A stretch of 64,000 nt of DNA from Nymphaea colorata (taxonomy: Eukaryota). Below the pieces are notes generated by a model. It searched no databases, was not told the origin of the DNA, and saw only the letters and a program-made list of their open reading frames with translations. Every line of letters starts with the position of its first letter. Position 1 is the first letter of the stretch. The DNA lies in NCBI RefSeq assembly GCF_008831285.2, contig NC_045138.2, forward strand, positions 12,090,001-12,154,000. The letters are read 5' to 3'. Of the stretch, positions 1-64,000 are shown one piece after another. A program made the position numbers and the translations under genes.

Positions 1-2180
1 CCATACAATGCCTTTCTGAGATAAAGAACTTTGCCTTTAGGTACATCTAGCCTAGGGGGTGAGTCCATGTATACCTCCTCATTTAAGTAACCATTCAAAA
101 AAACATTTTTGACATCCAATTGATATATGGACCATTGTTTAATAGAAGCAACAACAATAAGAGCTCTAACAGAGGTCATACGAGCGACAGGGGCAAAAGT
201 TTCTTCGTAATCAATCCCATATTCTTGGGCATATCCTTTGGCAACAAGTCTAGCTTTATACCTTTCAATAGATCCATCACTTCTAGTTTTGATTTTGTAA
301 ACCCACCTACATCCTATTGTCTTTTTCCCGATAGGAAGAGACACAATGTCCCAAGTTTTATTATCATCAAGGGCTTTAAGTTCATTGTTCATGGCTTCAA
401 CCCAAAGTGGGTTAGTTTTGGCTTCAACATAGGATGAAGGTTCATCAAGAGAGTGAATAGCTAATAAGCAAGCTCTATGTTTTGGAGAAAAAGACTCGTA
501 GGAGACAAATTTTTGAGGTGGATGAATATCTCTTTCAGATCTCCTAAGAGTAGGTTGAGAATCTTGGATGTTTTGTTGAGACCTTCTCTCATAAACTATT
601 ACATCCCTTGGTGGTGGTCTATTAAAAGAAGTGCTATCAACCTCATTTATAGCATCATCATATGAAGAGTGCAAAACATCATCATCATCATTATCATAAT
701 CATCATCTTTTATCCATAAAAAGGAATATTCATCTTCATGCTTGGGTTTATTTTCATTAAAGCCATTTTCTTCTTCTAAAAAAATCACATTTCTAGAAAC
801 ATAGACCTTATCTTTTTCAATATCATAGCATCTATATCCTTTTTGAGTTTCGGAATAGCCAATAAAGACACATTGAATAGCCCTAGATGAAAGTTTATCA
901 TTTTTGTCATTTAAAATGTAACATTTGCAACCAAAGACTTTGAATCTTTTATAAATTGGCTCCAAATTAAAAAGTTTTTGAAAAGGTGAAATATTTTCTA
1001 AAATTTTAGAGGGCATTCTATTAATCAAGTAAATGGATGTAAGAATTGCTTCAGCCCAAAAATTTTTTGATATAAGGAGAGCTCTTGTTGTTTCAAGAAT
1101 ATGTCTATGTTTTCTTTCGGCGATTCCGTTTTGTTGGGGGGTTTTGGGACAAGACTTTTGGTGTATAACTCCCTTTTCCTTTAGGAATTCTTCGAATTCA
1201 TTGGAAATGAATTCTCCTCCGGAATCACTTCTAAAAATTTTAAGGTTTGCACCAAATTGAGTTTTGATCATGTTGTAAAAGTTTTTGAAATTCAAAAAGA
1301 CTTCCGATTTGCGTTTAAGAAAGTAAACCCAAGCATAACGAGAGAAATCATCTACAAAAATGACATAATAAAGTAAACCACCTTTAGACATAATAGGAGC
1401 GGGACCCCATACATCCGAATGCACTAATTCAAAAGGTGCTTTTGCAACAAAATTTCTATTTCCAAAAGGTAAAGCCTTAATTTTGGCTTTAATACAATCA
1501 TCACATGAGATCATTTCTTTACATTTCTCTTCCAAAAAAGGGATACAAGACATTTTTCCTAAACTTGAATGTCCAAGTCTTTGATGCCAAATTTGGATGT
1601 CACTCTTCTTGACTACATTGCAAGTTAGGTTGGAAAGATCCAAATAATCAACATAGTAGAGATCATCTTTCCTAGAACCTTCCCCAATCGTCTTCTTGGA
1701 AAGATGGTCCTGTATCAAAAATTTATTTTGTGAGAAGACAATATCACATCCATGATTTGTTATTTGAGAAACCGACAAGAGATTTAAGTTAAGTTTGGGA
1801 ATGAATCTAACTTTTGGTATTTTGAAAACTTTTGAATCAAAATTTTGATCAATATTCCCAACACATCTGATTTCAAGAGGAGTTCCATCGGCGGTTTTAA
1901 CAAAAGGGCACGATTCCTCCTTAGTGCATTCGGTAAGTAATGAACTACAAGGGGTCATATGAAAAGAAGCTCCAGAATCAAGAATCCAAGAGTACTTACT
2001 TGAAGATGTAGATGCTATCGTTGCTCCGGAAGTTGGAGAAGTCCCTTTCCCTTTGAGTAGTGGTTGAAGAGCATCAATAAGCTTGTCTACGTCAAATCGA
2101 TTGCTTTCTTCATACATTGTCCCAGCCACACTTGTCTTTTTGTCAAATCTCCTCAATTTAGGACACCTAGGTTTAGTGTG
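1..2180 (-). CDS. Copia pol (PR-INT-RT), partial, in frame with gag
   Basis: Motifs WILDSGASFHM, VDDFSR, QQNGIAERK, CVFIGYS, LVAKGY, LDVKNVFLNG. The frame appears to run off the window edge. Confidence 0.9.
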
Positions 2181-2999
2181 TCATTCTTCTTGACAATGGA
2201 AACATATAATCTTCTTGTTGCCATTATTCTCATAATTTCGATTAAAATGAGGAGGTCTATAAGTTCTCATATGAGCGCCGGGTCTTGAAGTAGCAAGAAC
2301 ACTTTCACTCTTTTCTTTACAAAAATTGAGTCTATTCTCCTCCATTTGAAGCTCGGCTATGGCTTCATTCATAGATGGCACCTTATGTCTATGAAGCAAG
2401 GAAGTTTTGACTCCATCATATTCCGGTCTAAGACCAAGAATGAATTTATAAAATTTTTCCCTTTGGATTTGTTTTTCCCTCACTCCAATGTCTCTTGGAT
2501 CATACCATTCGGGTTCAAATAGGGCAAGTTCGTCCCATAATTGCTCAATTTCTCCAACGTATTGCTTAATGGACTTATCTCCTTGTTGGAGACTTGCAAT
2601 CTTCATTTGAAGATTGCACATGTAAGCCACATCTTTCATAGTGTGGGTTTTCTTGAGGAAATCCCAAGCATCATGAGCAAAATTATGTTTTGCTATTTGG
2701 CCCATAGTTGTAGTATCAACACAAGCAATAATCCAAGTGATAATCTTGTGATGTCCTATCTTCCACTCTTCCCATTTTCTCTCGTATTCACTCATGACCT
2801 TGTCTTTTTCCACTCCATCTAGTTCTTGGGCTTTACCATCTATGGTTTTGGTTAGGACTAATTGAGGTTCACTTTTAGATCCATCAACAAGTCCCCATAA
2901 GCCTTTACTTCTAATGAAATGTTCCATAGTTTTTGCCCAAGAAACATAGTTTGATGAAGTAAGTTTAGGGAGAGGAGTAGAAGAATTTTTTTCATCCAT
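2181..2999 (-). CDS. Copia gag, ended by a premature TGA inside the zinc knuckle
   Basis: MDEKNSSTPLPKLTSSNYVSW...LQQGDKSIKQY...FILGLRPEY. The same frame resumes after the stop into protease. Confidence 0.9.
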   Translation of the reverse strand: MDEKNSSTPLPKLTSSNYVSWAKTMEHFIRSKGLWGLVDGSKSEPQLVLTKTIDGKAQELDGVEKDKVMSEYERKWEEWKIGHHKIITWIIACVDTTTMGQIAKHNFAHDAWDFLKKTHTMKDVAYMCNLQMKIASLQQGDKSIKQYVGEIEQLWDELALFEPEWYDPRDIGVREKQIQREKFYKFILGLRPEYDGVKTSLLHRHKVPSMNEAIAELQMEENRLNFCKEKSESVLATSRPGAHMRTYRPPHFNRNYENNGNKKIICFHCQEE

Positions 3000-3303
3000 A
3001 ATGTGTACCTTGTAGAGGAGACGTTGAGGTAGTGCTAGGATGAAAAACAACCACAAAAAAAAGAAGAAGCTTTTGATGTGCCAAAAACTGCTTCAATCTT
3101 CACCTCAAGGAAGCTTGATCCCGTCACAAATATCACCAAAAGAGGTCAGCAAACAAAACCCTCTTGTGTTTGTGTTAAATCACAGCCGACAATACATCGA
3201 ACACTTGGAGTGCTTCACAGCTCCAAAGAAAGAGTAATAGCTGAATCTTCAAGTCTTGAAAAAAAACAGCACGACAAAGAGCCACAACCTTGCTCTGATA
3301 CCA

Positions 3304-3810
3304 TGTAAATCAGGCCCAAATTCGAGAATACAAATGCTTCAAGAGATACACTCTTGAAGATCCCAACAACTTCAATAGATAATGCAAAGCCAAACCTCAA
3401 ACTTGAGGAGAAGATACCAAATATATTAATCTCAAGAGAAGAATACACAAGAGAGGCCAAAAAGCCTTAAAAGAACAAAGGTCCCAAGTGCCCTATTTAT
3501 AGAGGAAGTATATAAGAAAGGAGGAAGAAAAGAGGAAGAGGAAGTGGCTGTTGGGGCTCCCAACGGCTAGATTTCTAGCCGTTGGGAACTCCCAACAGCT
3601 ACTTCCTTTCATAATAAAAAAAGGAAAAGAAAAAGGTTTAGAAAAAGACATGAAAAATAAAGACAAAATAAATACAAAAAGTTACAAAAAGTCCTATGCA
3701 TACACACATACATTTATATATACAAATCATACATCAAACTGCTAGGAGTTTAAGATATATGATAGTAGATACAAAAACATATATGTATACTTACATTATA
3801 AATTCTAACA
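3304..3810 (-). repeat. 5' LTR of the copia element (507 bp)
   Basis: TG...CA termini, adjacent to the PBS, TATA-like CTATAAATAG at 3501->3492. Confidence 0.85.
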
Positions 3811-5005
3811 GATATGATTGTTACAGGTGATGATAAGGAAGAGATAGCAAGATTAAAGGGTTTACTATCTACTGAATTTGATCTAAAAGATCTTGGTAAG
3901 CTGAAGTATTTCCTGGGTATTGAAATTGCTAGATCAGGTACAACTCTTGTACTTAGTCAAAGGAAGTATATCCTGGATCTACTGAAGGAGACAGGAAAGC
4001 ACAGCCTCTACTCCTATAGATGCTGGGCATAAACTTGGTAGCAAAGATGGAGAACTGTTGTGTGAAGAAGCTAAAGGGAGATATCAACGTCTAGTTGGCA
4101 AACTGATTTATCTCACTCTAACTAGACCTGATATCACATTTGCTGTAAATGTGATGAGCCAGTTCATGCATGCACCTACAGATATGCACTTGAAGGCTGT
4201 AGATAGAATTCTGTGCTACGTGAAGAAGAATCCCGGAAAGGGACTTCTATATGTGCAACAAAGATCTCTTGAAATTGAAGGGTATTCTGATGCAGACTGG
4301 GCAGGTTGTGTTGACACCAGAAGATCTACTTCAGGGTACTGCGTCTACTTGGGGGGAAATTTAGTTGTTTGGAGAAGCAAGAGACAAGGTGTGTGTTCCC
4401 GCTCGAGTGCAGAGGCTGAATATAGGGCTGTGGCTACTGGGGTATCAGAATTGTTATGGCTGAAGATCTTATTGACAGATATTGGAATAGAGATTGAAGG
4501 GCCTATGAGGATGTATTGTGATAACAAGTCTGCAATTAACTTGGCTAACAACCCGGTTCTTCATGATCGAACAAAGCATGTGGAGATTGACCGTCACTTC
4601 ATCAGAGAAAGAATTGATGCTAAGGAATTAACACTACCATACATAAAGTCTGAAGATCAAACTGCTGATATCCTAACCAAGACCTTAAGTGTAACTCCAT
4701 TTGAGAGAAATGTATCCAAGTTGGGCATGTTTGATATGTATGCCCAACTTGAGGGGGAGTGTTGACGAGTTTTGTTGTCTGGGTCCGGATCCTTACCCGA
4801 TCCGGTTTGTCCTAATTAGGACTACTTATATCTCTGTAAACCCTAATCTTTGTGTTAATGAAGTTTCTAAGAGAGAGAGTGTCTGGCTGCTAGTGGGCGT
4901 CAGACCTCCTCACCCGTGGTTTTTCTTCCCTCGTGTTGAGGGTTTTCCATGTTACCTTGGTGTGCTTTCTTCGACTCTCGTGCATGCTTTATTTCTACAT
5001 CATCA
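3811..5005 (+). mobile_element. Second Ty1/copia element: RT C-terminus, RNase H, PPT and 3' LTR
   Basis: DMIVTGDD, DLGKLKYFLGIE, YSDADWAG, SSAEAEYRA, CDNKSAI, HDRTKHVEID. Frameshift near 4000. PPT GAGGGGGAG at 4751-4759. LTR about 4760-5005 (TGTTGA...CATCA). Confidence 0.95.
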
Positions 5006-5320
5006 ATAAGAATAAAAGTATTACATACATAGACAAATAATACTTTTCATGAGAGGACTAAATAAATTGAAATGGAATGCCACTACGTTTGAGAAAAATG
5101 TTTAAGAATGTAGTTACCTTAAATTACAGCAGAATTCCAATTGGCAGATCTTCTTCACCAAGACTTTGGTCAGATTTTTGTTGATGTCATCATATGTGAG
5201 TTGCAAAACTTCTGGATAGGTATCCTCCACCTTAAACTGAATTCTTTCTGGTTTAGCATGAAAAAAAATTATGCCATGGGATGAAAGAAAATTCCGAATC
5301 AGCTTTGTCCACGTGGAGGG

Positions 5321-6693
5321 CTATGTCACATGAGTGCGGGGTGCGGGTGCCGGAGCAGCACATCCCAAAAAATTTAGGTGCGGCGGTGCAGCTAGGATAT
5401 TTTTTTTATTATCATTATATATATATAACAACATGAGCATGTATATATTATTATTATAATTTAGTTATTAATGTATATAACATACTTGCATAATTGTATT
5501 GCATATGAAAATATCAGAGCAACATATATTATATATAGTAATTTAGTAATATAACATACTAACAATCTAACATAGAGCATACAAAAAATGATAGAATCAT
5601 AGACACAGAAATTGAAAAATTTGAAATTAAAACTTCAAAAGAACAACATTGACCACAGCTGGTCTGCTGCATAATGCATATATACAAAAGCTTATATTAT
5701 ATATTATAAGTTTATAACATGATAATATATCACTATATCAGTTGCAAAGTATATATACATGGCTGCATATGTACACGGCTGACAATATATATTTGTTAGT
5801 TGAACTTTCAAACTTTTATAGTAGATTCAAGAACAACTGAACAAGCATCTAAATAAAATGCTTAAATGTATACAACAATAATAGCAATTGCAGTCCAACA
5901 CTCAGCAGTGTATACCACAGTCCACAAAACTACAGAAGTAGAAAACATGAGAAGTTGAGAACCGTATACTCTTTAGGCATATAGGCTCTATACCACGATA
6001 GCATGATATGAAAGTATCAAATAGCAGTAAAATTGACTTAAAAAAGATGCAATGAAAGACAAACACACAAGGCACAGCAAGAAAACAAACAAATGGAGTG
6101 ATTCCTCATGCTGGAATCTAGCGTGTGGTAGCGTTATGGTGGGTTCAGAGTCTTCAGCTTCAATCTGTTTGTTTTCCGACGGATTTGGGTGGAGACACAG
6201 CGGCTTTTGTCATTGTAAGAGATGGCAATGGTGGAGTCGCATTTCCACAATGCCTCTCGTCGCTGGAAGAAAGTTGAAGACTACTGCCGCTTATGGAAGA
6301 TTGCCGCCGGCCACTAGAAAAATGTGAAGATCGTCGAGAGGAGCAGGCTGCACTGCAGGGCATGGGTAAAGGTAGCAGGGGTGAGGACTTCGACTGAAAA
6401 GAGTTAAAGCCCTAACCCTCTTTTTGTTAATGTTTTAACAAATTAAAACAAAAAACCAATAAATGGGACACATTTAGACCGAATGCAGGTTGACTGCACC
6501 CAACTCGAGTTTGATGCGAGTCAAGTGCATGTCATAATTGGACGTATATAGTTTGGTGTGGCTGACTGCATCTGACTCGTGTTGACTGGGCTTGAGTGCG
6601 AGTCGGAGCCGCACCCGTTCCCGCACCCGCACCAGCACCCGAGTCGCATCAACTCGGGTGCGGCAGCAAAATAGAAGAGTTTATGTGACTTAG
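5321..6693. mobile_element. Non-autonomous hAT-like DNA transposon
   Basis: TIRs CTATGTCACAT / ATGTGACTTAG, subterminal GGGTGCG/CGCACCC repeats, 8 bp flanks GTGGAGGG / ATGGAGAG (6/8 match). Confidence 0.65.
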
Positions 6694-7149
6694 ATGGAGA
6701 GAAGCTATAGGTAATGCAACTATGAATCTCATGGAGAATTTGATCGTATCTTAGAAGGAACACTAGTGACATGCTCCTAATCTCTTGTATAAAAGATAAA
6801 ACATCATAGATGTTCAAAAAATCCATAATGTAAAGATGTTCCCTTTTAGAGCTTTTCCCAGGCCACCTTTTAAACTGGTGATTCTGTATACCTCTAGATG
6901 AGGAAATGCTACACTTATTATTGGCAGTTTGAGCTACTAACAAAAAAATTTAGATCCAACTTTGGTACATCTAATTTTGAGGATTTTGAAACTTTTGTTT
7001 CCAAAGTTCTTTTAAAACATTACTTTGGTATTAAAAAATGTTCCATCCACTGTATAAAACAAAAGAAGGACAAATATTGGTGCAACGATTGGGAGGAAAG
7101 TTTCGGTTTGGGGTCATATGAAAGCCGACCTCCAAATCATTGATACAAG

Positions 7150-8490
7150 ATCTTATATTGAGAGAAGATATGGCTGGTATGGCGGATATAGCCTTCATTG
7201 TTGCACCCTTCTTTTCATCTTCTCTTGGTTTTAGATGCCTAGGTTTGGTGTGTAACTTTGCTAGATTGATAACAATCAATTTTCTTCTTTCCTTCATAAC
7301 TTTTGCTTAGAATGAGGAGGTCTATTCAATCTTGAAATGAAAAAAAGTACTATTTTTAATCTTAAGTTCTATAAAGTCTATTTCCTTTCGGAACAAGTTC
7401 AGCTAATACTTCATGACTTGATGGAACACCTCTTTTACGGAGGAGGGCAGTTCTCACCCCATCAATTCGGGCCTTAGCCCAACGACGAACTTTGTATAAT
7501 TGTTCTTACTTGCATTTGTTTTTGTCGAAGACCATATCATGAGCATCATGCCTTTCTAAGTCTGAAAAAGCAAGCTCATCGCAAGGTTGGGTAACGGCTA
7601 CCATATATTCCTGAATGGTCTTATTGTCTTGATGCAGACTCATAATTTGTTGCTGAAGGTTGAATTTGTGTGCAACACATCTTTCATAGTGTGAGTTTCC
7701 GTAAGATAGGTTCAAGCTTTCTATCGAGAAAGTCAAGACATAACCGTTCAAGTCTTCCATTTTTTTTTATCTTGGTCATTAATGGCCTTCTATTTCTCAA
7801 GTTCAAAGGTCCCATCATCCGCCTCTTTTTGTAAGAGATAAATTTGTTTCCATTTCCATTCCTTCTATAAAGCCCCAAAATCCTCTATCACTAATATGAC
7901 ATTTCATGGTGGATGCACATTTACATACTTGGCAATGGAGAGCTTTGAGAAAGATATAGTGGTGAATTATGTCCTCCTATCTAAAGTAAAACAGAAGGGA
8001 AGAGGACAAACCTTTTATGTGGAGAGCACATGAGCACACACTTGATAAAGGATCACAAAGGTGAGCTCAAGTTGTCTCCAACCAATTCACAAGCATTCAA
8101 CAACATGATTCTTGAGGTAAGATAAAAGAACACTTTTCACGATCTGTGAAGCTCTAATACCATGTGGAGAAATGACTTCTTTAATGAAGGTCCTCTCACA
8201 CTAAAAAAGAAAGGTATTTCACAAATATCCTCACAACTCTCTACACCAAGAGCTTTAGAAGCTTCCAAGATGTTCACCAAAGCACATACATGGGATGATC
8301 AAAAGCCCAAAAGAGATGTTATAGGATATTCCAATTTCCGAGAAGCTTTACAAGAAACAAGGAGAGAACCCTTATAATACACCAAAGAGAAAGGAGCAGC
8401 CACTAGAGACCAGCCAATGGCTAGCTCGAACACACGGGAAAGGAAAAAAAAATAAAAAAAATTGAAAACTAATTACCCTAAGGATGCCAG
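7150..8490 (-). mobile_element. Degraded copia remnant (LTR, PBS, gag) related to the first element
   Basis: PBS-like TGGTATTAGAGC at 8162->8151 next to an LTR edge at 8163. Gag fragments LQQQIMSLHQDNKTIQEY and HTKPRHLK. The far LTR end is uncertain. Confidence 0.75.
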
Positions 8491-8721
8491 AGTTATGAGA
8501 GAAGTTGTCGTTGTTAGGGTCAGGTTACATTGATTCTATTTACCCAGTTAAAGGAGTTAAAGGTGTGGCGAGGGGAGGCACAATTGCTCCCAAGTTTTTT
8601 GAAATTGCTCCACACCCAAATGTGCACCTGTACACATACTTAAATGATGTGCTATTGGGTAGATGCATATCTTCTTTATTAATTCTAATGACTGTGACTC
8701 ATTTCATGCTCTTAAATGCAG

Positions 8722-8802
8722 CCATTGCTAAATATTTTCCACTCAGAACCAGGAAATAGCTTGTGGAAATGCAAAGTAGATGCTGCTATGCGTCAATGCA
8801 AG
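8722..8802 (+). CDS. Penultimate coding exon of a DusA-like tRNA-dihydrouridine synthase
   Basis: TGCAG|CCATTG...TGCAAG|GTATG, 81 nt, phase 0. Encodes PLLNIFHSEPGNSLWKCKVDAAMRQCK, which matches the recalled C-terminal region of plant DusA proteins. Confidence 0.8.
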
Positions 8803-9075
8803 GTATGCCATAAGAAGTAGTTCTTCTCTGGTCTTTGCTAGAACAGTTGCGTTTTTCTTTTGCCAGAGTATGCTGTATAGATGCACTTAAAATCTTTTCT
8901 ATGGTAGATTGCATAAGTTTCCATATTCCATTATCTGATTCCTCCATAAATTTGTCTATTGTGTTTCTTGCTCTTGATATCGAAAAGAATATCACATCTG
9001 TCTTTAAACTTTTAAAGTCATTCATGATACACATTATTCCATCGAAGTCATTCCCTCTTCTGTGAGGGGAAAGTT

Positions 9076-9151
9076 CAAAAGAAGGAAGTGATGGGAAACA
9101 TGTATGCACTCAACAAAAGAAGGAAGTGATGGGAAACATGTATGCACTCAA
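9076..9151. repeat. Perfect 38 bp tandem duplication in an intron
   Basis: CAAAAGAAGGAAGTGATGGGAAACATGTATGCACTCAA twice. Confidence 0.95.
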
Positions 9152-9410
9152 GGCAGATCATTTAGCCCATATTTCTTCAGCTTCAGTTTGTGCTCCTCTC
9201 TGGAGTCATTGGAGCAAGTAACAAGACTCTCCTTTAATTGCCTATTAGTTTTTTCTAATTGTCTAAATGGTGATAAGTTGATTTTATGGCATGAGCATCT
9301 TGGTCAGTGTAGTCCTTTTCTTCAAAGACAGGTCTGACAATTTGATTCCTATGTCAGGCTTGAGTTCAGAGTTTGATGAGAAGTGCTCGGTTTGTTGGAT
9401 ATGTAAGAGT

Positions 9411-9603
9411 TGTTGAACAAGGCTGAGGAAGAAAGAGTAAAATCAATCTTTCATTAACCCTAATCTCTGATTAAAAGAGATTAAGGGTTGACAGCCAGAA
9501 TTACAAAGAAGTCCATACAAAAATTAAAAAGAAAGAATATGACCTATGGAATTTCTTAAAATTCCACAGCGCTACCTAAGCTCAATAACATAACTTTCTA
9601 ACA
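9411..9603. mobile_element. Probable solo LTR (193 bp)
   Basis: TGTTGA...CTAACA termini; 5 bp flanks AGAGT / AGAAT. Confidence 0.6.
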
Positions 9604-9937
9604 AGAATCATGTCTTACCTTTTATTCCAATAAAAGCTTCATGACCCTTTGGAATTGTTTACTTCGATGTATGGAGACCTGTTCTCCAACGATCTCCATA
9701 TGGAAGCTAAGACTATGTTTATTTAATTGATAATTTTTCTTAATATACCTCGATATAAAAGCTCAAATATGAGGTGTTTGAACTTTTTTCACGTACTTTC
9801 ATCTGTCAACAATAGATTCTTTTACTCGTGCAGCATTTCCATAATGATGGTGGTGGTGAATGCTCTTCTAATGTCTGCTAAGAGACATGTTGTATTTGAT
9901 AATATTTGGATCTGGATCAAATGTTGATTCCAATCCC

Positions 9938-10145
9938 TGTTAGTTATAATATGTGTACATCTATTTTCTAAATTCCCTACCGTGTAAGGGTATTGTAAAA
10001 AGTTCTTATCAGGGTGTGACACCTTTTACTTAAAGGTCCATAATGTCTGCCTGATTGAGACGTATTGCTTTCAGCCTCTGCTCTCATCCTTTTCAACTAT
10101 TTCTTCTATGGATCTCTCTTGAGGTTTCTCACATGGTACCAGAGC
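9938..10145 (+). mobile_element. Short LTR plus PBS of a truncated retroelement
   Basis: TGTTAG...CTCACA followed directly by TGGTACCAGAGC (tRNA-Met PBS with one mismatch). Confidence 0.65.
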
Positions 10146-10333
10146 AAATCTGGTCGTCGGATTGATTTGTTAGTCTGTTTTGCTGCTGAGCATTATACAC
10201 ACAACTTTGCTGCTGCTAGTCTGTTTTGCTGCTGAGTAATATACACTCCTTTACCTACTTTCATGGACTCATTTAAATTTTCTAAAGCCAAAGTCCTGCC
10301 CCACCAATTATATCTGCCATCCTATTGCATTAA

Positions 10334-10548
10334 CTATGTCACACAGACTCTTCAAAAAAGGTGGAACACTCACGTTGATGCAATGCAAGTGCGGGTGTGG
10401 GTGTGGCTCCAACTTGTACCCCAACCGTACCCTATGTTATTCTCTTTAGAAAAAAAAGTCCCTCTTTTTTTCTTCTCTCTTTCCCTCCTTTTCTTTATTT
10501 ACAGTAATAAAAGTAAAAAAAAAAGACAAATTAAGCTAAGAAACAACC

Positions 10549-10608
<60 letters not shown>

Positions 10609-10750
10609 TATAAATACATATATTTGTATATTATAATATATTTATCCATATATACCCTTGCCACACTCCCGCACCCTATTCTTTTGGGATGTGCCGCACC
10701 GGCTCCTGCACCCACACTAGCAGCCTTACCCCGCATCCATGTGACTGTGT
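10334..10750. mobile_element. MITE related to the 5321-6693 element
   Basis: CTATGTCACA start, ATGTGACTGTG end, same GTGCGGGTG/CCCGCACC subterminal motifs, internal (TA)n. Confidence 0.55.
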
Positions 10751-11012
10751 GACAGTTCAACTATGTCGCCTAATTGCTTGAGTGCTTTTTTAAATTCCTG
10801 CTGCAGGGTTGGTGCAGAGTATCTAAGATTATTTGTCAATTACGAGTAGTCTGTATAGATTGGATTTTGTGAAAGTTTGACACTAACAATCTACTGCTTT
10901 GACAAAAAATCCAGTCTAAATTATCAGAATTTGACAAAGTGGAGCAGTGTATTAGTAACTGGGCTTATAAAGTTTGTTTTGGTTTGTCAACTTGCCATGT
11001 TTTCTCATGCAG

Positions 11013-11183
11013 ACAGTGAAATCATTGCTTGAGGAGACTCTTGAAGCAATTCCGGACTCTATTTTAGATGCACCACTTGTCGGGCAGTCAGCTCAATACC
11101 AAACTGCTGCTTTCACCGATATCCATAGATTGATGCCCCTTCCCTACAAAGAAACAAGAAAGGAAGAAACTGTGTATGCTTGA
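11013..11183 (+). CDS. Terminal coding exon of the same DusA-like gene
   Basis: TGCAG|ACAGTG acceptor in phase with the previous exon. Encodes TVKSLLEETLEAIPDSILDAP...LMPLPYKETRKEETVYA*, like recalled plant DusA C-termini. Confidence 0.8.
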   Translation, partial: TVKSLLEETLEAIPDSILDAPLVGQSAQYQTAAFTDIHRLMPLPYKETRKEETVYA

Positions 11184-11530
11184 ACAGCAGGCGCAAGAAT
11201 GGTATTATTAGGTTAACCGTGCAGCTTGTGTGCATGTCTTCCTTCTGTGGGGTGTCGCTCTAGCTGTAGGGAACTCCTTTGTGCCTTGCTCGTGGCATGC
11301 TAATGTAATTTATATGTAAAATGACTCTTCAGGTAAGGCATAGATCGAATTATATGTATGTATATGTGAAAATGCGCTTGACTTGGGGCTATGCATAGAT
11401 TTGAATGATTTGTCTGGACCTGCATTATCATTTTTTGTGAACTAACACCATGGATGGAGGAAGGGCGAAACGAAAGGAAAGAAGAGTGGAAGAACAAAAA
11501 TATCACAGAAACTTGTTTATATACGTTAGC

Positions 11531-11533
<3 letters not shown>

Positions 11534-11603
<70 letters not shown>
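11534..11603. repeat. (CT)n(CA)n compound microsatellite
   Basis: Read directly from the sequence. Confidence 0.95.
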
Positions 11604-11607
<4 letters not shown>

Positions 11608-11837
11608 CTGGCCAGTCTGGAAACAAGTCCTTCATTCATTGTATTGCATTTTCATTCTCATATTCACCACCTCTTCAATATTCAGCACCTCGTCTTGAGT
11701 ACGTTAGAAAGCCATCCATGACAAAACAACCGGGTAAGGCATTTGCTGATATAGGGCCTTCAAAAGCTCATTGGTAGATATGTTTTGTTCATGTTGGGTA
11801 TTTCATGTGATACACCATTATATTCTACAATCGAATG

Positions 11838-13435
11838 TGATGCATTCTATATTTTATGATGCATTGCTGTTAGCTCCTGCTAACACGCCGACAGAAGGTT
11901 ACTCAACTCTAACGAAGCCAGCTCTCAGGTTAGCTTAAAATGATTCTCATGAGCAAATAGGGTGAAACCCCTTGTTTTTAAGCACAAGTATTACAGGTAG
12001 GGCTTATTACGTCTCTGACTCAGCACCCGACCTGACTCATGACTTTAGGACTAGAAATAAAACCTATTGATATTAGGGACCCTGGTTCCTCTGCTAAGGT
12101 CCTCCTGTAACAACCTTTCCCCCTTCAAATCAAATTTTGTCCTCAAGGTGTGAAGTCAGGAAATCGAGCTTGAATGTCCATGTCCACTTTCCAAGTTGCT
12201 GGTAGGTCCTTACAACAGTTCCATTCAATAAGCCATTCAGTCTTCATGTGATTGCGTTGCTAAACTCTGCGGATGCCCAACTTGTGATATGGGTACACTC
12301 TTAAAACTTTTGCAGAACTGGTGCTCCTTTAATCTGAGCTGCAGATGGTGGGGTAGAACAAGGCTTCAACTTAGATACATGGAAAACTGGATGGATTAGA
12401 CTTCTTGCAGGCAAGTGCAGCTCCTAGGCTAAAGACCCAATCCTTCTCTTGATCTGATATGGTCCTACAAATCGAGGGGCCAGTTTGACCTCTCCTTTGG
12501 ATAGAGGAGGCCCTAATCCGTGGTGGGGTCGGCGGAGATAGACCCAGTCTCCCTCTTGGTATTGCTGATCATTCTCTTTCTATTGTATTGAACAACCATT
12601 TGGTTTTTAGCAGCAGCCGGGTGTTGCTTAAGATCCTTGAGTACTTCATCCCTGCAACGGAGTTGAATGTCAACGACCTCCTCATGGGTTGTTCCTGGCT
12701 GATAATGGCATATGTTTGCAGGGGGCCTCCCATAAACTGCCTTGAACGGGTGGTGCCGGTGGAAGAATGCCAGCTCATATTATATGCAAACTCAGCTCAT
12801 GACAGATAGTCTGCCCATAGCGAGTGAAGCAGCGAAGATAGGTCTCTAAGAGATCTTATTAACGATCCTTGTTTGTCCATGCCGATTGAGTATGCTGTTT
12901 TCATTTGCAGCTTGGTGTCTTATAGTCTAAAATATTCATTCCAAAAAGTATTCAAGAAAAGGGAGTCCTGTTCACTCACAATTGATCATGGCATTCCATT
13001 GAGCTTCTCTACTTGATCTTGAAATGCTTTGGCTACCATCTTTGCTGTAAAAGGATGGGCTAAAGGTATGAAGTGTGCATATTTTGAGAGGCAGTCCACT
13101 ACTTCAAAAATGACAGATTCCTGTGTGAAATTGGAAGTCCCTCTACAACATCCATGGAGATGTCCTTCTAGATTTGTTGTGGTATAGGTAAGGACTGCAA
13201 CGACCCTGCTGGTTTTCACGTCTCATCTTTATTTTGCTAACAGATAGCACACTGCTTGACGAACTCAAGGACTCCATGCTTCATTCATGGCCAGTTGAAG
13301 CTTGTCTTTAATCGTTGATAGGTTCCTCCCATGCCCTCGTGTCCTGCCCCCTCGGACCCATGGATGTCTGAAGGAGAATGTTCGAGCTCTGTTTCAGGTA
13401 GGACATAGATTCTGTGCTCGAAATACTACAGAGGT
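11838..13435 (-). mobile_element. 3' part of a degraded Ty3/gypsy chromovirus (Reina-like): integrase, chromodomain, PPT, short 3' LTR
   Basis: GHEGMGGTYQRLKTSFNWP, VVDCLSKYAHFIPLAHPFTA, LAPRFVGPY, HPVFHVSKLK and chromodomain WLIEW...ATW...FPDF. PPT at 12126->12114. LTR starts TGTTAC at 12112; its far end is approximate. Confidence 0.9.
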
Positions 13436-13503
13436 AGATCCGTGGGAATCGTTGGAGTCGGCGCTCTCGGCAGTCAACCGCAGTCCAGCTCTGATACCAC
13501 TTC

Positions 13504-15179
13504 TGTTAGAGTTGGACTGCGGTTGACTGCCGAGAGCACCGACTCCAATGATTCCCATGGATCACGCTCAGCAGAATGGGGGCGATTCATGTTGCAGCGA
13601 TCGTGAAGTGCTCGGGCGAAGCAGGGAGGACGATAGCGGTCTTGATGGAAGGATATCAACGTGGGTGTAGTGGAGGACCGACGATGGTATGACTGGGGTG
13701 ATCGTGGCAGAGAGGCGAGTCGAAAGTGATTGAGAACCATCGGAAGCTTACTGAAAAATCCAATGTAACAGTGTCACTGGTCCCGGAAGGCTTACCACAG
13801 GCAGACAAAGGTATGGATGCATCAAACGATGGCCAAATGGAGCGGAGATGCGTCGGGTGAGTGCGAGGATGATCAGAGTCCTTGGGCGACGCTGGGAGGA
13901 TCTCCTATTGCCAAAAAATGCAGAGGTTCTGCTCGTTGGGATCGGGCTTCAGACGAACAGAGCCACAACTGTTTCCATCATTCGGGCGATCAGTGCACAC
14001 AGAAAGGAAGGGAGAAATCGGAAATGGCGATTCGATCACGTCTGTCAGCACTTGATGGCGAGAAACTCAACTAGGAAATACATCTAGGGATTACAGTCTG
14101 CTACCAAAGGAGATCGAAAAGCCCGTCTCTCTGCGCAAAGACGAGCTGAAAAACCAACGGGAGACCGGCAGCCGAGCGTCTCCAGCGTGTGAGCTAACGG
14201 TCGGTCTAGTTCGCTGACTGAATTGGGACGTCAGACCGGTTTCAGAACACAAACCACCTGGGTTGGGAAACATACCTGGGTTCTTATTCCCGCAAGAGAA
14301 AAATGCACTATCTGAAACCCCCTGAAAACCCACGTCCAGATCCATGTAGCTACACGTGGATCCGGATCTACAAAGCCCGCGGTTCTCATAGACCCGTGTC
14401 CATCACCGCTGGGCGTGTCCCACCTCAAATCTCTCTAGCGCGTCCCGCGCATGTCTTTGAGGCCGAGTCTCTCCTTGCTTGGCGTGTCCGGCTCTGCCAC
14501 TGAACGTGTACTGCCCTGAATGCCATGGTCGTGTCTTCAGCGTGTCCCACTCAAGCATCCTCAGTATCCTGGAGTGTCCCGCATCACCTCCTTTTGTGTC
14601 CCGCTCTAGAATCTGAAACTCGAGTCCTCCCTCTGGATCTAGCGTGTCTCTGCTGGGAATCCTTTCCCTCCTAGCATGTCCCTCTCCACCGGAACTGCAT
14701 GTCCCACCTGGAGAGGAGCAGGTCGAGCCCTTTTGACCCGGTTCAGCTGTGCGTGCACATGAGAGTCGAGTGGGCTTGGCCAGGGTGACTGAAGCATCCA
14801 AGTTCCTCGACAGTGCTCGGTTGGGCCCCCTCAGCACATAACCTCCCTTGCTGAAATCAGCGGACGTGCAAAGCCTCACTAGATTGCTGCCCACGAAAGT
14901 CGCTCGCACGGTTAGCCTCACTTGCCTTCCACCTTGTTCCCTAGCATAGGCCGCTAGCCTCACTTGACTGTCGCCCATGTAGGCTGTGCGTAACATCTGT
15001 GTGGTTAACCTCCCTTGCGCGTGGAGAGGCCTTTCGGAGGTGAGCGACCAGTGATTTAGCCTCCCTAGTGCACGGGAGGGCGTCGGGAATGATGAGAAGG
15101 TGCGCTCCAAATGGTCCCAATCGACGTGGACATTGCAAGCTCTCGGCCATCCTGGCCGAGCAGGTGTCGGGTTGTATCA
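13504..15179 (-). repeat. LTR of element A (1676 bp)
   Basis: TG...CA termini with an adjacent PPT. Direct repeat of 21199-22081; distal half homologous to ~29430-30332. Confidence 0.85.
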
Positions 15180-15399
15180 AATCCACCTCCCTAAGATAGA
15201 GCATGCCCTCAGGCTCTGCGCAGTCTGGCTCGTCACTGAGGCCATGAGCGTTCTTCAAGTGAGGCTCTCTTCCACTGGATCCCATGAAAAGTGACCCAAC
15301 TCCTCAACCGTGCCCGGTGGTACCACCCCTAACTCGGTCTCAGCCCAACCATGCTGCCCCACTTCCTGCTGCTGATGGGTAGGTTCATTCAACCACGTC

Positions 15400-18300
15400 G
15401 AGGGTAGCTGATCTTGCAGCCGTTCTCTCGGGTGGAGTGGCCATCAGGCATGTTGTCTCATTTCTACTGTGGAAGATTTAGTTGCTGCAAACTTCTCCCT
15501 ATGATGCTTGGGGATGACTTTAGTAGCAAGCTACCCCTTTACAAGCGCTCCAAAAAAAAAGGGTCACTTATTGTGAGTCCCCCACGAAGTATCTTGGCAT
15601 CATCAAAGTCCCCAACTTCTTCACTATCGGCAGGCTCACACCAACCTGATATAGTCTGAAGAAGTGTGTTTAACAAGATCAGCATGAGGGTTAAGCTAGC
15701 ATGGGACAGGAAAAATACTGGATGGCCATTACTTCACTGGTGTCCTCTTCAGTCGGGTTGCTGTTGGGCCGAGCTCCTTTCTCAAATCTATTGGGGTTAG
15801 GCATTGTATTACAGCCAATCCATTGCCTATCAATCTCACCATCGCCCAGTTGAGCCTCAGCCTCTAGGTCTTCTTCGCCACTGCCCACTTCTTGAATGGC
15901 AGAAGCTCGGCCTTTAGAACCAGCCTCTTGTGGGCGAACCCCTTGTTTGTGACCAACATGGTTGTGTGCTACCTCTTGGTTGGGAAGGATACTCTTGTCA
16001 AGGACGGGCTGCATCCGGTTAGGCATCTCCCTCTGCCCTTGCCGGAGGATAATACTACCTCGTTTCTTATATTCAGTCCACCCGCGCCAGTCAAAATACA
16101 CTATAGCTGAAGGGTATCTCCCATCAATTCGGACTGCCCAAGGTGTTAACTCTGTTCTGCCCCTAGAATTTCCTTTGTTCGACCTACTGAAATAGGGTAG
16201 GGCGAGCTAAGAAATTTTTGCTCGAGGCAGCTTGCATGCTTCAACTAGTACAGGAGCAAGGGGGCTGTTGGATCCATCCATCCAGAAGCACCCAATGTCG
16301 TCCCCACTATCTGCAGTCTTAGTCCATCCTACCCTGGTTTCGAAGGAAGGGATCTTTTGCAAAAACACGGGGCTAAGCTAGGACAACACTGAGGAGAACA
16401 CGACAGCGCTTCAGGTCTTCTGTCCACCGATTCCAAGTGCTGGAACAAACATATTTCCTGTTGTGAGTCTATTGTATCCAGGTACAAGATCATCGTTCCT
16501 CCCTCGCTCACTGCCTTCGTTCTGTTTCCAGCATGCCATAACGTTCGACATGGCACTGCCTTTCTCCTCCTTCGTTTCCTCTATCGAAACGATCCTAACA
16601 CTGGTCAGCTTAGGTGCAGCCGTTTTATCCACAACTAGGAACACAACTGAGTTGCTGGTATCAGCTGCGTCAATCTGGCAGTATCCTCCTTGACTCGCAT
16701 TCTTTGGTGGAATCAAGGTGCAATCTGCTTGAGGCCTTCCTTCTGTTGGGGGCTCACTTGAGCTGGGGGACTCATTTCTTTCCTGGGTGGTGTTTCCAAG
16801 CAGGTCTACCGGGATATCGACCTCCCTCCGTCTGAGACTACTCCACAATTCTATCGTTGAAAATCTCAGGCACCCCATGACATCAATCCTAAAAGTTTGG
16901 ACTACCATGTGGACGCTTAGGCCAGACCGAGATGCAATAAATCCTTGGCAAAATATCATTCCGAGGTCTGGCTTCAACTTGAAAAATAAATCTCCTCGCA
17001 AAGTTCCTTTCTTCTCAAGGTTAGGAATTGGCTGACATTTATGCCAAGTTTTTGCTTCGCCTCACACCGAAGCACGAGCCTGTTTTGATGCGCTCCCATC
17101 TTTCGCGGGGATGACATCGATGTTTGCACAGGGTGCGATCAGTCACAGGTGCGACTGATGGTGGGTTGCCCTTACTAGTGGGAAGGGGGCTACCCGATGG
17201 ACCTGCTGCTGGATTTAATCCTCCACTGAGTGGCAGAGCAGCATCATCGTCTGCTAAGGCTTCTCCCGCATGATATACTACACCCACAAGCAGCCGATCG
17301 TTGGCAGCTACCCCTGAATTTTGTCTCGGCTGTTCGGCATCCTGAGGAAGTAGGTGCTCTAACCTATCCTTAGTTTCAGGTTGCCCTCCTTCCCTTTCGG
17401 CTTGAGCCTCTCTAGCAGACTTTACAGCTGTGATTTCCACTCCAGATGCACATACACGATGGACTGTCCCTTTTTTAAATCATCAGGGTGTTCGTCGCTC
17501 AAGTTCTACTCAACTTCAGTTTGATAGCCTCCAAAATGCCTCGCCACCTATTACCGCCCCTGCTGCGCATAATCAAGAGTGGATTGAGACCTTCATGCTC
17601 GCTCTCAGGACCTATCCAACGCAAGATGGAGCCTTTCGACTAGTGCGTTAGGGTCTGGTAAGGGGTCCTTTAGGGGCGATGCTATTCGCTGTCTGCTTTG
17701 GTGATTGATCTCAGACCAATGGTCACTTTCTTCATTCCCTTGAGCGTGACGTTCAGACCATGGTGCATGGTCTGATTCCACTCGTGGATCTGAAACCGTG
17801 GGAGCCCATTCTGGCTGGCATCTCTTTTGGCTGTTGGCTCCACTTTTGCCTCCTTCACATTCTCATGAATATTGTTGGGTCTGAACATACCCAGATTGGG
17901 GTGGGCGATGACTGCAAGCTGGCCTAGTTTCATAGCCCCTTGTCTCAGGCCTATCACTTGGTTCTAGAGGGGTTCTTGATGGGAAACGAGCCTTCTGGTT
18001 AGTACCACGAGAAAGGCCTCTCCCTTGGTTGGAACCAGCCGACACCCATTTTAGCTCATAATCTGCTGCTATTCTCCCTATTCTCAGAATGTCCCCTTCC
18101 TAACTCGCATGTAGCTATAAGGTGTCACCCTCTGACCTGAGAGCATGGTACCATGTTCAGACTCTAGGTCCCTTACACAAAATGCCTTGGTTGATTCATC
18201 AAACCACATTTGGAGATGGTCCAAACTGATGCCTGAATGTTCTATAGTAACATCACAGTCTGGCCGTCGTCCCACAATTAATTCGAAGGCCTGGTCATGA

Positions 18301-18798
18301 TTTGTGTTTGGTACCCAAGGTCTGCGAAGGATAAAATCTGATAGGTGAACCCCATTCCGGTAGGTGGTGAGAATAGGAATTGCCCTGCCTTGCATTCAAG
18401 TTCGGCCAAGCTCAAATATGATTGAGATGTAACTATGAGATGGCTCGCTCTTAGGGCTCTTTCTCTCATGCAACGCACCTCCATAGCCATATAAGCTCGG
18501 AGAAGGCGTCTTTTGTTCGTCATGTACTGTCTCTCCCTGTTGATCTGATTGCTCGAAATCAGTCCACTACCAATGCACTTCCTCTTGCTCTGCTTGGTAA
18601 CAGCCACTTCCTTGGGCACAGTATGCTTGATTGTCCTCTCACACATCATAGAATCTATCATCTATTGCATGATTTTGAGTAAGGTAGCCTGCATAATAGT
18701 GAGACTCAGCCCTGCTTGCTTTGCGGAATAGTGAGACTCAGCCGAGCTGTAACTGTAGAAAAAGCCCTCATCGAGTCTTTGTCTTTCCATTCAGCCAT
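15400..18798 (-). pseudogene. Decayed long ORF of element A (starts MAEWKD; FHA domain ~18395-18044)
   Basis: Fragments linked across stops and frameshifts: MAEWKDKD, MIDSMMCERT, FHA VGRRPDCD...ISLDH...VRDLESEHGT...GDILRIG...YELKW, and QTFRIDVMGCLRF. The 3' limit is approximate. Confidence 0.75.
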
Positions 18799-20482
18799 GC
18801 ATAAAGCTGGAAACTACTAGATCTGAAGACACATTGTTGACCTCTTGATACTTGGCTGAAACCAATCACTGCAGTGCCTAACTGCTGGTAAATCCTTACC
18901 TCTCTTGGTGGTCATTACAATGATTCCTTAGCCGGACAATGGATCTACACCCAAACAGATGATACAATCGGTCCCCAAATCCCAAACCTCACAACAACAA
19001 CTCTCAAGGGCTGAGTATAAGGCTTTAATTGTTACAAAGGCGCAATGATACATTTTTGCAAATCGCTCTCAACTCACTCATCAATCAAGCATACATGCTT
19101 AGGAACGCAGCAAACCATGCCCCAAATCCCACGGGTTGGTCTTCCCGCTGCTGGGTTGTGTCTTTCGCAATGTGCACAAGAAAGAGCCCAAAACAGGGGT
19201 GCCGGTGGTGGGTTTGGTACAAAAATGACACTCTTTCCCTCGCAGCTACAGGATGACAGAGTATGATACTGGTCGGGCTCCGACGAAAGAACAACAATGA
19301 TAATGAAGGGGTAGGAAGCCTCCAAAGGTTCTCGCCATGAATCTGCTAAGTGGCAGGTCTGCCCCTTGCAACAAATTACAAAAAGTTCAAATGTTGCAGA
19401 AATGGTGGAGGATAAGGGGAAAATGTTTTAGAGCCACTTCACCGGATCGTAGTGGAGCCCCTGGTTCAAAGATGAGTAGGGGGAAACTATCGTTGGATGG
19501 GCGCTAGCAAACGCCTCTTCCTGTTAGCTGTTACTCTGCTGTAGTTGTTTCAACAGCTCCAAGGTCTCCCAAACAGTATACCTCCTACTGTAGGTGTAAT
19601 ACAGGACAACACAAATCAAGCTCCAATTAAACCAGATGGAAATAGAGCAAGAAGGTCATGGTCATTTCACTGGATATACGAGTGAACCGCATGAGAATCA
19701 AAAACGGGGTGAGGCAGTCGTCGGTTACGCTGGCAAACACATATTCTCCTTTGATAGCTCCGGTGCAGCATTGGCTTCATTACAACAACCTCTCACTATA
19801 GTTTCCAGCTTTCAGACATCAACAATTAAGATCTAAACGAAACAGCAAGAGACAAGCTTAAAGAGTCATGGAGAAGTCACCGGAAGTTTGAGTAAACCCC
19901 AGGAGATGATATAACGGGGTGAAGCAGTCACCGGAAGCACCGACAAATGCGTATTCTCCCACTGGAACTTCGGTGCTTAAGTGTGATTCTTTGTCGACAG
20001 CTTTAGGGACCCTTGTCTCTGGAAAACTCTGCTGCTCCCTATTGGTGAGTCCAAAAATCTTGATATTTGGATAAAAAATAGAAGACGTCTAGAGGAATCC
20101 AGCGCCACCAAGCTCACTGTCTATTTGATCTCCTAGCATAAACGCACCTAGGTTGAAGTCACGCCTCAGCCTGGGTGCTCTGTCGAGTCTCAGCTCAAAC
20201 CTAGTCGCAGGGAACTCCTCAGAACAGATGGTACTCAAAAAAATTGTAGTGCCTTGGTGTGAGCTCTAAAAATTCTCCAATTTGGTGAGGAGGTAGCCAA
20301 GATGAAGACAATTCTGATGGACCTTTGCTCGACCCAAATGGCAGCCGGAGTAATCAACGCCGACATCCTAAAGTCAAGGCAGATTCTGGTCTTTCCATCG
20401 ACTCAGAAGGCTAAGATCGGGTGGAGTCAGATCTGGACACGTGCTTCCAAAGTCGAGGAGACGCTGACACACCCTCGCAAGC

Positions 20483-20654
20483 TTTGACAAGTAGCCGACA
20501 AGAGTGGAGCGAGACAAGTCTGCGGTCGTCGACTCGGTGAGACGAGACTCGCTTCCGGATTCACCGAATTTGACAAGTAGCCGACAAGAGTGGAGCGAGA
20601 CAAGTCTGTGGTCGTCGACTTGGTGAGACGAGACTCGCTTCCGGATTCACCGAA
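20483..20654. repeat. 86 bp tandem duplication in the leader of element A
   Basis: TTTGACAAGTAGCCG...GGATTCACCGAA twice, near identical. Confidence 0.95.
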
Positions 20655-22081
20655 TAAGCCAGACACTACTGCGTTAGACACAGAGAGATGTGCGAGCCTG
20701 GACGTGTCTTGCCTTGGCGTAGACATGAAATAGCAGATTCATCGATGAACAAAGAACTCGAAGGAATGTTCCGCATTCTTCGCGATCGCCTGACAATTCC
20801 TTCCGCAGCCGAAAATTGATGGAAAACTTTGTCGATCTTCTATAGGCTTCGTGCATTCTTGGATGGAATTTGACGATCCATAGCTCGTTGGATACAGAAA
20901 TTTGTTAAGAGTCTTCTCGTATGATCATCTACATGCTTTGGATCTACGGTCAGCCGGAATCGGTGCCAAAATCTCTCAATCTCCACTGAAAATGGGAAAA
21001 TAGAAAATAGAAATCAATGGCAATGAATTGGGATTTCGGCATCGATTCCGGCCGACCGTAGATCCAAAGCTGTTGATTTGCTTGGTAATTTCTCCAGTGA
21101 AGGCTCAGATTCAGCTGAATTTCTCTACTAGGTACCGCCACTTCTTAGTCTTCAATCTCTTGATCACCGTGGGCTAAGCGATGCTCTCATACCGCTTCAG
21201 TTAGAGCCAGACTACGGTTGACTATCGAGCGCAACGACACCAACGATTCCCACAGATCACGCTCAACAGAATGGGGGCGATTCATGTTGCAGCGACTGCG
21301 GAGTGCTTGGGCGAAGCAGGGAGGACGATAGTGGTTTGGATGGAAGGATATCAACGTGGGTGCAGCGGAGGACCGACGATGGTATGATTGAGGTGATCGT
21401 GCCAGAGAGGTGGGTCAAAGGCGATCGAGAACTGTCGGAAGCTCACCGAAAAATCCAATGCAATAGTGTTACTTGTTCCGAAAGGCTTACCGCAAGCAGA
21501 TAGAGGTATGGATGCCTCAGACGATGGCCAAATGCAGCAGAGATGCGTCAGATGATTGCAAGGACAATTGGAGTCCTTGGGTGCCGACAAGATCTCTTGC
21601 TGCCTGAAAATGTAGAGGTTTTGCTCGCTGGGATTGAACTTCAAACGAACAGACCCATGACTATTTTGGTCATTCGGGCGATCAGTGCACATAGAAAGGA
21701 AAGGGAGAAACCGAAAATGGCGATTCGATCACATCGGCACTTGATGGCCGGAAACTCAAATGGAAAATACATCCAGGGATTACAGTCTGCTACCAGAGGA
21801 GATCAAAAAGTCTCTCTGCACAGAGACGAGCTGAAAAACCAGTGGGAGGGAGGTGGGCTCAACCGGTCTTGCACGTGCGAGACCGACTCAACCGAGCGTC
21901 TCCCGCATGTGACCTAACGTTTAGTCTGGTTCGCCAATTGAATCAGGACGTCAGATCGGTTTCATAACACAAACCACCCGGGTCGGGAAACATACCCGGG
22001 TTCTTATTCCCGCAAGAGAAAAACGAGTTCGTGCCCTATCTGGAAACCCCATGAAAAACTCTCGTCCAGATCCATGTAGCT

Positions 22082-23175
22082 CGGGTATGACGGCGAATAC
22101 TGATTTTGTGCTGCAAACACTCAGGTATCGCTGGAAAGAGGGAAAACAGGACTTGCGATTAGCAATCGATCTAATCCAGCGCAAAAATCCCAAAATGAGG
22201 GGGCAGAAGGACTCATCGTTCATGGATCAACCTTATGGGATTTATCAACCGGTTAAAAACAACGGAGGAGGCCCCAAATCGATTGGAGATCGTTCGAAAA
22301 AAAAGTCTGCAATGGCTTTTGCCTGAAAACAACGACGCTTCTAAAATCAATTTCTCACCAACGGTGACTCCAAAAATTCTCCAAATTTGTACAGAGGATC
22401 CTAAGACATAGACGAATCCAACGACCCACTGCTTAACAGATGAATCCACCCAAACAAATGGCGTAGGGGCTTTGAGTCACCGATTCTGTATATTATGTTG
22501 TCTGCACTTGGCGAAGCCGTTCTAATACCGTCTGCAACTTGATGAATCACCACTGGTGAGCGTATACTCTGACACCAACTGATGCGACCACACTGCCGAG
22601 AAGCGGCCCTAGCATCGTCACTACCCTAGGATCACGCTCAACAGTGGCGGATTGGACTCAGTTTCGTGGTCTGCTACTGGTTCTCCCTCTATCGTAGGAA
22701 CATGGAGAAGAGATGCGATCATCAGAGGCCAAAATGGAAATGGAATGGGCTTGTGAGCATGGAGGGATGATAGCGAAGATTATGGCGACAACAGTGGAGT
22801 GGTTTGTCGCCAGAATACGCTGGAGATGAGGGCGGAAGGCAATGAAACTGTGATCAGATGGATGAACGCTTGAGTCTGCCGTGACATAGGAACAGGCGAG
22901 ATTGTCAAGTCCAGGCGGGTGTATCACCGCCAGTTAACTCTCCGGTCTGTGGTAAGAGCTTACCCAAAGAGTCGTGCAGTGATCGGAGGACTAAGGTCGC
23001 CGAAGATGCACCACGTCGCCGAAAAACGATGCCCTATATGCCATCAAAGAACCAGTCGTCGCACAACATGTTGTCTGCTCCTATCGTCAGATTTTAGGAA
23101 TTTTTGCTAGGAATAAAAGAGAATACCATCGTGGCAATTTTGATCAAACTTGCTGATAAATTGGGTACTGGAAAA
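22082..23175 (-). mobile_element. Partial extra copy of element B (U5 part of LTR, PBS, leader)
   Basis: Direct repeat of ~28120-29160. PBS TGGTGTCAGAGT at 22577->22566; LTR edge at 22580. Confidence 0.8.
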
Positions 23176-23179
23176 ATGA

Positions 23180-25827
23180 GCTGGTAACCCTTTATGGTGG
23201 ATTGTAGCCAGCCTTCCTCACTACCGACTGATTCATACCACCCTGTCGTGGATTCATAGAGCTCGTCCACTTGTAAATGTGTGGGATATACGCTGTCATA
23301 GGTTAGGATAAGGTACTGCAGGTGCACTTGGTCACTGGTGTCCTCCGTGTTCAAATCAAGAATCTCTCGTAGGTGAGTACCCAGCTCCTGCACACCTTCC
23401 TCCTTGTCATTAGCCATGGCTTGCCATTCTAGGCCCATATAAAACTATTTGTAAGTGGCCAGGCTCCCAACTCGTGCCTGTGGGTATGTTCCATGCAGGA
23501 GAGAATAGGCTTGGATAGTTCTTGACCACAGGTATGTTCCATGCAGGAGAGAATAGGCTTGGATAGTTCTTGACCAGGGTGGTTGGGTGAAAGCCATCAG
23601 TTCGTTATTTGGGGCATCTTCAAGCAGTCTCACTTGGAAATCAACCTTCACCTGGCTTGACACCCGATAAATCTTAGGCATCCCATGACGTCAATCCTAA
23701 AAGTTTGGGTGACTATGTAGGCATTGGAGCCAGACCGAAGCATGATCGAGAACTGTGGAAGCATTGATTCGAAATTTGGTTTCAGCATAACAAGCGAGTC
23801 CCCGTAGAGAGTTTCACCCTGGGCGGTGGTTGTGCACTGATCAAGTGCCAACAATGTCTGCTTTCTCAAGTCTCTGCCCGGCACTATCACAACTATGTCT
23901 TCCTCCTCAAGACAAGGAGACTACCCACACTTGTGTCCAACCTCCCACTTTCCTTTGCATATGTAAAACATCGGCCTATCGTGAAGCATTCTCGTCTCTG
24001 ATTTCGAGGGAGACACTGAGTTAAAGGCAGCGGTAGGGAGGTGTAGCTGTCCGATTGCATGCTGCCCTCCCAAGCCCATGGGGAGTTGTCACCTTTGTCA
24101 GGACTGCCCGATCCATGTAGCTGGGAATTGTCTTGGTTTGCAGCTTCTTTAATACACGACCCTAAACTAGTAGGAGTGACTTTAGGAGGTTCAATCCGCC
24201 CATTTGGAATGGGCTTGTCATCCTTCCTTAGGGGTACATCCGTGTTGTTCTCCTCCAGTTTGGCCTGCTCATCTTCAACATGATATCCTTCAAAATGCCT
24301 CATAACCCGTGGTCGCTCTTGTTGGGAAAATCAAGAGAAGATTGGGATGTAAGTGCTCCCTCTTGAAATCTGTCCAGCAAAAGACGAACCCTTTCGAACA
24401 GTGTGTCTGGGGCTGGCAGGGGGTCCTTCATGGCCTATGCTAATGACTATTTGCTTTGGTTATTGACCTCGGGTGAGTGGCCCCTTTCCTTGTTATCATG
24501 TGCTCGATAATCAGACCATGTTATGCAGTCTGATTTTTTTCTTAAACTTGAAGCCCTGGACTCCCATTTCGGTTGGTAGTTCCTCAAACGGTCAACACCT
24601 CTTTTGCCCTCATCATTCTCTCGCGAATAATGTTGGGTCTGATCATAGTCAGTTTGAAGCAAGCTGTAGCTACGTAATGACCTGGTTTCATCGCCCCTTG
24701 ACTCGGTTTTAACAGGTCAATCTAGTGAGGTTCTTGTTGGACGATGAGTTCCCTGGTAAAGGCTGCGTGATAACTCATTTCCTCGTCTTCCCTGATTTTG
24801 GGAAGTGGATGCTATGCTAACCGCGGAACCTCTCCTTTGGCAAGAATCCTCTAGTGCCCATTTCAGCTCGTAGCCTCTCTTTAGTCCCCCTATTTTTAGA
24901 ACGTCTCCTTCTGTAAATTGTAGGTACCGATCTGGTACCATTCTTTGGTCCGAGAGAATGGTGTTGTGGTCGGGAGATAGGTCCCTCACCCAAAACTTCT
25001 TGGCACCTTCGTTAATCCAAATCCAAAACTGCCTCAAACTGACGTGAGGGTGATCGATAATGACATCACAGTCTCGATGTCGCCCCACAAGTAATCTGAA
25101 TGGTTGGCTGCGATAAACGTGAGGCGCCGGGGGTCTTCTAAGGACAGGCTCTGATCGAAGAGCCCCATTCCAAGATCCAGTGAGAACAGGAACCATCCTG
25201 CCTTGTTGCCAGTTTTGGCCATACTCAAATCTTAGTGGGCCATAACTAAAAGATGCTCCTTTTCCCTGGTCTCTTCTCTCGTATCCACTCGCCACACCCA
25301 TCGATTCAACTGCTCGTAATCGGTCCACTGCTCATCATCGTCCTCTTGCCCACTATTGTTATCTTGCTCGACTTGGTAGGAGTCATATTTTCTAGCATAG
25401 TTTGCTCGGCTGTCCTCTCATGTATCGTAGAATCTGTCATCTAGTGCATCCTCTCGAGTAGGATAGCCTGTTGAGTATTGTGATTCCGCCTGCTTAGCCC
25501 ATCGCCTAGCTCGTCTTGACATTCATATTCATGATCAAAACTTTCATTGTCCCCTTCGGTATCATATACCCTATCATCCAACGCATGACCCTTCGAAGGA
25601 TAGCTATGTATGTCCGAGGTCTCAGTCGGGTAAGTCTAAGCATCTCCCTCATACAAATAGTTTGACCCGTTAGGCTACTCGTATAGGGGTTGATCTACAT
25701 AGCTGCTCTCCTGTTCCCCATAATAGTCTCCATAACAGCCTTCTTCCTCCTCATAATAGTCTTTCCCAATGAAGCTGTAGCCGTAAGATGACCTGCCACT
25801 GAAGTATCTGTCTTTCCATTCAGCCAT
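23180..25827 (-). pseudogene. Decayed long ORF of element B (starts MAEWKD; FHA domain 25196-24858)
   Basis: MAEWKDRY; ORF 24717-25328 with LVGRHRDCD...HPHVSL...VRDLSPDHNT...EGDVLKIGG..RGYELKW; QTFRIDVMGCLRF at ~23700. Confidence 0.78.
23483..23576. repeat. 48 bp-period tandem duplication in the element B ORF region
   Basis: GGTATGTTCC...TTCTTGACCA twice; gives WSRTIQAYSLLHGTY twice on the minus strand. Confidence 0.95.
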
Positions 25828-28800
25828 GCTTGGTGCTTCACACGCCAAACTCACAAATTCCACCGAGTTGCTTTTGCTAATAGCTGCTGAGATCCCACTG
25901 CTCCTAAGAACACCTTCAGCCTATCTCACAAGGGTGGCCAGTACAAATGTATCCGACCTGAACAAAGGCCCTAACTGTTCCCGCAAAGGAAGAATGGAGT
26001 CCGTCCCCAAATCCTCAACCTCACAACAACTCTCAAAGGGCTAAGTTCAAAGCTTTAATCGTTACAATGGCATGACGATACAATTTGCAAATCGCTCCAA
26101 GCTCACTCATCAAGCAAGCATACATAACTAGGAGACGAACAAACCATGCCCCAAGCATCCCACTGGTAGGTCTTCCCACTGCTGGGCTGCGTCCTATGCA
26201 ATGTGCACAAGAAGGAGCCCAAAACAGGGGTGTCGGTGGTGGGTTAGAACAGAAAATTACACCTTTTCCCTCGCAGCTATAGGGTGTTTCCAATTGGACT
26301 TGTGGACGGAGGATGAAACCGCGCAAGCTGCTCCTCTCTATTCAACAACCTCTTCACGCCAACAATCAGCTATAAGTTCGCAACTAACGCCTTACACCAC
26401 AGCTCCTTGCTAGAGGCAAACACAATAGTAAATGCCTTAAAATGATAGCAAGGTTCAGAACAGGAGAAGGGTAATTCGCATCACCCGATGGTAATTTGAC
26501 CCCAAATATGTGATGTGTTGGGGGAAGCTGTCACTAGAGTGGCGCTGGCAGTCGCCCTTCCTTCTCCCGGTAGCAACTCAACTCACGGTTGCTATAGCTA
26601 CCTCCTTCTCACCGACAGTAGCAGCTAACTCCAAGAACAATAGAAAATTACTGTTCGGAAAAACAATGGAAACAGAGTATTTCCATCGGAGTGTTAGAAT
26701 TCGTCACCGTGAATAAGTTTGATCCCTATTGTTAATATGCTAGGAGGAGGCAATCGCCGTTTCAGCGCAGCGAATGCTTAGAATTCTAACACGGTTCAGC
26801 AGGCTCCTACACGTGCTTTGCTTCAACTCAGCTCCCTGTCACAGCAAACTCGGAACAAAGAGTAGGGAGTTACTATGACGAAGAAATCGATTACAGTGAA
26901 CTCTCAAAGTTCTGGGATGTCACTAGATGCCAAGGATCACCCCAAGCTGTATGTGAATGGGGGAGGCAGACGCCGTTAAGCGCCGGTGTATGTGCTAGGG
27001 AATTCCCTGCTACGTTTCTGGTTCTTCCCGTTCCCAAGATGTCCGCAGTCACTCAGAGATGAACAGAAACAACAATAGCATAACCAGTCAAATTCTCAAT
27101 AGGAAAATGCACAACTAGAGCAGAGAATTAGAGGTGTGTCACTGAATAGTCAAGTAAACCCCATGAGATGTTGTAATGGGGTGTGGCAATCATCGGAAGC
27201 ACCGGCGAACGTGTATTCTCGTGTTGCAGATCCGGTGCAGTGAGGGTGATATTGAATCAACAGCAAGAGGGACCTTTGTCTCTTGAAAATTCTGTAACTC
27301 CTCACTGCTTTTCCAAAAATCTTGAAATTGGACCAAAAATAGAAGACTCCCAACCGAATCCAATGCCACCAAGCTCATTTTTAGATGCGACCCATAGTAA
27401 AATCTCGCCTAGGTTGAAGTCACACCTCAGCCTGGTCCTTCTATCGATTTTCTGCTTCAGCACAGTTGCAGGGAGCTCTTTAGACCAGCTTGTACTCAAA
27501 AATTCCTAGCACCCTGGTATCAACTCCAAAAACTCCGAAACTTGGTGGGAAGAAAGCCAAGAAGAAGACTATTCTAATGGATCTTTGCTCGACCAAAATG
27601 ATGGCCGGAGTTATTAGTGTCGGCAATCTGAAGTTGACGTAGAATCTGGTTTTTCGCCGATTGAGAAGGGGGAAATTGGGGAGAGTTAGGCCTGGACACA
27701 TGCTTCTCAAGTTGGGGACACACCGACACGTCCTCACAAGCATTGAGAGGAGGCCGACACGTGTGGAGTGGGACTCGTCAGTAGCCGTTGACTCGGTGAG
27801 ATGGGATTCGCTGCGGGATTCGACAAGCGTGGATGACATGGTTGCATTATGTGCGTCGGGACTTATGAATCCTGGTGACATGCTGATGCTTCAGACACTG
27901 TTACACAAGACTTGACTGCGACTGAAGAACACAATGCTGAGATTTTCGATTTCACCAAAATTTTTGCTTCCGCTGTCGAAAAATGCATAAAAGTGCTAGT
28001 GACCTTTGGAAGATGATCCCGACCTCGTTTCTAAGCCAAATCAAGCGTTCTACCCCTTGATTTACTTGGAATTTCGTCCTTTAGCTTCCAGGCTAGATTG
28101 CAACACGATTTGGCATTGATTCGACACTGATTTTGCACCAAAAATGCTCAGGTATCGCCAAAAAGAGGAAAAACAACACTTCTGATTAGCAATCGATCCA
28201 ATCCAGCACGAAAATCCCAAATATGAGGGGGCAGAAGCACTCACCGTCCGTGGATCAATCTTATGGGATTGATCAACCGATGAAAAACAGTGGAGGAGGC
28301 CCCAAATCAATCAGAGATCGTCTGGAAAAGAAGAGTCTGCACTGGCTTCTGCCTGAAAATAGCGACGCTTCTAAAATCGATTTTTCATCATCAGTGGCTC
28401 CAAAAATTCTCAAAATTTGTACAGACTACAGAGGATCCTAGGACACAGACGATTCTAACGGCCCACTGCTTGACAGATGAATCCACCCAAACAAATAGCA
28501 CCGGGGCTCTGAGTCACCGGTTCCGTCTATTCTGTTGTCTGCACTTGGTGAAACTATTCTAATATCGTTTGCAACTTGATGAATCACCACCAGTGAGCGC
28601 CTGCTCTGATACACAAGGATCATGCTCAGCAGGTGCGGATTGGACTCAGTTTTGTGGTCTACTGTTGGTTCTCCTTCTAGCATAGAAACAGGGGGAACAT
28701 ATGCGATGATCAGAGGCCAAAATGGGGATGGAATGCGCTTGTGAGCACGGAGAGATGATAGCAGAGATGATGGCGATGGCGGTGGAGTGGTTTATCGTCG

Positions 28801-30332
28801 GAATACGCTGGAGATGAAAACAGGAGGCAATGGAACAGTGATTGGATGGATGAACGCTTGAGTCTGCCACGACACAGGAACATGTGAGAATGTCGAGTCC
28901 AGGCGGGTGTATCACCACCGGTAAACTACCCGATCTACGGTAAGAGCTTACCTAAAGAGTCGTGTAGTGATCGGAGGACTAAGGTTGCCAGAAACGCACC
29001 ACGTCGCCGAAAAATGAAGCCCTATATGCCGTCAAAGAATCAGTTGTCGCACAACACGATGTATGCTCTTATCGTCGGATTTCAGAAATTTCTGCTAGGA
29101 AGAAAAGAGAATACCATTGTGGCAATTTTGATTAAACTTGTCGGCAAATTGGGTGTCGGAAACCCTTGTGGGAAACATCAGAATCGATTTGTACAAGCTA
29201 GATCAAAAGGCCAAGAGAGAGTCGAGTTCCCTACCTTTAACGCGCATGCAAGGAGAAGCACTAGAGACTTGGTTCGATACGATTGTCGAACTAGGTCGAT
29301 GCCCAAAAACCCGCCCGAGTACTTGAATGAGCTCGGTTCAGCGATTGACTCAACAAAACAATCCGCAACCCAATCCGAGTTCTTTTACCGTTCAGATCGA
29401 GGTTACAAACTAGTGGGTCCAACCCACCTGTACAATCCGGACACGTGTCCGGTACCCCAAAGCCACACCGTGTCCCACTATAGTGTCGCTGCTTGCTTGG
29501 TGTGTCCCGCTTTACTGAGGCGCGTGTCCCACCTCGGTTCTCCATCGCGTACCCCACGTGTCCTGTATTTCCTAACTCGCGTGCCCCGCCGCCCCTTGTA
29601 CTCATCTGTGGCCTCCCAACGAGTCCCGCTTCACCTGAAGCCGTGTCCTGCTCCTTGCCTTGCATCCAGCCCTTCACACGACACCTAGAACGTGTCTTTC
29701 TCTCTCTAGCGTGTCCCGTGCTGCATAGAGGTATCGCAACACACTCCAAAGCCTGTTTGGGTCTTCCTGTGGCTGCATGCAAATGCTGAACAGCCCTTAG
29801 CGTCCTCGACGGGGCTGGAGTTAGCCTCCCTAAGCGGAACATGGCACCCCTCAACAGATGCCCTAACTGTGGCCTCTCCCTATGGCTTCTCCCAAAACCC
29901 CTCGAGTAACCTCCCTTGCATGCGAGTGGCTCTCCCGAAATAGGAGGAAGACGCCCTCTACCTTGGCTTAGTGCTAGATAACCTCTCTTAACCGAGTTGA
30001 GGCTGATGTCGCCTATCGCCTGTCCTGCTACCGAGATGCCCTGGCTGTGTCTGCCCAAAACCGCTGCATGCCCTCGAAGGATCCAACGTGTTATCCTCAC
30101 TGGATGTCTGTCCTGGTTCATCGCATAGGCTGCTAGCCTCACTTGACTGTCGTGCTTATGGCTGGTGTATAACTCCTGCATGGATAGCCTCCCTTGCGTG
30201 GGAAGAGGCCTTCGAGAGTGAGCAGGTGGTGTTTTAGCCTCCCTAACACGCGGAAGGGCCTGGGAGATGTGGAGAAGGTGCCAACCATCTGGCCTCAAGC
30301 GGCATGGGCCGAGCGGAGGTAGGTCCATATCA

Positions 30333-33300
30333 GAGATCAGTCCATCTACATCCATAGCACTTGATGGGATTGTTCAACAGCTGCTCCCTATCTTCTTCAC
30401 TGATTCGTTTGTTTGGTGGGCCTACTTAATCAGATCTCATAATGTCACCTAAACTTGCGAAGGTGCTAGCAAACAATCAGTGGATTGTCCTTGCATGGAG
30501 AGTCCATCAGCTGCTAGGTTCTCCCACCCTTTTCTATTTGTCACAGAAAACGGGTCTTATTCGAAAAAGACGTGTATAATATGCCAAAACACAGTCAACC
30601 ATATAAAACGTGAAAAAAACATGTTTTTTTTAAAAAATGCCAAAAAACAAAAAAATGTGAAAAAAACACGTATTATGAGCATATTATATGCATTTTTTGT
30701 GTTTTTTCATATTTTTACGATTTTTATTTTTTATTTATTAAATGTTTTAAATTTTTAAAAAAATTGCAGATCACAAGATATTCTTGAGATATACAACTTT
30801 GTCTGTATTATACCAGAAAAATTTCTCACGCAAAATACCCGTACACGTATCACAAAATCAAAACTCATTAGCTTGCATATGCATCGCTGTAGTTGTAGGC
30901 TGTGATGATCAGTTATTACCATAAACTTACGCCCCATGAGATAATGCTTCCATTTCATAATTGCTAAGACTATTGCCATGAGTTTACGTTCACATGCAAA
31001 TTTGGTTTTAAAAGTAGGTCCCAATGCCCTACTAAAAAATACAATTGGGTGTTGGTTATGTTGTAGCCCAACACCTACTCCATGATCAGACGCATCAACC
31101 TCTACAATGAATGGAATATTGAAGTTAGGCAACTTCAACACTGGTGCTGAGGTTATTGCTTGTTTAAGCATATCAATGGCATGTTGTTCATCTGGTCCCC
31201 ATTTAAAGTTCTTATTCTTTGTGAGGGCTGTTAACAAGGCAGCAAATACGCCATGTCCCTGTACAATTTTTTTGTAGTAGCCTGCTAAACTGAGAAAAGA
31301 TCTTAGGTCATTAAGAGAACTAGGTGGCTTCCAATGCCTCACTGTTTCTATTTTCTCTTCTTCCATCTTCATTGTCCCCTTGCTGATGACATGCCCTAAG
31401 AATGCGACTTGAACTGTACTGAACACACACTCGGACAGTCGAGGCTTAAGATGATGTTGCTGCAAGACCAGAAACACTTGGCATAGGTGCTTAAAATGGT
31501 CTTTCTTTGCTGCACTAACCACTATTTTGACGTCAAAGAATACTAATACGAATTTGTGGAAGAAGGGCTTGAAGACATCATTGACTGGAATATGGCTGGA
31601 GCATTTGTTAACCCAGACGACATTACCTTAAATTTGTAATGCTTGTCATGGGTGTGAAACGCAGTCTTGGACATATCTTGAACCCCCACCTTGTTTTGAA
31701 TCTTTTGATGATATCCTGTGCATAGTTCAAGCTTGGAAACATACTCCGCCCCATGTAGTTGATAATTAAATCTTCAATGACAGGTATGGGATACGCCATC
31801 CTCCATCTTTCTTCTTGACAATCAATGATGGGGAAGCAAAGGGAGCTTCGTCTTGGCTACATTGTCCACTCTGGTGGCATTTCATGAACAAGATTCTCCA
31901 GTATTTCTCTTTGACGCTGACTGTATCAGTAGGGGCATCGATTGTCTGCCTCGCTTCTTGGTTGGAGTTCTATCCAGTGATCATAATCATGGGAAGGAGA
32001 AGCCCCTCGGGCGCTTCGAACACACGCTTAAATTCTGCCAATATACCTGTCAATTTTGGCTGGCATATCTCACTTAGTGGCACTGCTTCTGCCAGCAGCA
32101 GCATAAGAGGGGCTGATGTGCCCTTCAATATCTGAGTTGCTGATTGTTCTGCACTATCCATTGGAGTCGCTACCACTAAGGTCTGTCTCTCTTCACCCGT
32201 CTGCAGAAATGCATATTCATACCTATGAAATCCCAAATGACCTTCCCAAGGCCGTGCAGCCACTATATGACAAAGACTAGATCAGCTCCTGCCATGGCCA
32301 AAGTAAACAGCTCAATGGGAAATCGATGGCCTCGGATTTTCAACACTTCCTTGGCGCATCTTCCTCAACACTTCAAGGTGCTGCCATCTCCCACTGCAAC
32401 GTCAAATGCCTGCTGGTTTTTACGCGACAGCCTAAGGCTTTCGCTGGTTTCTCACAAATGAAATGAAATTATGGATGGAGCCCGTGTTCATCAGCACACT
32501 GAAAGGTCGTCCTCTCAGCTGCCCTTCAACTCTCATCAATTGCGGGACCTCATCCCCTACCAAGGTGTGTAAGGAGATTTCCACAGATCCATCTCCCATG
32601 GATTCCACCCCTGCCTCTTCTGCGTTTCCAGCTGTTCGTCTGGTGGCTCTTCCTCCTCATCCACGACATACATGTGAAGCCTTCTCCACGTATGCCATGG
32701 TGTCCACGGCTGGTTGCAGTGAAAACAAATGCCTTTCCTTCGCTTTTCTTTAATTTGCTCAGGTGTGAGACATTTGAAAACAAGTCTGTTTGTCGAATTC
32801 CCATGCAGAGCTGCTACCACGCGCACTGGTGCCGCAAAGGCCTCAAGGCGCGTCGACTGTCCACGGATATTTCTTTCAAAGCTCCCCTGCTTTCTAGCCA
32901 GATGGAGCCGGTGATGCTTTTCCTCTGCCATTCTAGCAAGCTTGAAGCAATTAGAGAGATTGCGAGGCTTTGCCGCCTGGACTTCTATGCGAAGATCATC
33001 CTTAAGTCCTCCTAAGAAGGCTCCAACTGGGACCTCCACTGGCCACCCACTCACCATGTTGTTAACCTCTTCAAAATTTTCCTGATACTCCACCACCAAG
33101 CCCTTCTGTGTGATTTTAGACAGCTCGATGTTATAGTCGACATATGTTAAAAGGACGAAATCTCGCTTTCATGGCCTCCAGCAGCTCTGTCCAGTTGGGT
33201 TTTCGCTGCTGAGCTAACAACATACCAGCGGATAGCTGGTTCCTCCATATGCATCGCTGCTTGACTCACTCTGTGATCGTCGGCTATACCCTGGCACTCA

Positions 33301-33470
33301 AAGAATTGCTTGGCTTTAAATATCCAATTCAGCAAGTCATCCCCGCAGAATTGAGGAAACTCCATTTTGGCTGGCTTCCAGCCTGACATGCCTCCATCGC
33401 TTCCTCTCGACGATGGAATGACGCCCCTCCTGGTGGAAAAACTTCTTTTGTCCACTAATATCTGATTTAT
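30333..33470 (-). mobile_element. 5' part of the same chromovirus: gag, protease, RT, RNase H (degraded, 5' LTR missing)
   Basis: Gag KMEFPQFCGDD...WIFKAKQFF and FLGGLKDDLR; CFHCNQPWTPWH; protease INTGSIHNFI; RT FLGHVIS; RNase H VEVDASDHGVG and TDHHSL; RKGWENLAADGLS at ~30530-30495. Confidence 0.92.
30546..30848. mobile_element. AT-rich MITE-like insertion in the gypsy RNase H/connection region
   Basis: Interrupts FDFVI|RKGWENLAADGLS; short inverted ACGGG/CCCGT near the ends. Confidence 0.6.
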
Positions 33471-35516
33471 CCAAGGCTCTTAATCATCAGTTTATTTTCC
33501 AAATTCATGTCTAGTCTTAAAATTATTCTCAAACGTTTGATTATTCATTAAAATTTTAACTGGACGAGGACAAACCACTCATTTTTATATTAACGTGTAA
33601 AATATCTTGGCAAGTCGGAGGGCTTGTGGACCTATATGTGGCGCTACTGCTCGTGCGTTGATATATATTCCATTTGAATATATATACCACTAAGCAAATA
33701 TATATTTATATCAGAAAAAAAAAAGAACTAGGTATATTCCTGCCAGATTGACGACAAAAGCATTGTTTATATCAATATACAAGCCACAACCATTTTGCTG
33801 ATTGATACGCCGATCGTGCCATATAGGTCAATATAATCAGCCTTAATTGGTATTTCTAAAAGTCTTTTACTTGGAAACTAAAAATAGTTCAGCAGCATAT
33901 CAACCGACCCCTGTATGGCTAAACGGGCCACTGCATGGTTTGGTGAGAGGTTGATCGAGGGATGGCATATATATATATATATATATACACACACCCGATA
34001 TGATTACAAGCTCACATTGATAACATTAGAAACAATAACCAAAGAAAAATGTTGCACATTACTCTTGCCGTGGGTGTCGCCACTTTTTACAAAACCCCCT
34101 TCTTTTCCCTTCCAATCAGCCGTGAAGTTAGGATTTTTTTTTTTTTATTCAGAGAACCGAACTGTAGTTTTAAAATTTTTAACAGCATCGAAATACAATT
34201 TTCAAATTTTTATGTGCTAAAAAAAAACTTTTTAAATTACGTGAAGTTTTTTCTTTTTTGAAAATTTAAGGGGTGGACATACCCCCTTCCTCCGACCCTG
34301 CTCCAAAACTTCCAAATTTTGCAGCGTTTGAAATATACTATCATGTCTTTTCCATTCCTTCCCTCCTCCATTCCCTCCTCTTCAAACAGAAGTTGTCTGA
34401 TCCATTCATTTTCTTCCATTACAATTAGACAACCAAACACACAAAATTTCTCAATCCTTTTCATTCATTTCCCTCCGTTTCTCTCCATCTAAACAAGCTG
34501 CATTGCAACCAAGCTCGACGGGAAGCCCAAGTGTGCTACTTGGAATAGTCAAAGACCCTGCTAATACTTCTTGACCTTAAATTGTGCGCGTAAACTTAGG
34601 ACCATCGGAGTCGAATGGTGAATGGCGCCACATAGACACGTGCTACCAACATTATGATGTACTTATCCTGGGCCCCTAAGCTCAGTTGATTGCAAGTTAA
34701 CACATCCGGTTTCATCCTCATCTGTTCGTATAAAATTTCTCTGCGTATGTGTGTGTGCAAATTAAGGGGTCAAAGTTGAGGTAAGGATATTGCAATTCTA
34801 TGGCTTCTGATTCTGACCTTCCATGCATGCAGCTAGTTTTTTTTCTCATGACAAGATTGAGCTTAGACAATAGAAAGACGAAGTGAAATTTTTGATTTAG
34901 TGTCTTCAACTCAACGGACTTCACATTCTCCTCTTATCATCAAATTACAAAGTTCAGTTATATGTTTAAGTTGCTTGACACGCACACACACAGATTCTCT
35001 CTCCCTCTCTCTCTCACACATACACCGTCATCTCATGTTACAAGTATCAACATGGTGCAGGTAAGCAAGAAAAAAGTGGACTTTTTCTTCTTAAATTAGA
35101 GACGAGGTCAGGTTTAGAGCCATTTTCATGTCAGCTGCATAATCTGCCTTGAAGGAACGCACTCTAGCGTGCTATAAATAATATTTGGGAATGGGAATGG
35201 CTACGTAATGGGTCGTAAATGAATGAGCAAATTTTAGATCCCTGATAGAATTGTGTATGCCTTTAAAAAAATATATAATTTTTTCAGTTTGGGCAGATGT
35301 GAAAATGCTTTGTGTAGCGAAAGTTTCAAGCTTTTTATTAACCCATGGATGAGAGGTAAGTGGCAAATCCAATCCATGCTTAATATTGGTTGATACAAAC
35401 GATCAATTAGACAGAAAGACGATAATTTTAACGCTTTTTTATCTTTCTGCCAATGGAAGATGACCATTTAAAAGCACTTTTTATCTTTTTGGAACTTTCC
35501 AGCAGTCCACTATTCG

Positions 35517-35727
35517 GGCCAGGTGTTTGATATACCTAAGATCATGGAATTTTAGAATCAAAATGCTTTTTTAAAATAAATTAGAATTATTAAACAAACA
35601 TGGTATTTTGTTTTTAGAATTAGGAAACTAAAGCCTCTAATTTTGATTGCATTCCAGTTTGAGGAGGAATTATGATTCTGGAATTTTCATTTTTGAATCA
35701 AAATTTCAAACCATCCAACGCCCCCTA
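35517..35727. mobile_element. Degenerate Tourist/Harbinger-like MITE
   Basis: GGTGTTTGAT ... TCCAACGCCCCC termini; interior resembles 48278-48591. Confidence 0.45.
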
Positions 35728-36519
35728 AATGTTTTCTAAATGACCAAAACATCCCTGCAAGCGGGGCTATATGGAAGCCCAGTCAAGGTCGAGTTGGTTA
35801 AGTTTGAACTCAGTTCGATTTATATGTTACTCAGCTTGAACTTGTTTGGAGTTAGAGTAGAGATTTGTAAGCTTCAGCTCATCATTTTTTTGGGGCATTT
35901 TCATTTTCTAACTTAACCAAGGACGAGCTACAGAGGAAATTATGTGTTTTCAAGGTTAAATTCATTATTCAATTCAACAAAGTAATTTTGGATCCATTTG
36001 CGATAAAACTTTAGAGATGCACAACAAAATTAGGGTTTTTCCAATAGTGGTTACCCTGCTTTGGCCCCATAGGTTGCTTTATGCATGTGCCCCACCAAAG
36101 CCCCCTTTGAGTAATAAGTTTGGTACATTTCTTTGGTCTTCATGTAACTTACTCAGTCATCTATTAACCATATTTTATCTTATTGCATTTGCATCTACAT
36201 TGTGATTATCATATGCAATAAGATTTCTGGAATATATCTTTGATACTCATAATTGATGGGCTTAGTGGGCCCCATTAGGGGGGAGAACTTCATGATAAAC
36301 CTATGAGGATGCCATTCAGAATTGTTCTAGAGTATAATTAGGTCAATCCTCCACTAGGACACTCGATTAGTTAGGATTTGTTAACCATTGTTAAGCGAAA
36401 GAAATCGGAACCTCATCGAACTTCATCAACCTTGAGGTAGTCTCTCTCCTCACTTATTCTTCCTATCCATTATCTAGAACCCTTTCCTAAATTCATCTTC
36501 CATTTGTGATCGATCCATG

Positions 36520-36893
36520 TACTACCAAAAACATCTGCTGGTGTGTCGATAAAAAGTTTTACCAACGTCCAGTATTATGTTGATAAAAATTTTTACCAAC
36601 ACCCAAAAGTATGTTTGTAATTAGTATCACCGACACCACTCTTTGCATCATTAAAATTATTACCAACTTCCGGCAGATGTTGGTAATTGTATATTTAGCT
36701 ACGTTCCAGATGTGTTGGTGAAGACGTCTACACCAACGTGTGCCGTTGAAATGACGGCAATAGTCTTTACCACCATTTGCTTCATCAACGATATTTCCAA
36801 ACGTCGGTAAAACATTTTAACGTTCTTCAGCTGTTGGTAAAACTTTTTACCGCCGTTCTTCAGCGGTCGGTAAAATACCTTTTTTTTCTAGTG
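36520..36893. mobile_element. Non-autonomous CACTA element
   Basis: TACTACCAAAAA ... TTTTTCTAGTG termini, many TACCAAC/GTTGGTA subterminal repeats, 3 bp flanks ATG/ATA. Confidence 0.7.
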
Positions 36894-39800
36894 ATATGAG
36901 ATCTAATATGCTGCAGAAAATTTTAGGAGGAGCTGGATTGTAGTTGGATTTTGGAAAAATTGTGTAATTTCCTTAAGCAGCTTTCTATGTCCCATTGCAG
37001 GTTATACTGCTATTGCCGCTCTCGAAATTGCCCCACGTTGATGAATATCTATACCGGTGGTTTCATGCCTGGTATAGATTTATACCGGCGGACTTGTTCC
37101 TTAAAAGTCGGCCGTTCTAGATCGGCGATAACAGTTATCTTCACTCCATAGCCTTCTTTTCGAAAAATCGCCTGCATCATTGTACCTGCTTATACATGGC
37201 TGTATGCATATGAAAAGAAAATCTTCTCTATATTACATGGAGAGATGACAATTCAATATTTGTAAATTTTTTACTAAATTTCACAAGGGTATAATTTGTA
37301 TATCATATGGAATTAAAAAGACATTCTGGAGTACAAAGAAACAATAGAAGACAATACAAAACAAAGAATATAGGGGATGATAAACAAATCATGTAAAAAA
37401 CTGTTAGTGCTTGCGTTCGAGAGAAAGAGAACTGATAAGTCTCTTCTAATGCCGTTGAATACACTAGTCAACTTGCGATTTAAAGTCGTTCCGAACTCTC
37501 TACTTCTGTCAATCTCAATGAGTCCGCTCCTTTCGTTCTATCAAAAGCATCAAAACAGTCTCCTTTGTGTTTGTTCTAACACCTGTACACTGCACCTAAT
37601 CCACCACTTAAGTGTGGCACTTTACAGTTTACATGCAATTAAACATAAACACTGCACATAGAGATGCCATAGCACTTGCTTTCCTGAAGAAGGACCAGTG
37701 CCATGTCTACCATAAGTTACGGGCACGAACGATGGGATAATAAATCAAATAAATATAGCTTGACTTTGTGAATACTATGTAGCTGCCATGGTTCATCTAA
37801 ATAGCTGAAAATGAATTTTAAGTCAAGGTGTAGAAAGATAACATTAAATTAAAAGGACCACCAAATTCAGGAGGCCGGATAGAAAGATAAAAACATGAGC
37901 AAACTTGACATATAAAAAACCAAAATAAAAGCTAGTACAACGATCAAAACAGTGTCGTATATGTAAGATCCAATAGATTTTAAACTATGACAAAAAATAA
38001 GATATCAAGTTGTCATATGGATTATGCAATGGCGATCTGGATCCACAATTACATGGATAACTCTTGTAACCAAAGGTGCCTGCCATTGCAACTACTATTA
38101 AATAATGTTATCAAAAAGTGACGTGCAAATATATAAATAACCAGTGGCGCTGCCTGTACCGGAAATTGGTCATTGCTTCAATGTTGCATGTTGCGTGTAC
38201 AAGAAATTGGTCCAATCGAAGGACTCGGAATAACACCCTCCCTTGGTAGACCATAGTATGAAGTTCGAGAACATGTCTAACCAATGTTGTTAAGTGCATT
38301 GATGCAAAGCGATGCGCTTGAGCCAGTAAGGAGAGGGAATGTGCAATAGCACGGTGATGCCTAAGCATTATGTTTAAAATTTTGAAATAGATAATACCTT
38401 TAAAAAATGTAAAAAAATGAAAAAATAAGACGTAGAAATTATTTTGAAAACTAAATCTTATGAACAACTACTTATATATATTGTTCTATAATTAATTGGA
38501 GCTAACTACAAATGTATGGTCTCCAACTTAAAAAACATAAAACAAACAAAAAAACATGGTTTATTAAAGTACAATAAGATTTCATGAAAATTCAAAAACC
38601 AAAGGTTGACTTTTTTTCTTCGTTTGTTAGCTCCTATACACGCGCGAAAGAAAGAAAAATCTTGACATCGATTCATAAAACTTTTGAAATGAGAAATAAA
38701 AGAGTAACATATAAAACTTATAAGTATGTACCTAATAACAGGTGAAATCAAGTTGATAAGTTTGGTTCCATAAAATAAATTTCATGTCACATAATATCAA
38801 ATCCAGGTATTGAATACAACATAGATGAACCAAGAAACATGTGATATCTTATACAACTAGCAAGAATGGCTGCTGGCATCAACCATTCAACAGAAGGAGA
38901 GAAAGATAGGAGAGATTGAGCATTTACCAAAGTTCATGCAACAGTTGTAAGAAGTTGGCCGAATAGCAAGGATACATTAACGTCGTTGTCAGCGGAATTA
39001 AAATGAGAGACCAAACTTTTAACTAATCTGGCGGCATGTCCAAAATGCCGGGAATAGGTATGTGCATCATCTTCCCCGCTCTTCCCTGCGCCTCAATATC
39101 GTTTTTGAGGCGTTTCCTTAATTGATGTGTTGTGATGCGTGCGCATGCATTTAACAACATTGTGCTACAAATAAAATGTTTTCAAAACATAAATAAAAGT
39201 ATAGCAATTAGAGAAATGGATATGGAGAGAAAACCAAGACCAATGGGTCAGATTTGCAGAGAATGAGAATACGACCCATTTGTTAACTACTTGTTACGAA
39301 AGGTATAAAAGGAGTTAAGTTGGATGAACTGAACCGGTAGTTGGAGTATTCGTAGTGGTCATATAGCGATCATGTTTTGATAGGGGAATACTGGGATAGT
39401 ACTTCTAATATCGCTGATCAAAGCCCTACGTTTATTGTTTTCTACTATTTCCTCTTATTCTTTCACCTATAATTGGCAAACTTGCCGGGCTGACTCGAGA
39501 ATTGCCTGAGTCAGCCGGATTGCCAACAAATCAAGCTGCAACTCAAGATTGGTTCAGCTTGCCCCTCATTCAGCCTGACTCGCCCGTTTCAGTTGCAATG
39601 ATTTACATTATGGTTATCTGAACACTCAACCGAGTCGATGAGTCAACTTGCTGGCCCAGTGACCCAATCATCCTACCCATTTTTACTTTTTTTTTTTCAA
39701 TCCATTCCTTTTCACAATAATTTTTCTAAGAGGATATATAGTCACAAAAAGATCAAGCGGTGATACATCTAGCTGAAGCTTATGAAAGACATCCAAGGTT

Positions 39801-40266
39801 ATCATATGATAGAATTAACCATTTGGGGACTGTATTCTCTGGCTTCTTTCGTAGGAGCTCACTGCTTCTTGAGCATAATTATTACTATCTCAAGCCATGA
39901 AACACAATGGTGGAAGTAAACGCCTATGATGGAGAGTTTTTTGGATGGTTGGAATTCGGTTTTGTTCATAAATTATGAAAGTTCACTCGACAATGGAGTT
40001 GCATGAATATACCTATGTTTACACACTATAACACAATGGTGTTGTAAGATGCAGATATATTCTGAATGTGGCCAAAGTATTGCACACTAAACGTATTATA
40101 ATGTTCTCTAACACTCCAAGGTTAGAGAACCAAGAACAAAATGACATTCTTCAAATCAAAGTGGGTTACATGTGTAACCAATATGAGCATACTTAATAGA
40201 ACTTTATTCTAACTCAATTTACTAGAGCAACAATGCACTTCCTAGCTAAAAGATCCTGAGATTTAA

Positions 40267-40428
40267 GGGTCGTTTGGGAATAGTAATTACATTATGTTAT
40301 TTCAAGCATCTAACCCAAAAAATTAGTTAGATTCATTGGACACTTTGAAAAACATTTTATGAATTTACCCCACTTTTGGAGCAGATGCATGGAATAGTAC
40401 ATATTGTTATTGTTTCCAAACAACCTCT
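40267..40428. mobile_element. Tourist-like MITE
   Basis: TAA|GGGTCGTTTGG ... CCAAACAACCTC inverted termini. Confidence 0.6.
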
Positions 40429-40766
40429 TGAAGAACTTCCATCTTCGAGCTATTTTATACAGTTGGAGATGCACCTACATGGATGCCTTCAAAGATTAGG
40501 CTTACTTAAGATAGGGTACCATGTCAAATGATGCTTGGGGTTGTCAATGGATCAGACATGGCTTTATGGAGTGCAATGAAAATTGGGACGGATTTTGGAC
40601 GGTCAAATATGCATGCCATGTCCTCCTTTGCACAATGGTCCCCATTACACGAGCAATGAACATTAGAACACAACGGCCCCCATTACATGCTCAAACTGTG
40701 TAAAATCTCATACAATCAGCTAAGTGGCAGCATCGGAAAAGCAGAACACTCCTTATGGCATACTGT

Positions 40767-41027
40767 TAGGACTGCACAACGAGCAACTAGAACTCGCTTG
40801 AAAAAACTCGAAGTTTAACTTTATACTTGAAATGTTAAACAAGTTGTGTTCCTAGTTGTAAGAAGTCGACTTGCTCGACTATGTAAAACCTGTTCATCAT
40901 AGTTGAATTAGTTAAACGAGTCACAAGTTAAAAGAATACGATACAGGTTAATAGAAACGAGTTACAATGTCGAGCTGGAGCTTGTTCGAACAAAACTTGA
41001 GCTCGAGTAGGCTCGTGTGCAGCCCTA
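40767..41027. mobile_element. hAT-like MITE
   Basis: TIRs TAGGACTGCACAACGAGC / GCTCGTGTGCAGCCCTA; internal CTCGA/TCGAG motifs. Confidence 0.7.
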
Positions 41028-42147
41028 CTGATATTGTGAAACATTTTCCATGCATCACTAAACAGAAGTAGAAGAGAACATGGGAAAGAGGTTGCACATC
41101 ACAGAGAGAGAGAGGGCATGCAGCACAGGTAAAGGACGCGGGCCAGAGGGGACAGCAACAGCTCTCTGTGTGCACAGAAGAAAGGGTATGAGAGAGACAA
41201 GGACACAGCAATGAGAGAGAGAGGGGGGGTATTAAGAGACTTTAAGACTAGGCTGTGAAGATATATTAGCCCGTGGAATCTTGTTAGAGATAAAAGCATG
41301 TCACATGAAATCCCAGTTGGGAGGACCCACTTGCCAACATGTCCACCCAACACCCTGCCCAATCTGCATTGAAGCTCGGCCTTGCAGTACTTAATACCAA
41401 CTGCAAGGGGCGAAGGGTATTAAGCATCTCTCCCTCTCGAGAACTCTGTCTCTCGGATACCTTTTTCCATGGGTTGTCGACATGAAATTAAATAGGCTTC
41501 ACACCCATTTAATGTACTTCACGGAATGAATTAAATTGCTTCACGTTATTCTTGGCAGCTAATCAAGTATGTGATGACATCGTCTACTCTTCTTCCTTTC
41601 TTCCAACAACACAGTACGAGGAATAGCAAATTAATATATATATATATATATATATAGCTGCATGACCAACAGTATCTTAACTTATAAAAATAAGCAGTCA
41701 TTCCCCATTCTTTTAGCGTTCAACTGATTTCCGTCTGTATGCTTTTAAATTGGAATATATAAGATCGGTTAAATCGGTTTATAATTTGTAAAATGACGAT
41801 AGTAATAAGAATTTAAGTAACTTACGACAATGTTTCGTTTAGAAAAAAGGAGCCTTAGGGGTGCACAAAGACCGAACTAGCCTATCATTTAGGCAGTAGG
41901 GGAGCTACAGTGTTTGGCCCATACTCGACCTTCAAAAATCTCAGTGCAATGAAATTAGAATGTATGATCCCTACATTAGACCAGCCGGGTCGACAACTCA
42001 AAGTGCCGCTCTGCTACAAAATTTGGCTCTATCACAGGATATAGGAGAAGTTAACTTTAAAGGGTGTAGCCCGAGCATGTTAACTCAAGAAATTAAAACT
42101 AAGTTTCAGCATAATCTTAAGCTTGAAAAAGATCCTGCCATAACGTA

Positions 42148-42474
42148 TGTTGGATGTTGCAGGATGTCAAATGTTGTTAGATGGTAAAAAGTTAAAAATA
42201 TGTCACTAAAAAACAATTATCACAAAAGAATTAGTGACGGCTTATTATGTTTTCAGCAGTGCGTTGTTAATCATATGACAACATTCGAACATTTAGTATC
42301 TCCGAATTCTATATCTATATGGATGTGTGTGTGTGCACTACATGCTACATGTCATCAATGACTAAAAATTAAAAATCTAACACTAAAAGAAGTTATTATG
42401 GGGGCATTAGCGGCAGTTTATAGTAGAGCAGCAGTTTATAATGTTTTTAGTCATCTAACAACATCCAGCATATG
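42148..42474. mobile_element. MITE-like inverted-repeat element
   Basis: TATGTTGGATGTTG ... CAACATCCAGCATA; internal direct repeat CACTAAAA-AATTA. Confidence 0.5.
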
Positions 42475-42492
42475 CATCTGACATATTATGAT

Positions 42493-42536
<44 letters not shown>

Positions 42537-43631
42537 ATCCAATATCTAAAAAAGGATTTGAACGATCCGGACTAGGCTTGGGACTACATCAGGCGGGGGG
42601 TGTCAACCTCAACCATCCAAAGTATGCTTAATTTTTTATAATAAGTTTAACTGCACGCATCCTTAGCCGGGTCTGCTCGGCCTCCATCGTTTTAACCGTG
42701 GCGCGCAGCTTATTCATTTATATATGACGACCAAAGCCAAGCCTGTCATTCTCATACTTGGCTCGGCTTTAGCTGAGGTGCTCCTGCACCAGAACTTTGT
42801 AACCTTAAGAAGCAGCTTGAAGTGAAGGTGGAGTACCCAACTTGTTTTTGAATTTAAAGTGAAGAAAAATGAAGTCTATTTTCAAAACACACACACACAC
42901 ACACACACATATAAATATATATATGTGTGTGTTTGTTGTCTCAATCTGGCTCTGGAACCTTAATCACATGTACGTGTGTATATATATATATATATATGTA
43001 TATAAGAGAAATGGAAACTTACTTAATCCTGGTCTAATGAAACGAGGCTCTCAAGCCGGAGTGCTAGCGCGCACTTCCTCTTGCCGGAGTTGTCAATGTC
43101 CTGTAAAAAACGCAAAAGCTCGCTGCACTCGCTGTGAGAAAGTCACTCCTAGCTGGGCATCTAAGAATAAGCCCAGAATCTTCAATTGCACAAACCAACA
43201 TCTATTTTGATTCACTTGCTAAGAGCGCATCCTTGAGATGCTAAAGCAACTGATTTCTGTAAAACAAGTTTGTGAAAAATTGTGCACGAAGAAAGAATTA
43301 TGTACTTTCTGCCGGCGGTGTGCCAGGATCTACGGCCACATGTTGCCTATGGCAATGACCGATCTTGCTGCCTTATATCTCATAAATATCCGACTCTGTT
43401 TTGGGACTCAATTCTAGCAGTCATTATAGCAAAGCAAGACTTGTGGTCAATTGGATGTCCTATAGATCCAAAAGTTTAAAACGTTTCTGTGTAAGGATGG
43501 CCCTGTCTGGTGGGGCTAAATAGACAGGTAAATAGAAGATTCCAGATTCAAAAAATGGATCTGGATCTTTCTAGTCCAGCTTTATATGCCATATCTATAT
43601 TAAAAAAAAAAAAGACATTTGAAAACATTAT

Positions 43632-44005
43632 TAGGGATGTCAATGGATCAGATTTGCATCGGATATATGCTTAACCTTATTCACTTTTTTTGATATTCAC
43701 ATATTTGGATTCGAATAAGACTAAAAAAAAAGTAATATCCAAATCCGAAATCCGATTTGACAATTTGAATCAAATTTTTATAGTTATATTAGAATTTGAA
43801 TCCGAATTTTGAATCAAATCTAGCCAATTTTCAAAATATAAGGAGCAGTGGATATAAGATATTTATTTAAAACTAAATTTGATTGAAATCTATATCTGAA
43901 TCCAATCTGATATTTAAGTTTCTTAATCAGATATTAAATGTTTTTTCATATTCAGTTTTTTTCGTATTATTTGATTGAATATCCAATTAAAAGCAGACAT
44001 TCCTA
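43632..44005. mobile_element. hAT-like MITE
   Basis: TIRs TAGGGATGTC / GACATTCCTA, 8 bp TSD AACATTAT / AACATAAT, ATCCGA subterminal repeats. Confidence 0.8.
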
Positions 44006-44665
44006 AACATAATCCAAATGAACAACGCATAAAACTGGACTGAGCTGTCTATATAATCGGGTACACTGACCAACATTGTTCTGGAAACTGATCTGAACTT
44101 AAAGTGATTAATTCCCGTTCATAGACATGATGAATCACGTGACGTAGATTCCTCACACAATCAGTTCCCCCGTCAGGTTCTGACGCAAGTCCCTGTTGTA
44201 TTGGGTTCTTTGCAAGAAAGGGTATCGAATCGGTTGTGCACGAAACGGGTCGGAATTTTCGGACTTGATCTGAAGACAAGCTCAAACAAAACCGAGGCAC
44301 GTTGGTTTTCCGTATCGTATCGGGACTCAGTGAATCGCTTTGATGAAGAAATTTGGAGGAAGGTAATAAAAACCGAACCAAGTTGTGGAGCACAACGCCA
44401 TAGGGAAAGGTGGGGTCCTCAAAAAGATATTCCACGTTTATGCAACACTTCGCTTTTGCTCCCAGAGGTCTTTAACGACAGAATCTTCGTCGTAGATCGC
44501 CCCTCCTCGCGGTCTGCGCCCAACCTTTGGACATTAACGGCCTTTTAATCTATCGAATTGACCTTATGCCCCCTTGAACAAATTCCCCGAAGGGCTGCTG
44601 TCTAACTTAAAATTCCCAGTTCTCACACTGGACCTCACGACCAAATGAGTCCTACCATCCATCCG

Positions 44666-44827
<162 letters not shown>

Positions 44828-45141
44828 CCCTTTGTTTTTTATTTATTTATTTATTTTTTTGCAATCTAACCTTATTGATATGATTTAAAGAATAAGTTGA
44901 CTTAAAACATAGTTGAACATTTGTTCGACTTTAATGATCTTTTTATAATAAAAAAAATGAATGGCCTCTATGTCATTATAATAAAAAAATCAACATTTTC
45001 AATTAAAACAACTTGAACCAAAATTGAACCAAAACATGTTTTACATCAAAATAGACTTTATAAACATATTAAGATGTTTATATTTTATTTAAAATAGTTT
45101 TTAACAAAAAATCAATGGTTCTGGTTTTTATCCTTGACCTC

Positions 45142-45233
<92 letters not shown>

Positions 45234-46363
45234 GGAGGGGCTAAAAGTCAATGCTGTCATGTGCAGACTAAATTGTTAACGCTAAAACTACCATAAACTA
45301 TTGTAGTTTATAGTTAATGTCAACTTAGTGTTTTTTTTATAACAATATATATATATATACATAAGAGCTCAAATTCTTTCGGCATCTATCCATGGGTCAT
45401 GCGGTCAAAAGCTAGATGGACGGATGTCCTGAGGAATATATCAGGTCCTACAAATAAGTTGAAAAGAAAGTAAATGCATAACTTATTATAATGCTTTTCT
45501 AACTTTTGTTCACTCAAATACGTGCTAGGACCGCAAGTTTGCTAGATATGGCGCGAAGACGTGACACTGCAATAAGGAGGAGTTTGTGGGGGTTATAAGT
45601 GCTATGTGGTCACCCCCTAGTTGACATCTTTTGGTGTGGGAAAGTAGAACAAATTCGATGGGCCGTTATATAGGAGTACTCTGGGTCGCACACAAACGCT
45701 ATATGTGTATCTTGGTTTTCATCACCTCTGGACCTTGGGGGAGGGGTTGAAAGCAGCTAGTTTCAATCTCTTCTCGAATCAACACCCTATCTCTATTAGA
45801 TGTTCAACAATGAGACATTTTGTAAAACAAAAAGTAAAGAGCAAAACGAATTAGGATTGTCCTAAAAATGTGCATAGTAACACTTATCATGCTTTCACTC
45901 AAACACATGAGCGTGTTGGATGGACACAAAATGGAAGACACAACTTAGTTCTCTCTCTCTCCCTTCCTCTTTTGTTTTTGTATGTCAATGATATGGGATA
46001 TCCCAATTTCCAGCAGTTTTTCTTTTTTTCCTGACTTCTATAATCTTCACATTCTGACCTTTTATTGTTTATTTCCTTGGTATGTTTACTAGCGAACTTG
46101 CATTGAAGAAAATAGTGAAAGCAGTACTTAGGGTCATTTGAACGAAGAGTTGACAACGTATTTATTGAAAAAGCAAAATATATTTACCAAGCTTTTGCCT
46201 ACCGTGTTTGCTCTCCCTTCAACAATTTATAAAACCCCACGACACTAGGAAACAAGTGTTATTTACAGATCTTACAAGGCAACGGTTTTGCCTAATGAAT
46301 ACTTGAACCAGTAGAAACAGGACATGCATAAACCATTTGCTTTTTTGATATATAGAAAACGTT

Positions 46364-46398
<35 letters not shown>

Positions 46399-48277
46399 AA
46401 AACGTTGTTTGCTCTATCCAATCAAACAATGCATCAGACGACGTGTTTTGGAGCTCGGATGTATGGATGACCATTTGAATCAAGTGTGTGATATATATAT
46501 ATATATATAAGATCTGTACATACACAAACAATTGTATGCTAACCCTAAAACTGAAACTTGAGAAGAAAGCGGCCAAGTAAGAAGCGGTTGATTTCTATGA
46601 TCTTTAATTTCTAACTGAACAGTTTTCCCTTTTCTGGTTTTGTTTGAAAGGGCGAGCAACCACAGGTAGCGGTGTGAAGGGTAGGTAGCTAGGGTAACCT
46701 GACCTGAGCTGACCGAAGGAAAAGGAGTGAAGTACCAGTAGGTATAGCAGCAGAGGCTGATGAGTTACTCTTTCAGAGCGCATGCTTGCACAACTGGGGT
46801 TGCGCCTAAATGGGGGTAGTTTTAGAAACTCACATCGAAAGCCACCACTGGGGCTTGCCCCTAATAATATTTGGCTGGGGGCGTTGGAGGACGAAGGGAG
46901 AGGCCGGGCTTCTCGAGAAGGATACAGTTCTGATATAAATGACCTCTGACTTTGCTTACACAAACCGTGTAGTGTATTGCCCCGGAGTACGCCATTAGAG
47001 ATCTCAGAGAGAGACAGAGAGAGGTGGTCGGGGCTGCAGAGTTTCAGGCCACCTCCCTCTTAGGTGCGCAGGCTCTCAGGCCGTCCTTTTCCACCTTCCC
47101 TCCTCACCCCCCACATTTAAAGGCACGGTCTTTCAGTGTCTTTATAAGACATAAACCCCTACTTGCACCTATGGCTGGCTGGAAAATAGGCTTCGTTTTT
47201 GTTTGCGATCTTGCTGATTAAGAAATGATCAGAAGGTAGAAAATGTTTGTTTTGGTTCTAGAATATGTAGATATAGTACAGTTGATAAGAGCTATGTGGT
47301 GGGCTATGTGGGCATACAGTCCCAAAAATATGTTTATTTTTATAATGATATCTTAGTTCAAGTTGGATTCTCTTCAAAATTTTAAAATTTATTACCAATA
47401 CCCGGTACCCAGCAATTTCAAACTCCGCCCTATGTGAAGGTTGGGATAAAGGCACAAGGGGCATCGAGATAATGAATCTGGATGAAATCTAGAATGGCCA
47501 CTTTTCACATTTTATGTGTCTCGAACTCATAAGCCATATATATATATATATATACTTTTCTCTCTCCTTCCGTGGACTTTTCTCACCTAAGCAATGGAAG
47601 AACAATGAATAGTACATTTGAGGTGAAGTTACCAGCTTTGTATAATTGCAACGCCTTGTTTGCTTTGACGCTTAATTCATTGTGTGTATGCATCCATAAT
47701 TAGTTTGTTACTTCAATTTGTGGGCTCAAGTGAATGGTGACTCTAAAAAGAGAGTCACCCATCCATCATAATAAATGGTTAAAAGAAAAACATTGAGAAA
47801 ACAATGATGATCATTTTCATTATCTAATATTGATTCCTACCTTTAAGGTTCATCTTTTAATACCAATTGCTTTAATAGCGTAAAATTGCATAGGGCGCAA
47901 ACAAGGGCTAGTAAGCCTGCGTCCCTCTTGTGTTGGAGAAAGTACTAAATGAGCAAAACGAACCCAAGATAACAGATAGGAGCTCAGCTTGTTTCTGCAT
48001 TGATGTAACGTGAAGTTAATTTGTTCATGGCTAGAGTATCAACACGCTAATTAAGTTCCATTATATGCTAAGCATGCACAAAGGTACATGAGTCATTTGG
48101 GTTGCTTTCCAACTAGTTTTGTAATATACATATTACTTTTGACAGCAATGAGAGGCTTCAAATTAAAACTTTTCTGGGTGTAAGGAATATATCTAAGTTT
48201 AACCCACCCCCATATTCGTACCCAATTAACGATAAGAAAGCGATGGCAAGCAAACGGAGACTGCCCAATAACATTTA

Positions 48278-48591
48278 GGGGGCATTTGGTTCACTTGAAT
48301 GAAATCTATGGAATTTTATGATTATTATTCTCATTCTTTAAAAATGGGAATTGCGTTATCAAGCAAAGAATTTTGGTTCCATACTCAAAATTCTGGAAAT
48401 ATAATTCTACCCTTGAAATGTTTTTATCTTTTTTGGGCCACAAGGTGCGAATGCTTTCATTCATGAATTTTAAAATCTTGAATTTCTTTTCGTCAAACAA
48501 GTCATTTTTAATTCTGAAATGAAAATTTGAGACTGAAACTTTTTCATTTAAATTCGACCCAGAATCGGAAATCTAGGCATCAAACGGCTCC
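48278..48591. mobile_element. Tourist/PIF-Harbinger MITE about 0.7 kb upstream of the NAC gene
   Basis: TTA|GGGGGCATTTG ... CAAACGGCTCC|TTA. Confidence 0.75.
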
Positions 48592-48696
48592 TTAGTTTAG
48601 GTTGCAGATCTGTCTAGGCACTTTGTTTACCTGAAAGACAGAACTGATAACTAATGAAAAGAGGTTATAGGAAAGCGATTAACCATTTATTATCCT

Positions 48697-48784
<88 letters not shown>

Positions 48785-49283
48785 AGTAGGGAAATGTAAG
48801 CGGGTGAGATTTACATAGTAAGACGTCTCACGTATGAAGCATACCGGCTGCACATAGGCCCTATTTTTTGGTCTTTTTGTACGGATCCACTCTGACCCAT
48901 AAAATTTATTTCGTCGCCCCCATGCAATTTCTTCCCCTCCCGAAACGCCTTGTTATTTGCATCTCGGCTCTCTCCTCTGGCCTACGATGGCAGAAACTGT
49001 ACACACACGCGCGGGCGCACGCATAAATCTGCAAAGGCCTTTGCATTTACGTCGAAAGTCGGCTACTGTACCATCCATCTCTCTCTCTCTCTCTCTCTCT
49101 CTCCCTGCTCGCATTCAATACTCTCTGATCCTTCAATCTTACACCGCAAATAATTTGCAGCTTCGGTTTCAGTGTCCCACTCTTCTATATCTTGCTCTCT
49201 TCTCCTCTCCTCTCATCCTTCCCCTCCCTCCCTTCATCTCTTTTGCTTGTCTATCTGTGTTTATCCCTTCCTCTGTGTAAATT

Positions 49284-50982
49284 ATGGGGGCTCGTTGGTC
49301 TCCTCTCTCATTCCCTGTGGATGATCTTAACAAGCAGGGCCTTCCTCCGGGATTCAGATTTCACCCCACGGATGAAGAGCTTGTCACCTTCTATCTAGTT
49401 TCTAAAGTCTTCAACGCTCGTTTCTCTGGTTTAACCATCATGGCAGAGATCGACCTGAACAAGTGCGAGCCATGGGACCTTCCAGGTATCCTTTTACAGA
49501 TGTTGCAAAGAGGAGCAAAACGAAGATATACTGCTATCGTAGAATTAATTGTTTTCCGAATGTTTTTCAGCTTTTCTATTGTTTCCCAAACTTCCATGTG
49601 TTTTCGATGGTTGCACCTGGACGATGAAGAAGGTCCATCTTTCCTCTAGTATTACAACTTTCGGAGTAGAGTTAGAATGGTTTCTAGATAAAGCCATGAG
49701 ATATCCTAAGCGTAGCTTCACCTTCACATGCGTGTCCAAAGGAGGTGTAGTGAAGGAAGAGGACTCTCATTACGTTTTCTGCAGAAAATTGTCAACCGTC
49801 TTATTAAACTACGACTTTAAATGCCAGATTTTTAAATAAAATTATGATATATATTTATTATCTTTAAATATTTTTCTTTTTGACCAACGAACAGAGTCTC
49901 CTTGTTAGGGTTTATGTGAATTTTTTTTTTTAAAAAAGGGATAAATCTCGCACTTCTGCACATGACTCTTCTGTGATATATCTTGGTTGGTTAATCATAT
50001 GGTGATGCTCTTATTGGAATGGCAGACACGGCAAAGATGGGGGAAAAGGAGTGGTACTTCTATAGTGTTCGAGACCGCAAGTACCCCACTGGGCTGCGCA
50101 CCAATAGAGCTACAGATGCTGGTTACTGGAAGGCAACAGGGAAAGATAGAGAAATCCACATTTCTTCTACTAAAACATTGGTTGGCATGAAGAAGACTCT
50201 TGTATTTTACAGGGGCAGAGCACCTAGAGGAGTGAAAACCAACTGGGTGATGCACGAATACCGTCTAGAGGGTGAATTATCTTGCCGCTTAAACTGTAAG
50301 GTACGCGAATTCCTCGCACTCCAAATGCTTTCTCTTGATTGCAGTAGCCACTTTGTCATTTTCTCTCTGATTCTTTTGGGTAGTTCCACTATGTATGACA
50401 CACGTATATGAATGTGCTCAGGAAGAATGGGTGATCTGCAGAATATTTCACAAGGCAGCAACAGAGAGGAAGGTCCCACAGCTGCTTCAAAAGCAGAGCC
50501 ACTTCCTTGAAAAGGACCCTCTATTCTCTTTGCCTCCTTTGCTTGAGTCGCCGGCCGAAAACCCATCAAATGCTGGCCAGATTCAGCGTCATGATAAGGA
50601 GACAGCGGCTCATGACAAATTCCATCTTCCTGCAGAAAACCCAACTCCCACAGTTACTAAATCCCTCCCCATGGCAGCCATCCCACAAACTGAATCTTGT
50701 CTTACGACCCAAGGAGGCTGCCAAGGTATACAAGCATGCAAGATAGAGAAGGAAAGCTCTGCTGTCTTTGTGGTGCAGGAAGACGACCCCAGCTTGAACA
50801 GCTGGGTGTACAGAAACCAACTGGGGACGCATGCAACCCTAGACTTGGGTGGTGTCGATTCACTCCAGCAGCTGTCGGCGTCAATGAGCTACAGCCGAGC
50901 CTTTGAGATGGATGAGGATGATGACTACAATCATGGCAATCTCCATGATGGTGCATCAGTGGGCTCGTTGTGGACCTTCTGA
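49284..50982 (+). CDS. CUC3: NAC-domain transcription factor, CUP-SHAPED COTYLEDON 3-like; exons 49284-49485, 50026-50300, 50422-50982 (345 aa)
   Basis: [70 protein letters not shown] and LPPLLE. GT-AG introns keep the frame. TFYL..KVF and CKEEWVICR match the recalled CUC3 sequence. Confidence 0.93.
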
Positions 50983-51672
50983 GATGAAGCCGTCCATGAG
51001 CCATGAAAGCATCAGTACCATCAAAGTGTTGCTATTATTATGCCACCATCACTTATCTCTGGCTTTCCTCTCTAGTGTAAATTATCATATTCTACTTCAC
51101 TGTGTCTGTTAACAGTTTTAAAGTGGTAGAAATAAATATGAGATATTTGAGAGGTAGGGGGTCATAGATTTTCTGATTGTGATATTTGAGGACAGGGACT
51201 TCGCTGCTTGCCCTGGCATAATAAATTGTGGTTGTTCTGTCTTGAGTTATTGCAAGTACATCTCAGGCTTCTTTGGGAGTGACTAGAAACTATACGAAAG
51301 GACGTGATGTTGCCTTTTGTTTTGATGGCAGCGCATATATTTACAGGGCCCTGCCCCGGAACAGAAGAAGCAGAACCGCCTTTTTGTGTCCCAGCTGTAG
51401 GGCATCGTCCCGAGCAATATGCCATGCCGAAAATCCCCACAACATCTAGTTACATTTTGGATGTCCTGGTTTTTTGATAAAAGCTAAAGAAGAAGGTAAA
51501 CATAAATATTAAAACACTCAGGAAAAACTGAGATTTGGTTGTGTTTGGATATCAAGATACAAAAAATTAAGACTATGTTATCAAAATCAGCGAGCATTGG
51601 CCAATGTGCATTTTATACATACAACAAAATAGAGTTGCCCTGATGGTGCTTATTTAACCACCATCAGAGCTC

Positions 51673-52610
51673 TGTTTAACAATGGCATGAGGTTACCGAC
51701 TCCTGTATCACGATAACACTCATCACCGACTTCTGTATCAGGAGAACACTCACAACAATAACACGGACAATAAAGCACAATCACTTAAGAGATACAATAG
51801 ATTTTAAGTGGTTCGGCATATAGTCTACATCCATGGAGAGAACACATGATCAGCACTGTTTTTCATTCGCTTGCCCTTTTCACCATATTGCAAGAAAGAT
51901 CAAGAATCGTATATCAATGGTAAGAAGAAGGCCAAGGAACACAATGAGAAAGAGAATCCACGGAAAAAGGAAGGAAAAGGCATAAGCAGCTTCCATAAAA
52001 CATTGCACCCTAATTTAGGAAGATCATCACGAGAATGGGCAATGAATTATGAGGAAATATAGCATTCTCCCCATCGTGGTGCACGGAAACTTGTCTGCCC
52101 TAACTTGTGATGCAATGGCTTAGTAAGAATGTAGGCCAGCTGATTTTCAATTGTTACATGACTAGTATTTTTCTTTTGAATTTTCTTTCCAATAAAGTGG
52201 CAATCAACTTTTGTAAGTTTTGTTCTTTCATGATAGAAGAGATTGACACTTACATAAATTGCCACCATATTATCACACTGAAGCTCCATTGGCTGATTCA
52301 CCTCAAATCTCATATCATGGAGTGCTTTTATCCAAATTAGCTCTCAAGTACATATTGCCATGGCTCTATACTATGCCTCTATGCTTGATCGTATAACAAC
52401 AACTTGCTTTTTACTCTTAAAAACAACAACTTGCTTTTTACTCTTTTAGGTGACTAAACTTCCTCCAACAAAAGTACAAAAACATGCGGTGGACCTCCTC
52501 TTATTCGGGTGTCCAACCCAATCAGGATCAATGTATCTCACAATGTTCAAATGATTGTGTTTTCTCATAAGTATTCCTTTATCTAGACTTCCCTTTATGT
52601 ACGTAAAATT
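51673..52610 (-). mobile_element. Degraded copia RT/RNase H end, PPT and probable 3' LTR
   Basis: LRYIKG..DKGIL, DPDWVG, CDNMVAI, HERTK, QLAYILTKPL. PPT GGGGAGAA at 52072->52065. LTR about 52064->51673 (tentative). Confidence 0.8.
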
Positions 52611-52649
52611 ATATGGGCAGCATCCATGTGGACACGAAAGAGATAATGG

Positions 52650-53212
52650 ATCTCAAGTTCAGCCTACCAACTTGGAAAAATAGTAAGGCTTTCCAAGTTC
52701 CGTACACCAACCTAAATAGAAGAGAAAAAGACTCATCAAGTTCAACACACCAGCTTGGAGAACAGTTTAATGTTTCTAGATTCGATACACCAATCATAGA
52801 AATGAAAGAGATAGACTTTTAGGTTTGAGATACCAACCTGAAACTAGAGGGAAAGACTTGTTGGGTTCAGTAGACCAACTTGAAGGGTAGCCAAGCATAT
52901 CTAGGTTTAACACACCAACTATAGAGACAAAAGAGATATACTTTTAGGTTCAACACACCAAACTGAAAGCAGAGAGAAAGACTCTCCAGGTTCGATATGC
53001 TAACTTGGAGAGCAATCAGATATCTCTAAGTTCAACACACTAACCATGAAGAAGAAGATAGATCTTTAGGTTCAATACACCAACCTGAAAGTAGAGAAAA
53101 AGACTCCCCAAGTTCAATTAACCAACGTGGAGAGCAGCCGGATGTCTTTAAATTTTACATACCAACCAAAGGGACAACGGAGATAGTCTTCTAAGTTCAA
53201 CACGCCATCTTG
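52650..53212. repeat. Degenerate tandem array, about 14 units of ~41-42 bp
   Basis: Recurrent core (C/T)ARGTTCAAYACACCAAC with a three-unit (~124 bp) higher-order period. Confidence 0.85.
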
Positions 53213-55972
53213 CATATGAGACCAGTGTCTTCACCAACCAGGGAATAGTGGATGACAAGACTCTTCCCTATAGGTTGACAGACTACATGACTAGGATCTC
53301 AAGAAGGAAGGTGCTAGTTCTCACCTTATACTAGGGACCTTCATTCGCATTTGTGGGGCACAAAAGAGGAGATATTAGCTCGCCCCACATCTTCTTAAGG
53401 AAGGATCTGCAAGGTGATCCTCATTTGCACTAGTGCACTCTTGATCTTCACCAATGGGCAGGGCATCATGGACCTTAGAGCTGTACAACTCTTCAGAATG
53501 TGGGGAACCTTCAAGAGCAGTTGAGTTTCAGTGGCCATGGTAGGATTTTAACATTTTTGTATGGGAGACTCACCAAATTTCTCATGCAGGGTATATAGTT
53601 GTAGAGGAGTACACTTGGTTCTTCCAAAAATGGTTTTATCGACACACTGTCCAAAATGGAGAAGCATTCAGACCGACTGGTGACAACGTCTTCTCCTCCA
53701 TGCCTACAGATAGGTGTTGGATCACTTGACGAATGATAAATTGTTTCGGATTTCTACTATAGAAAGCAACACCGACCTTGATATGCATTCCATGAACAGA
53801 GAATCAATGTTATTTTTTGTGGCCCATTTGTGGTTCTTTATCATCCAGAGAGGAGAGTGGCTCAATTTTCAAGGAGGTATGATCAAGGTGGAATTCAGCA
53901 CTGCAGCAGAGTTTGATTTGAGCACTGATGCATGGCAAGGTGCTCACAGTTAGGCACATGTCACCTAGTCAACTATGGCTAGCAACCTAAGTCTATTTGG
54001 TTGACTCGTGAGGGCCAGAACGTACATGGAGTGTGGGAAAGTGTTTGGCATATTCCTTATTGTCAATGGGTTTGCCTTGTCTTCGAACTCATTGTCAAAA
54101 AAATATTTTAATTGATAAAGATATTATATTTCCCTTTCATTTTATGAACTCATGAAGCTTGCCTTTAAAATTATGTCACTCAGGTTTTGATTCAAACTAA
54201 CATATCTCTCAGTTGGATTTGAGTTCATTCATTATGGTTTGAGTTCATTTTAGTTTTGAAGATATCAGAGCTGCACACTCATATTTTTCATGGGTCAGAG
54301 AAAAATTTGAGGTCAACATGATGGAGTGAGCAGGAACTGAGCTAGGATCATTTTGATCATGTATAAATCTATCTTCTCTTAGTTTGGTTTGAGCTCATCT
54401 CTCTAGGTTTCAGTTCGATTCTGTTTTCAATATTCTAAAACTCATTCTTAGTAATGAAAACACCTGACGAGCTTAGTTCAGCTAAATTAGATCAAAAGTT
54501 TTCGATCTTTCAACATGACTTTATTGGTAAATGGATGATCTAAGCACCCGCAGCTCCATCAATAAAACTTTCAATGATAACCTAATTTTTCAAATTCTCA
54601 AATAGTTTTCCTTTACAATATGACATTTTCATCTTGTAGATTTTTTAAAATTGATTTTCAGAACAATCTAGGAGGACATTTTGAATAAAATTTTAACCAA
54701 ATCTGATATAGAAGTATGCCCACATAATGGTTTAGTCGGTTCAACCAAACTAACCTAGAGCTCTGAAATTATATACAGTATAAAGAAATCATTTCCCATT
54801 CCTATCCCCTTTTTTTAATAAACTTAGGTTACGTCCTACTTGTAGCTAAGTTCATTCTTTTCTTTGACTTCTAGAGATTCAAGTTGAACCAAATCCAGGA
54901 TTTGAGTCTGTTTCAACCCTAGATCACACCCAAGGATAAAACAATCATTTTCTTGTAATCCATATTTTTCTCTTGAACCTAGGGTTATATGTCATATACA
55001 ACTAAGTTCATGTTGCTTACATTTTCAGATCTTTAGAGCTCCAGTTTGAAATCCCTTTTTTTATTTTAAAAACATAACAATTCATCTAGATCTACGATTT
55101 AGGAAAAAATAATCTTTTCTATTTAAATCCCTTACCTATACCCAAGGGAAAAGTAGCTAATTCATCTTCAATGTCATTCTTTACTTAGGTTGTATGTCAC
55201 ATATACCTAAGTTTATAATATTTGGAGCATTAATTATAATTTTTCATCGATTGTTTTTAGATCCATGAACTATTGCCGTCTAGATCTCTTACCTAGAATT
55301 TTGTACCATATCTCCTATCTCATCCAAAATCCATTTTCTAAAACTTTCTCTAGATTATACCTTGATTTGAATATTAGAACCATGTCCACGATCCGTTTTC
55401 TAGAATTTTCCTTGGATTAAGGTTTTGATTTAAATATTAAAACCATGTCCCAATGCAAGATACATACAAAAAATCTGCATATATGCAATAAATGTCATAC
55501 TCAATTTCTTATAGTGTTAACACCACAAATTATTCCATTCAATTGCTGAAAGCAATTCCGAATTTCACAAAATAACTATGAAAACTTCAATTTCAAGTGA
55601 ATTTTAAAATCTAAGACAAATCAAGTTTAAATAATGAATTTGACTCACAACACAAATCTCAATGCAGGATTACGAGTCCAAATCATAATCCAATACACAA
55701 TATTGGATCCAAATTGGGATTTGAAACCCAAATCTGATTGTAATTGTCATTTGGAATCCCAATCCAATTACAAATCTGAATCTGGATTTAAATTTAAAAA
55801 ATAGATCCATTTAGAGATCCACAACACAAGTGGGCCCAACCTAGCCTATGTGGACAAGGGACCACCCGGGGTACCACTTACCCCCTATCTCATAAAAAAA
55901 TATATACTTTTATTAAACCTAATCATTTTCAATGCAAGGTAGATAATCATGAGGTTTATGGGAAAGGAAAAG

Positions 55973-56006
<34 letters not shown>

Positions 56007-56017
56007 ATGTGTGTGTG

Positions 56018-59000
56018 CATGGCGGAGCTAGGATTTTTTTCAGGGGCGGGCCAAATGGTCCAATGAACTATAATATATTATAATATAATATAATATTTTA
56101 TATATATATATATATATATATAGTAGAAGTGAACATATGTCGTATATAATTGCCCACGTCATGAACGTGAAGTGCGACCTGTCCTACCACACATTTACTA
56201 ATTGCTTGTGTCATTAGCATAAAGCGTGATCTATCCTCAGCAGATAAGGTGCTCTATTTCTACTACAGTGACGTAAGTGTGAGCAGTGAACATAAGGTAG
56301 ATATACAAATATCACAACTCAAAATATAACAAACAAATATATCTATAAACTCTAAAACCAAAACATGTTACTTACCTAAAACAAGCATTTTGTATTCTTT
56401 CTATGTAACACAATCAGTTTTTGCTTCTGTTTTTATTGAAAATAGTTACACATTATCATTCATTCACCTACACAATAAAATATAAACAAAAACTACATCA
56501 TTTATTATTGAAACTAAATACTGACTCAAATAAACATTAACATAAAAATGATGCAACAAAATACTTTACCTATTGCAACTTGTTTTTTCCTCTTGGTTTT
56601 CTCCCTCGTGATCAATAACTTGTTTTTTTTTTTGAAATAATCTTGAATATTTTTTATCATCTTCTCAATAAGCTAACATGAAAAATCTGAAATTTAAAAT
56701 AGACAATAAGATTTAAACATTTTAGATATATACAAACCTAAGAAACATAGCACAATGCAAACAACATATGTTGACAGGAAATTGTTAAGGTAGATGTTCA
56801 GTTTGTACCTCATAAATCTTCTCGATATAAGCCTCTTGGCCCTTTTCAGAAGCTCTCCTAGTGTTTCTTTCTTTTATTTCCTTAGGCCCCGTTTGAAAGT
56901 CGGGGTAAAATGAGAGGAGGGGGTGAAATTTGTATGGGCGGGTGAAATTTCACCCGCCCGACTAAAAACGCAACAAATAGGGTGGAATTTCACCCGTTTG
57001 TTGTAAAAGGGGCTCGACATGCTTTCTCACCGTCGCATTTGAGTCGCTGGCGGCAATTGCCGTTTCTCTCTACATCTCCGCACCCTCATCTCTTCCAATC
57101 TATCATCTCCACATCTCTGTTTCCCTCATCTCTTCCAAATCTATCATCTCCACATCTCCGTTTCTCCCTTGGCCACGCATCATCAATGAAGTTCAGAAGC
57201 TGTTCTTTCGTCACCTCATGAGTTTCAAAGATGCTCATCGCGTCATGAATTCCAGAGATGCTCGACAATGAAAAGAAGAACTAGGGCTTTGCGTGGGATG
57301 AAGATCGACCTCCAGGCAGACTTCCCGATCTTGGGGGTTGGCTTGGAGCAGTACGACGGCCATTGTAGAGATAAGAATGGAATAGAATCCTGTTCAAGTT
57401 CTTCTCAGCATCCACCCTCACCGAAACTCCACCGCCTCCCCCCTGAACCCAACATCGATTGTTCCCCCACCATCCCATGATTGTGAAGCATTCGAGCTAT
57501 GCTTGTTAAACCAGGATTTTTCCTGTGTGATTCCTTTGTTCTGGTAAGTCCTCCCCTATCTGACCACTATTATTGGCTTCTGCCCTGCAATGCATCATTC
57601 TTAGTTATTTTCCCTCTCCCGGTGGTCGAGCTCAACCACCAGTAACCATTTGAAATCTCGGTGTCATTCAGCTCTGGCCCCAGCATCATTCGCCGATGCC
57701 ATCCCTGCTTCACTGTTCGCTTGCTTCATTGTCCATTGCCCCTGTCCATCGGCTTCAGCCAGAATCAACAAGCGACGCCACTGTCTTCACCTCCCTTCAA
57801 TTGCCTCTCCATTTTCAGCCACTTCTTTCTTCTTGTGCATCAAACATGGTTAAATTTACCACGTTAAATTTCACCCGACAATCAAACAAGGCCTCAGATT
57901 GGAAGAGGGAGAAATTTCATCCTCTAAATTTTTTCAGAAAAATTTACCATGATAAATTTACTACGTTAAATTTCAACAGACAATCAAACGGGCCCTTAGG
58001 GACATCAAGCTCTCCAGCTTTTCCGAAGACAGCAGGAAGAACTGAATTTGAAACTGGATTGGGCCCACCTTTGCTCACTCTGAATCTATGCATTAGGAAA
58101 TTTATCCCAATTAGAGGTGTTTCAATCATCTTGATAACAATGTGACAAGTAAAACTACAAAGCAACAACTAATGAAGGATAACCAGAAGAAAGACAAATA
58201 TCGCTGGAAAATTTCACAAGAAATATTTTCCTCAAGTCAATAAGTTAAACAAGAACAATATAGTTATAAAACATACTTGAGCTACATACAGAGCATATAT
58301 TTTGGCACAAAAATTGGATGTTTTGAATTTAATTGATGAAACAATAACTTTACTTCTATAAAGATGAAAAACAACTATCATAATAAATCTGAAAAGCAAA
58401 ACAAATGAATAATTAATCATATGCTTAGACTGATGCAGATACTATCTCCTTCTCAATTTTCCCATATCGCTTTGCCTTCTTTGCATCTTGTGCTCCTTGC
58501 ATCCAGCACAAGACTTTGGATAAATGCTTAATGCATTTTCCCTATGCATTTAACATAGAAAGGCATTAACAAGAAGCCAAAAAGCCTATTGAAGAACGCA
58601 AGGCCGAACTGGTCAGACATCAAGTGCTTAATTTTGACTAACTATTTGCATGAAGTCTACATTCAATACCATCATTAGTATAATATCGTATGAGATATAT
58701 CAACTTCAAGCACCTTAATTGCTCACTACCTTTCCAATAAATGAACAATCACTAAAGGCAGAGTCTTCTAAAGAATCTACATGACCAGAAGATGAAGATG
58801 ATTCATATGATTCTTCATGATGCACATGACAGCAACATGATAAATGGGAAAGGACAATGATTTGATAGAGCATGTCCCTACTCCCTCCTGTTGTTGTGCC
58901 AACGAAAAAGTTCATACAAATACAAGTCCCTAGAAAATATTCAATTTTTCCAACCAAGCTTTTTGGAGAAAAAGAAGAGGAAATATCACATTATTTACAG

Positions 59001-59630
59001 GATTTGGAAAAACTAATAGTAGCCTAATGACAAAGCAAATAACTCAACAAATGCCTAATGAAAACACTATTGCAAAGGCATGGGGGAATTGAGAGCTTAC
59101 AGCGAAGAGCAAGGGAGTTGGGATTCATAACACAAATCCTCAAACCGAGCAAGAACGTTATATGTGCGTAAAATCAGACTATATAAATTTCTAAAATTTA
59201 TAAGACTATATAAATTAACAAAAAAAGTTGGGGAAAAATGAATTCCTTAAAGTGCTAGTAAAGGGGCAGAGATTTGTGAGAGAGAAGTGAGAACTGACCT
59301 GTCAGCGAGAGAGAGGGGCCCCCGCCCCTGGTTGTGGGCCAGAGAGGAGGGGAGCAAGCGAGAGAGGGGCAGATTAGGGTAGGGCAGAGAGGGAGTGAGC
59401 GAGAGAAAGGGGCAAAAGACGGAAAGAGGGTCGGGCCAGAGAGGGAGGGAGGGAGGGAGCGAGAGAGAGTGTTATGCATGAAAGCGGGTCGGACCAAGAT
59501 GATCCGCGGGTCGGGTCAAGAGGAGCAACAGGTCGGGCCAAACTAAAAAAAATTGATTTTTTCAATATAATTTTTTTTTTCCTGCGCTGACCCGGGCCAT
59601 GGCCTAGGCACCCCCCTCCCTCCGCCCCTG
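56018..59630. mobile_element. Non-autonomous hAT-like element (3.6 kb) inserted in a (TG)n tract
   Basis: CATGGCGGAG ... CTCCGCCCCTG termini, flanks TGTGTGTG / TGTGTGTA, no transposase ORF. Confidence 0.65.
56885..57995. mobile_element. PIF/Harbinger non-autonomous element nested in the hAT-like element
   Basis: TTA|GGCCCCGTTTGA ... TCAAACGGGCCC|TTA, with subterminal GTGAAATTT/AAATTTCAC repeats. Confidence 0.85.
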
Positions 59631-62600
59631 TGTGTGTATGTGCACGCATTGATTAAGAAGTTCTCTAATTAAAGAGAGGAACCTAGTTCCAAAGGAAGCC
59701 ATTGTGGATCCTACCAAACCCAATTATGGCATGTGGGTTCAGCCTTGGTGCATCTAGATGTGGCGCCACAACCATGAGGTAAGACAAACAATGAGCTCAC
59801 TCAAGTCAAACCCAGTCAAAATGACCAGGTTTATCCCAGGATGCAATTACTAGACAAAAATAAACTTTGACAATCAATTTTACTCTGATTGAACCAAGTC
59901 AAATTGCATTTCAAATTAAGCTTAGTTGAAACACAATGAAATGTTTTTTAAGCTCCAAATTTGTCAAAATTATTAAAACCAAGTCAAGATCAGCAGGCAG
60001 ACCAGGCTTTGACTTTGGTCAAATGGTCTAATCCGATCAAACTTAGACAAATTTGTCCTTCTTTAAAACAAATTTATAGAATCCAAAATTGGGATTTTAT
60101 ACAAATCAAGCATACATTTGAACTTGTAAAAATATATAAGTCAAATATAAAGCTGAAAATCAACATTCTAAATCGAAATTTGATTCAGTCAAATCCATTT
60201 TCAATTAAATTTTGGACAAGAATGTTCTTTTTAGATCAAACTTATCAAGATTTTTAAAGTCTTTGCAAACCAAACTGTATTATCATCCATGATTCAGTAG
60301 AACCTAGAGCCAAGTCACTATATCAAAACCTAGTAAGCTCAATTTCAAATTCAAACCCAGGCCAAGGGCATTTTGTCAAAAAATTAATCAAATTTAGGTG
60401 TTTGAACCTAAAGCCTTTGAATTAAACCTAATTTGACTAGGTCTAAGCCACAATCGATTAGGCCTACTGAGCTCACCCAGCCCATGCATGTGGGCTAGGT
60501 GTGCTTAGTTGGAAAGTTAAAAGGGATTAAATGTGATTTAATCATCTCTTATTTGATCAGCAATCCATGTCTCTTGGATTTAGTCAATGAGAGATGATTA
60601 TCTCATCTGTTGGTCGAACAAGAAGGATGACTGGACCAGCTATAACCCGCCAGCTCAAGTGAGCATTTTCCCAAGAGACTTGGGCATGCCCAAGAGAGGG
60701 TATTAAGGAGGTAGGTGCACAGTCTCCTCCCCCCTTCCCTAACCTATGCTAAGTCTATGTAAACCCACCTTGGCAACCAAGGTGGGGGACAACCCTCATT
60801 TCAATTTTCTGTTATCTAGTTTCTTCTCCTTAGTTGCAGCCAAGAGGAAGAAGAAGAATAAGCTACTGTCTCCTCCCTCTCTTTCTCCCTCTTATTCCTT
60901 GTTTTCAGTTTTGCTAAGCTCGGGTACTTTCTTGGACTCTAGCTTAAGATTTCCAGCATAATCATTCTCCATTTCCAGCAAGAAGACTCTTTTTCCAGCT
61001 TTTCTAAGCAAGAATCTAAGCTTGGGTTCTTGCTTAGTATTGCTTGACTTAGAGAACAAGTTAAGAGAATTTTCAAGCACCAAACCGAACCACAAGTTAG
61101 GGGTAATTCCATCTTGTTCTCCATTCTATTTTTGGTTCTTGCTGTTCATAAAATTTCATATTTGTAGGAGGAAATCTTATTTTCATTCTTGTAAGTATCT
61201 GGGAATGATGTCCAGCTAGGGTGATCCTCATTTTGTACATTTTAATGCATAATAAATCTATTTTTCAAAAGAGGAAACTCATTAATATAATTTCTAAAAG
61301 GGCCTCAAGGTCACGCCCTTTTCAAAACAACCAGCCTTAACCCCATTCTAACTCCTTAGGAAAGGAGAAACTATGGTAAGAGAGTGACATTTTCTTGCTG
61401 TAATCATATACTTTAAATGCCAATTAGGGAAGGATTCATCCACATGGATGTAATCCACCCTTGCAATGGACACATTCATGCAATCTTGCTTGAGCATAGT
61501 TGTTAATTTCTCCTTATTTTTATATACATTTTCATAAATTATTTGAGAAACGTGGTTAAGGAGACAAAGGACTATGTTTCCATTCTCTTTATGTAAAAAA
61601 CCCATTTATGGAATATCATTTTCTATATGCTGAGAGGTCCTTTCTCAAGAATTTCCATTGCAAGAGATGACACTCATGTACATGTCTTTACATATATATA
61701 TATGCTTCACACATGTGCTGCTTTTCTCTCTAAATCAGATTAAGAATCAAGTTTCCAAGCTGGTTTAGAAGAAAGAAAACTTTTTCATTTTTTTTAAGTT
61801 CAAGGCTGCAAGGTCGACTCAATTTTCAATTCAAAAAACTGGATATCCCAACAATGCATGTGCAAATATGCACACATAGTGCTGAAATAAGACCTCAATC
61901 TCATAAAATCAAACTTAAGGTCTTGAAGTTTAAATTCTTAGAGCATTCACTTCAAACCAAAAAACAGTCATGAATTAGGCGTCCACCATAGAACTAGAAA
62001 AATCTCTAGTTCAACTCAAGTCGGCACTCTAAGATTGCTTCCTAGATGTCGTTGATTTTCATTTGAAATGTCTAAATCAGCAATGAGATCAATTTTTCTA
62101 CCAAATGCTGAAAAATCTTAGTCAAAACTCAAATTTTTATTTCTCCAAAAGAGGAGTCCGTCATGCTAAGAGTCATCTAAGAAGATGGCAATTTCTGTGC
62201 ATGAAACCTGAAATTTAAATTGGCCCCATGTTGAATTACAATATGTAAATCCAGCACAAATTAGGATATATTTTCAATATTTGTATTCCACTGGTCAATT
62301 TAAAAACTTGACTTGTGATAAATTAAGTAAAATTTCAGCAATTTGATATCTTTTCTAAAGACCAACCTTTTTAGATCAATATTTCTCATTTTGTAGAAAT
62401 TAAATTCGAATAAAATCTGATTTCATGACCATTTGGAGATGAAAAGGGATGCTACCCACGTCTCCCTTCATTTTGAAAAATTAAAAATTTTTTAATATCA
62501 TTTTTATGTTTTATACCATTTTGAGAAATTTATCACATGTCACACACATAGATCCAATTCTTATAATTTAGAACCTCTAGGCATGTACTTCCTTCTTCTT

Positions 62601-64000
62601 CTATTCTTTTTTTTTTCCTTTTTTTTCTTTTGACCTTTCTTGCATGTCTTGATTTTCTTTGATATTCCTCCTTTTTTTTCTTGTTTGAGCCATTTTCACT
62701 TTTAGGTGAGCCACTTTTCACCTTTAATTGAAATACCTCACCACCCTAAAGGCTATTACAAGGCAACATAGCTTCTATTGGGAAATGCTTAGACTCATCC
62801 CTCAATTATTTGATGATATTAACAAGAGGTGTATCTCATTATTTATCAGACCATACATAAGCAGATAAAGACAATGTCATTGGGTGTACAAAACCAATTT
62901 CTATAAGAGGATGAACTGAGATTTTAAAGGTTGGGGATTATTTAACAGCTTGAGCCATGTAACTTAAAACAAAATTTTGACTGTTTGAATTTTCAATAAA
63001 TCCCTATTTTTAACTTGATTTTTGTTAGTACATATTTATAATGGAAAATAGTTTTGTTTTCACTAGAGGAAATAGCATTGATATATAATTTTGATATGGA
63101 ATTGAATCATTCAGAAGGTGAGATCAAGAACATTTCAAAAACTGGCCCTTGAATCCACTTAAACCTATTTTAGAATGAGATTTAAAAACAAGGCATTTTG
63201 ATATGTTTAAAAAGAAACCAAATGGCTAAAATCACTGGAATCCATTTCGAAAATGTTTTGCGCATAGGATTTAGCCAAATCACAAAATTTTCTATGGTTT
63301 CTTATCTTGTCCTAGACTAACTTTTTTCTAGAGTTGTCCGACAAGTCTTAAATGTTGCTAGTTCTTACTAAGTTTTTAAGAATTCCTCATATTTTGTTTT
63401 TTCAAAACAGGTAATTTGAAAAGTTCTACGGCTGGTGATGGGGAGTTTGGCTTTAGAGTTTGGGAAAATGTTTATATTAAAGGGCCTTTGGAGATCAGAG
63501 TTTATAGATATTTTGGGAAGTAACGGCTAAATAATTTCAAGCAAGTGATGTTAGGCTAGGAATAGATTGTCAGGTTGGAGCTGATGAACAAGAAAATATA
63601 AATAAAGAAAAGCAAAGAAAAAACAAAATGGCCCAATATGAAAAATCAAATGACATACGACTAGTCACCATTCTAACACATGTTATTATAGGGATGATGA
63701 TGCAGAGTTTTGTTGATCATAAATGTGGAACAAAGTGACAAAAAATTATGATTGACTATGAATAGAAATTCTTAAGATGTAAGACATTAACTGGGCCTAT
63801 AATTACTTCATCATAATCAATGAGTCTGTATGAGTTATTGGGTGACACTACCTTGACAATGTAAGGACTTTCTCAATTAGGGTCTCGTTTCCCATTTGGA
63901 TGGTTCTTCAAAGGGATACGGGATCAAAGCACTAAGATGCTTAACGTGAAACTTCCTCACAATTACTGATTTGACATATTGTCAAACTATCAACTAAAGA

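Follow-up and report, generated by a model that had tools for sequence, protein, structure and literature searches.

The analysed window, a 64-kb stretch of Nymphaea colorata DNA, contains an older Ty3/gypsy element on the minus strand that is interrupted by a 16.9-kb block. The integrase part of this element (12100–13430; Integrase_H2C2, a weak rve match and SH3_Tf2-1) lies on one side of the block, its gag lies on the other together with the protease, RT and RNase H (30338–33400; RT_RNaseH matches and translations), and its pol continues across the block. A probable 5-bp target site duplication without assigned strand (13431–13435 and 30333–30337, four of five bases identical) flanks the block as a whole, not each element within it separately. 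Next to its left copy, an inverted copy of the end of LTR-A, described below, is located beyond a primer binding site (PBS) and makes up the fold-back end of the block (13436–13487, no strand, 81–87% palindrome). An Rfam search of the window gave zero matches.

Two retroelement copies, both read on the minus strand, are found in the block, and each carries an FHA domain downstream of an LTR and a PBS. PBS motifs of what we take to be the tRNA-iMet type occur at four sites in the block. In PMC6317226, a tRNA-Met primer is ascribed to most chromoviruses and to copia elements, not to non-chromoviruses. Element 1 has its LTR pair, PBS and polypurine tract: a truncated 5' LTR-A (21199–22081), a PBS with two mismatches (21183–21194), a long broken ORF with an uncertain 3' end (15691–18798), the polypurine tract (15180–15192) and a full 3' LTR-A (13504–15179; 85.5% identity with 21199–22081, K2P 0.167). 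A perfect PBS of the same type (13488–13499) follows past the 3' LTR. Element 2 keeps its 5' LTR, LTR-B (28615–30332), and its PBS (28603–28614). Its long broken ORF (23175–25827) shows the same order of parts as element 1 and is deleted at the 3' end into a truncated LTR-B (22580–23174; 84.3% identity with 28615–29162, K2P 0.182); the polypurine tract and most of the 3' LTR are gone. A second, truncated B-type unit, consisting of a PBS (22566–22577) and a leader of about 470 bp, occupies 22099–22577 on the same strand and is 85% identical to 28126–28603. Thus, the earlier description of two internal regions bounded by LTR and PBS is correct in that both features are present, but the 5' LTR of element 1 is cut and the 3' end of element 2 is lost. 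Both copies are decayed, as noted earlier. LTR-A and LTR-B are only 64% identical (over 836 columns) versus about 85% within each pair; by their LTRs, the elements belong to two different subfamilies. The non-coding blocks upstream of the two ORFs (18968–19255 and 26000–26286, both minus strand) are 83.5% identical and hence better conserved than the FHA DNA (64%), and their predicted folding is no better than that of shuffled sequence (z 0.97 and -0.73).

The FHA domain had been regarded as the cargo of the elements. It does not occupy a small ORF of its own but is part of one long broken ORF that begins in both elements with a common MAEWKD codon run (18798 in element 1, 25827 in element 2) and holds an acidic N-terminus, the FHA domain, a short conserved motif and a zinc knuckle. 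In element 1 the order is acidic N-terminus, FHA, linker, KDPLP motif (17670), knuckle, QTFRIDVMG motif (16899) and tail. Indels between the elements stay in frame (18 and 54 nt), and the N-terminus of the family member P0094 aligns to the ORF start of element 2 (E 2e-7). Both knuckles are broken: copy 1 is split over three frames (17035–17080, minus strand, compared with the window's own gag), copy 2 has one frameshift (23927–23976, minus strand). A search of the window in six frames with the knuckle pattern gave just two hits, one in element 2 and one in the gag gene of the older Ty3/gypsy. From this motif and the one comparison within the window, the knuckle is likely of the Gag type and possibly of the chromovirus type.

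The earlier statement that gag and pol motifs are missing is partly wrong, since a decayed, likely Gag-type knuckle shares the ORF of the FHA domain in both elements. It is correct for whole Pfam gag/pol families: none was detected when both internal regions were translated in their six sense frames, and a capsid, protease, RT, RNase H or integrase was likewise not found there by Pfam. A tblastx comparison of the internal regions with the neighbouring gypsy element gave no match, and a scan of viral contigs for gag relatives was empty. Word-seeded protein searches with the post-knuckle ORF and the linker alignment, restricted to longer proteins, gave no match, and the post-knuckle ORF yielded no lead in the ESM Atlas (best 0.76). 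The two elements are likely copies of a non-autonomous Ty3/gypsy LTR lineage.

FHA domains are present on the sense strand where the first-pass annotation had placed them (18395–18044 and 25196–24858). Copy 1 (18046–18380, minus strand, with a 1-nt frameshift near 18100) matches Pfam PF00498 with E 1.3e-13 and 51.6 bits, copy 2 (24858–25193, minus strand, frame open) with E 7.6e-12 and 45.9 bits, at a curated cut-off of 20.7 bits; the relatives P0083 and P0094 also exceed this cut-off (25.5 and 25.8 bits). With the frameshift repaired, 52 of 112 residues are identical between the copies. The earlier count, also with one frameshift repaired, was about 46 of 105. Copy 2 is predicted to form a beta-sandwich (pLDDT 87.6), and top Foldseek matches of this model are FHA structures (E 5e-8). 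Similarity by chance was discarded as an explanation. A word-seeded search of longer proteins with the FHA domain gave no match, and an internal duplication of its C-terminal half was not significant (p 0.14 and 0.30).

PS1 from Nymphaea is the best of 290 database matches (E 8e-26; next 3e-13). Of 32 rare residues of the Nymphaea protein, 14 are found again in a window copy, and in trees both copies fall on the Nymphaea PS1 branch, with an SH-aLRT of 99 for elements plus Nymphaea PS1. These data support the PS1 origin of the element FHA that had been suggested before. Only PS1 residues 7–172 are matched in the window, and neither Pfam nor comparison with PS1 detected a PIN domain in the internal regions, as previously noted. 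Because the C-terminal PIN is absent, what the window sequences hold is, by this comparison, a PS1-derived domain and not a PS1 gene. A PS1 pseudogene was rejected as a reading because of the absent PIN, the absent intron and the LTR frame. This intron has a phase-1 donor within the FHA-coding part of PS1 in 19 of 19 genomic plant loci, which come from a few species and from plants other than the donor, and its acceptor was seen in 17. It is missing from the element FHAs, which show no gap at its site. The domain was hence likely captured from spliced PS1 mRNA.

Far-diverged FHA relatives occur in two N. thermarum proteins, and further family copies were found on DNA contigs. Together with the LTR divergence, they support the earlier view of an old, multi-copy lineage. 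Four family FHAs were compared, namely copies 1 and 2, P0083 and P0094; they have 21–39 of 80 residues in common across a core of 80 gapless columns. P0094 retrieved generic FHA clusters only from the ESM Atlas. A related copy is weakly transcribed (two of three testable RNA runs), with a match to the C-terminal half of the FHA domain only. Host PS1 was rejected as the source of these reads: they are at least 80% identical to element 2 DNA, whereas PS1 matches fewer than half of the residues in that part, and no shift towards PS1 is apparent at the small number of sites inspected manually. An intact ORF was not found among the family copies seen.

We propose, with a probability of roughly 0.55, that the block contains the broken remains of two elements, each from a different subfamily of a likely non-autonomous Ty3/gypsy LTR lineage in a water lily, and that the FHA domain in their single long ORF, closest to Nymphaea PS1 and likely taken from its spliced mRNA, was probably retained over a long period as a functional component of an accessory protein derived from Gag. 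In a possible course of events, PS1 mRNA would have been co-packaged, and a template switch of the reverse transcriptase would have brought its exons 1 and 2, and perhaps the beginning of exon 3, into the element in frame. Capsid and enzymes would be provided by a helper chromovirus. The zinc knuckle may bind element RNA, with the FHA domain as a protein-contact surface that would at first have been PS1-like and later mainly a fold. Both window copies would have died after insertion.

The principal alternative, which we consider possible but doubtful, is that the PS1 piece entered in frame and was merely carried along, with the frame kept open for other parts of the protein or for RNA stability and the FHA domain having no job of its own. 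Stop codons bear on this question. In the window copies nine were counted in 374 codon pairs, with all aligned blocks in frame. Neutral evolution of the ORF ever since the split of the copies would predict 17.9 (P 0.017), and neutrality confined to the time after insertion would predict 7.5. The FHA part has none in 126 codon pairs versus 5.8 expected, which speaks against a mere passenger, although the count is biased because open FHAs are the ones that are noticed or annotated. Further arguments for a working domain are the gapless core shared by four far-diverged members and the replacements in both window copies, which agree with the PS1 profile more closely than drift would (p 0.03 and 0.006); in the stricter profile test P0083 (p 0.28) and P0094 (p 0.11) did not reach significance, and a test of the hydrophobic core was significant in none of the four family FHAs. 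The dN/dS values, in contrast, favour the passenger reading. Between the copies dN/dS is 0.68 (CI 0.53–0.89 at kappa 3), for the FHA domain alone 0.68 (CI 0.43–1.04) and for the rest of the ORF 0.69, where the pooled and non-FHA values include a 39-codon post-knuckle block in the wrong frame. Three non-coding frames served as controls and one of them reached 0.70, so that values of about 0.7 are not clearly below the controls. Moreover, identity between the copies is no higher at PS1-conserved than at variable columns (22/43 versus 30/68, p 0.30), pocket residues are decaying, and the element branches in the tree measure 1.7–3.8 changes per site versus less than 0.1 for host PS1. The selection at the protein level claimed at the outset is supported by the stop codons and by the replacements in the two window copies, and the dN/dS evidence for it is weak; we rate the evidence for it on the element ORF as moderate. 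Retention as a working part, our preferred reading, would mean that a host domain probably stayed in use within a transposon protein, a rare case.

A role in meiosis was also suggested initially. Loss of PS1 leads to diploid pollen (PMC2581889), and the element protein could compete with PS1 for phosphorylated partners in meiocytes, resulting in germ-line targeting or a bias to unreduced pollen. Besides the identity of the donor, this improbable reading can draw on the transcribed relative, although the transcript covers half a domain and all ORFs seen are broken, and on the phosphothreonine pocket of copy 1. Scoring of the pocket residues (G-R, S-x-x-H, N/H-G) revealed that copy 1 retains G, R, S, H and HGT and loses only the Arg following the phosphothreonine-binding Ser. 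This Arg, however, is missing in all four family FHAs; copy 2 additionally lacks the pocket His and Gly, and P0083 and P0094 lack the Ser. A meiotic decoy is unlikely because the pocket is partly or wholly lost, and positive evidence for an effector or decoy did not emerge. Equally improbable is a bolder version, in which the water-lily lineage would have swapped its capsid for the PS1 FHA and an FHA–knuckle adaptor would join element RNA to PS1 partners in meiocytes. Such a device would target the germ line and, as a side effect, influence unreduced pollen and thereby polyploidy. If the meiotic reading were true, a transposon would be linked to unreduced gametes.

That the PS1 piece is instead retained as camouflage at the RNA level, since silencing it would also silence PS1, as described for maize elements in PMC13317346, is very improbable: the FHA DNA is 64% identical between the copies and the protein less than half identical to PS1, therefore too far diverged for small-RNA cross-talk with PS1, and what is kept are the frame and the fold.

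A literature search found no LTR family with such an FHA domain, in agreement with the earlier impression that the family is undescribed. Maize Bs1 is also an LTR element in which pieces of host genes are joined in a new chimeric ORF (PMC13317346 and PMC7264820). Bs1, however, took its pieces from three genes for enzymes or transporters, whereas the present elements contain a single folded binding domain, complete and derived from a meiotic regulator, which has diversified among the four members. The KIU or Ulp1-carrying Vandal MULEs likewise contain a long-kept host domain in an accessory protein, but these are DNA transposons with a strongly conserved protease (PMC13317346), in contrast to an LTR element with a fast-drifting FHA. 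The extra ORFs of Ogre, Retand and Athila (plant mobile domain, Transposase_28, Athila ORF-1) are also lineage-typical additional coding regions in plant Ty3/gypsy elements. According to PMC6317226, these are non-chromoviruses whose PBS types differ and for which a donor has seldom been identified; the present elements have a PBS of the tRNA-Met type and an identified donor, and their domain is located within a likely Gag-derived ORF instead of a separate one.

Host pieces in plant LTR elements are mostly short-lived passengers, and long-lived extra ORFs mostly lack a known donor. In the present elements the donor can be named, a regulator of the meiotic spindle; the loss of a conserved intron points to the route; and despite deep divergence the domain has remained in one frame with a likely Gag-type knuckle. 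They are thus a traceable example of a transposon that took up a host protein-interaction module. PS1 and PS-like proteins (FHA plus PIN) have an N-terminal FHA of the same family; compared with the closest of them, Nymphaea PS1, the element FHA has no PIN, no intron and an altered phosphothreonine pocket, and it is situated inside an LTR element. The family FHAs form a natural series of variants from a near-complete pocket to none, which could be used to ask what the FHA domain of PS1 binds.

Pfam PF00498 matches both copies of the FHA domain on the minus strand, copy 1 in element 1 at 18084-18395 (E 1.3e-13) and copy 2 in element 2 at 24717-25331 (E 7.6e-12), as the first-pass annotation had proposed. 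The copies are identical at 52 of 112 residues, and their alignment is gapless except near 18100, where copy 1 has a frameshift of 1 nt. For the open copy 2 domain a beta-sandwich is predicted (mean pLDDT 87.6), and the top structural matches of this model are FHA domains.

The proposed origin from the meiotic regulator PARALLEL SPINDLE 1 (PS1) is supported. A phmmer search of 1.84 billion representatives returned 290 matches with E ≤ 0.001, headed by a Nymphaea thermarum protein (E 8e-26, 40% identity; second match 3e-13) whose cluster mate is the N. colorata 'FHA domain-containing protein PS1'. FHA and PIN occur together in 19 of the 26 top matches scanned; among the 150 of 290 matches listed, 68 have an FHA and a PIN region, 13 a PS1-like FHA only and 69 other FHAs. 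Rare Nymphaea PS1 residues recur in a window copy at 14 of 32 positions, compared with 6 for the best other host protein. A quick tree of 95 rows joins the elements with Nymphaea PS1 (SH-aLRT 85). Smaller trees (32–34 rows, 30 of 79 host rows, outgroups left out, LG+G4) give 99, 99 and 92 and place the elements near the tip of the Nymphaea lineage, although these are also quick trees, in which long branches can mislead. Because of this attachment, a water lily is the most likely host, and the PS1 FHA was probably captured late on its lineage. Similarity is confined to PS1 residues 7 to about 151–172; the elements differ from the PS1 gene in having no PIN domain, as noted before, and an identification of their ORF as a PS1 gene is thereby ruled out.

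In a scan of metagenome contigs, 22 PS1 loci were found, three transcript-like and 19 genomic. All 19 genomic loci, from only a handful of species, have a phase-1 intron donor inside the FHA, in the Val codon before HGT; the acceptor is present in 17, and the other two contigs end before it. A phase-0 donor follows 70–80 residues further on in 6 of 6 PS1 loci checked. The element FHAs show no gap across the first intron site, and weak similarity to PS1 may extend beyond the second. Since the elements are without the FHA intron, capture from spliced PS1 mRNA would follow if Nymphaea PS1 carries the same intron. Template switching among co-packaged RNAs is a described route of gene capture, according to the accessible part of PMC13317346, and such a switch could have brought the PS1 piece into the element. 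One PS1 transcript contig (L001, 300-302) skips about 265 nt from the FHA intron site relative to another (L003, 302-567); it is probably an exon-2-skipping form.

The domain had been described as cargo of the elements, in a sense-strand ORF. It is present in each element, but within a long shared ORF rather than a lone cargo ORF. This ORF begins with MAEWKD in both elements (18798 and 25827) after a leader of 2.4–2.8 kb. It then runs, in the same order in both, through an acidic stretch rich in Tyr, the FHA and a linker to a short KDPLP motif; a broken Cys/His knuckle follows, and after it a shared QTFRIDVMG motif. Over 18713-17500 the copies are separated by gaps of 18, 54 and 52 nt, plus three of 1 nt. 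The reported lack of gag and pol motifs holds apart from the knuckle: in the six sense frames of both internal regions Pfam recognizes only FHA-type families, no capsid and no pol, nor did a tblastx comparison with the neighbouring gypsy yield a match. A permissive pattern, which we take to identify Gag-type knuckles, has two matches in six frames of the whole window, in element 2 at 23959 and in the gag of the older Ty3/gypsy at 32718; in copy 1 the knuckle is split across three frames. Since element 2 and the older gypsy gag have this pattern in common, the ORF looks Gag-derived at the knuckle. A relative of the KDPLP stretch (17574-17664) has the same loose end in one DNA contig and six RNA reads.

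Unlike autonomous Ty3/gypsy elements, those described here are likely non-autonomous, no capsid or pol having been found in them. We assign a probability of roughly 55% to a chromovirus-related lineage of this kind that would be moved by a helper element and encode a Gag-derived accessory protein with knuckle and captured FHA. Binding of the element's RNA would fall to the knuckle, and the FHA would serve as a protein-contact surface.

Protein-level selection, as postulated earlier, is borne out in part. The 374 codon pairs contain 9 stops, where neutral evolution from the A/B split onwards predicts 17.9 (P 0.017) and decay starting only at insertion predicts 7.5; the FHA has 0 in 126 pairs against 5.8 (P 0.007), with a bias in such counts since open domains are more readily noticed. 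At the 54 columns in which Nymphaea has the consensus residue of the family, replacements match the PS1 profile more closely than drift simulations predict, both in copy 1 (p 0.03) and in copy 2 (p 0.006), but not significantly in the N. thermarum proteins KAF3792591 (p 0.28) and KAF3772812 (p 0.11); a hydrophobic-core test was significant in none of these four family FHAs. With kappa 3, dN/dS is 0.68 for the FHA (CI 0.43–1.04) and 0.68 for all blocks (CI 0.53–0.89, including one 39-codon out-of-frame block). These values lie below two shifted frames (1.03, 1.08), but the controls from non-coding DNA reach 0.70, 0.88 and 1.03, and identity between the copies is not raised at conserved columns (p 0.30). 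A fair reading is that frame and fold were under relaxed but real constraint. That the FHA was merely carried as a passenger in an open frame, with which the control of 0.70 agrees and the depleted stops do not, is a tentative alternative.

The phosphothreonine pocket bears on the suggested germline or meiosis effector or decoy. Its positions are conserved among PS-like proteins, in our alignment of the matches and in the part of PMC3071787 available. All four family FHAs keep the pocket G and R, two keep the Ser and none the Arg after Ser; copy 2 has lost His and Gly. Such losses argue against lasting phosphothreonine reading. A meiotic decoy would fit the dyads formed upon loss of PS1 (PMC2581889, in its accessible part), but is unlikely given this partly or wholly lost pocket. 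RNA camouflage is highly improbable.

All LTRs, PBS and ORFs of the block lie on the minus strand. In 5'-to-3' order, LTR-B (30332-28615) precedes a PBS and the element 2 internal region, a cut LTR-B (23174-22580) a PBS and about 470 bp of B leader, a cut LTR-A (22081-21199) a PBS, the element 1 internal region and a PPT, and LTR-A (15179-13504) a PBS and a short inverted LTR-end copy. The four PBS located by motif search (28603, 22566, 21183 and 13488) are of tRNA-iMet type. The 16.9-kb block splits the older Ty3/gypsy between RNase H and integrase, its pol continuing on both sides, and a probable target duplication flanking the whole block matches at 4 of 5 bases. K2P between repeats inside a subfamily is 0.167, 0.182 and 0.171, and LTR-A and LTR-B diverge by about 0.5. 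At a grass rate of 1.3e-8 per site per year, a K2P of 0.17 would correspond to 6–7 million years, a scale only, as the rate is not that of water lilies. A PBS stands beyond both '3-prime' LTRs, A and B. At the block terminus (13423-13577) the LTR and PBS are followed by the last 50–65 LTR bases in inverted orientation, and this arrangement might be an aberrant cDNA end with fold-back. Recent short tandem duplications occur at 20483-20655 (86 bp, 98% identity) and 23480-23575 (about 40 bp).

The two N. thermarum proteins, found among the phmmer matches, have FHAs that have diverged far; among host proteins these, too, come closest to Nymphaea PS1. At its N-terminus KAF3772812 aligns to the ORF start of element 2, Met on Met (E 2e-7). 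Across a gapless core of 80 columns, the FHAs of the four family members share 21–39 residues among themselves and 29–38 with PS1; one or two captures may lie behind them. Further copies occur in DNA contigs of four runs (80% likeness), of which run X1 may stem from the source of the window itself; one such contig, of 1308 nt, spans 24894-25556 with 107 differences. Summed contig depth is highest at a leader block (19884-20340 and 27196-27652), which is hence shared by more family members than the FHA. Depth is also higher at a non-coding block that lies immediately before the ORF (18968-19255 and 26000-26286) and is 83.5% identical across subfamilies (FHA DNA 64%). This block may act as a promoter or in packaging; it has no Rfam match and folds no better than shuffled sequence. 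The stretch 23410-23470, close to where the element 2 ORF is cut, is matched by several distinct contigs, and this even in the smallest run, which points to a relative with more copies.

In samples of 6–26% of each run, 84 RNA reads from three of four runs match; none is ≥ 95% alike to the window copies, which were thus not seen. At 24909, 37 reads of run X10 and 7 of run X6 derive from a related copy matching 24837-24982, the C-half of the FHA. Its differences fall on codon positions 1/2/3 as 5/9/10 (24 of 30 counted by hand), a distribution that gives no sign of constraint.

The FHA-bearing LTR elements are real and of a kind already known. Maize Bs1 likewise has a chimeric ORF, assembled from transduced pieces, and in the Ulp1-bearing KIU MULEs, too, a host domain is kept in a transposon protein (accessible parts of PMC13317346 and, for Bs1, PMC7264820). 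The earlier impression that such a family is undescribed agrees with the literature covered (open texts, titles and abstract openings, with subscription journals outside its scope), where none was found. In the main text and 17,418 characters of supplement text of the REXdb survey, which perhaps do not include its extra-ORF tables, the word 'FHA' is absent.

The older gypsy pol is interrupted by about 280 bp of AT-rich sequence (30550-30830), possibly a MITE. Copia-type pieces lie in 2181-4765 and 8151-10145 (gag 2181-3092, minus; RT/RNase H 3986-4765, plus), and additional PBS of the Met type at 3292, 8151 and 10134. On the plus strand, 49995-50982 holds exons, recognizable by their motifs, of a gene for a NAC-domain transcription factor. 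At 52697-53207 a 125-bp unit is repeated in tandem about four times (about 70% identity).
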